64,000 nt of DNA from Candidatus Multivoradales bacterium (GTDB lineage Bacteria > Acidobacteriota > Thermoanaerobaculia > Multivoradales > JAHEKO01). The notes below the pieces were generated by a model. The model ran no database searches and had not been told where the DNA came from. It worked only from the letters and a program-made list of their open reading frames with translations. Position numbers and translations under genes: made by a program. The stretch lies in assembly GCA_965223855.1 (NCBI GenBank), contig CBDCXM010000009.1, positions 2,272,001-2,336,000 of the forward strand, read 5' to 3'. Positions 1 to 64,000 of the stretch are shown piece after piece; position 1 is the first letter of the stretch; every line of letters starts with the position of its first letter.

Positions 1-1272
1 TCCTGGTCGGCCGACGCGGTGGTGCTGGCGACCGGCGGCTACGTCAACGTGTTCTTCCTCTCGACCAACGCCAAGGGGTGCAACACGACGGCGATCTGGC
101 GCGCCCACCGGCGCGGCGCCTACTTCGCGAACCCGTGCTACACGCAGATCCACCCGACCTGCATTCCCGTCAGTGGCGAGTACCAGTCGAAGCTCACGCT
201 GATGAGCGAGTCGTTGCGCAACGACGGCCGGATCTGGGTGCCGAAGAAGAAGGGCGACGATCGGTCTCCGTCGCAGATCCCGGACGATGAGCGCGACTAC
301 TACCTGGAGCGCAAGTACCCGGCGTTCGGCAACCTGGTGCCGCGCGACATCGCCTCGCGGGCGGCCAAGGAGGTGTGCGACGAGGGGCACGGTGTCGCGC
401 ATGCGGGCCTCGGCGTCTATCTCGACTTCGAGGATGCGATCGCGCGCCTCGGCCGGCAGGCGATCCAGGACCGCTACGGCAATCTGTTCGCCATGTACGA
501 GCGCATCACCGGCGACGATCCGTTCGACACGCCGATGAAGATCTACCCGGCGCCGCACTACAGCATGGGCGGACTGTGGGTCGACTACAACCTGATGTCG
601 AACGTTCCGGGTCTCTACGTCATCGGCGAGGCGAACTTCTCCGATCACGGCGCCAACCGGCTCGGCGCCAGTGCGCTGATGCAGGGGCTGGCGGACGGAT
701 ACTTCGTGCTGCCGTACACGATCGGCGACTACCTGGCGAAGCACATGGGTGAAGAGCCGCTCTCGACCGATGCTCCCGCGTTCCGGGCGGTGGAGGACGA
801 GGTGAGGGGCCGGATCGACACGCTGCTGTCGGTCGACGGCAGCCGGACGCCGGAGTCGTTCCACCGTGAGCTCGGCCGTCTGGTGTGGGACAAGTGCGGC
901 ATGGCCCGCAGCCGCGAGGGGCTCCAGGAGGCGCTCGCGAAGCTCCCCGATCTCAGAGAGCGCTTCTGGCGCGAGGTCAAGGTGAACGGCAGCGGGGAAG
1001 AGCTCAACCAGTCGCTCGAGGTTGCCGGCCGCGTCGCCGATTTCCTCGAGCTCGGCGAGCTGATGTGCCGCGACGCCCTCGAGCGCGAGGAGTCGTGCGG
1101 CACCCACTTCCGGACCGAGTATCAGACCCCGGAGGGGGAGGCGCGGCGCAACGACGAGGAGTTCACCTACGTCGCCGCCTGGGAGTGGGGCGGAGAGGGG
1201 CAGGCGGCCACCGTGCACAAGGAGTCGCTCGAGTTCGAAGGGCTCGAGTTGAGTCAGAGGAGCTACAAGTAA
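1..1272 (+). CDS. sdhA: Succinate dehydrogenase/fumarate reductase flavoprotein subunit (5'-truncated by window edge)
   Basis: [24 protein letters not shown] and HGANRLG motifs; TAA overlaps the ATG of the Fe-S subunit. Confidence 0.95.
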
Positions 1273-2024
1273 TGCGAATGCAACTGAGAGTCTGGCGTCA
1301 GGAGAGCCGAGACGTGCAGGGCGGCTTTGTCGACTACACGGTCGACGACGTCTCGCCCGACATGTCGTTCCTCGAGATGCTCGACGTGCTCAACGAGCAG
1401 CTCGCCGAGCGTGGAGACGAGCCGATCGCGTTCGATCACGACTGCCGCGAGGGGATCTGCGGCACCTGCAGTCTGATGATCAACGGCACGGCGCACGGCC
1501 CGAACAAGGCCACGACGACCTGCCAGCTCCACATGCGCTCCTTCCGCGACGGCGATTCGATCCAGATCGAGCCGTGGCGGGCCGCCGCCTTCCCGGTGCT
1601 GCGCGATCTGGTCGTCGATCGCAGCCCGTTCGACGAGATCATCCAGGCGGGCGGATTCGTGTCGGTCAACACCGGGAGCGCTCCGGACGCCAATCTGATC
1701 CCGATCGGCAAGCCGGTCGCCGACCGCGCGATGGACGCCGCCGAGTGCATCGGCTGCGGCGCCTGCGTCGCGCAGTGTCCCAACGGTGCCGCTCAGCTCT
1801 TCACGGCCGCCAAGGTGGCGCAGCTGGCGATCCTGCCGCAGGGGCAGCCCGAGCGAACCCAGCGCGTGCGGCGGATGGTGGAGACGATGGAGGCGAGCTT
1901 CGGTTCGTGCTCCAACTTCACCGAGTGCGAGGCGGTCTGCCCGAAGGAGATCTCGGTCGATTTCATCGGCACGATGAATCGCGAGTACCTCAAGGCGACG
2001 CTCTGCGGCGACGCAGCCGATTGA
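1272..2024 (+). CDS. sdhB: Succinate dehydrogenase/fumarate reductase iron-sulfur subunit
   Basis: CREGICGTC 2Fe-2S motif, [12 protein letters not shown] and [12 protein letters not shown]; ATG at 1272 coupled to the sdhA stop. Confidence 0.95.
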
Positions 2025-2080
2025 CCGCATCGACGACCGTCGGCCTGCCCGGGCGGAGGATCCGGTCCGGCGCCTCGCGC

Positions 2081-2109
2081 TGTAACCGATCCGTGTTCGG
2101 GCGCATCTA
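2081..2109 (+). promoter_or_regulatory. Putative ECF-type promoter upstream of the RND operon
   Basis: TGTAAC-N17-CATCTA, resembling the AAC / CGTC-type ECF consensus, about 50 bp before the ATG at 2162. Confidence 0.4.
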
Positions 2110-2161
2110 GAATAGGCAGCGGTGCGTACCTTCTCGAAGTTGAGGGCGACCCGTCCACTCC

Positions 2162-5100
2162 ATGCCTCGTAAGCCGAATCCGATCGTCGATTTCTCGGTC
2201 AACCGTCGCATCACGCTCGTGATGGCGGTGGCCGGCCTGCTCGTGCTCGGCTGGATGTCGGTCACCCGGCTGCCGCTCGAGTTTCTGCCTTCGTTCTCCT
2301 CGTCGAGCGTCTCGGTGAGCGTCAGCTACCCGTCGTCGTCTCCGGAGGAGATCGCCCGCCTCATCGTCCAGCCGCTCGAGGACAGCCTCGGCACGATCAA
2401 CGGCATCGAGACGATGTCGTCGTCGGCGGACGCCAGCTCAGGCGACGTCCGCCTGACGTTCGTCGACGGCACCGACATGGAACTGGCCGCCGTCGACGTC
2501 CGCGACCGGGTCGATCGGGTGCGTCACCTCCTTCCCGATGACGTCGACCGCGTGCGGATCCGCCGCTTCCAGAGCAGCGACATCCCGGTTCTGAGCTCTC
2601 ACCTGAGCGCGGACTGGCCGCGCGAGCGGCTGTTCGACTTCGCAGAGAACACGGTGCAGCGCAGGCTCGAGAGACTCGAGGGGGTGGCGCAGGTGACGCT
2701 GCGGGGTGTCGAGAGTCCGAAGGTACAGATCGATCTCGACCCGGACCGCCTGCAGGCACACCGGGTGAACGTCCGCGACCTGGTCGCGCGCCTGCGCGCC
2801 GAGAACCGCGACCTGACCGCCGGCGACGTCACCGACGGCGGCCGTGAGCTGCTCGTGCGCACGCTCGGCGAGTTCCGCAGTCTCGACGAGATCCGGCGCC
2901 TGCCGCTGGGCGCCGACGGGTTGCGCCTGGAGGACGTTGCGGAAGTCACCTATACCTTCCCGCAGCAGGAGGACTTCTCGTTCCTCAACGGCACCGAGGC
3001 GTTGACGGTGCGAGTCAACAAGACCTCGACCAGCAACGTCCTCGACGTCGTCGATGTCGTCCAGGCCGAGATGGCCGCGATCCTCGAGCTCGAAGCGGCC
3101 GAGGGGATTCGCTGGCGCCCCTACCACGACGCCTCGATCGAGGTTCGCGAGGGTCTGGCGCAGCTGCGCAACGCCGGGCTCTTCGGTGCCGGCCTCGCGA
3201 TCCTGGCGGTGTTCGTCTTCCTGCGGCGGCTGCGCACCACGCTGCTCGTGGCGTTGGCGATGCCGGTCTCCGTGGTCGCGACCTTCGCGGCGATGTACCT
3301 GCTGCGCCAGGGGCAGCTCTCGGACATCACCCTGAACGTCGTCAGCCTCGCCGGCCTGATGCTGGCTCTCGGCATGCTGGTCGACAACTCGATCGTCGTG
3401 ATCGAGTCGATCTTTCGCCATCGCAACGAGCTCGGCGAGCCGTCGCGGACCGCCGCCCTCAAGGGGGCGAGTGAAGTGGCGCTGCCGATCCTCGCCTCGA
3501 CCGCGACGACGCTGTGCGTCTTCACGCCGATCATCTTCATGGGGGGCAGCGGCTTCCTCCAGACCTACATGATCAACATCGCGACGACGATCTCGATCGT
3601 TATCGCCACGTCGCTCGTCGTCTCGCTGACCCTGGTGCCGATGGTGGCGGTCTGGCTGCTGGAGCGGCAGCAGAGCCGTCCGCCGGGCCTCATCAGCCGC
3701 TGGCGCGACGGCTACGCCCGGACTCTCGCCTTCACCCTCCATCACCGGGGGGTGTTCCTGATCCTCATCGTCGCCATGCTCGGCGGCGCGATCTACCTCT
3801 TCGGCACCATCGAGCGCTCGTTCTCGAGCGGCGGCGAGGAGCGGCAGGTGATCGTTTCGGTCGACACGCCGAGGCAGTACTCGTTCGAGCAGACCGAGGC
3901 TCTCTACGCCGAGCTCTACGATCTCTTCGACGCGCGCCGCGACGAACTCGACATCGCCGACATCGCACACTCCTACGACCGGGGGACCGGCCGCTCGCGG
4001 GGCGGCTGGCGCGGCGGCCGGCGCTTCGAGATCTTCCTCACCGACGAGTCGGAGGCGACGAAGACCACCGCCGAGATCCGCGACGAGGTCCGCGGCCTCC
4101 TGCCGACCCGGGCCGGAGTCGGCCTGAGGATCGCGCAGACCCGCCACCGCTCGGGATCCGGCGGCATCGAGGTCGAGCTCTCCGGGGACGATCTCGCGGT
4201 GCTCGAGCGGCTCAGCAAGAGGCTCACGAAGGAGCTGGCGGCGTTGCCGATGCTCAAGGACATCGACACGACGCTCGAGTCGGGCGACGAGGAGATCCAC
4301 GTCAAGGTGCAGACCGACCGCATCACCCAGGCGGGTCTCTCGAGCAACGCCGTGGCGGCGACGGTCTCGAACTCGCTCACCAGTCGGGCGGTCAGCCGGA
4401 TGCGGGCAGCCGATCGGGAGATCGACATCGTCGTCCAGTACCGCGAGGAGGATCGCGAGACGCTGGAGCAGTTGAAGTCGGTGCCGGTGTTTGCCAACGG
4501 GACGCCGGTGCCGCTGTCGGCGCTTGCTGAGTTCGAGCAGGTGGCGGGCCCGCAGAAGGTCGAGCGTGAGAACCACCGCGCGAAGGTGCAGGTGACCGCC
4601 AACGCGGAGGCCGACTCCGCCTTCATGGCGATGGGCGCGGTCGGCCGGCTGATGGCGCAGTTTCCGCTGCCGCCGGGTTACGAGTGGAGCTTCGGCCGCT
4701 GGAACCGCTACCAGCAGCAGGACCAGGCGCAGGGCAGGTTCGCCTTCGTCTTCGGTCTGCTGCTCGTCTACATGCTGATGGCGGCTCTCTTCGAGAGCTT
4801 CGCCCAGCCGTTCACCATCATGTTCTCGGTGCCGTTCGCGCTCCTCGGCGTGGCGGTGGTGATGAAGCTGTTCAACCAGCAGCTCGATCCGATGGCGATG
4901 CTCGGGCTGGTGATCCTGATGGGCGTCGTCGTCAACAACGCGATCGTGCTGATCGACCACATCAACAGCCTGCGCAAGGACGGCATGGGTCGCGACGCGG
5001 CGATCCTCCAGGGCGGCAAGGACCGCCTGCGGCCGATCCTCATCACCGCGGTCACGACCATCGTAGGGCTGCTGCCGCTGGTGGCTCCGATCCTCCTGCC

Positions 5101-5272
5101 GTCGCTCTTCGGGCCGATCGAGGGGCGTGCCGGGACCTGGGCTCCGATCGGACTGGTCATCATGGGCGGCCTCACCACCTCGACCTTCCTCACCCTGATC
5201 ATCATTCCGACTCTCTATTCTCTGATCGACGACCTCACCGGATTCGCGCGCCGCGTTCTGCGAGCTGCCTGA
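2162..5272 (+). CDS. RND efflux transporter permease subunit (AcrB/AcrD/AcrF family)
   Basis: 1036 aa, RND topology, GMLVDNSIVVIE and RLRPILIT motifs. Confidence 0.93.
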   Translation: MPRKPNPIVDFSVNRRITLVMAVAGLLVLGWMSVTRLPLEFLPSFSSSSVSVSVSYPSSSPEEIARLIVQPLEDSLGTINGIETMSSSADASSGDVRLTFVDGTDMELAAVDVRDRVDRVRHLLPDDVDRVRIRRFQSSDIPVLSSHLSADWPRERLFDFAENTVQRRLERLEGVAQVTLRGVESPKVQIDLDPDRLQAHRVNVRDLVARLRAENRDLTAGDVTDGGRELLVRTLGEFRSLDEIRRLPLGADGLRLEDVAEVTYTFPQQEDFSFLNGTEALTVRVNKTSTSNVLDVVDVVQAEMAAILELEAAEGIRWRPYHDASIEVREGLAQLRNAGLFGAGLAILAVFVFLRRLRTTLLVALAMPVSVVATFAAMYLLRQGQLSDITLNVVSLAGLMLALGMLVDNSIVVIESIFRHRNELGEPSRTAALKGASEVALPILASTATTLCVFTPIIFMGGSGFLQTYMINIATTISIVIATSLVVSLTLVPMVAVWLLERQQSRPPGLISRWRDGYARTLAFTLHHRGVFLILIVAMLGGAIYLFGTIERSFSSGGEERQVIVSVDTPRQYSFEQTEALYAELYDLFDARRDELDIADIAHSYDRGTGRSRGGWRGGRRFEIFLTDESEATKTTAEIRDEVRGLLPTRAGVGLRIAQTRHRSGSGGIEVELSGDDLAVLERLSKRLTKELAALPMLKDIDTTLESGDEEIHVKVQTDRITQAGLSSNAVAATVSNSLTSRAVSRMRAADREIDIVVQYREEDRETLEQLKSVPVFANGTPVPLSALAEFEQVAGPQKVERENHRAKVQVTANAEADSAFMAMGAVGRLMAQFPLPPGYEWSFGRWNRYQQQDQAQGRFAFVFGLLLVYMLMAALFESFAQPFTIMFSVPFALLGVAVVMKLFNQQLDPMAMLGLVILMGVVVNNAIVLIDHINSLRKDGMGRDAAILQGGKDRLRPILITAVTTIVGLLPLVAPILLPSLFGPIEGRAGTWAPIGLVIMGGLTTSTFLTLIIIPTLYSLIDDLTGFARRVLRAA

Positions 5273-5293
5273 CCGCTGAAGGCTGGGGGAACG

Positions 5294-6679
5294 ATGTTGC
5301 GACGACTCTCGAACCTTGTGCGCCCATCGAGCGCCTTCTTGCCGGCACTGTTGCTGATCCTGGCTTGCGGTGGCGGGGACTCCGGTGACGGCCCGCCCGG
5401 CGGCGGTCGCGGGCGTGGCGGTCCGCCGGGAGGTTTCGGCGGTGCACCGACACCCGCAGCGGCCGTGCCGGTCGAGACCACGCCGGTCGTGCGCCGCGAC
5501 ATCGCGGCCTTCATCGAAACCAACGGGACGCTGGAGGCGGAGGAAGAGGTCGACATCGTCGCCCGCACGGCCGGGCCGATCGTGTCGCTCCAGGCCGAAG
5601 AGGACGACACCGTGAAGGCGGGAGAGCTCCTCGCCCGCCTGGACCAGGATCAGATCCGGGCTCAGCTCGAGGTGTCGCGCGTCGCCCTCCAGGAGGCGGA
5701 GACCGCCTTCGAGCGGGCGGAGGCGCTCCAGCGAGCGAACCTCATCAGCGCGGAGGAGTACGACCGCGCCCGCAACTCGCTCGACTCCGCGCGCGCCGCC
5801 TTTCGCGGCAACGAGATCCAGATGGGCTACACCAACATCCGTGCCCCCTTCGGCGGGCTGATCGTGCGCCGCTACGTGAAGTTCGCGGAGACGGTCAGCG
5901 TCAACCAGCCGCTCTTCCGGCTTTCGGACTTCGACCCGCTGCTGTGCCCGATCCAGGTTCCGGAGCGCGAACTGTCGCGCCTCGCCGTCGGCCAGAAAGC
6001 GCATCTCACGGTCGATGCCTGGCGGGGTGAGCGGTTCGAGGCGAGCGTGCTGCGGCTCTCCCCAGTCGTCGACGCCGCCACCGGCACCATCAGGGTGACG
6101 CTCGAGGTCGAGGGGCGGGGCAAGCTCCGGCCGGGGATGTTCGCCAGCGTCTTCCTGCAGACCGAGACCCACGAGGACGCACTGGTGATTCCCAAGGCGG
6201 CGCTGGCGCTCGACAGCATCGGTGACGCGGTGTTCGTCGCCGTCGACGGCGCGGCGGCGCGGCGCGAAGTCCGCCTCGGAGTTCGCGAGGGAGATTCGGT
6301 CGAGGTGGTCGAAGGTCTCGCGGAAGGGGACGCGGTCATCTCGGTCGGCCAGGACTCGGTTTCCGACGGCACACCGATCACCGTGCTCGACGGGCCGGGC
6401 GCGGGCGAAGGTGCTGACGCTGAGTCGAGGGAGAGCGGCATGGCGCCCGATCCCGAGCGGCTGGAGCGCTTCCGCGAGGGGATGCGCGAGCGCGGCCTGA
6501 GCGAGGAGGAGATCGACCAGCGCCTGGAGCAGATGCGGGAGCGCTTCGGTGGTTCCGGTCCGCCGCAGGGGCGTCCGGCACCTGGTGAGGACGACTCCGC
6601 CGGCGGCGACTCCGGCGACAGCGACGGCGCCGCGGACGGTGCGAGTCCCGCCCAGGATCCCTCGGGCGGCAACGGCTGA
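5294..6679 (+). CDS. RND periplasmic adaptor (membrane fusion protein), probable lipoprotein
   Basis: Lipobox ILAC, IRAPFGG, LRPGMF and IPKAAL motifs. Confidence 0.92.
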   Translation: MLRRLSNLVRPSSAFLPALLLILACGGGDSGDGPPGGGRGRGGPPGGFGGAPTPAAAVPVETTPVVRRDIAAFIETNGTLEAEEEVDIVARTAGPIVSLQAEEDDTVKAGELLARLDQDQIRAQLEVSRVALQEAETAFERAEALQRANLISAEEYDRARNSLDSARAAFRGNEIQMGYTNIRAPFGGLIVRRYVKFAETVSVNQPLFRLSDFDPLLCPIQVPERELSRLAVGQKAHLTVDAWRGERFEASVLRLSPVVDAATGTIRVTLEVEGRGKLRPGMFASVFLQTETHEDALVIPKAALALDSIGDAVFVAVDGAAARREVRLGVREGDSVEVVEGLAEGDAVISVGQDSVSDGTPITVLDGPGAGEGADAESRESGMAPDPERLERFREGMRERGLSEEEIDQRLEQMRERFGGSGPPQGRPAPGEDDSAGGDSGDSDGAADGASPAQDPSGGNG

Positions 6680-6700
6680 GCCGACGCCGAAGGCACTTCG

Positions 6701-9700
6701 ATGAAGCTGATCGAGCTCTCCACTCGCCGGCCGGTGACGGTCTTCATCTTCGCCGTCGCGGCGGTGGTGTTCGGCCTGGTGGCGCTCGGGCGGCTGGCGA
6801 CCGATCTGCTGCCGGACATCACCTACCCGTCGCTGACGGTGCGAACCGGCTACGACGGCGCGGCGCCGATCGAGATCGAGAGCCTCGTCACCCGGCCGAT
6901 CGAGAACGCGGCCGGCGTCGTCAACGGGGTGGTGCGGGTGAACTCGAGCTCACGGGCGGACGTCAGCGAGGTGACGCTCGAGTTCGGCTGGGGGACCGAC
7001 ATGGATCTGGCGGGGCTCGACGTGCGCGAGCGCCTCGACCAGATCGAGTTGCCGGACGATGCCGATCGCCCGGTGCTGCTGCGCTACGACCCGTCGCTCG
7101 ACCCGATCGTGCGGCTCGGAGTGAGTGGGGAAGACGACCTGATCCGCCTGCGTCTGCTCGCCGAAGAAGAGATCAAGCGTTCGCTCGAGCGGATCGAGGG
7201 GGTCGCCGGCGTGGTCGTGAGCGGAGGCCTCGAGGAAGAGATCCAGGTCGAGCTCGACGAGCGCCGGATGGCGAATCTCGGGCTCGATGCCGGCCTCGTC
7301 GTCACCCGCCTGGCGCAGGAGAACGTCAATCTCACCGGCGGGCGGCTCATCGAGGGGCAGAGCGAGTACCTGGTACGCACCCTTCAGGAGATCGTCCGAG
7401 CAGAGGATCTGGAGGAGATCGTGCTGACCAGCGATCAGGGGGCGATCGTTCGTCTGCGCGACGTCGGCACGGTTGTCACCGGCGCGAAGGAGCGCGAGAT
7501 CGTCACCCGCATCGACGGCAGCGAGAGCGTCGAGGTGGCGGTCTACAAGGAGGGCGGGACGAACACGGTCACGGTGTCGGACGCCGTGCAGCAGGGGATC
7601 GACGAGCTGCGCACCGAGCTGCGCCGGATCGATCCCAACCTCGAGCTGACCCTCGTCTCGGACCAGGCGCGCTATATCCGCCAGTCGATCTCCGAGGTTC
7701 TCAAGACGGCGGCGATGGGCGGCATCCTGGCGGTGCTGGTGCTCTACTTCTTCCTCCGTTCTTGGAAGACGACGTTCATCATCGGGGCGGCGATCCCGAT
7801 CTCGGTGGTGGCGACGTTCTTCCTCATGTACTCGCGCGACATCTCGCTCAACATCATGTCGCTCGGCGGGTTGACGCTCGGCATCGGCCTGCTGGTCGAC
7901 AACGCGATCGTCGTCCTCGAGGCGATCCAGCGACGCCGTGACCAGGGGGACGACGACGTCGAGGCCGCCGTCACCGGAGCCAGCCAGGTCGGTCGCGCCG
8001 TGATCGCCTCGACGCTGACGACGATCTGCGTCTTCCTGCCGATCGTCTTCGTCGAGGGGGTCGCCGGGCAGCTCTTCGGCGATCAGGCGATGACGGTCGC
8101 GTTCTCCCTCGTGCTGTCCCTGATCGTCGCGCTGACGGTGATCCCGATGCTCGCCTCGCGGCGCTTCTCGCCCTCGGAGGAAGGAGAGGAGCCGGCGGCC
8201 GACGAGTCGCAGGGTCGCCTCGCGTCCATCCGACGCGGGATCTCGAAGGTCTTCTTCCTGGCCGGAGTCTGGCTGGCCCGAGGGCTGCGCGCCGTACGCG
8301 ACGGGATCGCCTGGGTGGTGGACAAGCTGCTCGCCGTACCGCTCGCGCTCTTCGAGCGCGGCTTTGCGGCATTGGCCGGGCTCTATGCGAAGGTGCTCGA
8401 CGGCGCGCTCGCGCGGCCTATCGTCACGGTCGTAGTGGCCCTTGCGCTGCTGGCGGCGAGCCTCCTTCTGTTCCCGCTCCTCGGGAGCGAGCTGGTGCCG
8501 GAGATGATCCAGGGCGAGTTCTTCGTCGATCTCGAGTTGCCGCCGGGGACGCGGCTCGAGGTGACGGAGCGACGCGTCCGCGATCTCGAGCGCTTCGCCG
8601 CCGAGTTGGACGGCGTCGAAATGGTGTACGCCCTCGTCGGCAGCTCGAACGAACAGGGTGGCGTGTCGGGCGAGCGGCGCGAGAACCTCGCGCAGTTGAC
8701 GCTTCGCCTGACGCCACCGGTCGATCGCGACCGGGAAGAGGCGCTGATGGAACTTCTTCGCGAGCCGCTCGACCGACAGGAGGGACTCGAGTATCGCTTC
8801 GGGCGCCCGTCCTACTTCACCTTCAGGACGCCGGTCGAGTTCGAGATCCGCGGTTACAACCTTGAACTGCTCACCCGGCTGGCGAACGAGGCGGTGACGC
8901 GGGTGAGCGCGATCCCGGGGTTGTCGGACGTCAAGTCTTCGACCGAAGGGGGGAGCCCCGAGCTGCAGATTCGCTTCGATCGCGAACGGCTCGCCAACCT
9001 CGGCCTCAACCTGAGCGATCTCGCGTCCACGGTGCGCAGCAAGGTCCAGGGGACGATCGCCACCGATATCCAGCGCGACGACCGCACGATCGACATCCGC
9101 ATGCGCGCCGGCGAGGAGTTCCGCGACAGCGTCCAGGATCTGCTGGAGCTCACCGTCGCGCAGCGCGGCAAGACGGCGGTGCCGCTGTCGGCGGTCGCCG
9201 AGGTGGCTCAGGTCGAGGGGCCGGCGGAGATCCGGCGCTCGGAGGGCGATCGGATCGCCTTGATCTCGGCCAATCTCGTGGGGCGCGATCTCGGCTCGGT
9301 GACGGAGGAAATCGAGGCGACGATGGCCGGCCTGACGCTCCCGAGCGGTTTCGACTGGGCGATGGGCGGTCAGCAGGAGGAGATGGAGACGTCGTTCGAC
9401 AGCATGCGGATGGCGATCCTGCTGGCGATCTTCATGGTCTACCTGGTGATGGCCTCGCAGTTCGAGTCGCTGGTGCACCCGCTGGTGATCCTCTTCAGCG
9501 TCCCCTTCTCGCTGATCGGCGTGCTGGTGGCGCTGACTGTCGGCGGCATCGCGGTGAGCATCGTGGTTCTGATCGGGGTGATCCTCCTCACCGGGATCGT
9601 GGTGAACAACGCGATCATCCTGGTGGACTACACGAACTCGCTGCGGCGCGACGGGGCGAAGAAGCTCGAGGCACTGCGGCAGGCGGGCAAGGTGCGGCTG

Positions 9701-9886
9701 CGCCCGATCCTGATGACGACGGCGACGACGGTCTTGGGGCTGCTGCCGATGGCGGTGGGGTTGGGAGAGGGGGCGGAGTTGCGGACGCCGATGGCGTGGA
9801 CGGTGATCGGTGGGTTGCTAACTTCGACCCTGCTGACGCTGGTGATCGTGCCTGCGGCGTACTCGTTGGTGGATCGACGCGATTGA
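6701..9886 (+). CDS. Second RND efflux transporter permease subunit
   Basis: 1061 aa, GLLVDNAIVVLE and RLRPILMTT motifs. Confidence 0.93.
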   Translation: MKLIELSTRRPVTVFIFAVAAVVFGLVALGRLATDLLPDITYPSLTVRTGYDGAAPIEIESLVTRPIENAAGVVNGVVRVNSSSRADVSEVTLEFGWGTDMDLAGLDVRERLDQIELPDDADRPVLLRYDPSLDPIVRLGVSGEDDLIRLRLLAEEEIKRSLERIEGVAGVVVSGGLEEEIQVELDERRMANLGLDAGLVVTRLAQENVNLTGGRLIEGQSEYLVRTLQEIVRAEDLEEIVLTSDQGAIVRLRDVGTVVTGAKEREIVTRIDGSESVEVAVYKEGGTNTVTVSDAVQQGIDELRTELRRIDPNLELTLVSDQARYIRQSISEVLKTAAMGGILAVLVLYFFLRSWKTTFIIGAAIPISVVATFFLMYSRDISLNIMSLGGLTLGIGLLVDNAIVVLEAIQRRRDQGDDDVEAAVTGASQVGRAVIASTLTTICVFLPIVFVEGVAGQLFGDQAMTVAFSLVLSLIVALTVIPMLASRRFSPSEEGEEPAADESQGRLASIRRGISKVFFLAGVWLARGLRAVRDGIAWVVDKLLAVPLALFERGFAALAGLYAKVLDGALARPIVTVVVALALLAASLLLFPLLGSELVPEMIQGEFFVDLELPPGTRLEVTERRVRDLERFAAELDGVEMVYALVGSSNEQGGVSGERRENLAQLTLRLTPPVDRDREEALMELLREPLDRQEGLEYRFGRPSYFTFRTPVEFEIRGYNLELLTRLANEAVTRVSAIPGLSDVKSSTEGGSPELQIRFDRERLANLGLNLSDLASTVRSKVQGTIATDIQRDDRTIDIRMRAGEEFRDSVQDLLELTVAQRGKTAVPLSAVAEVAQVEGPAEIRRSEGDRIALISANLVGRDLGSVTEEIEATMAGLTLPSGFDWAMGGQQEEMETSFDSMRMAILLAIFMVYLVMASQFESLVHPLVILFSVPFSLIGVLVALTVGGIAVSIVVLIGVILLTGIVVNNAIILVDYTNSLRRDGAKKLEALRQAGKVRLRPILMTTATTVLGLLPMAVGLGEGAELRTPMAWTVIGGLLTSTLLTLVIVPAAYSLVDRRD

Positions 9887-9913
9887 GCTCGCGGGCGCGC
9901 GTCCCCTGAAACC

Positions 9914-10157
9914 GGCCCGCCTTCGAACTCCAGAAGCTGCCTCTGCGGGGGCCGGCTGCGCCGGCCCGGGAGGGGGTGTCTTCTCGGCTGGCGTCCCGCC
10001 AGCCAGAGCGCTTCGCGCTCTCGCGCGTACTCGGTAGCAGGCTCGGCAGCGCGCGGCTCTCATCGCCGTTGCTGGGTTCGGCTGCAGCTCGAGGCACCGG
10101 TGAGGGGCTCGGCGATGAGCCCCCGCTGAGCCAGCTTTCAGAAGTCGAAAGCGGGCC
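9914..10157. repeat. Intergenic palindromic element family A, copy 1 (REPIN/MITE-like)
   Basis: About 38-bp imperfect terminal inverted repeats (GGCCCGC...GCGGGGG / CCCCCGC...GCGGGCC); 10021-10159 aligns with 12852-12990. Confidence 0.75.
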
Positions 10158-10190
10158 TACCGGAGAGGTGGAGAAGCGATCTGCCCTTTG

Positions 10191-12679
10191 CTACTCGCTC
10201 GAGCCGGCCTGGTCGCCGCTCGAATCTCCTTCCGAGCCGAGCAAGACTTCCAGGACCGTGTCCGTGCGATTGCGCCAGCTGGACCAGTCGGTGGAATCGA
10301 CGACCTCGCCGCCGTGCACGGTGTAGCCGCGAGAGGTGAGGTCTTCGAAGAAGTTGCGCGTGGCCAGCCGGGTGTCCCAGCCTTCCTTGATCGCCCGCAG
10401 GTCCATCGAACCCCACTCGACGTAGAACTCGATCGGCAGGAGAGTCTCGCCGGCCTCGTCGAGGCTCCCGTAGATGGGGGCGTAGGAGATGTCGACGCCG
10501 TGAATCGACTGCACGGCGACACGCTGTGCGAACTCGGGGTTCGAGACCGCCAGCATCAGGGCGCTGATCGACGATCCACCGGTGCCGGCCAGGGACCGAC
10601 GCTCAGGGATCGACGCGGTACGTCTCCTCGACCGCCGGGACGACTTCGCCGAGAAAGGCCTGCATCGCCACCGGTCCCGGTAGCTGCACCGGTTCGGTGA
10701 AGACGACCACCGGGGCGGAGCCTCCATTCGCCCCGAGGTGCTGCCAGGGTCTGGGTCCAGCGGCCTTCGCGACGTGCCTCGCCGTCGAGGACGTAGATCA
10801 CCGGATAGGTGTCTTCGTTGTCGTCGTACCCGGGAGGGGTCCAGACGGCGAACTCCAGGGTGACCGGCTCAGGGGCTCTTCCGCCGCTTCCTCCGAGGCC
10901 TCTTCCGCGAATCCTCCTCTGCGGCTTCTTCCGAAGCTCCTTCCGGGGCCCCTTCCGGGGCGGCGGGCTGGAACTCCCTGCTGTGCTCTTCGAGCCTACC
11001 TTGCGCTTCGCCGTCGAGATCGGCCCAATGCTCGGGCTGCTCCCAGCCGGGCATCGCCATCCACGACATCTCGATCGGATCCTCGGCCCGCGCGAAGTTC
11101 ATGTCGGGACCGTAGATCGACATCTGGGTCTTGCGGGGGTTGTACGGGATCGAGAGTCGGCTCGTAGTCAACGAGGAAAGGCATAGCTGAAGCGCATGCC
11201 GTCGGGAACGGTTCCGGCCCACCACCACAGGTCGGTACCCGTCGACCTTGATGCATCGGCTCCTCTGCGCGCACGCCGATGACATCGCCACCGAAGGCGA
11301 CATCGTCGGCCTCACCGCGCCATACGAAGGTCACCTGGTTGCCGTCGATCCAGGGGGGCGTCGACTCTGCGACCAGGCGATCCGCCGTTGCGGCGGGGTC
11401 GTCGGAGCCGGCGATCTCGGCGATCTTCGCCGGCAGCTCGTTGAGCGACCTCCAGAGTCGCGGCGCCGCGGCTGAGATCGACGCGAGCCAGTTGTCCGAA
11501 GCTGCGCACGAACAGGCTGCCGTTGGCGAACGCGGGCGGCGTCCAGGAGTGCGACTCGAACAGGTCGAGCGAACCGGTCTCGGTCCAGGCGTCTTCTGGC
11601 ACCGGCCCCCAGTGCAGAGTCCCCGCCTTGGTGAGGACGACCATCTGGTCGCCGACGATGATCGGGAAGCCGTCGCCCGGTTCGCGCGAACGGAAGCGGG
11701 TCGAGCCATCCGATGGATCGACCGAGGTCAGGAAACGGGTCGAGTAGCCGTAGAGCGAGCCGGCGGCGGAGACCGGCGGGATGTAGGAGTTGACGAGCGC
11801 CTTGTCCTCCCACACCTTTTCGACCTCGTAGCCGTCGTCGGTGCTGGTGACCTTGAGGAGAGCGGACTTGTGGTCGTCGTGGTCGATGAAGAGACGATCG
11901 CCTCCCAGCGGCAGCACCGTCAGGCTGCCGGCTCCGCGGCCGCCGGAACCGCCGTGCTCGAAACTCCATAGGAGCTCTCCGGAGTCCGGATCGGCGGCGA
12001 AGACCGACTTCCCGGCGCCGACGACCACCTGCGCGCGGTCGGCCAGGGTCGTGAGGATCGGCGACTGGTAGTGGATCGAGTCGGTGCCGACGCGCCACCG
12101 CACCTCTCCGGTGGCGAGGTCGAAGGCCACGAGGGTGCCCTCCTCACCGTTGCCTCCTGTGATGACGCTGCCTGCCGCCGCCAACGGCGAGCTGCCGAAG
12201 CCGTACCAAGGCTTCGCGAGCCCTACGTCCTCGACGAGGTGGGTTGTCCACACCTGCTCGCCGGTCGCCAGCTCGAAGGCGCTCAGACGGCCCCAGGCGC
12301 CGAGGGCGTAGACGTGGTCGCCGGCGATCAGGGGCGTCGCGATGGCACCGTCGTGCGAGCCGTCATGCCCCTTGTAGGTCGGCTCCAGGGTCGCGCGCCA
12401 CAGCTCTTCGCCCGAGACGGTGGAGAAGGCCCCCACGACGTCGTTCTCGCCGGCGACGAACACGGTGACCGCGACGTCACCCTGCACCGCCACGCCGGAG
12501 TAGGCGCTCCCGATGTCGCTCTTCCAGGCGACCTCGAGCGCCAGGTCGCCGTCGCCCGCCGGCAAGCCCGCTTCGACTACCCCGGTGCTGTCCGGGCCGC
12601 GGTACTGAACCCAATCGTCGGCCGCGATCGGCGTGGCGAGGAGGCACAGGGCGAGGGCAGAGCGAAGGGGAAGTCGCAT
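10191..12679 (-). pseudogene. Secreted PQQ/BamB-like beta-propeller fused to a Fes-like N-domain and alpha/beta-hydrolase (esterase) domain, broken by several frameshifts (possibly sequencing errors)
   Basis: Signal peptide, DWVQYRGP and Trp-docking repeats in 11312-12679. VTFVWRG, DPYNP, VWTPPGY...YPVIYVLDG and WSSWR segments continue in different frames down to the stop at 10191. Confidence 0.75.
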
Positions 12680-12809
12680 CGGGAGCTCCTTGGATGTCGC
12701 GTTTTGGTGATTCGGGAAAGCAGAGGCTAGTGGAGAGCGATCGGAAACTCCAGCTCCGCGGTTGTTGGCTATGGGGGGAAGAGCTCACGGGCCGTTGTGC
12801 CCTGAAGCC

Positions 12810-12988
12810 GGCCCACTCCCGAGTTCCAGAAGCCGACCCCGCGGGGGACGCTCGCGCGTACTCGGTAGGAGGCACTTCAGCGCGCGGCTCTCATCGCCTT
12901 CGCTGGGTTCCGCTACAGCCGGAGGCACTGTTGGCGGGCTTGGCGATGAGCCCCCGCGGAGTCAGCTTCTGGAAGTCGGGAGCGGGCC
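12810..12988. repeat. Intergenic palindromic element family A, copy 2
   Basis: GGCCCACTCCCGAGTTCCAGAAGCCGACCCCGCGGGGG pairs with CCCCCGCGGAGTCAGCTTCTGGAAGTCGGGAGCGGGCC (about 4 mismatches); internal GCTCTCATCGCC / GGCGATGAGC stem shared with copy 1. Confidence 0.78.
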
Positions 12989-12990
12989 TA

Positions 12991-13494
12991 TCAGCCCCTC
13001 TTGCGCGCTACCCAGACTCGGTGTTCGTCAAGGGCGCGATTCCTGCTCTTGAGGACTCGCAGATAGGCGAGACGGTGATGACCCTCCAACAGGCACCAGC
13101 GAGGTAGAGCAACGTTCCTCTTGGGCAGCACCAATCCTGACGAGTTATCGAGCACTATCGGAGGCACTGGCCAAGTGCCCACCCGCGCCATGTAGATGCC
13201 CAGCTTGCTTGCAGCGGTAATGCCGCCTTCGTTGAAGTCTTTGGCCCAGGAGGAGGTTGCTTCTTCGTTTAGGGTGCGTACTTGCTCCGCTACTTTGGCC
13301 AACGTCCAGGCCTGCATAGCAAAGTCGAGCGTCTCAAACTCCAGCCATCCCCAGAGTTGATCGACGTTGCCGTGCTGCAGGTGCCACTGCGAAAGGACCT
13401 CGTCGGGATAGCGAGGCAATCGCGCGCGCAGCCGAGCGCGGTAGGCGTCAGATGGCTCCTCGTCGCTGGTTCGACGAAACGGACTTGAAGCCAT
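12991..13494 (-). CDS. Hypothetical protein with ParB/Sulfiredoxin-like motif
   Basis: 167 aa, PPIVL...LLEGHHRL; visibly lower GC than flanks; GGAGGA upstream of the ATG. Confidence 0.65.
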   Translation of the reverse strand: MASSPFRRTSDEEPSDAYRARLRARLPRYPDEVLSQWHLQHGNVDQLWGWLEFETLDFAMQAWTLAKVAEQVRTLNEEATSSWAKDFNEGGITAASKLGIYMARVGTWPVPPIVLDNSSGLVLPKRNVALPRWCLLEGHHRLAYLRVLKSRNRALDEHRVWVARKRG

Positions 13495-13548
13495 CGAGGA
13501 ATCCTCCGCTTGTGCTCGCTCCCTGCCCGTTGAGACGTGAAGCGATCG

Positions 13549-13971
13549 CTACTGACCTGAACGTGGCCTCTCTCTGGTCAACGCCAACGCCGTGATCTCC
13601 CGACAATTCGTTGGCTCGCACCCATAGCTGGCCCCTTTCCCGAAGTCGTCGTCGAACCAGATGTGGAGCGTCCGCTCGTGGATCACGGCGTTCTGGGCGA
13701 CTTCGAGGAAGTAGTCGAGCAGCTCGCCCTGCCTTCCAAGGAGCGGCTGGAAGTTCTGGGAGATCATCGGGAAGGCGAAACGATCGATTTCGCGGAACCG
13801 GTCCTGGGCGCGCTCGGACAGAACGATCGCCTCGGTGCAGACGATCTCGATCTTCTGGTAGTCGACCTTCACCGCCGACGGGTTGCACGCGTAGTCGCGC
13901 TCCACCGCGGTGGCGGGGCCGGCGACGGCCAAGGCTAGCGAGAGGGCGAGAAGGGGGCGGATTCTGGGCAT
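13549..13971 (-). CDS. Hypothetical secreted protein
   Basis: Signal peptide ending ATA, four Cys, AGGAAAGGA ribosome-binding site. Confidence 0.7.
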   Translation of the reverse strand: MPRIRPLLALSLALAVAGPATAVERDYACNPSAVKVDYQKIEIVCTEAIVLSERAQDRFREIDRFAFPMISQNFQPLLGRQGELLDYFLEVAQNAVIHERTLHIWFDDDFGKGASYGCEPTNCREITALALTRERPRSGQ

Positions 13972-14080
13972 GGGGTCCTTTCCTGCTCGGTACGGCCGTC
14001 GATACGCTCTATCGGTACGGCCGGGGACCGGTCGCCGTCTAGTCTACCGGCGAGTCGGGAGGTTCAGGCTAGGATGGGAC

Positions 14081-14860
14081 ATGGCCTTGCGATGGCCTTG
14101 CCTGGCTCTACTCGCCGTCCCGGCGGTCCTGGGCGCTCAGCCGAGCTGCCCGGAGGGAATGTCGGGCGTGCCGGTAACCGCCGTGGGAGGCAATCCGGTG
14201 GACGCCTTCTGTCTCGACGTGACTGAAGTGACGGTGGCGGCCTATCGAGACTGCGTCGGGGCCGGCGACTGCACCCCTTCGCCCCGCTCGGTGGCGGGGC
14301 CGGACGTGCCCGAAGATCACATCCCGCTGTGGAGCCGCTCGTGCAACGACGGCAAGCGGGGGCGCAAGGGGCATCCGATCAACTGCGTCGACTTCACGCA
14401 GGCACAGACCTATTGCGCGGCGGTGGGGAAGCGCCTGCCGACCGAGCGGGAGTGGCAGGCCGCCGCGTCGGGAGGAGAGGAGGCGAGGATCTACCCCTGG
14501 GGCAATCTCGCTCCGACCTCCAGGCACGCCAACGGCTGCGACTTCCTCTGTCTCGACCGGCTGAAGAAGTTCGCCATGCGCCGCCGGACCCTCCACTACG
14601 GCGAAGACGGCTACGAGGACACCGCCCCCGTCGGCTCGTTCCCGGCCGGCGTCGGCCGCTGGGGCCATCACGACCTCGCCGGCAACGTCTGGGAGTTCAC
14701 CTCCTCCCCCTACGGCGACGACGAGCGCGTCCGCGCCATTCGCGGCGGCGGCTGGGCCCAGAGCAACCCCGAGCGCATGCGCACCGACTACCGCGGCGGC
14801 TACCTCACTGACGCCCGCGGCAGCGCCGTCGGCTTCCGCTGCGCCGCGAATCCCCTCTAG
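14081..14860 (+). CDS. FGE-sulfatase (SUMF1/EgtB/PvdO) domain protein, secreted
   Basis: EVTVAAY, RLPTEREW, YPWG, DLAGNVWE, RGGGW and GFRC motifs; start reassigned to ATG 14081. Confidence 0.85.
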   Translation: MALRWPCLALLAVPAVLGAQPSCPEGMSGVPVTAVGGNPVDAFCLDVTEVTVAAYRDCVGAGDCTPSPRSVAGPDVPEDHIPLWSRSCNDGKRGRKGHPINCVDFTQAQTYCAAVGKRLPTEREWQAAASGGEEARIYPWGNLAPTSRHANGCDFLCLDRLKKFAMRRRTLHYGEDGYEDTAPVGSFPAGVGRWGHHDLAGNVWEFTSSPYGDDERVRAIRGGGWAQSNPERMRTDYRGGYLTDARGSAVGFRCAANPL

Positions 14861-14888
14861 GGTCGTCCCCCTTCCCCTTACGGCTTTG

Positions 14889-15155
14889 GGAGAAGCTGCA
14901 CGTGTCCTTACCCTCAAGGGCGACGAAGGGGTTTCTCCGCCCGGGGCATGGTCGGGCGAGGGGGCCGAGCCTGCGGCTCGGTCGTCGGCTGTCGCCGACG
15001 AGGGCCCTTTGCTTTCTGGCATCGCCGTTCGGCGACGCACCGGCCTCAACTCGGAGAAGCTGCAGCTCCCCGCTCCGTCAAGGGCGACGAAGGGGTTTCT
15101 CCGCCCGGGGTCTGGTCGGGTGAGGCCGGGTGGAGAAAGGGCTTCGTCGCCCTGA
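14889..15155. repeat. Intergenic palindromic repeat family B, two tandem copies
   Basis: 33-bp identical core TCAAGGGCGACGAAGGGGTTTCTCCGCCCGGGG at 14914-14946 and 15078-15110, each preceded by GGAGAAGCTGCA; copy 2 has the inverted arm at 15126-15155. Confidence 0.8.
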
Positions 15156-15194
15156 ATTGACAGGACGCGCGCCCTCTCGCAAGGCCACCTTCTC

Positions 15195-16742
15195 CTACTT
15201 GAAGATCTTGAAGAACAACCCGAAGAGCTTCGAAGCCGTAGGCGTCAACCGGGTCCGGCTCCAGGCGTCGCCCGCCTTCTTGATCACCTCGGCCTGCGTC
15301 GGGTAGGGGTGGATCGCGGAGGAGATCTTGCCGAGGCCGATGCCGTGGGTCATGGCGAGCGAGACTTCGCCGATGAGATCGCCGGCGTGCTCGGCGACGA
15401 TCGTCGCTCCGAGGATCTCGTCCGAGCCCTTCTTCACGTAGACCCGCAGGAACCCCTCGTCCTCGCCGTCGAGGATCGCCCGATCGACGCTCGACATCGG
15501 GATCTCGAAGGTGTCGAGCTCGACGCCGCGCTCCTCGGCCTCGCGCGGGTAGATGCCGACGTGAGCGACCTCGGGGCTGGTGTAGGTGCACCAGGGGATC
15601 ACCAGGTCGCTCGCCTTCTTGCGGCCGAAGAAGAGCGCGTTCTGGATCGCGATGCGGGCGAGAGCGTCTGCGGCGTGGGTGAACTTGAAGCGTGAGGCGA
15701 TGTCGCCGACGGCGTAGATCTTCTTGTTGGTCGTCTGCAGGCGGTCGTCCACGGTGACGCCGTGCTTCGAGTACTCGACACCGGCCGCCTCCAGGCCGAG
15801 GCCGTCGGTGTTGGGCTTGCGGCCGACCGAGACCAGCAGCTTCTCGACGTCGATCTCGAAATGCTCCTGGTTGCCGTGAACGAGGTCGGCATCGACCGAC
15901 AGATGCACGGTGCCGTCGTCGTTGCGCGAAAGAGTGGTGTTCTTGCCGCAGCAGTAGATCTTCACCCCGTCGGCGAGCATCTGCTTGCGGACGAGAGCGG
16001 AGGAGTCTTCCTCCTCGACGGTGAGGATGCGGTCCATCGCCTCGAGCAGGTGCACCTCGACGCCGAGACGGGCGAAGCTCTGGGCCATCTCGCAGCCGAT
16101 CGGGCCGGCGCCGATGATGCCGATCGACTTCGGCGGCTCGGTGAGGTTGAAGAGCGTTTCGTTCGTGAGGTACTCGACCTCGTCGAGACCGGGGATCGGC
16201 GGAGCCGAGGCGCGGGCGCCGGTGGCGACGATGGCGCGTCGGAAGCGCAACCGCTTGCCGCCGACCTCGACCGCATCGGAGGCGACGAAGGTGCCGTCGC
16301 CGAGGAACATGTCGATGCCGAGGCCGGAGAATCGCTTGGCGCTGTCGTGGTGGCTGATGCCGGCGCGCAGCTCGCGCATCCGTTCCATGGCGGCGGCGAA
16401 GTCCCCTTCGCCGCTCACCGGCGGGCCGCCGAAGCGCGCGGCGGCGGTGCGGGCGTCGTGCCAGGCGCGAGCAGCGCGGATCACTCCCTTGGAGGGGACG
16501 CAGCCGACGTTGAGACAGTCTCCGCCCATCAGATTGCGCTCGATGAGCGCCACCTTCGCTCCGAGCCCCGCGGCGCCGGCGGCACTCACGAGACCGGCCG
16601 TACCGGCACCGACGACGACGAGGTGGTAGCGGTCGGCCGGTTCGGGATTGACCCAGTCCGAGGGATGGACGTTGGCGACGAGTTCGCGATCGGCGGCGCT
16701 CGCCTCGAGCAGCTCGGTTTCAGGCTTGCGGAGCTCAGACAT
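15195..16742 (-). CDS. FAD-dependent pyridine nucleotide-disulfide oxidoreductase (mercuric reductase/dihydrolipoamide dehydrogenase-like)
   Basis: GAGTAG, GGDCLNVGCVPSK, GAGPIG and HPYPT motifs; no C-terminal CC pair. Confidence 0.88.
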   Translation of the reverse strand: MSELRKPETELLEASAADRELVANVHPSDWVNPEPADRYHLVVVGAGTAGLVSAAGAAGLGAKVALIERNLMGGDCLNVGCVPSKGVIRAARAWHDARTAAARFGGPPVSGEGDFAAAMERMRELRAGISHHDSAKRFSGLGIDMFLGDGTFVASDAVEVGGKRLRFRRAIVATGARASAPPIPGLDEVEYLTNETLFNLTEPPKSIGIIGAGPIGCEMAQSFARLGVEVHLLEAMDRILTVEEEDSSALVRKQMLADGVKIYCCGKNTTLSRNDDGTVHLSVDADLVHGNQEHFEIDVEKLLVSVGRKPNTDGLGLEAAGVEYSKHGVTVDDRLQTTNKKIYAVGDIASRFKFTHAADALARIAIQNALFFGRKKASDLVIPWCTYTSPEVAHVGIYPREAEERGVELDTFEIPMSSVDRAILDGEDEGFLRVYVKKGSDEILGATIVAEHAGDLIGEVSLAMTHGIGLGKISSAIHPYPTQAEVIKKAGDAWSRTRLTPTASKLFGLFFKIFK

Positions 16743-17544
16743 GCTGTGCCTCTCCTTCCGGATTCGTCTCTTGCGCAGACTGGCTTTGCACCTGCTCGTC
16801 GAGCGCCCGCTTGGCGATCCGGCCGACGTAGATGGCGACCGCCACCGCGGCGACGAGGCCGACGGCGAACGTGATCCAGCCGCCGGCTCCACGCTCGACT
16901 TCTGCCCCTCCCGCTACGGCGGCGAGGCTGCCGATCGCGCTGCCGTAGTAGACGTAGAGGAACGTCCCCGGGATCATGCCGACGGAAGCGGCGACGTAGT
17001 GCCAGAAGCTCACCTTGGTGAGCCCGAGCCCGTAGTTCATGAGGTTGAACGGGAAGATCGGGGCCAGCCTCAGCAGGGTGACGATCTTGAATCCCTCGTT
17101 GGCCACCGCGCCGTCGATCGCCGCGAACTTCGGGTTGCCGGCGATCTTGTTCTCGACCCAGCCGCGCGCCACGTAGCGGGCGACGAGGAACGCCAGTGCC
17201 GAACCGATGGTGGCGCCGAGGAAGACGATCACGGTCCCCTTGGCGAGCCCGAAGATCGCTCCTGCCGCCAGCGTCAGGAGTGACCCGGGAATGAAGCCGA
17301 CCGTGGCGACGGCGTAGCCGAGAACGAAGACGACCGGTCCCCAGACGCCGAGCCCTTCGACCCACTCGGCGAATTGCGGGATGTAGCCTCCCAGCTGCTT
17401 GCCGAGGTAGAGGATGCCGCCGAGAGCGACGATGCTGACGACGATCTTGAGCGCGAGGCCGGTCTTTGAGGCCTTGGTGTTCGAACCGGCATCGCTCGAA
17501 CCTGCATCGCTCGAACCCCTGTCGGGGCCAGCCGCTTCAGTCAT
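16735..17544 (-). CDS. TVP38/TMEM64 (VTT/DedA superfamily) membrane protein
   Basis: PGSLLTLAAGAIFG and LLRLAPIFPFNLMNY motifs; overlaps the start of the oxidoreductase. Confidence 0.9.
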   Translation of the reverse strand: MTEAAGPDRGSSDAGSSDAGSNTKASKTGLALKIVVSIVALGGILYLGKQLGGYIPQFAEWVEGLGVWGPVVFVLGYAVATVGFIPGSLLTLAAGAIFGLAKGTVIVFLGATIGSALAFLVARYVARGWVENKIAGNPKFAAIDGAVANEGFKIVTLLRLAPIFPFNLMNYGLGLTKVSFWHYVAASVGMIPGTFLYVYYGSAIGSLAAVAGGAEVERGAGGWITFAVGLVAAVAVAIYVGRIAKRALDEQVQSQSAQETNPEGEAQHV

Positions 17545-17700
17545 GGGAACACTCCTGTGGGTGGGGTGGGAGGCAGCACGGCGCAGGTGAGCGTCGCGAG
17601 CCGTCTGCACCACTTACGAGACTGTCGACGCGGCGGATTGCCGCCACGAGCGGCCGGTCCGGGGATCTGATCCCCGGCGGCGAGTGCCGCCCGGCGGGAC

Positions 17701-18063
17701 TCAGGCGGCGACCCAGAGCGCAGCGGCGAGCAGAATGCCGCTCAGGCCCAGGAACATGCCGCCGACCGCGGCGAGGTTGCCCCACAGGGTCCCCTCCTTG
17801 GCGGTCTTGCCGAGGATCATCAGGCTGATCGAGGCGATCGCGAGCTGGACGAGCACGAACAGGAAGGTCGTGGAGCCGGAGAGCGAGGCGCCCGGCTCCT
17901 GGCCGGCAGCGGCGCTCCAGTTCATCCCGGCGATGACGGCGGCGACCGCCAACACTGCGAGAGCAATGAGGTCCCATCTCTTGGGCTTGGGGCCCAGTGA
18001 AGGAAGTTTCAAGGCACGCTCCTCCCGTACGGTTCGGTTCGTGGAACGCGAGGATGGTAGCAC
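17701..18063 (-). CDS. Small hypothetical membrane protein (about 3 TM helices; start uncertain)
   Basis: Three hydrophobic segments filling the intergenic gap. Confidence 0.6.
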   Translation of the reverse strand: MLPSSRSTNRTVREERALKLPSLGPKPKRWDLIALAVLAVAAVIAGMNWSAAAGQEPGASLSGSTTFLFVLVQLAIASISLMILGKTAKEGTLWGNLAAVGGMFLGLSGILLAAALWVAA

Positions 18064-18087
18064 GCCGCAGAGGGGCCGCTGCAGACG

Positions 18088-18118
18088 AAACGAGCCCGGC
18101 GCAGACGCGCCGGGCTCG
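18088..18118 (-). terminator. Probable intrinsic terminator after the BON-LysM gene
   Basis: 12-bp perfect stem CGAGCCCGGCGC-AGAC-GCGCCGGGCTCG followed by TTT on the minus strand. Confidence 0.6.
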
Positions 18119-18144
18119 GGAAAGTCACTGCCTGCGGAGCGGCT

Positions 18145-18636
18145 TCAGCCGTCCTGCGGGATGCGCAGCACCTGACCGGGGAAGATCTTGTCGGGGTGCT
18201 CGAGCATCGGCTTGTTGGCCTCGAAAATCTGGTGGTACTTGTTGGGGTCGCCGTAGTGCTCCTTGGAGATCTTCGACAGGGTGTCACCCGAGACGACGGT
18301 GTAGAAGACCGCCTTCGGGCCGGTGACCTCGAGACGGTCGTCCACGGTAGCGATGCCGGCGGTGTTGCCGATCGCCAGGGCGATCTTCTCCTTGGTCGCC
18401 TGGTCGGCGACGCCGCCCGCCACGCGCACGGTGTCACCGTCGACGTGGATCTGCAGGTCGTCGATGTCGAAACCGAGCGCCTTCACGTGGCGCATCAGGC
18501 TGAGCGCCCGCATCGCGTCGTTGGCTGCGTCAGCGCGCTTCTCGGCCTCGGTCGGCTGCGGCGGCGCCTTGACGGAGTCGTCGTCCTGGCCGAGCAGCTT
18601 GGCGCCGGCTTCCTTGATGAATGAAATGAGTCCCAT
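18145..18636 (-). CDS. BON-LysM domain protein (YgaU/Kbp-like potassium-binding protein)
   Basis: MGLISFIKEAGAKL N-terminus, BON domain, YTVVSGDTLSKIS...IFPGQVLRIP LysM domain. Confidence 0.9.
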   Translation of the reverse strand: MGLISFIKEAGAKLLGQDDDSVKAPPQPTEAEKRADAANDAMRALSLMRHVKALGFDIDDLQIHVDGDTVRVAGGVADQATKEKIALAIGNTAGIATVDDRLEVTGPKAVFYTVVSGDTLSKISKEHYGDPNKYHQIFEANKPMLEHPDKIFPGQVLRIPQDG

Positions 18637-18694
18637 CGGAAATCCCTCCTCTTGTGGAGTCTATGTGCGTGAAGTTGCCGAGTGCGCTGTGCGC

Positions 18695-19291
18695 TCAGCG
18701 ATTGCGGAGCATCTTGCCGAGAAGGCCGGCTCCGAGAGAAGCGACATCGTCGGCGAAACTGCCGTCTCCGTCGCGGTCCAGCAGTTTACCGACCATGTCC
18801 ATCGCCTGTCCCGCCTCCGACGGCGAATGGTCGCGCTCACCGCGCAGCATCGATTCGAGACCTCGCGAATCGAGCCCCGAGCCGCGGCGCTGCTTGCCGA
18901 GGGCACCGAGGACGATCGGCGCCAGCATGGCGAGCAGCTGCCCGGCCTTGCCCGAATCGAGGCCGCTCATCCTGCCGAGACCGCTCTCGACGGCGCCCCG
19001 GCTGTTGCCGAAGACGTGGCCGAGAATGCCGTCGCCGCTGCGGCCGGGGCCGCGGGTGACGTAGCCGGCGAGATCGTCGAGGATGCTGCCGTCGTGGTCA
19101 CGGTCGAGTGCCGCGCCGAGCGCATCCGCGCCGCCGCTCTGCTGAGTGTTGCGCGCGAGGCCGCCGAGCAGCATCGGCAGCGCGCCGGCGATCGCCTTCG
19201 AAGCGAGGTCGTCGTCGATGCCGAGCTGGCGGCCGATCTGCCGGGTGGCGTCGCCGCCGAGCTGCTGCATCAGAGTATCCATCAAAGACAT
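18695..19291 (-). CDS. DUF937 family protein
   Basis: DHDGSILDDL, GDGILGHVFG and LLDRDGDGS..DD motifs. Confidence 0.8.
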   Translation of the reverse strand: MSLMDTLMQQLGGDATRQIGRQLGIDDDLASKAIAGALPMLLGGLARNTQQSGGADALGAALDRDHDGSILDDLAGYVTRGPGRSGDGILGHVFGNSRGAVESGLGRMSGLDSGKAGQLLAMLAPIVLGALGKQRRGSGLDSRGLESMLRGERDHSPSEAGQAMDMVGKLLDRDGDGSFADDVASLGAGLLGKMLRNR

Positions 19292-19318
19292 GGGTGATTC
19301 TCCTGGAAGTTGTGTGGA

Positions 19319-21166
19319 TCAGGCGTCTCGCGAGCGCTCGAGCAGTGCCTGCGCACGGTCGCGGCCGCCGAGCCCGAAGGCGAGACCGACCGCGAGGGCG
19401 GCACCGCCGACGACGGCGGCGACGACCATCTGCACGACGCCTTCACCGACGCCGAGCTGGCTCAGGCCCATGCTGGCGCCGAGGAAGATGATCGCGTAGC
19501 GGGCGATGTTCGACAGCAGCGCCTGGTGCTCGGAGCCGCCGAGAGCGCTGGAGACGAGATTGCCGACATAGTTGCCGATCGACAGCGCCGCGAGGATCAC
19601 GACGAGGCCGACGGCGAGGTTCGGCAGGTAGCGGATGAGGTCGCCGACCAGCAGCGACAGGCGATCGAGGTTGAGCGTCGCCAGTGCCTGTTCGGCGGTC
19701 AGAAGCAGGATGAGCGCCATCACGACGGTGCCGCCGATGGCCGACAGCGAGGCGCCGCCGTCCTTCGGCTGCAGGAAGTGCAGGCCGAACTTCGACGGCA
19801 GAGCGTCGAAGCCGACGCCGCTGAGGAACGAAGTGACGATTCCTCGAACGGTGTTGGCGATGTAGTAGCCGATGGCCACCACGATCAGACCGCCGAAGAT
19901 CAGCGGCACGGCCGACAACAGCTGCTCGAGGGTGTTGCGCACCGGGGTCGAGATCGCCTCGATCTTGAGTGCGTCGACGGCGGCGACGATCACCGGCACG
20001 AGAATGAAGAAGTAGGCCACCGTCCCTGCGATCTCGGAGACCGGCTTGACCCCTTCCGAGCGGCCGAAACCGACACGGGCAGCCATTCGATCGGCGCCGA
20101 CCGCCGCCAGGAAGTTGGTCGCGATCTCTCGAACCACGGTGGCGACGATCATGCCGATGCCGACGAGCACGATCGCGGCGACGATGTTCGGGATGTAGCC
20201 GAGCGCCGTCGTCAGCATTCCGGTGAGCGGAGCGACCAGCGACTGCTGGCCGAGCGCCTCGAGGAACGGGGGCAGGGCGAAGAGCAGGACGGCGTAGAAC
20301 ACCAGCCGGCCGATCATGCTGCTCGCCATCACCGTCTCGCCCTTGACCTCGCGCGGCGGGAAGTACTTCTCGGTGCGCTGGTCGAAGCCGACGGCGTGGA
20401 GGCCGCGGGTGGTCAGCATCTTCAGGATCGACGCGACGATCCACGCCACGAGCAGGATGACGAACGCCTTGAGCAGCGCCGGGATGAGCCCGAGGATCGT
20501 GGAGACGACCCCCTGGAGCGGACCCGCCACCATCTGCAGCTCCAGGGCGTCGAAGAAGGCGACGAAGCCGAGCAGCAGGATCACCCACTTGACGACCGCT
20601 CCGCCGAGCTCGTCGACGGTGGTCTTCTCGCCCTTCTCGTTCTCGAGGAACCTGCCGAGACCCCAGTCACGGGCGGCACGCTCGTCGACGGTGGTGAGGC
20701 TCAGAAGCTTCGTGGTTCCGGCACCCAGAGCGAGCGCCAGGATCCAGGCGACGGCGAGGATCAGCAGCGCCTTGAGCAGCACCGGCAGGGCGGCGGCGAA
20801 GCGCTCCCACATCGGCACCAGTGCCTCGGACCACAGTGCCTTGCCCTGGTCGCGAACGCCGGCCGTACCGGCCTGCGCGGCCTCGGCCATCTCACCGGCG
20901 GCGCTGCCGACCGCGCCGGTGATCGTGGTCGGCGGATTGCCGGCGGCGGGCTCGGCAGTCTGCGCCGGAGTCGGCTCCGCCGCTGCGGGTTCCGTGGCGG
21001 CCGGCTCCTGAAGCGCCGGCTCCTGAAGCGCCGGGTCCTGAGGCGCGGGTTCCTGCGCGGCCGGTTCCGTCGCGGCGGGCTCCTGAGCGAGCACCGGCGC
21101 GGCGACTCCGGCGAGGGCGACGACGAGCGCGAAGCCGAGAATCTGCAGTCGAGTTCTCTCGAGCAT
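19319..21166 (-). CDS. CmpX-like mechanosensitive-channel-associated membrane protein with multiple conserved TM-helix repeats
   Basis: Repeated (Y)LP-N/A-I..A..I units and C-terminal GLAFGLGGRD; signal peptide plus acidic Pro-rich linker; start at ATG 21166. Confidence 0.82.
   Translation of the reverse strand: MLERTRLQILGFALVVALAGVAAPVLAQEPAATEPAAQEPAPQDPALQEPALQEPAATEPAAAEPTPAQTAEPAAGNPPTTITGAVGSAAGEMAEAAQAGTAGVRDQGKALWSEALVPMWERFAAALPVLLKALLILAVAWILALALGAGTTKLLSLTTVDERAARDWGLGRFLENEKGEKTTVDELGGAVVKWVILLLGFVAFFDALELQMVAGPLQGVVSTILGLIPALLKAFVILLVAWIVASILKMLTTRGLHAVGFDQRTEKYFPPREVKGETVMASSMIGRLVFYAVLLFALPPFLEALGQQSLVAPLTGMLTTALGYIPNIVAAIVLVGIGMIVATVVREIATNFLAAVGADRMAARVGFGRSEGVKPVSEIAGTVAYFFILVPVIVAAVDALKIEAISTPVRNTLEQLLSAVPLIFGGLIVVAIGYYIANTVRGIVTSFLSGVGFDALPSKFGLHFLQPKDGGASLSAIGGTVVMALILLLTAEQALATLNLDRLSLLVGDLIRYLPNLAVGLVVILAALSIGNYVGNLVSSALGGSEHQALLSNIARYAIIFLGASMGLSQLGVGEGVVQMVVAAVVGGAALAVGLAFGLGGRDRAQALLERSRDA
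20966..21085 (-). repeat. 15-bp coding tandem repeat, 8 units (QEPAA-like pentapeptide)
   Basis: QEPAA TEPAA QEPAP QDPAL QEPAL QEPAA TEPAA AEPTP. Confidence 0.85.
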
Positions 21167-21238
21167 GGTCCTACTCTCCTTCCCAGATGGCCTTAGGCCG
21201 AGTGATACCTGCAAGGATACCGCTCGCCTGATGTTTCT

Positions 21239-21264
21239 GACCGTTCCGTCCCCGGATAGTCACA
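21239..21264 (-). promoter_or_regulatory. Putative ECF sigma promoter for the CmpX-like/DUF937/Kbp arm
   Basis: Minus strand reads TGTGACT-N14-CGGTC, identical to the motif upstream of mscL. Confidence 0.7.
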
Positions 21265-21348
21265 CCTCCGCCGCCTCAGTGGCCTCGCGGCCGCGTCCGG
21301 TAGGATCGTCAGGCTGCAATCCATTGTCAGAGGGAACCGGGGTCGGCA

Positions 21349-21374
21349 TGTGACTTCGTCACCGCTCGCCGGTC
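21349..21374 (+). promoter_or_regulatory. Putative ECF sigma promoter for the mscL arm
   Basis: TGTGACT (21349-21355), 14-bp spacer, CGGTC (21370-21374). Confidence 0.7.
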
Positions 21375-21447
21375 CAGAGAAGCTCAGGTCGGTCATCCGG
21401 GCGCCGGTCGAATCCGCGTCCATCTTTGAAAAGGGGAGGAACCACGT

Positions 21448-21870
21448 ATGTTGAAGGAATTCAAGGACTTCGCCGTCAAGGGCAACGTGCTCGACATGGC
21501 GGTCGGTATCGTCATCGGCGGTGCTTTCACGCCGATCGTGAAGTCGCTCGTCGACGACCTGCTGATGCCGATCATCGGCCTCTTCACCGGCGGCGTCGAC
21601 TTCACCGACAAGTTCATCGTGCTGAAGGCCGGTGCCGAGGGAGCCGCCTACTCGACGCTCGCCGCGGCGAAGGAAGCGGGAGCGGTGACGCTCAACTACG
21701 GCGCCTTCATCAACACGATCTTCACCTTCCTGATCGTCGCTTTCGCGATCTTCATGATGGTCAAGACGTTCAATCGCTGGAAGGAAGAAGAAGCCGAAGC
21801 GCCGGCCGCTCCCCCGCAGGACATCGTGCTGCTGGAGGAGATCCGCGACGCACTGAAGTCCAACGGCTGA
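21448..21870 (+). CDS. mscL: Large-conductance mechanosensitive channel
   Basis: [29 protein letters not shown] and LLEEIRDAL motifs. Confidence 0.97.
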
Positions 21871-21873
21871 ACC

Positions 21874-21914
21874 CGGGCGCGGCCCGGCCTCACGGTCGGG
21901 CCGCCTCCCGTTTT
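21874..21914 (+). terminator. Terminator-like hairpin after mscL
   Basis: GCGGCCCGGCC-TCAC-GGTCGGGCCGC followed by CTCCCGTTTT. Confidence 0.5.
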
Positions 21915-21933
21915 CGTCAGGAGTGCGCTTTTC

Positions 21934-22368
21934 TTGAATCGCAGTCGGCAGCAGTTGCTGAGACTCGTCGCCGTCGGCCTGGTGGCCGCCGGCGCCTGGC
22001 TCTACCAGCAGTACGGGGCCGGTACGTCCGTCGGCGTCTCGGGCGAACTCGCCGAGGTGATCCGAACGCGCGCTTCGGGCGCGATGGTCGAGGTCGAAGG
22101 GGTGGTTTCCAGGACGCTTTCGGACGACCTCCACGGCGATCGCCATCAGCGGTTCATCCTCGATGCCGGTAGCGGCAACACCCTGCTCGTGGCTCACAAC
22201 ATCGACCTCGCACCGAGAGTGCCGATCGATCTTGGCGACGAGGTGACGGTGCGCGGCCAGTACGAGTGGAACGACAAGGGTGGCGTGCTGCACTGGACCC
22301 ATCACGATCCGGACGGGTCGCGCCGCGACACCGGCTGGATCCGTCACCAGGGGCGTACCTACGAATGA
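21934..22368 (+). CDS. DUF3465 family protein (membrane-anchored)
   Basis: GDRHQRFIL, LLVAHNIDLAPR, GQYEWNDKGGVLHWTHHDP motifs. Confidence 0.85.
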   Translation: MNRSRQQLLRLVAVGLVAAGAWLYQQYGAGTSVGVSGELAEVIRTRASGAMVEVEGVVSRTLSDDLHGDRHQRFILDAGSGNTLLVAHNIDLAPRVPIDLGDEVTVRGQYEWNDKGGVLHWTHHDPDGSRRDTGWIRHQGRTYE

Positions 22369-22996
22369 CCCTCCAGGAGCTCGAGGACCGGGAGCTGGTC
22401 GAGAAGGTGCGCCGGGGGCCGGGCGACACCCGACCGTTCGAGGTGCTGGTCGAGCGCTACCAGTCGAAGATCCTCGCCAACTGCCGCTATCTGACCCGTT
22501 CGCCGAACGACGCCGAGGACCTCGCGCAGGAGGTCTTCGTCAAGGCGTTCTTCGGGCTCAAGCGCTTCGAAGGGCGCTCCAAGTTCTCGACCTGGCTGCA
22601 GCGCATCAAGATCAACCACTGCCTGAACTTCAACCAGAAGCGGCACGGCAAGCACATGGTCGACATCGAGGAGCCGGGCATGGAGGTCGCGGCCGGTCTC
22701 TTCGACGAGGCGCGCGGCGAGAAGGACCTCGAGAGCTTCGACGAACGGCGCCGCATCGCGCGAGTGCTCGACGCCATGTCGTCCACCCTGAGGGTCCCGC
22801 TCCTGCTGCGCGACCTGGACGGCATGACCTACCAGGAGATCGCCGAGCAGCTCGACATCGGGCTGTCGGCCGTCAAGATGAGAATCAAGAGAGCCCGTGA
22901 GGAGTTCCGTCAGCGCTACGACGAGGTCGTGGCCGGCGAGGTTGCGGCGGCCACCTGCTCGAATCAGGCCGGAGCGCGGCGTCGGAGATCGCATGA
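22365..22996 (+). CDS. ECF-family RNA polymerase sigma factor (net 1-bp deletion near the 3' end causes read-through in the ORF track)
   Basis: DAEDLAQEVF, FSTWLQRI and YQEIAEQLDIGLSAVKMRIKRAR motifs; ATGA overlaps at both ends. Confidence 0.85.
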
Positions 22997-23290
22997 GCGA
23001 CGAGCGCTTCGACGGCCTCGAGGAGGACGACATCGACACCGGCCAGCCGATCGCCCAGCTGGCGTCGCTGCGCGAGGAGCCGCAGATCGGGTTCTTCGGA
23101 CGGATCCGGCGCTCGATTCGAGCGGCGCCAGCTCGGCTCCGACATGGCCGAGCTGTCGGTGTCCGGCCTCGCGGCGGTGTTTCTCGAGCTGCTGCGTGCG
23201 ATGTTCGGGCTGGCCGAGGAAGCCTCGGCGAGGCCTCGAGGGACCAACCACGAGTCGGAGCAAGGACCGGGTAAAGGAGACGCAACATGA
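22993..23290 (+). CDS. Small (about 98 aa) putative anti-sigma/partner protein, split by one extra base near 23117
   Basis: Removing one base gives MSDERFDG...GFFGRIRRSIERRQLGSDMAELSVSGLAAVFLELLRAMFGL...GDAT*, ending in an ATGA overlap with the next gene. Confidence 0.6.
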
Positions 23291-24119
23291 ACGAAACTCT
23301 GGCCGTCAAGGACCAGCTCGTCCTCACGTTTCGCAATCTGATCACCGAGATCGTCGCGGCGACTCCGAGGGTGCTCGTCTGGCGATCGCGCTCTTTCGTC
23401 GTTGCCATCCTGTCGTGGCGAAGGGGATTCGAGAAGCTCCTCAAGATGCCGTGCTGACGAGGATCCGGTTCGACAGCCTGCTGTCCCGAAGGTCGGTGTC
23501 GATCAGGCGCTGCAGCGGATCGGGCTGCGCCAGCTGATGAGCGACTTCATCCCGCGGACCGCCTACTTCCTGCTGCTGTTCCTGTTTGCGCGGGCTGCGG
23601 CCGACGCGCTCGGTCTGACGGCCGTCTCCAGCGCCATCGGCACCTTCCTCGGCTACGTGCCCAACCTGATCGCCGGCATCGTCATCGTGCTGCTCGGCAG
23701 CACGGCCGGGCAGGTGGCCGGGCTCGGCGGTCTCGACGGCAGCGGAAAACTCGGGCATCGAGTTCGGCTCCACCCTCGGCAAACTCGTCTCGGCGCTGAT
23801 CCTGTTCGTGGCGGGCATCATGGCGCTCGGGCAGCTCCAGGTCGACACCGACATCATCCGGGTTGTCACGACCTGCTTCCTCGCCGGCCTGGCGCTCGCC
23901 TTCGCGCTTTCCTTCGGCCTGGGGACGCGCGAGATTGCCCGCAACGTCATTGCCGGCTTCTATGCCCGCAAGGTGTTCGAGGTCGGCAAGGAGATGGAGA
24001 TCGGCGACGAGCGTGGCAAGCTGGCGGCGATCACGCCGACCCAGATCCTCCTCGAGCAGGACGGTCGGACCGTGGCGATCTCGAACAGCGTACTGGTCGA
24101 TCAGGTGATCAAGCAGTAG
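23287..24119 (+). pseudogene. Small MscS/CmpX-like mechanosensitive channel protein, frameshifted (possibly sequencing errors)
   Basis: AAGGAG RBS and ATG 23287; TPRVLV, FLGYVPNLIAG, SFGLGTREIARNVIAGFY and the beta domain FEVGKEMEIGDERG...ISNS lie in different frames. Confidence 0.72.
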
Positions 24120-24126
24120 CCGGCCG

Positions 24127-25563
24127 TCAACGTCCGGCGGGCTGGTGCTCGGGCCGCAGCAGGTCGAAGACGGTCTTGACCGGCGCGAACGTCGCCGCCG
24201 GGACCTCGACGAACAGCGTGTTCCACCGGGCCATCGCGCCGTTCCACAGCCCGGGCCGCTCCAGCCCCAGCAGCGCCCTGCCTTCGTGACTCTTGCGGCT
24301 GACGAAGGCGGTCGTGGGGTCGACGAACGCTTCGAGGTCGAAGGCGGTGCCGTCCGGGCGCCGCAACACGCAGACGAGATCGACCGGGTTGAAGTGCGTG
24401 GAGCCCGCGACGATCGCCGCCTGATCGGAATCGCCATGGTCGATCTGCGACGACTCGACGATCTGCCGCGATTCGCTGCCGTCGGCGTGCCGCACCCAGA
24501 ACGGGCCGCCGCCGGGCTCGCCCTCGTTGCGGACCATGCCGCACAGCCTCAGCGGCCGTGACAGCCGGTCGTGCACCCACCTCTCCAGATCGCCGGTTCG
24601 CGGAGCGTCGAGATCGAGCGCCGCGGCGACGCGCGGTACCGCTTCGGACATCGGAAGCGTCGCGGCGGTCGTCAGCTCCCGCGAGCGAAGAACCGCTTCG
24701 CCGATCAGATGGCGCTTCCACGAGACGACTTCCGCCTGGCGCCACTCCGGCTGGATGTTGTCGATGTTCTTGATCGTGACGAGGTCGCCGTCGAGGCGCT
24801 GGAGGTTGTCGAGCAACGCTCCATGACCGGAGGGCCGGAGCAGGAGCTCGCCTGCAGAGGTGCGGAACGGCCGGCCTTGCAGATCGATCGCCAGGGTGTC
24901 GGTCGCCGGACGTTGGGTGGAGAAGTCGACCTCGAGGCTCCCGGCGAGATCGCTCGAGCGCTCGAGCGCACCGCGAAACGCCCCCATGTGCTCGGGAGAG
25001 ACGGTGAAATGTGCGCGCCCGGCGGTACCGGCGAGACCACCCGCTTCCACGAGGTGCTCCTCGAAGGCGGTGCGGCTGCCGTCGGGGTAGGTGTGGAAGC
25101 TCAACAGGCCCTTCGGCAGGGCGGCGTAGCCCAGGCCCGCCGGATCGAGCAGAGCCCCGGCCCAGTCGGCGGCGCGGTCGGTGTCGCGGCCGGTCCGGCG
25201 AATCGCCGCTTCGAGACGTTCGCCGAAAGAGAACGAGCGCCGCTCGGCGAAGAGCCGGCGTACGGCCTCCGGCTCACCTTCCATGAGCTCCCGGAACATC
25301 CGCGTCGCGGCGCCGGAGGCGGGCACGAACTTGGTGATTCGCCGCGCTTCGGAAGCCTCTCGCCACGCTTCGAGCCGGCGGCCGCCGTCCGCGTCGTCGA
25401 GCTGATGGATGCCGTCGCCGACGGTGCAGGCGCGCGCCAGTCTCAGCGGGCGGGGCGGTTCTCGCAGCAGCTCGAGCTGGCGTTGAGCCTCCTCGGGAGC
25501 GATGCCGCGCCTCTCGAGCTGGTCGAGGTCCTCGGGGCGGAGGGAGGCGGGGGAGGAAGGCAC
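24127..25563 (-). CDS. DUF4301 family protein (nucleotide-diphospho-sugar transferase-like fold)
   Basis: KFVPASGAATRMF, RPSGHGALL, IKNIDN, NEGEPGGGPFW, THFNPVD and PGLWNGAMA motifs. Confidence 0.88.
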   Translation of the reverse strand: MPSSPASLRPEDLDQLERRGIAPEEAQRQLELLREPPRPLRLARACTVGDGIHQLDDADGGRRLEAWREASEARRITKFVPASGAATRMFRELMEGEPEAVRRLFAERRSFSFGERLEAAIRRTGRDTDRAADWAGALLDPAGLGYAALPKGLLSFHTYPDGSRTAFEEHLVEAGGLAGTAGRAHFTVSPEHMGAFRGALERSSDLAGSLEVDFSTQRPATDTLAIDLQGRPFRTSAGELLLRPSGHGALLDNLQRLDGDLVTIKNIDNIQPEWRQAEVVSWKRHLIGEAVLRSRELTTAATLPMSEAVPRVAAALDLDAPRTGDLERWVHDRLSRPLRLCGMVRNEGEPGGGPFWVRHADGSESRQIVESSQIDHGDSDQAAIVAGSTHFNPVDLVCVLRRPDGTAFDLEAFVDPTTAFVSRKSHEGRALLGLERPGLWNGAMARWNTLFVEVPAATFAPVKTVFDLLRPEHQPAGR

Positions 25564-25697
25564 GAGGTTCGGGAGCGGCGGCTGTCGGACGCACCGGACG
25601 GCTGTCGATGCCCGGCCCCGCGACGAGCGCGAGTATACCGGCGTACAATCCTGCCCGTTCCGACTACCGACCCACCGTCCGATCCCACCACCGACCG

Positions 25698-26531
25698 ATG
25701 TCGATCTTCCAGGCGATGATCCTCGGCCTCGTCCAGGGGCTGCTCGAGTTCCTGCCGATCAGCTCGTCCGGCCATCTGATCCTCGCTTCCAGGGTGCTCG
25801 GATGGCCCGATCAGGGACTCGCGTTCGACATGGCGGCCCACGCCGGTTCGATGGTGGCGATCGTCGCCTACCTGCGGCGCGACGTCGTCGCGCTCGTCCG
25901 GGGGGCCCTCGACCTCGTCCGATGGCGGCACAGCGACGAGGCGCGACTGGCCCTTCAGTTGGCGGTCGCCTCGATTCCGGTGGTGGTCGCCGGTGCGTTG
26001 CTGATCGACTTCGTCGCCACCTCCGGCCGCAGCCTCGCGGTGCTGGGAGTGACGTCGATCCTCTTCGGTGCTCTGTTGTGGGCGGCCGACCTCTACGCTC
26101 GCCGCACGACTGCGGGTAGAAAGGACGTCGATGCTGAGACGGTGCGGGCTCCATGGTCGTGGCGATCGATGCTCGTCGCCGGAGCCGCTCAGGCGCTGGC
26201 GGTGATCCCCGGGACCTCCCGCTCCGGGGTGACGATGTCCGCAGCTCTCTTCGACGGCCTGTCGCGCACCCGCGCGGCGCGCCTCTCGTTCCTGCTGTCG
26301 CTGCCGGTCGGCCTGCTGGTGGCCGCCAAGGACGGCTGGGAGATCGTCGCCGACCCGTCGGCGGTCGGGGGCTGGGCCGCCCTCGGTGTCGGCTTCGTCG
26401 CGGCCGCGGTCTCCGCGTATCTCGCCATCGACTGGCTGCTGCGCTGGTTGAAGCGCCGCGGTTTCGGCGGCTTCGCGCTCTACCGCATCGCCCTCGGCGT
26501 CGTGCTCCTCATGTTCCACTGGAGGGGCTGA
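25698..26531 (+). CDS. uppP: Undecaprenyl-diphosphate phosphatase (BacA)
   Basis: QGLLEFLPISSSGHL and PGTSRSG motifs. Confidence 0.95.
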   Translation: MSIFQAMILGLVQGLLEFLPISSSGHLILASRVLGWPDQGLAFDMAAHAGSMVAIVAYLRRDVVALVRGALDLVRWRHSDEARLALQLAVASIPVVVAGALLIDFVATSGRSLAVLGVTSILFGALLWAADLYARRTTAGRKDVDAETVRAPWSWRSMLVAGAAQALAVIPGTSRSGVTMSAALFDGLSRTRAARLSFLLSLPVGLLVAAKDGWEIVADPSAVGGWAALGVGFVAAAVSAYLAIDWLLRWLKRRGFGGFALYRIALGVVLLMFHWRG

Positions 26532-26597
26532 CCACTTCACCGTGCCGTAGCTCCGAATCGTGCGCCACCTTCCACCCCAGCCGTCGGGTCCGCCGAC

Positions 26598-27185
26598 GTG
26601 ACCGCGACCCCCAGTGACGCGCAGGCGATCGCCGCCGCCCTCGAGGGGTCGGAGGAGGGGTATCGCCTCCTCGTCGAGCGCTATCAGAAGCCGGTTCTGA
26701 GCCTGATCCGGCGGATTGTGCGCGACGCCTCGTGGGCCGAGGATCTCGCTCAGGAGGCGTTCGTCAAGGCGTTCCGGGCGCTGGACACCTTCCAGCAGCA
26801 GCGCAAGTTCTCCAGCTGGCTCTTCAAGATCGCCCACAACACGGCGCTCGACGCGCTGCGCCGCAAGCGGATCGACACGGTGCCGCTGGAAACGTCGGAT
26901 CCGGACCGGGGCGATTTGCTAGATTTGCTGCCTGGCGACGACCTCGACACCCCCGAAAGCGCACTGCGCAGCCGCGGCCTGGCCGCGGCGATCCAGACGG
27001 CCATCGGACGGCTGCGGCCGGACTACCGGAGCGCCGTGGAGCTGAGGTTTCTGCAGGGCCTCGCCTACGAGGAGATCGCCGGGATCATGGACCTCCCGCT
27101 GGGGACGGTGAAGACCCACCTGCACCGGGCGCGCAAGGCGCTGATGGAGCATCTGAGCGAGTCGGGATGGACCCCCGAAGGATGA
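26598..27185 (+). CDS. ECF sigma factor (SigW/RpoE-like)
   Basis: AEDLAQEAF, FSSWLFKIAHN and YEEIAGIMDLPLGTVKTHLHRAR motifs. Confidence 0.92.
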   Translation: MTATPSDAQAIAAALEGSEEGYRLLVERYQKPVLSLIRRIVRDASWAEDLAQEAFVKAFRALDTFQQQRKFSSWLFKIAHNTALDALRRKRIDTVPLETSDPDRGDLLDLLPGDDLDTPESALRSRGLAAAIQTAIGRLRPDYRSAVELRFLQGLAYEEIAGIMDLPLGTVKTHLHRARKALMEHLSESGWTPEG

Positions 27186-27186
27186 G

Positions 27187-27213
27187 CGAAACTTCCCGCG
27201 ACGAGGTCGCGTA
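27187..27213 (+). promoter_or_regulatory. Putative SigW-type ECF promoter between the sigma and anti-sigma genes
   Basis: CGAAAC-N17-CGTA, close to the Bacillus SigW/SigM-type TGAAAC-N16/17-CGTA consensus. Confidence 0.55.
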
Positions 27214-27236
27214 GGGCCCAGAGAGCGGAAACCACC

Positions 27237-27746
27237 ATGCGAAACGACCGAAAACAGCTCGAATCCTGGTTCCAGGCGGAACGCAGCGGCGATACCGCGG
27301 CGGCGGAGCGCGCGCTGGGAGCCCTGCTTCAGGGGCTCCCCGAGGCGCGGGTACCCGCCGGCTTCGCCGGCGCCGTCGTCGAAGCGGCTGGCGTCGGTCG
27401 CGCCCGCTGGTGGGAACGTCATACCTGGCTGTGGCGGGCGGCCTTCGTCGCCTGGGCCCTGGCCGGTTTCCTGAGCTTCGCCTGGGTGTCGAGCCTCCTG
27501 GTGGGCGTCGTTCAATCAGGGCAGGCGGTCGGGCTCGGCTCGCGCCTGCTGGTGGTCGGCGGACGCATCGCCTCGGAGGCTCTCGCGGCCGCCGATGCGA
27601 TCGGGCGTGCCAGCCAGACCTTCACCGGGGCCCTCACCGGCCCTCAACTTCTGAGTTTTCTTTGGATCTGTGCGATCTCGATGGTGATCGCCGCGAGGGC
27701 GCTGAGTTCGATCATCGCCCCCGAGAGGAGTCTTCGTCATGGCTGA
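27237..27746 (+). CDS. Putative membrane anti-sigma factor
   Basis: Follows the ECF gene; LP...VPAGFAGAVV motif, then two TM segments. Confidence 0.6.
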   Translation: MRNDRKQLESWFQAERSGDTAAAERALGALLQGLPEARVPAGFAGAVVEAAGVGRARWWERHTWLWRAAFVAWALAGFLSFAWVSSLLVGVVQSGQAVGLGSRLLVVGGRIASEALAAADAIGRASQTFTGALTGPQLLSFLWICAISMVIAARALSSIIAPERSLRHG

Positions 27747-29427
27747 CCGTGCCTCCCGTATGTTTCGAATCTCGTCCCGTCGCAGCAGGTTGGCGGCGCT
27801 GTTCATGCTGACCCTGGCCCTGCCGACCCTGGCGCTGCTGGCTGCGACGCCGGCGGTCGCTCAGGAGAGTGCAGGCGATCTGATCGACGACCTGCAGCGC
27901 TACTTCACCGTGCTGCCGCTGAGCGACGGCATGCTGCTTCAGCCGCTCGACCAGGAATCGAGCCCGAGGACGGTCGAGGTTTCCGATGCCGGCATCGCGC
28001 TCGACGGCGCTCCGGCCGGCGACGACGAGGTCCGAGTTCGTCTCGGCGAGGCCGCTCCCGTGGTGCTCGCCGCAGCTCGCCTCGATGGTGCAGGGCGGGC
28101 CGAACTGCTGGCGCTGGCGCTCGGTCTGGCGACTGCCGAGGACGACGTTGCCGAGGACGCAGCTGCCGAGGACCCGGCCACCGACGATCCTGAGATCGAG
28201 GATGAAGACGCGGCCGACGCCGAGGCGGCCGACGAAGAGAATTCGCTCGTGGTTTCCGACGACGCCATCGACGAGGACGCGGAGAAGAGGGAAAGCCGGC
28301 GTCGCCGTCGCCGCTCCTCGAGCGGTGACACCGAGATCGTCGTCGGCAGCAATCGCACGATCGAGAGCGACGAGATCGTCGAGAACGTCGCCCTCTTCGG
28401 CGGCTACCTGAAGATTCTCGGCCGGGTCGAAGGTGACGCGGCGGTGGTCGGAGGGAGCGTGACCGTCGAAGGCGAGGTCACCGGCGACGTGACCGCTGTG
28501 GGCGGCGTCGTGAGGCTCCTCGACGGTGCGCACGTCATGGGCGACGTGGCGAGCGTCGGCGGTGAGGTCTACCAGGACGACGGAGCCCGCGTCGACGGCG
28601 ACATCGAAGACGTCAGCGTGCACACGAACTTCAACTTCGTTCCCTGGACCAACTGGCGCGACTGGGATCACTACCGCTTCGAGCACTCCTTCAGCCCGTG
28701 GGGCTGGTGGCGCGGGCTCGGCTGGAAGCTGGTGCGGATCCTCTTCCTCGGGGTGCTCGCCTGGCTCAGTCTGCTGGTCTTCCGCCGGCCGATCGGTCGC
28801 ATGGAAGAGCGCCTCGAGGCCGAGCCGTGGAAGTGCGGGCTCGTCGGTCTCCTGGCCGTCGCCCTGTTCGTGCCGATCGTCGTTCTGCTGTGTCTCTTCC
28901 TCGCAGTGTCGATCATCGGCATTCCGCTTCTGATCGTCGTCCCGTTCGGAGTGCTGGCCGCCGTCGTGGTCGCCTGGCTCGGTTTCGTTGCCGTCGCGGC
29001 CAGGATCGGCGAGGCACTCGAGAAGAAGTTCTCCTGGCAGCTCGGGAGCCCCTTCTGGGTGGTGCTGCTGGGGCTCGTCGCGGTGCTCTCGCTGTCGCTC
29101 GTCGGCGATCTCCTCAACTTCGGAGTGGCGCCGCTGCGCTTCATCGCCGGCATGTTCCTGTTCTTCGGCGGAGTGGTCTGGTTCGCGTCCTGGGTGCTCG
29201 GCACCGGAGCGGCGGTCCTGACCCGCTTCGGTACCTCGGAGACCTGGAATCGCGCCGAGGAGTGGAGCGCGCCGTTGCCGCCTGTACCCGCATCGGACGC
29301 CTCCGCAGACGGAGTCGACGAGGGTGACGAGAGCGCGGACCCGGTGTGGGACGAGAGTCCGTTCGACGACGGGGACGACGAGAGCGAAGCCGACACCGAC
29401 GAGGATCGGGACCGAGAGACAGAATAG
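27739..29427 (+). CDS. Membrane protein with bactofilin-like (polymer-forming) beta-helix repeats and C-terminal TM bundle
   Basis: Signal peptide, repeated G.V.GD...VGG.V units, about 5 TM helices, acidic tail. Confidence 0.72.
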   Translation: MADRASRMFRISSRRSRLAALFMLTLALPTLALLAATPAVAQESAGDLIDDLQRYFTVLPLSDGMLLQPLDQESSPRTVEVSDAGIALDGAPAGDDEVRVRLGEAAPVVLAAARLDGAGRAELLALALGLATAEDDVAEDAAAEDPATDDPEIEDEDAADAEAADEENSLVVSDDAIDEDAEKRESRRRRRRSSSGDTEIVVGSNRTIESDEIVENVALFGGYLKILGRVEGDAAVVGGSVTVEGEVTGDVTAVGGVVRLLDGAHVMGDVASVGGEVYQDDGARVDGDIEDVSVHTNFNFVPWTNWRDWDHYRFEHSFSPWGWWRGLGWKLVRILFLGVLAWLSLLVFRRPIGRMEERLEAEPWKCGLVGLLAVALFVPIVVLLCLFLAVSIIGIPLLIVVPFGVLAAVVVAWLGFVAVAARIGEALEKKFSWQLGSPFWVVLLGLVAVLSLSLVGDLLNFGVAPLRFIAGMFLFFGGVVWFASWVLGTGAAVLTRFGTSETWNRAEEWSAPLPPVPASDASADGVDEGDESADPVWDESPFDDGDDESEADTDEDRDRETE

Positions 29428-29529
29428 GTTCGGGCCGGCCGGGGTCGCGGCCGGTTGCTCGGCCGGACCCTCGTGCGGGCTTCTCGCGTCAGCGGGAGGT
29501 CCGGCTGAGTGTGCCAAAATGGCCGGATC

Positions 29530-30963
29530 GTGAGAGACGCAGCGGAAGCTCCCACCATCCTCGTCATCGACGACGAGACCGGATCGCGCGAGTCGATGGC
29601 GCTCGCCGTCGAGAAGATCGGCGTCGGTGTCCGGACCTTCGACGACGCCCGCGAGGCGCTCGCCCATCTTGACGCCACTCCCGGAGCGGCGATCGCAATC
29701 TGCGATCTGCGGATGCCGGAGATGGACGGTATCGGCTTCCTCCAGGCGGTGCGAGAGCGGGAGCTCGACCTCGGCGTGATCCTCGTTACCGGCTTCGGCT
29801 CGATCGAGTCGGCGGTCGAGGCGATGCAGGTCGGCGCCGACGACTACCTCACCAAGCCGATCGACCTCTACGAGCTGCGCAAGCGGGTGATGAACCTGCT
29901 CGAGAACCGGCAGCTCAAGGAAGAGGTGACGAGCCTCAAGCGGATGCTCGACAAACGCTACGGCTTCGACTCGATCATCGGCCACTCGGCGGGGATGGAG
30001 ACGCTCTTCGAGCAGATGAACCTCGTCGCGCCGACGCGCTCGACCGTGCTCGTCACCGGCGAGAGCGGCACCGGCAAGGAACTGGTCGCGAACGCTCTCC
30101 ACCGGGCGAGCCCGCGGCGCGACGACCGCTTCCTGGCGATCAACTGCGGCGCGATCCCGGCGGACATTCTCGAGAGCGAGCTCTTCGGTCACGAGAAGGG
30201 GTCCTTCACCGGGGCCACCGGTCGCAAGATCGGCAAGTTCGAGCTCGCCCACCAGGGGACCCTCTTCCTCGATGAGATCAGCGAGCTCTATCCGGAGCTC
30301 CAGGTCAAGCTGCTACGGGTTCTCGAGGAGCGCAGCGTGATGCGGGTCGGCGGCAGCGAGCAGATCGACGTCGATTTCCGCCTGATCGCGGCGACCAACC
30401 GCAACCTCGAGCAGGAGGTCGCGGAGGGCCGCTTCCGGGAGGATCTGTTCTACCGGCTCAAGGTCGTGACGCTACGGATCCCGGCGTTGCGGGAGCGTCC
30501 CGACGACGTGCCGCTGCTGGCCGAGCACTTCCTCCAGCGCTACTGCGAGGAACACGGCAGGGAGCCCAAGCGTCTCAGCCCCGACGCGCTCGACATTCTC
30601 CAGTCAGCCGCCTGGCCGGGCAACGTGCGGGAGCTCAAGAACCTGATGGAGTCGGTGGTGATCTTCCATCAGGGGGAGGTGATCGAGCGCGCGGATCTGC
30701 CGGCCGACCTTCGCATGGCGGCGCCGCCGGACGGGGCGGGCAGGATTCAGGGCGCCGACGGCCCGGTGCGGACGATGGCCGAGATCGAGCGCCAGGCGAT
30801 TCTCGAGACGCTGGAGGTGTTCGGCGGCCATCGCGCCAACACCGCCAGGGCGCTCGGAATCGGGCTGCGGACGCTGCAGCGAAAGCTCAAGGAGTACCGG
30901 CGCGACGACGCCTCCGAGGCGGAGACCGCCGCCGGGCCGGCCACGGTCGAAGCGCCCGCCTGA
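29530..30963 (+). CDS. Sigma54-dependent response regulator (NtrC family)
   Basis: Receiver domain (IDDE, CDLRMP, KP), [31 protein letters not shown] and Fis-type HTH. Confidence 0.95.
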
Positions 30964-30969
30964 CCTCCG

Positions 30970-31698
30970 CTACCCGGCGATCGCCGAGCGCATCTCGCGC
31001 ACCGCGGCGTCGATACCGACGAGCACCGCCCGCGCGACGAGGGCGTGGCCGATGTTGAGTTCGACGATCGGCTCGAGCGCCGCTATCGGACCGACGCTGT
31101 CGACGGTGAGGCCGTGGCCGGCGTAGACCTCGAAGCCTATTCCCGCCAGGGAGTCGGCGGTGGCGGCCACCGATTCCAGTTCACCGGCGGCCCCGGATTC
31201 GTTGCGGCGATGGGCGGCGGTGTAGCGGTCGGTGTTGATCTCCACCCCTGCGAGCCTCCCGGCCAGGGGAGCGAGCGCCTCCACCTGGCGCCGGTCTGGA
31301 TCGAGGAAGATCGAGGTGCCGATGCCGCTGCCGGCGAGCTGGTCGAGGGCGCGCTCGACGTCGTGGAGGCGCGCGGCGACGTCGAGACCCCCTTCGGTCG
31401 TCACCTCCTCCGGGCGTTCCGGGACGAGCGTCACCTGGTCGGGGCCGAGCCGCTTCGCCAACGCCAGCATCTCCCCGGTGGTGGCAATCTCGAGGTTGAG
31501 CTTGGCGTCGAACGCGGCTCGCAGCCGTTCGACGTCGGCGTCCTGGATGTGGCGTCGATCGCCCCGCAGGTGGACGGTGATGCCGTCGGCGCCGGCCGCC
31601 AGAGCCAGTCGTGCCGCCTCCACCGGGTCCGGGTAGTCGACACCGCGGGCCTCGCGCACGGTGGCGACGTGGTCGATGTTGACCGACAGGAGCGTCAT
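30970..31698 (-). CDS. pdxJ: Pyridoxine 5'-phosphate synthase
   Basis: LSVNIDHVATVREAR, ITVHLRGDRRHI, TTEGG, AGHGL and NIGH motifs. Confidence 0.95.
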   Translation of the reverse strand: MTLLSVNIDHVATVREARGVDYPDPVEAARLALAAGADGITVHLRGDRRHIQDADVERLRAAFDAKLNLEIATTGEMLALAKRLGPDQVTLVPERPEEVTTEGGLDVAARLHDVERALDQLAGSGIGTSIFLDPDRRQVEALAPLAGRLAGVEINTDRYTAAHRRNESGAAGELESVAATADSLAGIGFEVYAGHGLTVDSVGPIAALEPIVELNIGHALVARAVLVGIDAAVREMRSAIAG

Positions 31699-33080
31699 GC
31701 GGCTCCCTCGGCGCCGGCGGTGGGGATCGACCGGTCGATCGCCGCGAGAATCTCGTCCGCCAGCTCCTCGATCATCTCCTGCTCCGGTCCCTCGATCATC
31801 ACTCTCGCCAGCGGCTCGGTGCCGCTGTAGCGCAGCACGATCCGGCCGTCGTCGCCGAGGGCTCGCCGGGCCCGATCGACGGCGTCGACGACGGCGGGGA
31901 GTGAGTCGAGCGGCGGCTTGCTCACCACCTCGAGGTTCTTGAGGATCTGCGGAAAGGTCTCGAAGCCCTCGAGCAGAGCGTCGAGCCCCCCGGGCGAGGC
32001 GGCGACACGCGTCGCCACCTGAATCGCCGTCAACAGGCCGTCGCCGGTCGTGCCGAGGCCGAGGTGCACGATGTGCCCAGACTGCTCTCCGCCGAGGGTC
32101 AGGCCCCGCTCGCGGAGCGTCTCGACGACGACCCGATCGCCGACGTCGCAGCGAACGACTTCGATCCCGTCGCGACGGAGTGCCTTCTCGAGGCCGAGGT
32201 TGCTCATCGAAGTCGCGACGATCTCCATCGGGTCGAGGTCGCCGGAGGCGGCGAGCGCGCGTGCCCACAGGTAGAGCACCGCGTCGCCGTCGACGAGCTC
32301 TCCCGACGGCGCGACGAACAGCGCCCGGTCGGCGTCGCCGTCGAAGGCGACACCGAGGTCGTAGGAGCCCTCCGCCACGAGGCTCTGGAGCGTGCCGGGG
32401 TGCGTAGAGCCGCAGTCGAAGTTGATGTTGCGGCCGTCGGGCGCATCGGCCATCACCGTCACGTCGGCCCCGAGCGAGGTCAGGAGCTCTGCGGCCCACG
32501 GGCTCGCAGCGCCGTTGGCGCAGTCGACGGCGAGCCTCAGCCCGGCGAGGCGCTCGGGGGTGTCGATCGATGTGCCGAGCGACGAGAGATAGCTCGAGAC
32601 CCACTCCTGGTCCGCCGTCAGGGTGGGGGAGGGATGCACCTCGTTGGCCACCGACGGTGTCGCTCTCAGCCTCTCTTCCAGGCGGCGCTCGAAGCGGGCT
32701 TCGCGCTCGCGCGACCATTTGAAGCCGTCGTCGCCGACCAGCTTGAGGCCGTTGTCCTGCCACGGGTTGTGGCTCGCCGAGACCGCCACGCCGTCACATC
32801 CCAGGGCGCGAGCCGCCCAGGCGACCGCCGGTGTCGGCACGGTGCCGAGGAACAGAAGCTCGCACTCCGCGGCAGCGATGCCGGCGGCGAGCCAGCTCGC
32901 CAGCAGAGGGGTGCTCTCACGCGTGTCGCCGCCGACGACCACCCGCCGCGACCGGTCCTCTTCCACCAGCATCCGGCCGAGCTCGAGACCGAAGACGGTG
33001 ACGGTCGAGCGATCGAGAGGCGGGTCGCCGAAAGGCCCGCGGAGGCCGTCAGTTCCGAACCGGAGCTGCGTCTTCGTCAT
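31695..33080 (-). CDS. glmM: Phosphoglucosamine mutase
   Basis: FGTDGLRG, SASHNP, DGDADR, GGEQSGH and RYSGTEP motifs. Confidence 0.95.
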   Translation of the reverse strand: MTKTQLRFGTDGLRGPFGDPPLDRSTVTVFGLELGRMLVEEDRSRRVVVGGDTRESTPLLASWLAAGIAAAECELLFLGTVPTPAVAWAARALGCDGVAVSASHNPWQDNGLKLVGDDGFKWSREREARFERRLEERLRATPSVANEVHPSPTLTADQEWVSSYLSSLGTSIDTPERLAGLRLAVDCANGAASPWAAELLTSLGADVTVMADAPDGRNINFDCGSTHPGTLQSLVAEGSYDLGVAFDGDADRALFVAPSGELVDGDAVLYLWARALAASGDLDPMEIVATSMSNLGLEKALRRDGIEVVRCDVGDRVVVETLRERGLTLGGEQSGHIVHLGLGTTGDGLLTAIQVATRVAASPGGLDALLEGFETFPQILKNLEVVSKPPLDSLPAVVDAVDRARRALGDDGRIVLRYSGTEPLARVMIEGPEQEMIEELADEILAAIDRSIPTAGAEGAA

Positions 33081-33732
33081 CGGGCTCGACGTTGGGGATG
33101 GCGAGTTCGACCCGCACTTCGACGGTCGTCGGCGCCTGAATCGAGATCAGCGGCTCGGGCGGCCGCACCGCCACCTCCTCGCGGAAGTCGCGGGCGTGGC
33201 CGTTGAGGCTGATCGGTAGCGTCTGTACCGTCTCGAGCAGCTCGAGTCGTGAGGCCGGTCCCTCCACCAGCGTCGTGTTGGGTACGACGCGCCAGCCGAG
33301 CACCTGTGCCCCCGCCGCCGGTTCGCCGGCGAGCTCCGGCTCCACCTGCACGAACTTCGTGACCTGCCGGTCCATCGTCACCTCGATGACGTTCGGCTCG
33401 ACCGACACCAGCTCCAGACCTTCGGGGAGGATGATCTGGTCCTCGCCGATGGCGATCTGGTGAAGCCCCTCCTCCTCGGGCAGGTCGATGACGACGTCGA
33501 CGAGCGGCGAGGTGAGGCTGCGGATCTTGCTCTGCGGCCCGCGGGCGCCGACCCGGACGGACTCGACCCGCTGCAGCAGCAGGTAGTCGGGCGGAGTGTC
33601 GTAGTTGAGCGCCGCCTCGACGACCCGCTCCGACTGCGGCTCGCGCTTCTCGCCGCTGAAGGCGAACCAGGCGAGGCCGGCGAGCGCGAGCGCCAGCAGC
33701 CTCAGCCCCCACCGGCTGGCGACTTCGTTCAT
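33049..33732 (-). CDS. CdaR/YbbR-like regulator of diadenylate cyclase
   Basis: N-terminal TM plus two YbbR-like beta domains, between cdaA and glmM. Confidence 0.82.
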   Translation of the reverse strand: MNEVASRWGLRLLALALAGLAWFAFSGEKREPQSERVVEAALNYDTPPDYLLLQRVESVRVGARGPQSKIRSLTSPLVDVVIDLPEEEGLHQIAIGEDQIILPEGLELVSVEPNVIEVTMDRQVTKFVQVEPELAGEPAAGAQVLGWRVVPNTTLVEGPASRLELLETVQTLPISLNGHARDFREEVAVRPPEPLISIQAPTTVEVRVELAIPNVEPDDEDAAPVRN

Positions 33733-34517
33733 TCCGGTCTCCCGATCTGCAGGTTCACGTCTCGAATGAGGTACTGATAGAGCTTGTTGCGCAGGCCTCG
33801 CGCATCGAGCCCCTGGAGCAGCTGGCCGCCGAGGGCGATCGAGATGCCGCCCGTCTCCTCGGAGACGACGACGGCCAGAGCATCGGTCTCCTCGGTGATG
33901 CCGACCGCGGCCCGGTGGCGGGTACCGAGCTTCTTGCTGAGGCTGGTGCGAGAGGTCAGCGGCAGAAAGCAGCTCGCCGCGGCGATCCGGTCCTGCTGCA
34001 CGATGGCGGCGCCGTCATGGAGCGGCGTGTCGGGGGAGAAGAGGTTGGTCAGCAGAGAGTGGCTGACCCGGGCGTCGATCTCGACCCCGTTCTCGATGTA
34101 GTCGCGCAGCCCCTGCAGCCGCTGCAGCACGATCAGCGCGCCGGTGCGGGAAGCCGCCAGCGCCGAGGCGGCGAGTTCGACCTCCTCGATCGTCGACTGC
34201 ACCTTGGTCTGGGTACCGAATCCCCACAGCGGGTTGCGGCCGAAGTTCGCCAGCGCCCGCCGGATCTCCTGCTGGAAAAGAACGATGATCGCCAGCGGCA
34301 GCAGGGTGAGGAAGCGCGACAGGAGCGACTGCAGGGTGACCAGCTCGAAAAGGCCCGCGACGTACCAGACGCCGCCGAGGAACAGGATGCCGAGGAGCAC
34401 CTGCACCGCCCTGGTGCCGCGGATGAGGATCAGGAGGTAGTAGATCGCGATGGCGACGAGCAGGATGTCGACGACGTCGCGCCAAGTGACGAGCTCGCTC
34501 CAGGCACCGAGGTTCAT
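33729..34517 (-). CDS. cdaA: Diadenylate cyclase
   Basis: Three TM helices, FQQEIRRAL, PLHDGA, GTRHRAA and VVSEETG motifs. Confidence 0.95.
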   Translation of the reverse strand: MNLGAWSELVTWRDVVDILLVAIAIYYLLILIRGTRAVQVLLGILFLGGVWYVAGLFELVTLQSLLSRFLTLLPLAIIVLFQQEIRRALANFGRNPLWGFGTQTKVQSTIEEVELAASALAASRTGALIVLQRLQGLRDYIENGVEIDARVSHSLLTNLFSPDTPLHDGAAIVQQDRIAAASCFLPLTSRTSLSKKLGTRHRAAVGITEETDALAVVVSEETGGISIALGGQLLQGLDARGLRNKLYQYLIRDVNLQIGRPE

Positions 34518-35470
34518 GCGCCGTCTCCCTCGCGCCCTTCGAGCGCTCGCCAGACGTCGAGCAGCTGCCGCGTGGCCGCCACGTCGTGCACCCGCAGGAT
34601 CTCGGCTCGGTGCCGGGCGGCCCACGCCGCGATGGCGAGACTCGCCGGCAGCCGATCTTCCACCGCCGCACCCGTCACGGCGCCGAGGAAGCTCTTGCGG
34701 CTCGCTCCGACCATCACCGGTCCGAGCCGCCGCAGCGCCGGAAGCTCGGCGAGCAGGCGCAGATCGAACTCCGGGGTCTTGCCGAACCCGATCCCCGGAT
34801 CGACGACGATCCGGTCTCTCGCGATACCTGCGGCGAGCGCCCGCTCGACTGCGGCCTGGAGTTCGGCGCACACCTCCGTGACGACGTCGTCGAAGGCGAT
34901 CTCCTTCTGCATCGTCGCCAGGTGTCCCCGGCTGTGCATCAGCACCACCGGGCAGCCGGCGCCCGCCACCACCTCGGCCATGCCGGGATCGGAGAGTGCG
35001 CTGACGTCGTTGACGAGGTCGGCTCCCGAATCGAGCGCCCGTCGAGCGGTCTCCGCCTTGCGGGTATCGACGCTCAGCGCCGCGTCGGTGTGCTGACGCA
35101 GAGCGTCGAGCACCGGAGCGAGCCGCCGCCACTCCTCGGCGGCGTCGACATCGCTCGCACCGTCGCCGTAGACCCCGCCGCCCGGCCTCGTCGACTCCGC
35201 TCCGAGATCGAGAGCGTCGGCGCCCTCCTCGAGGAGCCTCAGCCCCTGCTCGACCGCCCGGTCCGCCTCGAGGTAGCGCCCTCCGTCGGAGAACGAGTCC
35301 GGCGTGATGTTGACGACGCCGAAGACGAGGGGGGTGCCGCCGAAGGCGAGGTGGCGACCGCCGCGCAGCGCGAGTCCAGGGGCGGTCGGCCCGCCGGCAG
35401 CGCTGGTGCTCCCGGCGGCCTCCGCTCCCACTCCCGTCACCGCCCTTTCGAGCGCCGCCTCACTCTGCAC
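34514..35470 (-). CDS. folP: Dihydropteroate synthase
   Basis: NITPDSFSDGG, ESTRPG, DPGIGFGK, SRKSF and RVHDV motifs. Confidence 0.96.
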   Translation of the reverse strand: MQSEAALERAVTGVGAEAAGSTSAAGGPTAPGLALRGGRHLAFGGTPLVFGVVNITPDSFSDGGRYLEADRAVEQGLRLLEEGADALDLGAESTRPGGGVYGDGASDVDAAEEWRRLAPVLDALRQHTDAALSVDTRKAETARRALDSGADLVNDVSALSDPGMAEVVAGAGCPVVLMHSRGHLATMQKEIAFDDVVTEVCAELQAAVERALAAGIARDRIVVDPGIGFGKTPEFDLRLLAELPALRRLGPVMVGASRKSFLGAVTGAAVEDRLPASLAIAAWAARHRAEILRVHDVAATRQLLDVWRALEGREGDGA

Positions 35471-35474
35471 CGGG

Positions 35475-37441
<1,967 letters not shown>

Positions 37442-37445
<4 letters not shown>

Positions 37446-39022
37446 GGTGCTGTCCTTGGGGGATTCAGGTCGTTGCTCGGGGTGGAGGAGGGTGACGGCG
37501 CGCTCGAGGGCGTCAACAGCTCGGCGACCCAGAAACGCTGCTCGTTCTCTTGTCCGTCGCCGGCGTTCGTTCGGATTCGGCGGCGATCGTCGATCGTGAC
37601 TCCCGGAACCCAGGCGACACGATCCTCGACGATCAACAGCGGCAGGGCGTCCCGGTCTTCCCGCGGGAAGCGACGGTCGATCAGCACGTCCTTGAGCTTG
37701 CGCTCGTAGGAGCAGCCGAGGGGACGGATCCGGTCTCCGGGTCTTCGATTGCGAATCTGCACGACATCACCTTCCACCAGGGGAAGTTCCAGGGCGGCTC
37801 GGGTCCGCGAGCCCTCGAACATCCATGGCTCGCGAGGCCGCCTGGTGATGCGCATCACCTTCCCGATCTCGGGAATCGAGACCTCCCCCGGCACCGCTAG
37901 TCTACAGGAGAAGGGGATCGGCTCTCCGGCGCGCCCGGCCGGCGCCCGGACCAGCCTCAGCCGCGGTTCGAGCCGCCCCTCGAGCCCGGCTCCGGCCCCC
38001 TGCTCGACCTCCCATCTCCAGCCGTCGCCGCAGTCACATCCGACCACCTCGTCTCTCGACAGCTGGCGCTCCAGCTCGGCCACCGCGTCCCTGCGAGGGG
38101 CCGGGCCGGCTCCGGCGGCGCGGTGCAGCCGGGCGAGCGCCCAGGTGCGGAGCGGCGAGGGCAGGGCACGCCAACCTTCGAGCCCGAAATCGGCTCCGCC
38201 GTCCGTGGCCTGCACGGGGAGCCGCTCCTCGAGAAGGCGATCCACCTTGCGGGAAGCGGCGCGAGCGAGGCGGGCGATCCGTGCGAGCCGGTCGAGCCCC
38301 GGCCTCTTCATTTCGAGACCGGGCGTTTCGAAACCGGGCGCTTCGGAACCGGACTCCGCCGCCTCCAGAGCCGGCCGCAGCCGCTCGCGAACGAGGTTGC
38401 GCGGCCGCCTCAGGTCGGCGTTGCCGGGGTCGTCGATCGCTTCGAGGCCGCCCTCCTCGACCAGTGCGAGAAGGTGGCGACGGGGCCGGTCCAGCAGCGG
38501 CCGCACGATCCGACCGCGCACCGCTGCCATCGCACCGATACCGGCGAGGCCGGAGCCGTAGAGCAGACGCAGCAGCACGGTCTCGACCTGGTCGTCGCGG
38601 TGGTGGGCGACGGCGATCCAGCGCGCGTCGAAGCGCTGCCGGCAGGCTTCGAGGAACTCGTAGCGTTGCCGCCGCCACCAGGCCTCGAGGCCTTCGCTCC
38701 GCGCATCGGTCGATGGCCGGTCGAGGCGCTCGCTCACGAAGGTGACGCCGCAGGCAGCGGCCAGGCGCTCGGCCCTGTGCATGCGGCTGGAGGAGCCCTC
38801 GTCGCCCCCGTGGTCGAGGTGCGCGGCGATCGGGACGAGCGGCAGCCGCTGCGACGCCCGAGTGAGCGCCAGCAGCAGCGCCAGCGAGTCCGGGCCGCCC
38901 GAGAAGCCGACGACGACCGGCGTCGTGCCGGACGGCGTCGTTCCAGGCGATCGCAGCAGGCGCGAGAAGAAACGCTCCACGGCAGCGACCAGGTCGTCGG
39001 TCGAGCGTCGCTGCGCGATCAT
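37442..39022 (-). CDS. tilS: tRNA(Ile)-lysidine synthetase
   Basis: [24 protein letters not shown] and C-terminal RRPGDRI motifs. Confidence 0.93.
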
Positions 39023-39042
39023 CGCCGCGGGGACTGTCGATT

Positions 39043-39119
39043 TGGTGGCGGTGAAGGGACTTGAACCCCTGACCTAGCGGTTATGAGCCGCTCGCTCTAA
39101 CCACCTGAGCTACACCGCC
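39043..39119 (-). tRNA. tRNA with CAT anticodon, most likely elongator tRNA-Met
   Basis: GGCGGTG/CACCGCC acceptor stem, AGCGG-CTCATAA-CCGCT anticodon arm, TTCAAGT loop, encoded CCA. Confidence 0.92.
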
Positions 39120-39250
39120 GTGGAAGGGCCGCGCGGCTTCGGGGCCGCCGCGGCGGGGCGAAGTATAGACGTTCCGTCGTCGAAAGCGTAGCGGCCCGGG
39201 GGCCCTCTCCCAAGCCCCCGACCGCACCGGCCTTCGAAGGAACGCGGCGT

Positions 39251-39565
39251 CTAGCCGAGCTTGCCGTCGAAGTGGCTGAACTCGCCGAAGAAGCGCTTGG
39301 CGGAGTAGGCCATCGCCTCCGGATTGAGCGAATAGATGACCTGCTGGCCACGCCGCTCGTCGATGACGAGGTTGGCCTCCTTGAGAACGGAGAGGTGGCG
39401 CGAGATCGTCGGCTGCGCGAGCCCGAAGTTGCTCACGATCTCGCCGACGCTGTGCTCTCCGCGCTCGAGGATCTGCAGGATGTTGCGGCGCGTCTCGTCG
39501 GAGAGAGCCTTGAAAAATTTGTTGAGCTCGCGACCCAGTTGGCGGGCCTGCATGTTGTCCCTCAT
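39251..39565 (-). CDS. ArsR/SmtB family transcriptional regulator
   Basis: FKALSDETRRNIL, QPTISRHLSVLKEANLV and RRGQ.V.Y motifs. Confidence 0.92.
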   Translation of the reverse strand: MRDNMQARQLGRELNKFFKALSDETRRNILQILERGEHSVGEIVSNFGLAQPTISRHLSVLKEANLVIDERRGQQVIYSLNPEAMAYSAKRFFGEFSHFDGKLG

Positions 39566-39665
39566 GGTCTTGACGGTCCTCTTGGTAGGTGGAGCGTGAA
39601 CGATGTCCGGCCAGGAGCCCCCTGGACCGGAGCGCCCGTGCGGGCTTATCTACAGTTGTCTGTGG

Positions 39666-39681
39666 AGCAAAGTGCGTGCCA
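39666..39681 (-). promoter_or_regulatory. Sigma54 (-24/-12) promoter upstream of the ArsR gene
   Basis: Minus strand TGGCACGCACTTTGCT matches TGGCAC-N5-TTGCW. Confidence 0.75.
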
Positions 39682-39876
39682 CTCCTGAATCCGATCGGCA
39701 GAAGTCACGATCTGCGGAGCAGCCCGCCCCGAGGGTGCACCTCGGGGCGCCGCCGGGAGGAAGGGAGCAGTCAAGAACGGCGGAAGCGCCGAAAATGCGG
39801 TGGTTCTTCTGAAATAACGGCGGTTTCCGCCGATCTTGAGCCGCTCAGGGCGCCGATTTCGGGCGCCGGGGCGCTT

Positions 39877-40482
39877 TCAGGTCGCGTCGGCGAAGCGCCG
39901 GGACACCGCTTCCCAGTCGACCACCTCGAACCACGCCGAGACGTAGTCCGGCCGACGGTTCTGATAGTGGAGGTAATAGGCGTGTTCCCAGACATCGAGT
40001 CCGAGAATCGGACGGTTTCCGTCCATCACGGGGGTGTCCTGGTTCGGCGTGGACGAAACTTCGAGGGTGCCGTCGCCCGTCACGCTCAGCCAGGCCCAGC
40101 CGGAGCCGAAGCGGGTCGCGGCCGCCTTGGCGAAGCTCTCGCGGAAGGCATCGAAGCCGCCGAGGTCGCGATCGATGGCGGCGGCGAGATCACCACTCGG
40201 AGTTCCGCCGCCGTTCGGGCTCATGATCTGCCAGAAGAGCGAGTGGTTGGCGTGCCCGCCGCCGTTGTTGCGAACGGCGGTCCGGATCGACTCCGGCAGG
40301 GAGTCGAGGTTCGCGAGCAGCTCGTCGAGCGGCAGGTTCGCGGCGTCGTGCCCGTCGAGCGCGTTGTTCAGGTTGGCGACGTAGGCGGCGTGGTGCTTGC
40401 CGTGGTGGATCTCCATCGTACGCGCGTCGATGTGCGGCTCGAGGGCGTCGTGGGCGTAGGGAAGGTCGGGTAGCTGATGCAT
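39877..40482 (-). CDS. sodA: Superoxide dismutase, Mn-type signature
   Basis: [18 protein letters not shown] and DVWEHAYY motifs. Confidence 0.95.
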
Positions 40483-40542
40483 CCTTGGCTCCTGTCTTTG
40501 GAATCGATCGCTCGCAGACCGACGGGTCGCGGCGACAGGTCG

Positions 40543-42141
40543 TTACGGTGTCGGTACGTTGCCGCGCCAGAACTCGCGGGCGTAGGCGTAGGCCTGGCGA
40601 CCGATGCGGCGGCCGAGAACCCGGCCCCTGAGGTCGCCGTCCTGGAAGTGAATCCCCCCGTAGAGACGGGAAATGCCGGCCTCGTTGGCGGCATCGATCA
40701 TGTTGCGCCAGCGTAGCACCACGGTTTCGGCCGGCGTGCCGGACTCGACGCGCAGGCTGCCCGCGATCTGGATGTGCTCGCCGAGCTTGTCGATCTCGCC
40801 GTCGCCGTCGTAGTCGTCGTCGAGACGGGTCACGCCGTCGTAGAGCCGGTCGCTACCGGCGAACGCCTTGAGCACCTCACGGGCGGCGCGGCTGAAGGTC
40901 GAGTGTCCGGAGACGTACTCGGCGAACGGCGGCGTGACGAAGGTGAGCTCCTGGAACGGTCGCCAGTCGTAGCCGCGAATCCGCTGCGTCCCCTGGTTGG
41001 GGCCGCCCCAGGCGTCGATCCGCTGGTTGCGGTACTTGTCCCGGACCGCGGACTCCGGGCGCACGAAGTCGTAGTGGCGCTTCGCCTCCCAGGCCGCGAT
41101 GCCGGCGTCGAGCAGGGCGCCGTTGAGAGCGAAGAACATCCGTGCGTCGTCGGCGACGTTGTGACGGTCGCGAATGGAGATGCCCTGGGCGACCTGATTC
41201 CAGTGGCCCGGCGGGGTCCAGGTCCGCGGGCCGTCGGCCCAGAACTCGGCGATCACCTTCTGCTTGTCGGTCAGTGCCGCCTGGATCGCGACCACTTCGT
41301 CGGTCTGGCTGTTCCACGCCTCGTCGTGCGTCGACAGGCGGCCCCGGGCGTCGACGTAGGGTGCCGTCGAGTAGCGCTGCGGCGGACCCGGCGGCCTGAA
41401 CTGATGGCCCGAGGTCATGGAGAACGGCTCGACCGCCCCCCAGTGCGGCGTGAGGAACTTCTGATCGGTGTAGGTCGACGGATCGTCGTTGTCGATGATC
41501 GCGTTGCCCTCGGCGTCGACCAGAGTTCCGTTGGCGACCCTCAGCGGCTGCCAGTGGTTGGGATCGAAGTCGCTTCCGCCCGGGGCGGCCGACGACTCGG
41601 GGTCGGGGGAGTTCTTCGGTGCGTAGGGGACCGGGTAGGTCGAAGAGGTGAGCTCCTGGAAGCCGCGCCGCGCGTTCGAGCCGTCGCGGTATCGCTCGGC
41701 GAGTACCCTTGCCGCGACGACGTTGCCGACGCCGGCGGGGGTCGTCACGTCGCTGGTGTTGTTGCCGGGGTCGTAGCCGAGGTCGCGCATCGCCTGCCGG
41801 AAGAGAGGGCGCTGGTTCGGGTAGATCCGACTCAGCACGCGATAGGCCGCATAGCTGACCGCCTCCTCCCGGTTGGCCCGGTTGAATTCGTCGGCCGGCC
41901 GCTTGTAGTCGTTGCCGGTGACGTAGCCGTAGGGCCGCGGATGGTAGGCGGCCCACGCGTCGTAGACCGCGGTGCTGAGAACGAAGAATCTCCAGGTCGT
42001 CGCCGTCGGGTCGGCGGAGTTCCGCGTCACGGCGTCGAGGGCGATGCGGTTCCAGTCGACGACCACCGAAGCAGCCTGCGTTGCGGGGGCACAAAGCGCG
42101 GCGACGACGAGGAGAGCGGACAGACGGAGCTTGAGCGGCAT
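40543..42141 (-). CDS. Secreted vanadium-dependent haloperoxidase family protein
   Basis: Signal peptide, K..Y...RP, PPFAEYVSGHS and SRLYGGIHF vanadate-binding motifs; start at ATG 42141. Confidence 0.85.
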   Translation of the reverse strand: MPLKLRLSALLVVAALCAPATQAASVVVDWNRIALDAVTRNSADPTATTWRFFVLSTAVYDAWAAYHPRPYGYVTGNDYKRPADEFNRANREEAVSYAAYRVLSRIYPNQRPLFRQAMRDLGYDPGNNTSDVTTPAGVGNVVAARVLAERYRDGSNARRGFQELTSSTYPVPYAPKNSPDPESSAAPGGSDFDPNHWQPLRVANGTLVDAEGNAIIDNDDPSTYTDQKFLTPHWGAVEPFSMTSGHQFRPPGPPQRYSTAPYVDARGRLSTHDEAWNSQTDEVVAIQAALTDKQKVIAEFWADGPRTWTPPGHWNQVAQGISIRDRHNVADDARMFFALNGALLDAGIAAWEAKRHYDFVRPESAVRDKYRNQRIDAWGGPNQGTQRIRGYDWRPFQELTFVTPPFAEYVSGHSTFSRAAREVLKAFAGSDRLYDGVTRLDDDYDGDGEIDKLGEHIQIAGSLRVESGTPAETVVLRWRNMIDAANEAGISRLYGGIHFQDGDLRGRVLGRRIGRQAYAYAREFWRGNVPTP

Positions 42142-42315
42142 CGAGGTCTCCCAGCGAAGGTGAGGGGTGCGGCGGTAGACGGAGCCGGTTGGCGTCGTCG
42201 GGATCCGGCGGCGGCCGATCGGGGAGAGAAGATTGTAGTGAGCGCCGAAAACCCGGGTCAAGGAAGCGGCCGCCCGGGTCGTTCGGCTCCGGTCTCGTGC
42301 GCCCTGAAACGCGCG

Positions 42316-42344
42316 TTGACTTCGAACGGGCGCTTCCATACTAT
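42316..42344 (+). promoter_or_regulatory. Sigma70 promoter of the tRNA-Val/tRNA-Asp/rpmG operon
   Basis: TTGACT-N17-TACTAT followed by a GC-rich discriminator. Confidence 0.8.
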
Positions 42345-42360
42345 TTGCCGGCCCCGAACG

Positions 42361-42435
42361 GGGAGGTTAGCTCAGTGGGAGAGCATCTGCCTTACACGCA
42401 GAGGGTCGGGGGTTCAAATCCCTCACCTCCCACCA
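42361..42435 (+). tRNA. tRNA-Val(TAC)
   Basis: GGGAGGT/ACCTCCC acceptor stem, CTGC-CTTACAC-GCAG anticodon arm, CCA end. Confidence 0.96.
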
Positions 42436-42488
42436 ACGGCGCTACGCCGGGCCGGCCTCCTCACGAGGGCTGACTTTCGGGTCAATGC

Positions 42489-42565
42489 GGGGTCGTAGTT
42501 CAGCTGGTTAGAATGCCGGCCTGTCACGCCGGAGGTCGCGGGTTCGAATCCCGTCGGCCCCGCCA
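42489..42565 (+). tRNA. tRNA-Asp(GTC)
   Basis: GGGGTCG/CGGCCCC acceptor stem, CCGGC-CTGTCAC-GCCGG anticodon arm, G73, CCA end. Confidence 0.96.
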
Positions 42566-42632
42566 ATCACCACAGCTCTGGACACACAGCCCAGGACCCA
42601 CAAACAGGGCCCACACTTCAGGACACAGAACG

Positions 42633-42788
42633 ATGCGCGACAAGATCAAGTTGGTTTCGAGTGCCGGTACCGGTTACTTCTACACCACCGACAAGAACAA
42701 GCGGCTCCAGCAGGGCAAGCTGACGCTCAAGAAGTACGACCCGAAGGTCCGCAAGCACGTCGAGTTCGTCGAAGAGAAGCTGAGGTAG
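42633..42788 (+). CDS. rpmG: 50S ribosomal protein L33 (Cys-free type)
   Basis: [24 protein letters not shown]...[15 protein letters not shown]. Confidence 0.96.
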
Positions 42789-42842
42789 CGACGGCGGCGG
42801 GCCGGGAGCCCGCGCCCGTGTGCTAACCTCACGAGGTCTGTC

Positions 42843-42876
42843 GCGCCGAGCGCCTGTCGCTCGGCGCTTTGCGTTT
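42843..42876 (+). terminator. Intrinsic terminator-like hairpin after rpmG
   Basis: GCGCCGAGCG-CCTGT-CGCTCGGCGC followed by TTTGCGTTT. Confidence 0.6.
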
Positions 42877-42959
42877 GAGAACAGCGTCCAAGAACGCAGC
42901 GTTCAAGGACGCCGGTTGCAGGGTCTTGCGCCCTCCACTCCACCGAAAAGGAGTGGAAG

Positions 42960-43664
42960 ATGCTCAACCCCCGACCCGACCAGGCCCTACCCGAAGAGCC
43001 CCGGCCGCAGGACCACGAACCCAGGAGACCCGAGCGGTCCGCTCGTGAGTTGCTCGACCGCTGCGCAGCCGGTGGCAGCGAGAGCGACTGGCGCGAGTTC
43101 GAACGCCGGTTCGAGCCGTCGATGCGCCAGGCGATCCGGCGCATCCTGCTGCGCGCGATGGGGCACGTTTCCCGCGACATCGAAGACGACCTGATGCAGG
43201 AGGCCTATTGCCGCCTGCTGGCCGACGGCAGGCGCCGCATGCACAAGTGCGAGAGATCGGACGATGCAGGCGTCGTCGGTTTCCTCTGCCGGCTGGCCGA
43301 GAATGTCTCGCGCGACGTCGGCCGCAAAGAACGCGCCGCCAAGCGCGGTCGCGACCGCACCATCTACGGCTCCGGCGCCGAACTGGGCGTCCTCGCCTCG
43401 TATCCCGATCCTCGGGCCGAGCCCGACAGGCGCATGATGGTCGCCGAGGGGGCGCGGATCTACTTCGAGCACGGTGAGCGGGCGCTCAACGGCCTGACTC
43501 CCCGCCGCGACCTCGAGGTGACCTTCCTCGCCGAGTTCGGCGGCTGGACGAGCCGCGAGATCGCCGAGCGGTTGAGTCTGACGACGACCAACGTCGACTC
43601 GATCGTCCACCGGACACGGCAGCGCCTGGCGGCGGCCGATCTCGCGCTGCGTCCCGCCTCGTGA
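42960..43664 (+). CDS. Divergent ECF-type sigma-70 factor (orphan)
   Basis: DDLMQEAYCRL region 2 and TSREIAERLSLTTTNVDSIVHRTRQRL region 4. Confidence 0.75.
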   Translation: MLNPRPDQALPEEPRPQDHEPRRPERSARELLDRCAAGGSESDWREFERRFEPSMRQAIRRILLRAMGHVSRDIEDDLMQEAYCRLLADGRRRMHKCERSDDAGVVGFLCRLAENVSRDVGRKERAAKRGRDRTIYGSGAELGVLASYPDPRAEPDRRMMVAEGARIYFEHGERALNGLTPRRDLEVTFLAEFGGWTSREIAERLSLTTTNVDSIVHRTRQRLAAADLALRPAS

Positions 43665-43670
43665 GCGGCG

Positions 43671-45290
43671 TCAGTTCAGGCCGAGGCCGGCGGCGGAGGG
43701 GACCTCCGCGTCGAGGCTGCGCCGTCTCGCCAGCAGCTCACCGGCGTCGTCGAAGAGCTCGAGTGCCCGCTGGATCTGCGGATCGCCCTGAGCGAGCACC
43801 TGGTAGCGCGCTTCGATGCCGAACGCTGCGTTGAGCACCTCGGCGACGATGTAGCGCAGCGCCGTCTCGCGCGTCTCCTCGTCGGCGAACCCCTCGTCGA
43901 TACGCTTCTCGGTGGCGGTCTCGCGCTCCAGCAGCCAGGCGGAGAAGTCGTCGAGCAGCGTCGCCGGCGGCTCCCAGTCGCGGTCGCGAATCTGCTGGTC
44001 GGCGGTGATCTCGACGGCGAAGTCGAAGAAGGCGTTGCGGCTCAAAAGGAACTGGACGAAGGGCGCCAGCGTCGCCGGCTCGACACGGATGTCGGGCTCG
44101 ATGCCGCCCTCGCCGAACACCTCCCGGCCGAGGTCGGTGAAGTAGGTCTCACGCGAGTCGTCGTCGGTTTCGACCGCGGCCTGGGCTTCGTCGCCCGAGC
44201 TGCGGTAGGACGCATAGTCGAACCACGACGTGTAGTCGCGCTGGATCAGCCGGCCTGACGGGGTGTAGTACTTGGCGGTCGTCACGGCGAGGCCGTTGCC
44301 GTAGGAGAGGGAGTAGACGGTCTGCACGAGCCCCTTGCCCCAGGTCGGCGTGCCGACAATGAGCCCGATGTCGTGGTCCTGAATCGCGCCGGCGAGGATC
44401 TCCGCCGCCGAGGCGGTGCCGTCGCTCACCAGCGTCACCACCGGGATGTCGATCTCGTGGTACTTGTCGCCGGCGGAGAACTCCTGGAACGAGTCGCGCG
44501 TGCGGCCGCGGGTCTCGACGATCTTGCCGTCGCCCGGCACGAACTGGTCGGCCACGACCACCGCCTGATCGAGCAGGCCGCCGCCGTTGTTGCGCAGGTC
44601 GAGCAGCAGCCGCTCCATCCCCTGTTCCTTGAGGTCGGCGATCGCGTCGCGCACCTCTTCGCCGGTGCCGCGGTTGAAGTCCGACACCGCGAGGTAGCCG
44701 GTCCCCGGCTCGATCATGTAGGCGTAGCGCACCGTGTTCTGCGGGATCTCGGCTCGGGTGATCTCGAGCGGCAGCGGCTCCGGCAGGCTGTAGCGGACGA
44801 TCTCGATGTTGACCGTCGTCCCCTTGGGCCCCTTGAGCTTGCGCACCGCGTCGTCGACGTTCATCCCCTCGGTCGGCTCGCCCTCGATGGAGGAGATGAC
44901 GTCGCCGGCGCGGATGCCGAGCCGGTCGGCGGGCGTGCCCTCGATCGGCGTGATCACCGTCAGCCTCCCGTTGCGCTGGCCGACCAGGATGCCGAGCCCC
45001 GAAAAGGTGCTCTGCTGCCGGTTGCGCATCTCGTCGAACGCCGCGATGCTGAAGAAGTTCGTGTGCGGGTCGAGGGTGCGCACGAGACCGTTGATCGACG
45101 ACTCGACCAGCTCCTCGTAGCTGCGCTCGACCGGGTACTCGTCGTGCAGCACCGAGACGAGTTCGGTGTAGACCTTGAGCACGTCGCGCGCCTCGTCGGT
45201 GATCGCGAGGACGTTCCTGCCCAGCAGCCCGCCGAAGATCACGGCGGAGGCGAAACCGGTGAAGGCGGCGATGCGCCAGGGGCGTCTCAT
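43671..45290 (-). CDS. S41 family carboxyl-terminal processing protease
   Basis: LDPHT, PDZ domain, DLRNNGGGLL, TASAAEI and GKGLVQ motifs. Confidence 0.93.
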   Translation of the reverse strand: MRRPWRIAAFTGFASAVIFGGLLGRNVLAITDEARDVLKVYTELVSVLHDEYPVERSYEELVESSINGLVRTLDPHTNFFSIAAFDEMRNRQQSTFSGLGILVGQRNGRLTVITPIEGTPADRLGIRAGDVISSIEGEPTEGMNVDDAVRKLKGPKGTTVNIEIVRYSLPEPLPLEITRAEIPQNTVRYAYMIEPGTGYLAVSDFNRGTGEEVRDAIADLKEQGMERLLLDLRNNGGGLLDQAVVVADQFVPGDGKIVETRGRTRDSFQEFSAGDKYHEIDIPVVTLVSDGTASAAEILAGAIQDHDIGLIVGTPTWGKGLVQTVYSLSYGNGLAVTTAKYYTPSGRLIQRDYTSWFDYASYRSSGDEAQAAVETDDDSRETYFTDLGREVFGEGGIEPDIRVEPATLAPFVQFLLSRNAFFDFAVEITADQQIRDRDWEPPATLLDDFSAWLLERETATEKRIDEGFADEETRETALRYIVAEVLNAAFGIEARYQVLAQGDPQIQRALELFDDAGELLARRRSLDAEVPSAAGLGLN

Positions 45291-45411
45291 AGCAAGTCAG
45301 CTTATCAAGCCGCCCGTGTGGCCGATGGCGCCTTCCGCGGGGTGTCCGCAGAGTGCCCGCCGGGCGGTTCCTCCTTGACAACAAAGCTGGAGCCGCCGAT
45401 CATCCCAACCG

Positions 45412-45819
45412 ATGATCGGTTCCCTCGGCATGCCCGAGCTCGTCTTCATCATGGTGTTGGCGCTGCTCGTCTTCGGGCCCAAGCGGTTGCCCCAGGTGGG
45501 GCGCACCCTCGGCAAGGGGCTGCGTGAGTTCCGCCGGGCCACGTCCGACCTCAAGCGCACCGTCGAAGTCGAGATCAACGCACCGGACGAGCCGGAGTAC
45601 CGGTCGCCGAGACCGGCTGCGGCGGCGAGTGTCGAGAAGGCCACGACGGCTGATCCGGACACGATGGAGGGGCCGCCGGTCGGCGAGAGCGGCTCGGATT
45701 CGCACCCGAAAGCGGAGTCGGAATCGAGCAGCGACGGGGAGAGTGACCCGACCGACGCGGCCGGCGCCGAGGCGCGTGAGGAGACCGCCGGCAGCGACGC
45801 GTCGCCCAAGGCGAACTAG
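45412..45819 (+). CDS. Twin-arginine translocase TatA/TatB subunit
   Basis: LGMPEL...LLVFGPKRLPQVGRTLGKGLREFRR. Confidence 0.9.
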   Translation: MIGSLGMPELVFIMVLALLVFGPKRLPQVGRTLGKGLREFRRATSDLKRTVEVEINAPDEPEYRSPRPAAAASVEKATTADPDTMEGPPVGESGSDSHPKAESESSSDGESDPTDAAGAEAREETAGSDASPKAN

Positions 45820-45821
45820 GG

Positions 45822-46631
45822 ATGACCGAGCCCCAGCCAAGGCGGGTCGGCGGGGGAGCCGAGCCGGGAGAAGAAGACCTCCCCCGGATGACGCTCCTCG
45901 AGCACCTCGACGAGCTGCGCAAGCGGATCGTCAGGGCGCTCATCGCGCCGGCGATCGCCTTCGTCGGCTGCTGGAGTTTCCGCGAGCAGATCGGCGAGTA
46001 CCTGGCGCGGCCGATCTACAAGGTGCTGCCCGAGGGGACGAAGCTCGCCTTCCTCGGCATCAGCGACCCGTTCGTCCTCTACTTCAAGATGACGGCGCTC
46101 GTGGCGCTCTTCATCGCCTCGCCGTTCGTCTTCTACCAGGTGTGGCGCTTCGTCGCGCCGGGGCTCTACTCCAAGGAGCGTCGCTACGCACTGCCGTTCA
46201 TCCTCGCGACCACGTTCTTCTTCGTCGCCGGCGGCGTCTTCGCCTACAAGGTCGCCTTCCCCTTCGCCATCGACTTCCTCATCGGCATGGGAGCGGAGTT
46301 CGAAGCGGTCATCACCGCCGACCGCTACTACCGCTTCCTGATGTACATCATCTTCGGCCTCGGGCTGATGTTCGAGCTGCCGGTGCTGATCTTCCTGCTG
46401 GCGAGCCTCGGGGTGGTGAGCCCGCGCTTCCTCATGCGCCACTTCCGCTGGGCGGTGCTCCTGATCTTCGTGCTCGCCGCCTTCGTCACCCCGACGCCCG
46501 ACGTCGTCAACCTGTGCATCTTCGCCCTGCCGACGATCGGGCTCTATCTCGTCGGCGTCGGCGCCGCCTGGCTGGTGACGCGGGGTCGCGACAAGGACGA
46601 CGAGGACGAGGGCGAAGAACAGCCGGCCTGA
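45822..46631 (+). CDS. tatC: Twin-arginine translocase subunit TatC
   Basis: MTLLEHLDELRKR, YQVWRFVAPGLY..E, FELP and TPTPD motifs. Confidence 0.96.
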   Translation: MTEPQPRRVGGGAEPGEEDLPRMTLLEHLDELRKRIVRALIAPAIAFVGCWSFREQIGEYLARPIYKVLPEGTKLAFLGISDPFVLYFKMTALVALFIASPFVFYQVWRFVAPGLYSKERRYALPFILATTFFFVAGGVFAYKVAFPFAIDFLIGMGAEFEAVITADRYYRFLMYIIFGLGLMFELPVLIFLLASLGVVSPRFLMRHFRWAVLLIFVLAAFVTPTPDVVNLCIFALPTIGLYLVGVGAAWLVTRGRDKDDEDEGEEQPA

Positions 46632-46708
46632 GTCCTCGTCTGGCGAAGTAGCTCCGGCGTCGAGAGGGTAGGATCGGCGACAAGCAACTCGTATCAAGGA
46701 GGTCGGGT

Positions 46709-47371
46709 ATGTCCACGTCGACGACTCCCACGCGCGCCACGGCAGCCGCCAGAACGCGTGCACTCATCCGCTGGGGCGGGCTGGCCAACATCGGAGGCGG
46801 TGTGGCGGTGGCGGCCGCCTACATCCTGCACCCCAGCACCGTGCCGCCCGAGATCGTCGGCAGCGGCTTCTGGATCCTGGTGCACGCCATCTTCCTCGTC
46901 TCTCTCGTTCTCGGCATCTTCGGCCTCTTCGCCCTGCTGGCGGCGGGCCTGGCCCGCGAGGTCGGAGGGCTGGCGATCGTCGGCACGATCGCCGCCGTCG
47001 TCAGCCTCATCCTGATCGCCGGGCTCGACTACTCGGAGGTCTTCATCTTCCCGACCCTGGCGCACGAGTTCCCGGCGGTGATCGAGAAGTACGGCGCCGG
47101 CGACTCGATGCCGTCGGTAGCCTTCGCCTTCCCGGCCTCCGGCGTGCTGTTCATGGTCGGCTATCTGATGCTCGCTCACGACCTCCGCCGCACCGCGACG
47201 GTCGCGACGGCGAGCGCCTTCACGTTGATGGCGGGAGTGCTGATCTTCACCGTCGGTCTGAGCGGCTTCGTGCCGATGCTGGTGACGCAGGCCGGAGCCG
47301 TGATCTTCGGCGCCGGCCTGGTCGCCATGGGCCGCGACCTCTGGCAGCGCCACGCCGACGGAGCACGGTAG
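46709..47371 (+). CDS. Hypothetical multi-pass membrane protein
   Basis: About 6 hydrophobic segments; strong AAGGAGGT RBS. Confidence 0.75.
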   Translation: MSTSTTPTRATAAARTRALIRWGGLANIGGGVAVAAAYILHPSTVPPEIVGSGFWILVHAIFLVSLVLGIFGLFALLAAGLAREVGGLAIVGTIAAVVSLILIAGLDYSEVFIFPTLAHEFPAVIEKYGAGDSMPSVAFAFPASGVLFMVGYLMLAHDLRRTATVATASAFTLMAGVLIFTVGLSGFVPMLVTQAGAVIFGAGLVAMGRDLWQRHADGAR

Positions 47372-47376
47372 CGCCG

Positions 47377-47736
47377 ATGGCCGAGGCGCCGCGGTCCTAC
47401 TCCGGCTGGATCGCCGGTGCGGCGGTGCTGATGATCGCCGCCTCCTTCGTCGTCCTGACGTTGGTGGATGGGGTCGGCGCCTACGCGATCACCGCGCTGG
47501 TGTGGGGCTCGATCCTGCTGTCGATCGCGCTGCTGATCGCGGCGCGGGCCAACACGCGGAGCCTGCAGCACCGCGAAGCGATGGAGCGTCTGCGTGAGAA
47601 CACTGCCCGCCGCGACGCGTATCAGGAGGTGCTGAACCGGATCCTCGAGGACGGCCTGCCTGAGGGCGTTTCGATGGCGGACGTGCACGAGGCTCTGGGG
47701 GGTGACGTTGACGAGCCGGGCGACGACCGGAAGTGA
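47377..47736 (+). CDS. Hypothetical 2-TM membrane protein
   Basis: Two TM helices plus a charged helical tail; 5 bp from the preceding gene. Confidence 0.65.
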   Translation: MAEAPRSYSGWIAGAAVLMIAASFVVLTLVDGVGAYAITALVWGSILLSIALLIAARANTRSLQHREAMERLRENTARRDAYQEVLNRILEDGLPEGVSMADVHEALGGDVDEPGDDRK

Positions 47737-48253
47737 ACCGCGGAAGTTGCGACGACTGGTGGCAGCAGCCGCGGTCGCCTCGCTCACCGCGGTGGCCGCG
47801 GCCGGCGCTCAGCCGGAGACCACCCTCATCGACTTCTCGTTCGAGGACCAGTTCGGCCGCACCTACACCCACGAGAGCTGGCCTGGACGCGGGCTGATCG
47901 TGGTGGCGGGGGATCGGAAAGGGAGCCAGTTCACCAGCCGCTGGAGCGGGGCGCTCCGCACCGGTCTCGAGGAGCGCGGCCGCGGTGACGCCTACCGCAT
48001 CGTCGGCCTCTCCCATCTCGATTCGGTACCGCGTCTGCTGCGCCGCATGATCCTCAAGAAGTTCCCGCAGGACGAGGAGAGCTGGGTGCTGCTCGACTGG
48101 AACGGGCGCTTCGCCGACGCTTACGGCTTCGAGAAGGACAGTTGCAACGTCTGGGCGTTTTCCGCCGAGGGCGAGCTTCTGGTGAGTCGAGCCGCGACCG
48201 AACTGGACCCCGAGGCTCTCGAGGAGATGCTGGCGATCCTGGTGGCCGACTGA
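47702..48253 (+). CDS. Exported thioredoxin-like fold protein without CxxC (YtfJ-like); true start may be TTG 47747
   Basis: Signal peptide, DFSFEDQFG, VLLDWNG...AYG pattern. Confidence 0.65.
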   Translation: MTLTSRATTGSEPRKLRRLVAAAAVASLTAVAAAGAQPETTLIDFSFEDQFGRTYTHESWPGRGLIVVAGDRKGSQFTSRWSGALRTGLEERGRGDAYRIVGLSHLDSVPRLLRRMILKKFPQDEESWVLLDWNGRFADAYGFEKDSCNVWAFSAEGELLVSRAATELDPEALEEMLAILVAD

Positions 48254-48348
48254 GAGTCAGTGAGGTGTGCTCGCACGCTCCGCGTCCTCGTCGTCGAGGA
48301 GGCGCTCGAGTCCCTCGAGGGCCGGCATCGAAGCCTGCGGTCTACGAG

Positions 48349-49242
48349 CTAAGCCTCGTCCGGCGTCCGCCGCCAGCGGCGGTGCCACCAGACCCACTGC
48401 GCCGGGTGGCGGCGGACGTGGGCTTCGACGACGGCGGTCATCCGGGCCGTCGCTTCGGTGACGTCGTCGGGTAGCTCGAGCGGTGGCTCGAAGCGCACCG
48501 TGTGGGTGCCGTCGGCGCCGCGCGACAGCAGCGCAGGCACGACCTCGAGGCCGTGCTTGACCGCGATCTCGGCGGCGCCAGTCGGGGTGTAGGCGGGGCG
48601 GTCGAAGAACGGCACCAGCACGCCGTCGACCTTGGTGTCCTGGTCGATCAGCATCACCAGTGCGCCGTCGCCCGAGAGCGCCCGCCGGAGCAGCCGCGGC
48701 GCCCCCGGGCTTCCGCGCTCGATCGTCTCGGCGCCGGTGGCGCCCCGCAGTGCGGTGACGAAGGTGCGCAGCGCCTTCTCGTCCGAGCGCCGGCCGACGG
48801 CGAAGAGCGGCAGCTCGTGTCGGGCACACTCCGCCGCCAGTAGTTCCCAGAAGCCGCAGTGCGCCGTCAGCAACAGAATGCGGCGGCCCTCCGAGCGCAG
48901 TGCCTCGACGTGCTCCCACCCCTCGGCGACCATGCGCCGCTCGAGAACCCGGCGGCCCCTTGCCAGCAGCTGCAGCGCTTCGGCGGCGTTCATCGCCGAA
49001 TGGAAGAAGCACTCCCGGCACAGCGCCTTGCGTTCCTCGAGGGGCAGCTCGGGGAAGGCGATCTCGAGATGCTCGAGGCTGCGCCGCCGATAGCGGCCGT
49101 TGGTGCGGTAGAGCAGCCACCCGAGCCCCCGACCGAAGCCGCGCAGCGCCCGGTAGGGAAGCCGCCCGACCGTGTGGACCAGGCACGGCAGCAGCAGGGC
49201 GAGGGCGCCCGAGCGCAGCCGGCGGTAGAGCGGGCGGCTCAC
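48349..49242 (-). CDS. Lipid A biosynthesis acyltransferase (LpxL/HtrB family)
   Basis: AHCGFWE, LIDQD, VPFF and PAQWVWWHRRWR motifs. Confidence 0.9.
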   Translation of the reverse strand: MSRPLYRRLRSGALALLLPCLVHTVGRLPYRALRGFGRGLGWLLYRTNGRYRRRSLEHLEIAFPELPLEERKALCRECFFHSAMNAAEALQLLARGRRVLERRMVAEGWEHVEALRSEGRRILLLTAHCGFWELLAAECARHELPLFAVGRRSDEKALRTFVTALRGATGAETIERGSPGAPRLLRRALSGDGALVMLIDQDTKVDGVLVPFFDRPAYTPTGAAEIAVKHGLEVVPALLSRGADGTHTVRFEPPLELPDDVTEATARMTAVVEAHVRRHPAQWVWWHRRWRRTPDEA

Positions 49243-49251
49243 TCGCCGCGC

Positions 49252-49821
49252 CTATTCAGTGTCAGGGAGCTGGCGGTCGAAGGTGAACGGCCGGAAGACA
49301 TCGTCCCAGTCGCCGCGCGCCCGCAGGATCGCCTCGATCGCTTCTCGCACGCAGCCCCTCCCGCCGCCGGCGTCGAGCACCCGGTGCACCACCGTCCTGA
49401 CCTCGGGGGCCGCGTCGGCCGGGGCGAACGCCAGCCCGCAGCGCGCCAGCACCACCAGGTCGTTGAGGTCGTCGCCGATGAAGGCGATCTGGCGCACCGT
49501 CAGGTTGCTGTCTTCGAGGAAGGCGTCGAGCGCCGCCCCCTTGTCGCTGATGCCGTCGAGGATCGGATCGAGGTCGAGCTCACGCGCCCGGTGCTCGAGG
49601 GCGGGGGAGGAGCGGCCGGTGATCACGCCGGTGCGCAGCCCCGCACGCTGGGCGAGCCGCAGCCCCATGCCGTCGCGCACGTCGAAGCGCAGGAGGCCGT
49701 GCCCCCGGCGGTCATAGTAGAGCCCGCCGTCGGTCAGCACCCCGTCGACATCGCACAGCAGGCACTCGATGTCTGCCGCGCGGCGGGCAAAATCCTCGTC
49801 GCTCGTCACGAGCGTGTTCAT
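49252..49821 (-). CDS. kdsC: 3-deoxy-D-manno-octulosonate 8-phosphate phosphatase
   Basis: DVDGVLTDG, ITGR, GDDLND and GGRGCVRE motifs. Confidence 0.93.
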   Translation of the reverse strand: MNTLVTSDEDFARRAADIECLLCDVDGVLTDGGLYYDRRGHGLLRFDVRDGMGLRLAQRAGLRTGVITGRSSPALEHRARELDLDPILDGISDKGAALDAFLEDSNLTVRQIAFIGDDLNDLVVLARCGLAFAPADAAPEVRTVVHRVLDAGGGRGCVREAIEAILRARGDWDDVFRPFTFDRQLPDTE

Positions 49822-49848
49822 CGCCAGCGCCCCATCAGAAGTGCCCCA

Positions 49849-50819
49849 TCAGAAAAGCTCCAGCCCCCAAAGGTCGTGCAGGTGAACGACCCCCTCGAGC
49901 ACGCCGCCGGCGTCGCAGACGAAGAGCGAGGTGATGCGATCGTCCTCCATCGCCTTGAGGGCCGCCGAGGCGGGCTTGTCGCCGTCGATCGTGTGCGGGG
50001 TGTCGTGCATGCACTCGCCGGCGCGCCGCTCGAGGAGCGACGGGTCGGCGGAGATCCGCCTCCTCAAGTCGCCGTCGGTGATGCAGCCCACCAGCATCCC
50101 GTCCCCGTCGATCACCGCGGTGATGCCGAGCCGCTTGTTCGACATCTCGTAGATCGCGTCCGGCATCGGCGTCTCCGGATCGACCGCCGGCAGCCGCTCG
50201 CCGCCGTGCATGACGTCGCGCACCGACAGCAGCCGGCGCCCCAGCCGGCCACCGGGATGGAGGCGCTTGAAGTCGTCGCGCGAGAAGCCGCGCACCTCGG
50301 CGAGCGCCATCGCCAGCGCGTCGCCGAGCGCCAGCGTCGCCGTCGTCGAGGCGGTTGGCGCCAGCTCCAGCGGGCACGCCTCCTTGTCGATCGCCGTCGG
50401 CAGGTGGAGGTCGGCGAGCTTCGCGACGGCGCTTTCGGCGTTGCCGGTCATGGCGATCATCGGCACGCCGAGCCGCTCGAGAATCTCTCCCAGCCGCACC
50501 AGCTCCTCGGTCGAGCCGGAGTAGGAGGCGGCGAGCACAATGTCTTCCGGGGTCAGCATGCCGAGGTCGCCGTGGATCGCCTCCGCGGGGTGGAGGAAGA
50601 ACGCCGGCGTGCCGGTGGAGGCGAGAGTCGCCGCGACCTTGCGCAGGACGAGGCCGCTCTTGCCCATGCCGGTGCACACGACCCGCCCTTCGCACGCCGC
50701 CAGCCGCTCGACCGCCCGGTCGAAGCTCTCGCCGAGCTGCTCGATCAGGCCGGCGACCGCCGCCGCCTCGATCTCGAGCACCTGACGGGCGACCTCGCGC
50801 GGCGCCCTCGTTTCCCCGC

Positions 50820-50823
<4 letters not shown>
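49849..50823 (-). CDS. Arabinose-5-phosphate isomerase (KpsF/GutQ family)
   Basis: TGMGKSG, HPAEAIHGDLG, LAPTAST, HPGG.LG and CBS pair; TTG start coupled to the kdsA stop. Confidence 0.93.
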
Positions 50824-53344
<2,521 letters not shown>

Positions 53345-53370
53345 CTAGCTGAGCCGATGCGCGCGCACGT

Positions 53371-54123
53371 TCAACCCGTGCCGCCCGCGAGCAGCTCCCG
53401 GACCGCCTCCAGGTCCGCCATTGTATCGACCCCCGGCCACGCCTTCTCGACCTCGAGGACGCGGATCGGGATGCCGTTCTCGAGCGCCCGCAGTTGCTCG
53501 AGAGACTCCGTTCGTTCCAGCGGTGTCGGCTCGAGAGCCGCCAGCTCGAGGAGCGTCTCGCGCTGGTAGCCGTAGATGCCGATGTGCTTCAAAGGGGCCG
53601 CCCCGTCCAGCCGCGCGAACGGGATCGGCGCACGGCTGAAGTAGAGCGCCGTACCGTCGCGCGCGGTCACCACCTTGACGACGTCGGGGCTCGCGAACTC
53701 CTCCTCGCGCGCCGGGGCGGCCAGCGTCACCATCGGCACCTCCGGGTGCTCCACCAGGTGCTGGGCGAGGCGCGCGATTGCCGCACCGTCGAGGAGCGGC
53801 TCGTCCCCCTGCACGTTGACCACCGCCGCCGCTTCCCACCGGCGCGCCGCCCAGGCGATGCGGTCGGTACCGCTCGCACAGTCCGCGGGCGTCATCTCCA
53901 CGTTGCCGCCGAAGCCGCGCACCGCCGCCTCCACCCGCTCGTCGTCGGTCAGCACCACGGCCGCCAGCCCCGCCTCTTCGGCCCGCCGGTAGACGTGTTC
54001 GATCATCGGCCGGCCGGCGATCTCCAGGAGCACCTTGCCGGGCAGCCGGGTCGAGCCGTAGCGCGCCGGGATGGCGGCGACGACGGCGGATTCTCGCTGG
54101 TGGGGGGGCGGCGCGGGGTGCAC
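53371..54123 (-). CDS. kdsB: 3-deoxy-manno-octulosonate cytidylyltransferase
   Basis: IPARYGSTRLPGK, SGTDR, NVQGDEP and ESLEQLR motifs. Confidence 0.95.
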   Translation of the reverse strand: MHPAPPPHQRESAVVAAIPARYGSTRLPGKVLLEIAGRPMIEHVYRRAEEAGLAAVVLTDDERVEAAVRGFGGNVEMTPADCASGTDRIAWAARRWEAAAVVNVQGDEPLLDGAAIARLAQHLVEHPEVPMVTLAAPAREEEFASPDVVKVVTARDGTALYFSRAPIPFARLDGAAPLKHIGIYGYQRETLLELAALEPTPLERTESLEQLRALENGIPIRVLEVEKAWPGVDTMADLEAVRELLAGGTG

Positions 54124-54222
54124 GATTCAATGTACTCACCCCACTGTGGCGAGTCAACGGGCCGAGACCATGGGCGAGCCCCGTTCGGCCCCGGCGAGCA
54201 GCACGGTACGATCCGCTCTTCC

Positions 54223-55335
54223 ATGAAGTCGCGCCCCTATCTCACGACCCTGGTGCTGCTGGCGATCGCGCTGGTGACGGCGCACTGGATCCTGCGCTCG
54301 CTCGAGATCCGCCCCGGGGTGCACGAGGCGCGCTGGATCTGGGCCGAGCAGCGCGACGAACAGGGGACGCCGATGGCGTTCTTCGCCGTGCGCGACTTCG
54401 ACCTCGACTTCGAGCCGACCGCCGCCACCCTGTGGGTCGCAGCCGACGAGGAGTACCAGGTCGGCCTCAACTCGGACGCCTTCGGCGTCGGCCGCCTCAC
54501 TCACTCGGAGGGTGGTGCGGTGGTGATCGACCACTACCGGGTGGAAGACGTGCTCGAGGTCGGATCGAACCAGCTCGCCATCGAGGCTCGGAGCAGCCGC
54601 GGCGCAGGCGGCCTGATGGCCCATCTCGACGTCGAGGGCGCGAACGGCGAGCGCTGGAGACTGTCGACCGACGAGGCGTGGCGCATCGTCCGGGGTGCGC
54701 CGGCGGAGGGACGATTCCCGCCCGGCGGCGAGGAGCCGGTGGTCTGGGGCCGCGCTCCCAGCGGCCGCTGGGCGAAGCTCGACTCGAGCGGCGACGAGAC
54801 CCTCACCCTCGGCGCGCTCCAGGGCGAGCGGCGAATCCGCCCGCAACTCGCCGAGCGCTGGCGCCGGCCGCGCGAGCCGTGGCAGAAGGCGGAGGGGTAC
54901 CTGGCACCCCGCATCGGCCCGTGGGTCACCTTCGACTTCGGCCGCGAGCGCACCGGCTTCGTCAACCTCAAGTACGACGACGGCCAGTCCTCTGCAGGCA
55001 GGCCGGGAGTGGGATTTCTCTACTACTCGCGGCACGAGCCCAAGGACGGCCTCGAGCACCCGGACGAGGTGATCCTGCGGGTCCGCGGCCGCACCAACTG
55101 GGCGCCGAGCCGGCCGGCGACCTTCCGCTTCGTAACGGCGATCGGTTCCCCGTCGATCGTCGCCGCGGAGATCCTGCCGGTCGACCCCCGAATCGCCGCC
55201 GAGCGACTGCTGCGACCGACGCCCGGAAGCCTCTTCGGCGTCGACCGCAAGAAGACCCTAATGTCGCCGGCTGAGCACGAACTCCGGCGCCAGCTCGAGG
55301 GCTTCCCGGGCCTGGCTGGGCGGAAAGAAGGCTAG
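54223..55335 (+). CDS. Hypothetical membrane-anchored protein with alpha-L-rhamnosidase N-terminal-like beta-sandwich domains
   Basis: ARWIW, F.VRDFDL, ADEEY...LN, G.NQLAIE and FDFGRE..G motifs; no catalytic barrel. Confidence 0.6.
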   Translation: MKSRPYLTTLVLLAIALVTAHWILRSLEIRPGVHEARWIWAEQRDEQGTPMAFFAVRDFDLDFEPTAATLWVAADEEYQVGLNSDAFGVGRLTHSEGGAVVIDHYRVEDVLEVGSNQLAIEARSSRGAGGLMAHLDVEGANGERWRLSTDEAWRIVRGAPAEGRFPPGGEEPVVWGRAPSGRWAKLDSSGDETLTLGALQGERRIRPQLAERWRRPREPWQKAEGYLAPRIGPWVTFDFGRERTGFVNLKYDDGQSSAGRPGVGFLYYSRHEPKDGLEHPDEVILRVRGRTNWAPSRPATFRFVTAIGSPSIVAAEILPVDPRIAAERLLRPTPGSLFGVDRKKTLMSPAEHELRRQLEGFPGLAGRKEG

Positions 55336-56280
55336 CTGCCGCTTCGCCTCCTCGGCATAGCCGAGGGCGAGCTCGCGGGTCTCCTCGAGCGTCCCTTCCG
55401 AGTGGACGATGTCGAGGATGTCCTCCGTCGAGGCGCGGGCGAAGGCGCCGTCCTCGAGCACGTGGGCGATCGCCGCGCGGCGCCGGTCATCGACCCGCGG
55501 CAGCGCCAGCAGGAGCGGCAGCGTCAGCTTGCCCTCCTTCAAGTCGGAGAGCACCGGCTTGCCGAGCTCGCGCTCGCGGGCGGTGAAGTCGAGCAGGTCG
55601 TCCACCAGCTGGAAGCAGATGCCGAGTGCCTTGCCGTACTCCGAGAGCACCTGCGCGGCGTCGGCGCGCTCCGGCGTCATCAGCGCCGGTGAAGACGCGG
55701 CGGCGGCGAAGAGATGCGCGGTCTTCCGCTCGATGATCGAGAAGTACTCCTCGCGGGTGAGATCGATCGCCCCCAGGCGGTCGAGCGCCAGCAGCTCGCC
55801 CTCGGTCATTCGCAACGTCGCGTCGCACAGCCGCTGCACGACCTTGAGATTCCCGTGCGACAGCGCCATCTGCATCGAGGTGGTGTAGAGCCAGTCCCCC
55901 AGCAGCACCGTCTTGCTGTTGCCCCATACCTCGTTCACCGTCGGCTTGGAGCGGCGCAACGGCGCGTGGTCGATGATGTCGTCGTGAATCAGCGTCGCCG
56001 AGTGGATCAGCTCGACCACCGCGGCGTAGGTCACCTCTTCCTCGCTGTCGCGCTCGAGCATCTCCGCCGCCAGCAGCACCAGCGCCGGCCGCATCCGCTT
56101 GCCGCCCCCCTCGAAGATGTAGGCGCCGGCCTCTTCGATGAACGGCACGTCGGAGGCGAGGCTGCGGCGGAACACGTCCTCGGTCTGCGCCAGCTTGTCG
56201 GCGATGAGGGCGAAGTAGCGCGCGCCGGTCGACAGCCGGATCGTCGACCTCAGGGCGGATTTGGAGGCTTCGAGGGTCAC
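55258..56280 (-). CDS. Polyprenyl diphosphate synthase (IspB/HepT family)
   Basis: GGKRMRP, LIHDDIID, KTA and FQLVDDLLD motifs. Confidence 0.94.
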   Translation of the reverse strand: MTLEASKSALRSTIRLSTGARYFALIADKLAQTEDVFRRSLASDVPFIEEAGAYIFEGGGKRMRPALVLLAAEMLERDSEEEVTYAAVVELIHSATLIHDDIIDHAPLRRSKPTVNEVWGNSKTVLLGDWLYTTSMQMALSHGNLKVVQRLCDATLRMTEGELLALDRLGAIDLTREEYFSIIERKTAHLFAAAASSPALMTPERADAAQVLSEYGKALGICFQLVDDLLDFTARERELGKPVLSDLKEGKLTLPLLLALPRVDDRRRAAIAHVLEDGAFARASTEDILDIVHSEGTLEETRELALGYAEEAKRQLAFFPPSQAREALELAPEFVLSRRH

Positions 56281-56287
56281 GGGGGCC

Positions 56288-57058
56288 CTATGGGTCGATC
56301 GGGTCGAACGTCAGCTCTTCGGTCAACTCGCCGTCGAGGAAGCGGTAGGCACGCCCGTCGGCGAAGTACCACCACGTGGTCTCGGTGCCGTAGGGGAGGG
56401 CGAGCGACTCGGTGCGGTCGGGGGAGCCGTGGCGCTCGCGGATCCGGTCCTTGTCGGCACCGCTCTCTCGCGGGGAGGCGCTCCCGGTGGCCGAACTCGG
56501 ACGGCTGTTGGTCGAGGAACCCGAGGGCGCAGTCGAGTAGGTCGGAGGCGAGGAAGCCGGGGGAGAGGCGGACTCGCTCCTCCGACTCGGCGCCGCCGTC
56601 TCCGCCGGATCGTCCCCAAGGACGAAGCTCACGATCACCGGCGATCCGCGCAGGATGCGGCGCGACAAGTCGGCTCTGTCCTCCACGTAGTAGCCGTCCG
56701 CGCCGAAGTCGCCGACCGAGAGCTCGAAGCGGTTGTAGTAGTCGTGCCACGTCCAGGTGATGGCATAGCGCCCGATCTTGTCGGTGATCGCCGTGCGCTG
56801 CTGGAGGCCCTGCTTCGATCGACCCATCTGCCGCGGACTCAGGCTCTTGAGGCTGAAGCCGCGGCGGTAGACCTCGAGCACCACCGTGCGCCCCTTCAGC
56901 GGATTGCCGGCGGCGTCGGTCACCGCGCCGGTGATCTCGATCTCCTGCCCCTCGGCGAACGGTGCACGGGCGGCGGCCGGGCCGGCTATTGCCATGCAAG
57001 CCAGCGCCAGAGCGAGAAGCTTGAGGCAGGGCAGGTTGTGAAGCGGGCGCGGTCTCAT
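56288..57058 (-). CDS. Hypothetical secreted protein with carboxypeptidase-regulatory-like domain
   Basis: Signal peptide, ITGAVTDAAGNPL.G and TD..GRY; C-terminal GSPD...WWY motif. Confidence 0.65.
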   Translation of the reverse strand: MRPRPLHNLPCLKLLALALACMAIAGPAAARAPFAEGQEIEITGAVTDAAGNPLKGRTVVLEVYRRGFSLKSLSPRQMGRSKQGLQQRTAITDKIGRYAITWTWHDYYNRFELSVGDFGADGYYVEDRADLSRRILRGSPVIVSFVLGDDPAETAAPSRRSESASPPASSPPTYSTAPSGSSTNSRPSSATGSASPRESGADKDRIRERHGSPDRTESLALPYGTETTWWYFADGRAYRFLDGELTEELTFDPIDP

Positions 57059-57229
57059 GTCACTCGATCGCCGGCGGCGGCTGGGCACGCCCGCCCCGAC
57101 ACGGCCGCATTATATGGAGTCCGGTCGCCCCGGTCCGGTCGCTGCAATTGTGGAAGCAGCGCTCGCCCGCGGCGGGCAGCCTTGCCGCTAAGTTCGCCCG
57201 CGATCCGCCGAGCGGATGCGGTGCCCCGC

Positions 57230-57886
57230 CTACTCCTCGAACCAGTCGAGCTCGGCAGGCGGCACGAACCGGCTCGAGTCCTCGACTGGCCGATGGCCGC
57301 TGAAGCGGAAGGTCGTCGCGTTGCCCTCGACGTCCGACCACTCGAGCCCGACCAGCCGGCCGCTCGCGACCCCGAAGAGAAGCGTCGCTCCCTCGATGAC
57401 GTCGCCTTCGGTCTGCGGCGTCATGGCGACACGGTGGACGGCCGTGCCGTCGTCGAGTGCCCCCGCCTCGAGCGCCGCGGCGTAGTGCTCGCGCAGCGCC
57501 TCGAGATCGAGCCGCAGAAGATCCAGGTGCCGCCGGTCGCGCTCCGCCACCTCACCGCGCCGCCCCGCCGACTCGCCCTCGTTCCACGAGTAGGCGGCGG
57601 TGCCGACGATCAGGAAGGTGCGCGGGTAGGGCTGCTGGTAGTCCCAGCGCAGCGACCCTGGAAGTGCGATCGCCACCGTCCCGGTCTCGCTGTCACCGCT
57701 CGAGAAGCCCGCCGGCACATAGGTCTGGGTGAAGTCCGCCGTCCACGCCCCCTGCTCGAAGGCGCTGCGGGCCTCCGACAGCACCCCCCAGGCGTCCTGC
57801 GCCACAGCCGGACTAGGAGCTGCCGGAAGGACAGGCAAGGCTGCGGCCAGCAAGAGCGCGCAGTAGACCAACCTCCTGCCCCTCAA
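57230..57886 (-). CDS. Outer-membrane lipoprotein carrier LolA family protein
   Basis: ADFTQ, PGSLRWDY..P, D.EGN.T.F.F and F.PP motifs. Confidence 0.82.
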   Translation of the reverse strand: MRGRRLVYCALLLAAALPVLPAAPSPAVAQDAWGVLSEARSAFEQGAWTADFTQTYVPAGFSSGDSETGTVAIALPGSLRWDYQQPYPRTFLIVGTAAYSWNEGESAGRRGEVAERDRRHLDLLRLDLEALREHYAAALEAGALDDGTAVHRVAMTPQTEGDVIEGATLLFGVASGRLVGLEWSDVEGNATTFRFSGHRPVEDSSRFVPPAELDWFEE

Positions 57887-59433
57887 TGCCGGAAGTGGCG
57901 CGTGCTCGTCATCAGCATCGCCATCCCATGCTCGTCGGCTGCCGCCACGACCTCGTCGTCGCGCTTGCTGCCGCCCGGTTGCACGATCGCCGTCACCCCG
58001 GCCTCCGCCAGCACGTCGACCCCGTCGCGAAACGGAAAGAAGGCGTCGGAGGCGGCGGCCGTACCCTCGGTCGGCAGTTCAGCCTTGGTGATCGCCAGCC
58101 GGCAGGCGTCGACCCGGCTCATCTGCCCGGCGCCGATACCGACCGTCTGGTCCTCGCCGGCGAGCAGGATGGCGTTGGACTTGACGTGGCGCACGGCGTT
58201 CCAGGCGAATTCGAGGGCGTGTTGCTCGGCGTCGGTCGGCTGGCGCTTCGTCGGGCAGCTCCAGGCGCCGACGTCCGCCGGCGTGCCGTCCACCGACTGG
58301 GCCAGAAACCCGCCGTCGATCGAGCGGTATTCCACCGTGCGGCTGGTCGGCGCCCAGGCGGGGGCGGTGACGACACGCAGGTTCTTCTTGGCGCCGAAGC
58401 GCTCCAGCGCCGCCTCGTCGAACTCCGGCGCGATCACCACTTCGACAAAGAGCTCAGCCATCGCCGCCGCCAGCTCCGCGTCGATCGCCTGATTGCAGGC
58501 GACGATCGAGCCGAACGCCGACACCGGGTCGCAGGCCAGAGCCCGCTGGTACGCCTCGGTGGGGGAAGCGCCGCGCCCGACCCCGCACGGGTTGTTGTGC
58601 TTGACGATCGCGATCGCGGGCGCGTCGAAGTGCGCCACCAACCGTCGCGCCGCATCGGCGTCGAGCAGGTTGTTGTAGGAGAGCTCCTTCCCCTGGTGCT
58701 GGACGAACCCACCGAAGACGCCGTCCTCACCCGCCGTGCGATAGAGCGCCGAGCGCTGGTGCGGGTTCTCGCCGTAGCGCGGCTCGAACTCACGCTCCAG
58801 ATCCAGGACGGAATGGCGCAGGAACAGCTCGTCCGCATCCCCGCCGATCTTGCTCTCCAACCAGTGGGCGATCGCCGCGTCGTACGCCTGGGTGTGGCGA
58901 AACGCCTTGATCGCGAGGCTCCGTCGCAGCGCCTGCGGCACCACACCTTCGCCCTCTTCGAGCGCCGCCAGCACCTGCGGATAGTCGTCCGGCTCCACCA
59001 CCACGACCACCCCCTGGTGGTTCTTCGCCGCCCCGCGCACCATCGACGGCCCGCCGATGTCGATCATCTCCACCGTCTCCTCGAACGAAGCGCCGCGCGC
59101 CACCGTCTCGCGGAACGGGTAGAGATTCACCACCACCAGATCGATCGGCGTGATCGCGTGCTCGTTGAGCGAGGTCAGGTGAGCGGCCCGTTCCCGGTCC
59201 GCCAGGATCCCGCCGTGAATCGCCGGGTGGAGCGTCTTCACCCGCCCGTCGAGGATCTCCGGGAACCCGGTGACGTCCGCCACCGGCAGCACCGGCACCC
59301 GCGCCTCGGTCAGCGCCCTCTTCGTCCCCCCGGTCGAGAGGATCTCGATCCCCATCTCCGCGAGCCCCTTGGCGAACTCCACCAGGCCGCGTTTGTCGTA
59401 CACCGAGACCAGCGCTCGTCGGGCTTTCAGCAT
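57883..59433 (-). CDS. purH: Bifunctional AICAR formyltransferase/IMP cyclohydrolase
   Basis: ALVSVYDK, GRVKTLHP, IDIGGP, RYGENPHQ, KHNNPCG and RHFRH motifs. Confidence 0.98.
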   Translation of the reverse strand: MLKARRALVSVYDKRGLVEFAKGLAEMGIEILSTGGTKRALTEARVPVLPVADVTGFPEILDGRVKTLHPAIHGGILADRERAAHLTSLNEHAITPIDLVVVNLYPFRETVARGASFEETVEMIDIGGPSMVRGAAKNHQGVVVVVEPDDYPQVLAALEEGEGVVPQALRRSLAIKAFRHTQAYDAAIAHWLESKIGGDADELFLRHSVLDLEREFEPRYGENPHQRSALYRTAGEDGVFGGFVQHQGKELSYNNLLDADAARRLVAHFDAPAIAIVKHNNPCGVGRGASPTEAYQRALACDPVSAFGSIVACNQAIDAELAAAMAELFVEVVIAPEFDEAALERFGAKKNLRVVTAPAWAPTSRTVEYRSIDGGFLAQSVDGTPADVGAWSCPTKRQPTDAEQHALEFAWNAVRHVKSNAILLAGEDQTVGIGAGQMSRVDACRLAITKAELPTEGTAAASDAFFPFRDGVDVLAEAGVTAIVQPGGSKRDDEVVAAADEHGMAMLMTSTRHFRH

Positions 59434-59478
59434 GGGATCGTCATCTCGTCGTCTTCAGAGTTCGAGGAGGCCGGGCCG

Positions 59479-60210
59479 TCACGGACTCGACGGTGCGGTC
59501 AGTTCCGGGAACTGCCGCAGGTCGCGCCCGCCTGCCCGCAGCCAGATATATCGAAACACCCCGATCGTGTCACTGATCGCATGGCTGTAGGCGAGCGCCG
59601 AGATGCCGAACGCGGTCGAGCGATCGTCGAAGAGCTTCCTCCCATCGCCGTAGTGGATGCGGTCGTACTCCGAAGCCAGCATCGGATAGCTCGACCGCCC
59701 CCGCGAGAAGGCGCGCGACACCAGCGCCGAAAGGTGCTCCGGCCGCTCCACCCGCCGCCCGTCGCCGTACCAGGTCGCGTTGAAGCGGTGCTGCGCGCTC
59801 TCCACGTACTGCGACCAGTTGCGGGCGTAGCGAGCCTCGTTCGGATCCCGATTGCTCACCACTAGCGGGTTGTTCGCCACCGCAACGTAGTGCGACACCT
59901 GCCCGAGCCGCTGCACGATCTCCGCGAACGGCTTGTGCGCCCGGATCGCCTGCACCGCGTTCTCGATCTCCTCGAGCAGCACCTCGTCGAGCGGCCGGCC
60001 GAGCTGCGGGTCCTCGATCGCCGACAGCACCCCTTCTCGGAGCGCCGCCGGGTGCTTCTCGATCTGCCGCGCCAGGTCGCGCGGCGCGTACTCCGCCGCC
60101 CGCTTCGCCATCGTCACCTCCGTGTGTGGCGTCCATGCCGCAAGGAGGCCGACGACGGCCAGCAACGGCCATCGGGGAAGCGAACCGGAGGGGGTGGAGA
60201 AGCGCGACAT
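59479..60210 (-). CDS. Hypothetical secreted protein, degenerate phospholipase C/P1 nuclease-like helical fold
   Basis: Signal peptide followed by AW (mature N-terminal Trp) and RLGQVSHYVA..NNPL. Confidence 0.55.
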   Translation of the reverse strand: MSRFSTPSGSLPRWPLLAVVGLLAAWTPHTEVTMAKRAAEYAPRDLARQIEKHPAALREGVLSAIEDPQLGRPLDEVLLEEIENAVQAIRAHKPFAEIVQRLGQVSHYVAVANNPLVVSNRDPNEARYARNWSQYVESAQHRFNATWYGDGRRVERPEHLSALVSRAFSRGRSSYPMLASEYDRIHYGDGRKLFDDRSTAFGISALAYSHAISDTIGVFRYIWLRAGGRDLRQFPELTAPSSP

Positions 60211-60232
60211 CGGCGGTATCTTAGGCGAAGCG

Positions 60233-60496
60233 ATGGCGACCACGATCCAGCCGGCGAAGAGCCTCGACGTCCGCGGCCTCCTGTGCCCGATCCCGGTCAC
60301 GAAGGCGCGCCAGGCCGTGCTCGAGATCCCGGTCGGTGAGCTGCTCGAAGTCGTCGGCGACGACCCCTTCATGACCCTCGACTTCCCGGCCTGGTGCGAC
60401 CTCTGCGAGCACGAGCTGGTGGAGTGTGAGCGGGAAGGCGACGAGGTGCGCTGCCTGGTGCGGCGAGGGGAGCCGGTGGGCCCCGATCCTGCTTGA
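60233..60496 (+). CDS. TusA/SirA family sulfur carrier protein
   Basis: LDVRGLLCPIPV (CPxP), GELLEV..DDP and DFPAWC motifs. Confidence 0.9.
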   Translation: MATTIQPAKSLDVRGLLCPIPVTKARQAVLEIPVGELLEVVGDDPFMTLDFPAWCDLCEHELVECEREGDEVRCLVRRGEPVGPDPA

Positions 60497-60549
60497 CGGT
60501 CCCTGGCCGGACTGCTAGAAACTGCGCTCCGGGCTTTCCACCCGGTCGT

Positions 60550-60625
60550 GCCCAGGTAGCTCAGTTGGTAGAGCACCTGACTGAAAATCAGGGTGTCGGT
60601 GGTTCGATTCCGCCCCTGGGCACCA
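60550..60625 (+). tRNA. tRNA-Phe(GAA)
   Basis: GCCCAGG/CCTGGGC acceptor stem, CCTGA-CTGAAAA-TCAGG anticodon arm, CCA end. Confidence 0.96.
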
Positions 60626-60642
60626 TTAGAATTAACAAGTTA

Positions 60643-60671
60643 CGGCCCGCCGCTTGGCGGGCCGATTTCTT
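60643..60671 (+). terminator. Terminator hairpin after tRNA-Phe
   Basis: CGGCCCGCC-GCTT-GGCGGGCCG followed by ATTTCTT. Confidence 0.65.
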
Positions 60672-60689
60672 CTAGCAATCACATAGCAA

Positions 60690-62678
60690 TCAACGCGAGG
60701 AGCTCCCATCGTCGCTTGTCGACTTCCGGCGGCGCTCTGCGAGCCAGGCGTCGAGGTCTTCTCGGGCGTAGACGACCCGACGGCCGAGTTTGGAGAACGC
60801 GGGGCCACCGCCTCGAGAGCGCATCGTCTCCAGGGACGCTGGGCTGATGCTGAGGTACTGAGCAGCCAACGGTGTCGTGAACGCGCCGGGTTCCGAGAGC
60901 GGGCTGACGCCGGCTGGCGGAGCCGCTGCTCGCGGGCGTCTGGGCCGTCGACGTCTTGGTTCTTTGTCTTGGTTCGGCGGTCGTAAGGGAGGTGGGTGGG
61001 GAAGGAGGGGCGGAGCGAGAAGCTCCTCGAATTCTTGAAGATGTCCTAGACGGACCTTCGGCCGAACAGCATCTTCTGACTGTGAGGCCAGCGCTTCTTC
61101 GAAGCGCTGAGCGGAAACGGAATCGTCCAGAAGAGTGACGACGACGTCGAAACCAGCTTCGAGGTCTTTGCGGATGTTCTCGAGGACGTGGCCCTCGGTC
61201 ATCTCGACCTCGATCGCGAGGTTCTTCCTCCCCACGGACACTAGAAGGTCTACGCGGGCGCCTTCCGACTCATCCTCAATGGAAGTGGAGAAGCCTTGTT
61301 CCTCGAGCCAATCGGCGATCGTCTTGACCCACCACTGGTGGGCGATGCCGCCGCGGCCGTATCCACTCGGTGCAGCGATGCCGAAGTCGGAGAGGAGCTG
61401 CCGGCCGGCCCGGGTGAACTCAAGAAGGATGAAACGCTCGCCACGGCCGCCGGGATTGACCGGCACCTCGCGGGCGAGATCTGCGTCGAGGACCGCCTTC
61501 TTGATCTCGCCTCCCTTCCACGCGCTCAAGCCGAGGTGCTCGTTCCGCTGACGGATCGAGAGGAACGGCTCCGTCGCCACGGATTCCAGGTAGTCGAGCT
61601 GCTCCTTGTCCAGCTGCGGCTCTGGGGGTTGCTCCCGGACTTTTTGCTCCCGGCCGCTTCCACTGGGTGAGGCGGCCTCGGCCTCCTCTTCCGTGGCCTG
61701 CCGCTGAGTCGGCGGATCAGCGGCGGAGCTCTCACTGGCCTCCCGGTGGTCCTCAGCAGGAGCACCGGCCCAGCGTCTCCTCGAGAGATCCTGAATCGTC
61801 GCTCGTCGTCGATTGGCCTCCGTGGGATCGAGTCTCGGGAGCCGCTCCGTCTTCAGGTTGAAGTCCGCATCCCGAGAACCGGCGCGGCAGATCGCTTCCC
61901 CAATACTCAGCCCCATCAGGTCGTCGGGGTCGAAGAAGGCGAAGCCCTTCTCGAGCTGCCTCGCATCCGCCTCACCCACTCGGAAGCAGACCCGGGTGTA
62001 GGCGTTGGCCAGCAACGAGCGTTCCACCTCGGGGACCGAAGCGTGAAGCTGATGGAGGTCCTGGTGGGCGACGGTGAGTCCCAGACCGTATTTCCTAACG
62101 CCCGAGAAAAGAGACGCCATCGACGGGGTCGCCACGTGATGAAACTCGTCGATGTAGAGAAAGAATGGCCGCCTCGTGCTCGCTTCCTGGCGCGACCGAG
62201 CCATGGTTACCTGGTGGATCTTCGAAACCAGAAGTGACCCCAGGAGTGCGGCGTTCTCCTCTCCTATGGCTCCAGATGCGAGCTTGCCTAGGAAGATGAG
62301 GCCACCATCAGTCACTTCTCGGAAGTCCAGTCTCGGTCTGCGTGCCGTCACGACGTTGCGTACGAGTCGTGACCGAAGAAAGGTGTCGAGCCGGGTCAAG
62401 ATCGGCGCCTGCGGCCGCTTGCCGATCAACATTGGAAACTCGGTCTCCCAGAACGAGGTGACGTGAGGGTCAGCGACCGTCGCGAGGATCTCCTTGCGGA
62501 AGTCCTCTTCGATCAGGAACCGTCGTAGATCGACCAGCGTTCCTCCACGCCTGCTCTCAAGGAAGACCATGATGGCGTTCGCGAGAACGGCGGTCATCTG
62601 GTCGCCCCAGGACGTCGAGAGTCGCCGGAAGACGCCTACGAGATCAGAAGCCAGGAGGTCCTTTTCGGTCTCAGTCTC
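60690..62678 (-). pseudogene. 5'-truncated VirD4/TraD-like coupling ATPase fused to a PD-(D/E)XK-like domain and C-terminal AlpA/excisionase-type HTH
   Basis: Walker B FFLYIDEFH, RKYGLGLTVAHQ, H..W...VDLL...AIEVE and GGGPAFSKLGRRVVYAREDLDAWL motifs; Walker A absent, coding signal stops near 62678. Confidence 0.75.
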
Positions 62679-62680
62679 CG

Positions 62681-63313
62681 GCGCTCGGCTACGGCAAAGG
62701 GCTGCATGACGCCCTGTCCGAGATCCACAAGCGGGCCCTCGACGGCGACATCGTCACGAAGACGTCGGCTGCGGCACTCGTCGACCGGCACCTGCACACA
62801 CCATTCGCGTATCCCGCGTTGCGAGGCCAGCTCCGAGACGCAGGCGTCCAGGCAATCGAGCGGTATTTCGACACTCACGGCCAGGAGATCGCCAACACGG
62901 AGTTCTCCGAGAAGCAGATCCAGGTCCACATCGCACCCGGCATCACAGTCGACGGTCGTATCGACCTCATTCGTCGTCTCGACACTGATGAAGTAGCGGT
63001 CGTCGACTTCAAGTCCAGCGAGCGAGCCCAGGCCGAGGACGTGACACGAGACCAGCTTCACGTCTACGCCGTCGGGTATCAGGCACTCGCAGGAGAATCA
63101 GCGGACTTGATCGAGGTACTGAACCTCGACGAGAAGGGCAAGACGACCCGAGAGCAAGTGAACGAACCGCTCTTGAACTCCGTCAGGCACCGCATCCGTG
63201 ACGCCGGCGAAGCGCTACGTACAGGCGAACTCCCGCGGCTTGCCGAATGGGACAACCATACGTGTGGGTCATGTGACCTCGTCGGCCTTTGCCGGACCCG
63301 TCTCGAGTCCTGA
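62681..63313 (+). pseudogene. C-terminal PD-(D/E)XK nuclease fragment of a UvrD/AddA-like helicase-nuclease
   Basis: Frame reads ALGYGKGLHDALSEIH...GRIDLI...VVDFKS...QLHVYA...CGSCD...C with no start or helicase part. Confidence 0.75.
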
Positions 63314-63390
63314 GGCACTCTACGTTCTCGAGTGCCGTATCCCACCGCTGATCTCTAACCACGGGCTCGGCCCCCGAAGTGTCTAGTTGC

Positions 63391-63511
63391 ATTTCAAGAG
63401 CGGCGCTCCACAAACTGGTCTCGTCCCCTGAGGGAACTGGCAGAAGAACTCGACCTGTCAGGCGTTGGGCTGGCAAAGGCGTGTAGGCGGCTCGCGCAGT
63501 CGCTGACGTAG
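63391..63511 (+). pseudogene. Short HTH gene remnant
   Basis: ISRAALHKLV then, after a frame change, PLRELAEELDLSGVGLAKACRRL; resembles 'SREELY..VW..P...LA...G.S.VGL.K.C' proteins of mobile elements. Confidence 0.45.
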
Positions 63512-63570
63512 CTAGCTGGGCCAGTGTACTCGGCGCTGGTTGATTCGCGCGACCTGATAGTCTGAAGCAG

Positions 63571-64000
63571 ATGAGACAATGGGTTGGCGTTGTCGCCCTT
63601 CTTGGCCACTTGGCGTGTTCGAGCGAGCGTGAGTTCGAGGCCGCACAGCAAGCTCTTGAGAGCAGGAACTTCGCCGAGGCGATTGAGAGGTTCGAGGCCC
63701 TAGCAAACAAGGGTCATCCTCAAGCGCAGGGCTGGCTTGGGGACATGTATTGCCAGTACCAGTACGAACAGCTTGGGCGCGAAAAGCCAGTCGAGAAGAA
63801 CGAGGAGCTTGGCCGGAAGTGGCTCTTGGAGGCTGCGAAGAACGGTTCCCTTACGGCGCAGAATTCGCTCGCGATCTTCTACTCCCATGGGGCGTGTGGC
63901 TTCGAAGCAAGTACCACGGAAGCGATGCACTGGTGGAAAGAGGCTGCGGAAAGCGGCCATCCCTTCGCGCTTTCGCAACTGGCCAACGAGTATTTCTACG
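63571..64000 (+). CDS. Sel1-like repeat (TPR) protein, probable lipoprotein; runs off the window end
   Basis: MRQWVGVVALLGHLAC lipobox-like start; LANKGHPQAQGWLGDMY, AAKNGSLTAQNSLAIFY and AAESGHPFALSQLA repeats. Confidence 0.8.
   Translation, partial: MRQWVGVVALLGHLACSSEREFEAAQQALESRNFAEAIERFEALANKGHPQAQGWLGDMYCQYQYEQLGREKPVEKNEELGRKWLLEAAKNGSLTAQNSLAIFYSHGACGFEASTTEAMHWWKEAAESGHPFALSQLANEYFY

Follow-up and report, generated by a model that had tools for sequence, protein, structure and literature searches.

The locus examined here lies in a window of 64,000 nucleotides of acidobacterial DNA and consists of eight genes arranged as two divergent arms. The left arm is encoded on the minus strand and begins, nearest the centre, with a long membrane protein of 631 aa counted from the first TTG (19319–21214), which contains five stretches of the PF05552 'conserved TM helix' family (E 1.8e-51). 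This is followed by a DUF937 protein of 198 aa (18695–19291; PF06078, E 4.1e-36) and a Kbp/YgaU-like BON-LysM protein of 163 aa (18145–18636; Pfam LysM 4.3e-10, BON 8.5e-7). A terminator-like hairpin on the same strand (18091–18118), with a 12-bp stem containing 11 G-C pairs, closes the arm directly after the BON-LysM stop codon. The right arm, on the plus strand, starts with the large-conductance mechanosensitive channel MscL (140 aa, 21448–21870; PF01741, E 1.3e-46), the match covering positions 1–123 of the 123 in the profile and hence the full length. Next come a DUF3465 protein of 144 aa (21934–22368; PF11948, E 6.3e-35), an ECF sigma factor (22365–22996; Sigma70_r2 6e-15, r4_2 1.6e-14), a small partner protein that belongs to no Pfam or NCBIfam family (22993–23290) and a predicted minimal channel of the MscS type that is extended by helices at its N terminus (23287–24119). 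The true lengths of these last three proteins are 209, 98 and 273 aa (see below). All eight genes had been listed in a first-pass annotation of the DNA, and their strands and family names are borne out by the Pfam, NCBIfam and PDB matches.

Within the left arm, the BON-LysM protein closely resembles E. coli Kbp (YgaU). It exceeds the cut-off of the NCBIfam equivalog model NF008399 (183.7 bits against 134) and its residues 43–162 match PDB 7pvc, 'Potassium binding protein Kbp', with an E-value of 3.9e-33. It differs from the E. coli protein in its setting, as its gene shares a predicted ECF-promoter-driven operon with those for the PF05552 and DUF937 proteins. The 631-residue protein is likely to start at the ATG at 21166, judging from the signal-peptide-like sequence that opens there (MLERTRLQ...). 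It scores 270.8 bits against the NF033912 'msc' model (cut-off 100); a PDB search gave no MscS match and no MscS core, and no beta-domain family was matched in Pfam, so that 'channel' is for this protein a family name and, as a property, putative.

The three distal genes of the right arm are interrupted in the letters of the window. The sigma frame is free of stops up to 23537, the small ORF ends at 23274 and the channel gene is split over three frames, and the frame switches are visible in a GC3 plot. The intervals 22365–22996, 22993–23290 and 23287–24119 measure 632, 298 and 833 nt, none of them divisible by three. Relative to two related genomes (G002 and G003), in which intact sigma, small and channel genes are found, the window differs by insertions only. 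There are 14 of these: two in the sigma tail (at about 22944–22961, downstream of region 4), one at about 23117, and in the channel gene 11, of which 10 lie within about 23380–23490 and one near 23720. Logan contigs of two runs (X1 and X2), which represent one sample, possibly the source sample, at a depth of about 4–5x, lack single bases at 22944/22947, 22959/22961, 23117, 23380 and 23383. They also lack bases at 23398, 23413 (two), 23428 and 23718/23722 (three further not shown), and one contig has 10 gaps across 23125–23698. Removal of two, one and 11 bases gives genes of 630, 297 and 822 nt, joined by ATGA overlaps. Such stop/start overlaps had been claimed for the last four genes of the arm from the outset; the ATGA strings do occur at 22365, 22993 and 23287, but only the first, between the DUF3465 stop and the sigma start, is in frame in the window as written. 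The original gene model, which had in effect read through the errors, proves correct once they are removed.

Because the contigs omit the extra bases and the genes of relatives are intact, we read the 14 insertions as assembly errors and not as gene decay. That the three genes are true pseudogenes of a decaying module, with biological frameshifts, is highly improbable. Fourteen indels in 1.2 kb of an otherwise open region might suggest it, and the depth of the supporting contigs is low, but every difference from the two relatives is an insertion, the contigs of both runs omit bases at the same places, and substitutions preserve the coding GC3 signature in each frame piece. In addition, a database protein near-identical to the small protein of the window (P0254) reads in frame across the 23117 site, and the genome as a whole holds some 190 candidate frame switches, including 10 clusters of three or more, as patchy consensus errors would give. 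In practical terms, the long-read-style assembly appears to carry clustered insertion errors that disrupt real genes.

The corrected 273-residue protein was compared with MscS-family channels of solved structure. In a PDB profile search its residues 115–272 align with residues 6–158 of a heptameric MscS of 171 aa (PDB 9sdg/9seh; E 9.2e-9), and E. coli MscS (2oau) is matched at about 1e-3 over the TM helices and the beta domain. Intact orthologues contain PF05552 twice, and PF00924 is present in some of them, such as that of locus L019. The structural model consists of helices followed by a beta domain at 232–262; the top 21 Foldseek matches at E<=1e-3 are all chains of the MscS family, with a TM-score of only about 0.27. 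The C-terminal alpha/beta domain of MscS (PF21082) gave no match, and the protein ends some 10 residues past the beta domain. By these profile and model comparisons, the protein is a minimal MscS, formed from TM helices and a beta domain. It shares these elements with the 171-residue channel, which likewise stops just past the beta domain and lacks the C-terminal domain found in E. coli MscS, and with both channels it shares a conserved Gly/Ala-rich pore-helix region. It differs from the 171-residue channel in carrying about 110 additional residues at the N terminus, which include another PF05552 helix, and in being genetically tied to a sigma factor. The first-pass label 'CmpX-like' had been given to the 631-residue protein and is misplaced there; in size, position and possession of an MscS core, the counterpart of CmpX is the 273-residue protein.

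The sigma factor contains regions 2 and 4, with no region 3 or 1 in the Pfam search, and is of the ECF type (sigma-70 group 4). Its identity with the intact orthologues of 204 and 199 aa is 78% and 73%, and the G002 orthologue scores 78.1 bits against the TIGR02937 sigma70-ECF model (cut-off 42.9). Among nine matches to the NCBIfam 'SigX' model NF007222 in genome G000 it is the best, at 111.4 bits with the next at 89.2, a score that is below the cut-off of 194 and similar to those from RpoE- and SigW-type models. The best matches of solved structure are 8z6g_B (5.6e-34), 6in7_B (6e-34) and sigma-E, 1or7_A (1.1e-33). In these matches, and in the theme of envelope stress, the system recalls RpoE/AlgU with RseA/MucA. 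It differs from them in that the unit lacks both a single-pass anti-sigma of the RseA/MucA kind and the genes of a protease cascade; the sigma gene is followed instead by that of a small protein of unnamed family and then by a channel.

This arrangement was surveyed in 19 loci, comprising the window, eight loci from a search with the channel (nine in all, of which L021, an unrelated full-length MscS, was left out) and 10 loci that a search with the small protein yielded in 251 sampled Acidobacteriota genomes. The sigma, small and channel genes lie side by side in this order in 18 of the 19: in the window, in seven of the eight channel-search loci and in all 10 small-protein loci. The exception, L019, keeps the channel without either of the others. 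Hosts of the triad are Acidobacteriota and one Gemmatimonadota genome (order Longimicrobiales). In the ORF tables the sigma and small genes are joined by a 4- or 8-nt stop/start overlap at 12 of 17 junctions, and the small and channel genes overlap by 4 to 11 nt at 13 of 17. In a tree, the 17 triad-linked sigma factors form one branch (support 100/98) apart from 10 other ECF sigma factors. The genes for the sigma, small protein and MscS-like channel thus make up a compact unit that is conserved, and the linkage of homologous sigma factors to channel genes in other genomes, which the annotation had set as its own test, holds. Among the flanking genes, mscL adjoins the triad in five of the 19 loci (the window, L013, L014, L015 and L042) and a DUF937 gene in L014, L015, L016 (a weak match), L038 and L042, while the BON-LysM gene is adjacent in three loci and DUF3465 occurs only in the window and L013.

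The two arms share one ECF-type promoter motif, GTGACT[T/A]-N14-[C/G]GGTC, so that a common upstream motif claimed earlier can now be spelled out letter by letter. The predicted right-arm promoter (plus strand, 21350–21374; GTGACTT-N14-CGGTC) reads GTGACTTCGTCACCGCTCGCCGGTC and ends 73 nt before the mscL start, and that of the left arm (minus strand, 21263–21239; GTGACTA-N14-CGGTC) reads GTGACTATCCGGGGACGGAACGGTC. The left-arm element recurs at this position, and facing this way, in L013, L014, L015 and L016. Upstream of the sigma operon the strict motif is found in sense in 15 of 18 loci and a GTGACC variant in two, and L020 has none; the genes lying upstream of motif-bearing operons vary (uvrA-like, PG_binding_1, DAO and others). 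Divergent or extra copies face genes for the PF05552 protein, DUF937 or dodecin, PG_binding_1, DUF481, EAL, DUF4332 and an OprF-like porin. A further motif-like string at 18128–18104 overlaps the hairpin of the left arm and is for that reason doubtful as a promoter. There is also a direct repeat of 10 nt, ACCGCTCGCC, which by our own estimate does not exceed chance expectation.

Across the 4.52-Mb genome the strict pattern has 28 matches, 12 of them in non-coding DNA, which makes up 14.7% of the genome; 30 permuted hexamers gave on average 8.1 non-coding of 43.9 matches. The raw count is not above these controls and it is the placement alone that is unusual. Three further strong copies lie elsewhere in the genome, which makes the description of the regulon as 'self-contained' doubtful. 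The shared promoter fits an autoregulated regulon that would take in mscL and all three left-arm genes (long PF05552 protein, DUF937 and Kbp-like). Promoter use is here predicted from sequence, and together with the unexceptional genomic total and the small number of loci in which mscL or BON-LysM adjoins the triad, this leaves some room for the arms being unrelated neighbours, with the motif serving another regulator and the sigma factor controlling neither mscL nor the left arm. Such an arrangement is improbable, as two blocks at fixed spacing, directed towards genes, are the layout of ECF promoters, and the motif accompanies the sigma operon in distant genomes whatever gene is upstream. It also resembles the AlgU/RpoE-type consensus GAACTT-N16/17-TCTNN quoted in a section of PMC7641640, a further likeness to RpoE/AlgU.

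The small protein is 77–99 aa long across the loci and always adjacent to the sigma gene. One search for its family gave 80 matches, and another, against 1.84 billion representatives, gave 496 clusters with E<=1e-3; among the members looked at, which include 10 of 150 from the clusters, 'hypothetical protein' is the sole name and none lies in a large many-genome cluster. The monomer model is poor (pLDDT 63.1). The last helix bears a conserved Glu and is marginally hydrophobic, with a median best 19-residue Kyte-Doolittle mean of 1.46 and 52 of 148 family members reaching 1.6. In the protein Atlas the nearest family-bearing cluster is zf-HC2, at a score of 0.79 that is below the lead threshold. 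From its position, size and analogy, the helical 98-residue protein is most likely a short anti-sigma factor that would hold the sigma factor inactive.

The published role of the nearest analogue, CfrX of Pseudomonas, is given as 'putative' in the extracts of PMC8999054, PMC7641640 and PMC7826278, and the protein of the window could instead serve the MscS-like channel, as an accessory subunit or as its partner in the membrane. The triad would then simply be co-expressed, sigma activity would depend solely on transcription of the sigma gene or on an unlinked regulator, and the channels would be plain regulon products and not sensors. The marginal hydrophobicity of the last helix is in keeping with this, its conserved Glu would suit packing against channel helices, and neither Pfam nor NCBIfam detects an anti-sigma domain. 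Even so, a role confined to the channel seems unlikely. The sigma–small junction is coupled as tightly as the small–channel junction, and a tight junction is the usual layout of sigma/anti-sigma pairs. A self-activating ECF sigma factor normally requires a brake, and L019 keeps the channel without the small protein.

With the small protein read as an anti-sigma factor, the best overall explanation, to which we give a probability of roughly 55%, is an autoregulated ECF module of the SigX-CfrX-CmpX type, coupled to a channel via the small anti-sigma and driving both arms. The concept is not new, the module being on this reading an acidobacterial form of the type. The system had initially been described as uncharacterized, but P. 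aeruginosa SigX-CfrX-CmpX, classified as ECF102, is a published precedent (passages of PMC8999054 and PMC7826278). In the P. aeruginosa cluster cmaX-cfrX-cmpX-sigX-oprF, passages in PMC8999054, PMC7826278 and PMC7641640 propose a mechanosensing complex of SigX, CfrX and CmpX, the last being MscS-like, through which the sigma factor is controlled, and passages in these papers and in PMC4362757 link the SigX system to envelope, membrane-fluidity and low-osmolarity conditions. CfrX is described as a putative anti-sigma of 84 aa, close in size to the small protein here (extract of PMC7641640). The likeness is one of gene content and size, with an ECF sigma beside a small protein and a small MscS-type channel. 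A conserved mechanosensitive channel gene is likewise a feature of ECF102, the MscS-type gene here lying two genes after the sigma in 18 of 19 loci, and in the part of the classification supplement examined 'mechanosensitive' appears solely under ECF102 (PMC7826278).

The order here is sigma, small protein, channel, whereas that given for Pseudomonas within ECF102 is cfrX-cmpX-sigX-oprF (portion of the PMC7826278 supplement). The same portion limits the hosts of ECF102 to Bacteroidetes and Gammaproteobacteria and describes its promoter motif as not conserved; the hosts here are Acidobacteriota and Gemmatimonadota, and a predicted autoregulatory promoter is conserved. The excerpted text of PMC7641640 calls the SigX promoter consensus 'not precisely defined' and treats what CfrX and CmpX do as hypothetical. 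Furthermore, mscL and all three left-arm genes are in the present case placed under the same promoter type.

From sequence and analogy we infer that the sigma factor uses the promoter, that the small protein binds the sigma factor and that the channel is a sensor. The sigma factor would recognize GTGACTT-N14-(C/G)GGTC in the divergent pair at 21239–21374 and transcribe both its own operon (mscL, DUF3465, sigma, small protein and minimal MscS channel) and the opposite one (long PF05552 membrane protein, DUF937 and Kbp-like BON-LysM protein). The overlapping stop and start codons would supply the small protein in fixed ratio with the sigma factor. The small protein, itself coupled to the MscS-like channel encoded directly behind it, would keep the sigma factor inactive until altered membrane tension, turgor or envelope state changed the channel and freed it. 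The outcome would be a larger supply of release valves and of proteins related to the envelope or to K+.

A more specific and decidedly tentative proposal is that the anti-sigma is docked in the membrane, its marginally hydrophobic, Glu-bearing C-terminal helix packed among the additional helices at the N terminus of the heptameric minimal MscS. Gating movement might then release the sigma factor directly, with no protease, and feed back on MscL, the PF05552 protein and the K+-binding protein; the module would in that case be a counterpart of SigX-CfrX-CmpX that either arose independently or split from it very long ago. Were the small protein such a channel-tethered anti-sigma, membrane tension would be transduced directly into transcription, and its clear promoter would make the docked form much more amenable to dissection than its Pseudomonas counterpart. 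The acidobacterial module offers a cleaner model, as a compact three-gene unit with a sharply conserved promoter that allows regulon prediction, and with osmotic release valves and envelope proteins as predicted targets. The activation of SigX-type sigma factors in Pseudomonas is still an open question, and the acidobacterial form speaks to it. Only one of the 19 loci, L043, shows an additional likeness to the P. aeruginosa cluster with its oprF, in that an OprF-like porin gene lies directly upstream of the sigma gene, with the motif placed before the porin.

Two divergent arms of genes lie in this part of the window (G+C of the window ~65–72%), and an ORF listing together with Pfam and NCBIfam scans confirmed the gene list of the first-pass annotation. 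The left arm, on the minus strand, encodes a 631-aa protein (19319–21214) in which five stretches match PF05552 ('mechanosensitive channel, conserved TM helix'), a DUF937 protein (18695–19291) and a BON-LysM protein (18145–18636), assigned by Pfam and, for the last, also by NCBIfam; a strong terminator-like hairpin (18118–18091) marks the end of the arm. The right arm, on the plus strand, contains genes for MscL (21448–21870) and a DUF3465 protein (21934–22368), followed by an ECF sigma factor (start 22365), a small ORF (start 22993) and a channel gene with PF05552 (end 24119), all Pfam assignments except the small ORF, which comes from the ORF listing. The BON-LysM protein scores 183.7 bits, with a cut-off of 134, against the NCBIfam equivalog for the E. 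coli LysM/BON protein and matches the solved structure 'Potassium binding protein Kbp' (E 3.9e-33). The 631-aa protein passes the cut-off of the NCBIfam 'msc' subfamily; an MscS core was not found in it by PDB comparison. The last three genes of the right arm, referred to here as the triad, form a conserved sigma–channel unit that is probably autoregulated. The first-pass annotation had not recognised such a system, but units of this kind are already known from P. aeruginosa SigX, where the channel is part of a proposed mechanosensing complex.

The ATGA stop/start strings at 22365, 22993 and 23287 are indeed present, but the triad frames are broken in the window as written. The sigma frame runs without a stop until 23537, the small ORF stops at 23274 and the channel is split across three frames; a GC3 frame plot places coding-frame switches at ~22950, ~23110, ~23450–23490 and ~23725. 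The genes are intact in two relatives, G002 and G003, which encode sigma factors of 204 and 199 aa (78% and 73% identical to the window), small proteins of 88 aa and channels of 273 aa. A three-way DNA alignment shows the window with insertions only: the channel gene has 11, the small gene one and the sigma tail, past region 4, two. At these same places single bases are absent from Logan contigs of two sequencing runs, X1 and X2 (~4–5x depth), one contig having 10 gaps over 23125–23698; these contigs are not independent of the assembly, as both runs derive from one sample that may be the genome's own source sample. Subtracting 2, 1 and 11 bases reduces 632, 298 and 833 nt to 630, 297 and 822 nt (proteins of 209, 98 and 273 aa) and brings the two remaining ATGA overlaps into frame. 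The database protein P0254, near-identical to the small protein of the window, reads in frame across the 23117 site. In addition, a simple GC3-based hidden-Markov frame model run over all nine contigs of the genome found ~190 unexplained same-strand frame switches, including 10 clusters of at least three, which fits patchy consensus errors. Taken together, the insertions-only alignment, the Logan contigs, P0254 and the genome-wide switches mean that the genes are treated as intact in the organism; the protein analyses were therefore run on the intact orthologues, and no corrected window sequence was made.

P0254 is itself garbled after the 23117 site and probably comes from another error-bearing assembly, while a further database match, P0198, fuses the N-terminal half of a small protein with a channel's C-terminal half, probably through a deletion or an assembly artefact. 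Further same-strand frame switches with no nearby stop occur in the window at ~11497, ~37513, ~56456 and ~56599, and examples elsewhere in the genome are C2:286217-289454 and C9:3191198-3193251; other genes of this assembly are probably also broken by patchy indel errors.

A profile built from seven channel orthologues matches, over residues 115–272 (E 9.2e-9), a solved 171-aa heptameric 'small-conductance mechanosensitive channel'; a further match is to E. coli MscS, over its transmembrane helices and beta domain. The AlphaFold model of the channel (pLDDT 73.4) consists of helices to residue 226 followed by four strands at 232–262. Foldseek returned 21 matches at E<=1e-3 for this model, all of them chains of the MscS family (TM-score low, ~0.27). 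The 273-aa channel is therefore described as a minimal MscS, which has ~110 extra N-terminal residues and no C-terminal alpha/beta domain. A tblastn comparison of the channel with plasmids gave no match.

The small protein matched no Pfam or NCBIfam family. Its own family is large: at E<=1e-3, a search of 1.84 billion representatives gives 496 clusters, almost all of 72–112 aa. Members have in common an acidic N-terminus, D-x-G-x-P-I/V-x-x-L, then an R-x-R-x-x-I-x-R-R-x-L helix, and a last helix that carries a conserved Glu and is of borderline hydrophobicity (median 1.46; at least 1.6 in 52 of 148 members). The monomer was modelled as one long helix with low confidence (pLDDT 63.1). Among the family members inspected the only name was 'hypothetical protein' and none lay in a large many-genome cluster; ten 84-aa representatives fall in clusters of 1–3 members, and the nearest clusters in the protein Atlas are unnamed acidobacterial ones. 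A link to zf-HC2 was rejected, its Atlas cluster score of 0.79 being below the lead threshold. The sigma factor is closest to RpoE/AlgU-type structures. Four NCBIfam models (SigX, RpoE, SigW and one for an unnamed sigma) give it similar scores, all below their cut-offs; the SigX model places it first among nine matches in the window's genome (111.4 versus 89.2 bits), yet likewise below cut-off.

Homologous sigma factors are linked to channel genes in other genomes, as the first-pass reading would predict: the triad is contiguous and in the same order at 18 of 19 loci, including the window. Scanning the channel alignment over one genome per species gave nine loci, found only in Acidobacteriota, Gemmatimonadota and Actinomycetota, from which L021, an unrelated full-length MscS, was set aside. 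Seven of the remaining eight have the order sigma (195–213 aa), unnamed small protein (77–96 aa) and PF05552 channel (271–280 aa). The exception, L019, has the channel (2718–3638) without a sigma or small gene on a 6.8-kb contig; this channel lies directly behind a uvrA-like gene and is 93% identical to that of a close relative, L018. A profile search with the small protein, over 251 Acidobacteriota genomes drawn evenly across the phylum, found it in 11 genomes including that of the window (9 of 162 genera), and at all 10 other loci the triad is complete and its order unchanged. The module is thus patchy, occurring in ~4% of the acidobacterial genomes sampled, and orthologues of at least 53% identity were found in only four of 30 relatives (one of which, G005, was left out of the analysis); wherever present, it is rigid. 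L020, one of the triad loci, belongs to a Longimicrobiales (Gemmatimonadota) genome, and Gemmatimonadota names are common among the channel homologues.

The ORF tables give sigma–small stop/start overlaps of 4 or 8 nt at 12 of 17 junctions and small–channel overlaps of 4–11 nt at 13 of 17, some start codons being uncertain as the tables take the first in-frame start. A maximum-likelihood tree places 17 triad-linked sigmas together on a branch of their own (100/98), separate from the 10 other ECF sigmas included, a small outgroup of eight from the window's genome and two from relatives (rows L006–L012 left out); the triad loci in this tree had been picked via the channel or the small protein.

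Both arms do carry the same upstream motif, GTGACT[T/A]-N14-[C/G]GGTC, each copy directed at its own arm: 21350–21374 (+), 73 nt 5' of mscL, and 21263–21239 (−). The divergent pair recurs at L013–L016, loci from other genomes, and the motif is predicted from sequence to be an ECF-type promoter. A loose form, GTGAC-N16-19-GTC, has 72 matches in 139,853 bp on both strands, so the claims made here rest on the strict form (GTGACT...GTC) only. Of 18 triad loci compared, 15 have the strict form in sense 5' of the sigma operon, L035 and L036 have a GTGACC variant there, and in L020 no motif was found at this position. Altogether 28 strict copies occur in 17 foreign loci, ~25 of which, on a reading of the ORF tables, are directed at a nearby gene start; besides sigma operons their targets include PF05552 proteins, DUF937 or dodecin, PG_binding_1, DUF481, EAL and DUF4332. 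Such co-inheritance suggests that the triad sigma uses the motif, the layout of which resembles the AlgU consensus GAACTT-N16/17-TCTNN quoted in PMC7641640.

Of the 28 strict copies in the genome of the window, 12 fall in non-coding DNA, which makes up 14.7% of that genome; with permuted hexamers the mean is 8.1 non-coding copies of 43.9, and so it is the placement that stands out rather than the number. The regulon had been taken to be self-contained, which is probably not fully the case: three further strong non-coding copies (GTGACTT-N14-CGGTC) lie at C9:2247621(+), C9:2649720(+) and C9:538001(−), designated L030, L031 and L032. The candidate regulon members behind them are, respectively, an aconitase-family gene, a pair encoding a Zn_protease and a 7TM inactive-transglutaminase protein, and a LysM-FecR gene with a dCache Ser/Thr kinase gene next to it. 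In some lineages the regulon may also include DUF481 and EAL (c-di-GMP) genes. L016 has a second divergent motif pair (8071–8169), with an FHA-EAL gene on one side and a DUF481 outer-membrane gene on the other, and the Gemmatimonadota locus L020 has a GTGACC variant at 6867, 5' of DUF481. An alternative promoter guess, GGAAC-N-CGTC, occurred at one site only and was replaced by GTGACTT-N14-GGTC. A motif-like string at 18128(−) is doubtful, given its overlap with the terminator hairpin and its lack of conservation in L013 and L014, and the 10-nt direct repeat ACCGCTCGCC was judged to be due to chance.

PMC8999054 names a single case of such a system, that of P. aeruginosa SigX (ECF102), in which CfrX, small and soluble, is the putative anti-sigma factor and CmpX the channel. 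PMC7641640 places both CfrX (84 aa) and CmpX, predicted to be a small MscS, in the SigX regulon, and PMC4362757 describes sigX strains grown under low osmolarity. According to the ECF classification (PMC7826278 and its supplement), ECF102s1 conserves CmpX, CfrX and OprF homologues and the channel is conserved in s2 and s5; ECF102 is divided between Bacteroidetes (66%) and Gammaproteobacteria (34%) and lacks conserved promoter motifs. In the excerpted part of the supplement, 'mechanosensitive' occurs only under ECF102. On paper, the acidobacterial triad would resemble SigX–CfrX–CmpX in its working, whereas gene order and host phyla differ from those in published descriptions of ECF102. The acidobacterial module also differs in its conserved promoter and in a putatively co-regulated set of MscL, PF05552, DUF937 and Kbp proteins. 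One locus, L043, comes nearer: an OprF-like porin gene (3966–5678, minus strand), with a beta-barrel, OprF domain, TSP3 repeats and OmpA domain, lies directly 5' of sigma–small–channel with the strict-form motif at its start, echoing Pseudomonas sigX-oprF. A full-text literature search for acidobacterial mechanosensitive ECF/anti-sigma systems found only the ECF classification paper. The main value of the module is that its clean promoter and compact regulon could make a SigX-type mechanism testable.

Beyond the left-arm terminator lie genes for a 120-aa multi-helix membrane protein (17701–18063, minus strand) and a VTT/DedA-type protein (16735–17613, minus strand), a pair that likewise follows BON-LysM in L014. 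On the 3' side of the module are a DUF4301-like gene (24127–25563, minus strand), a BacA/UppP undecaprenyl-diphosphatase gene (25608–26531, plus strand) and a second ECF sigma gene (26598–27185, plus strand). This second sigma is found at the same place in L013, with DUF4301, and in L014, with BacA, and these second sigmas form a tight clade of their own.
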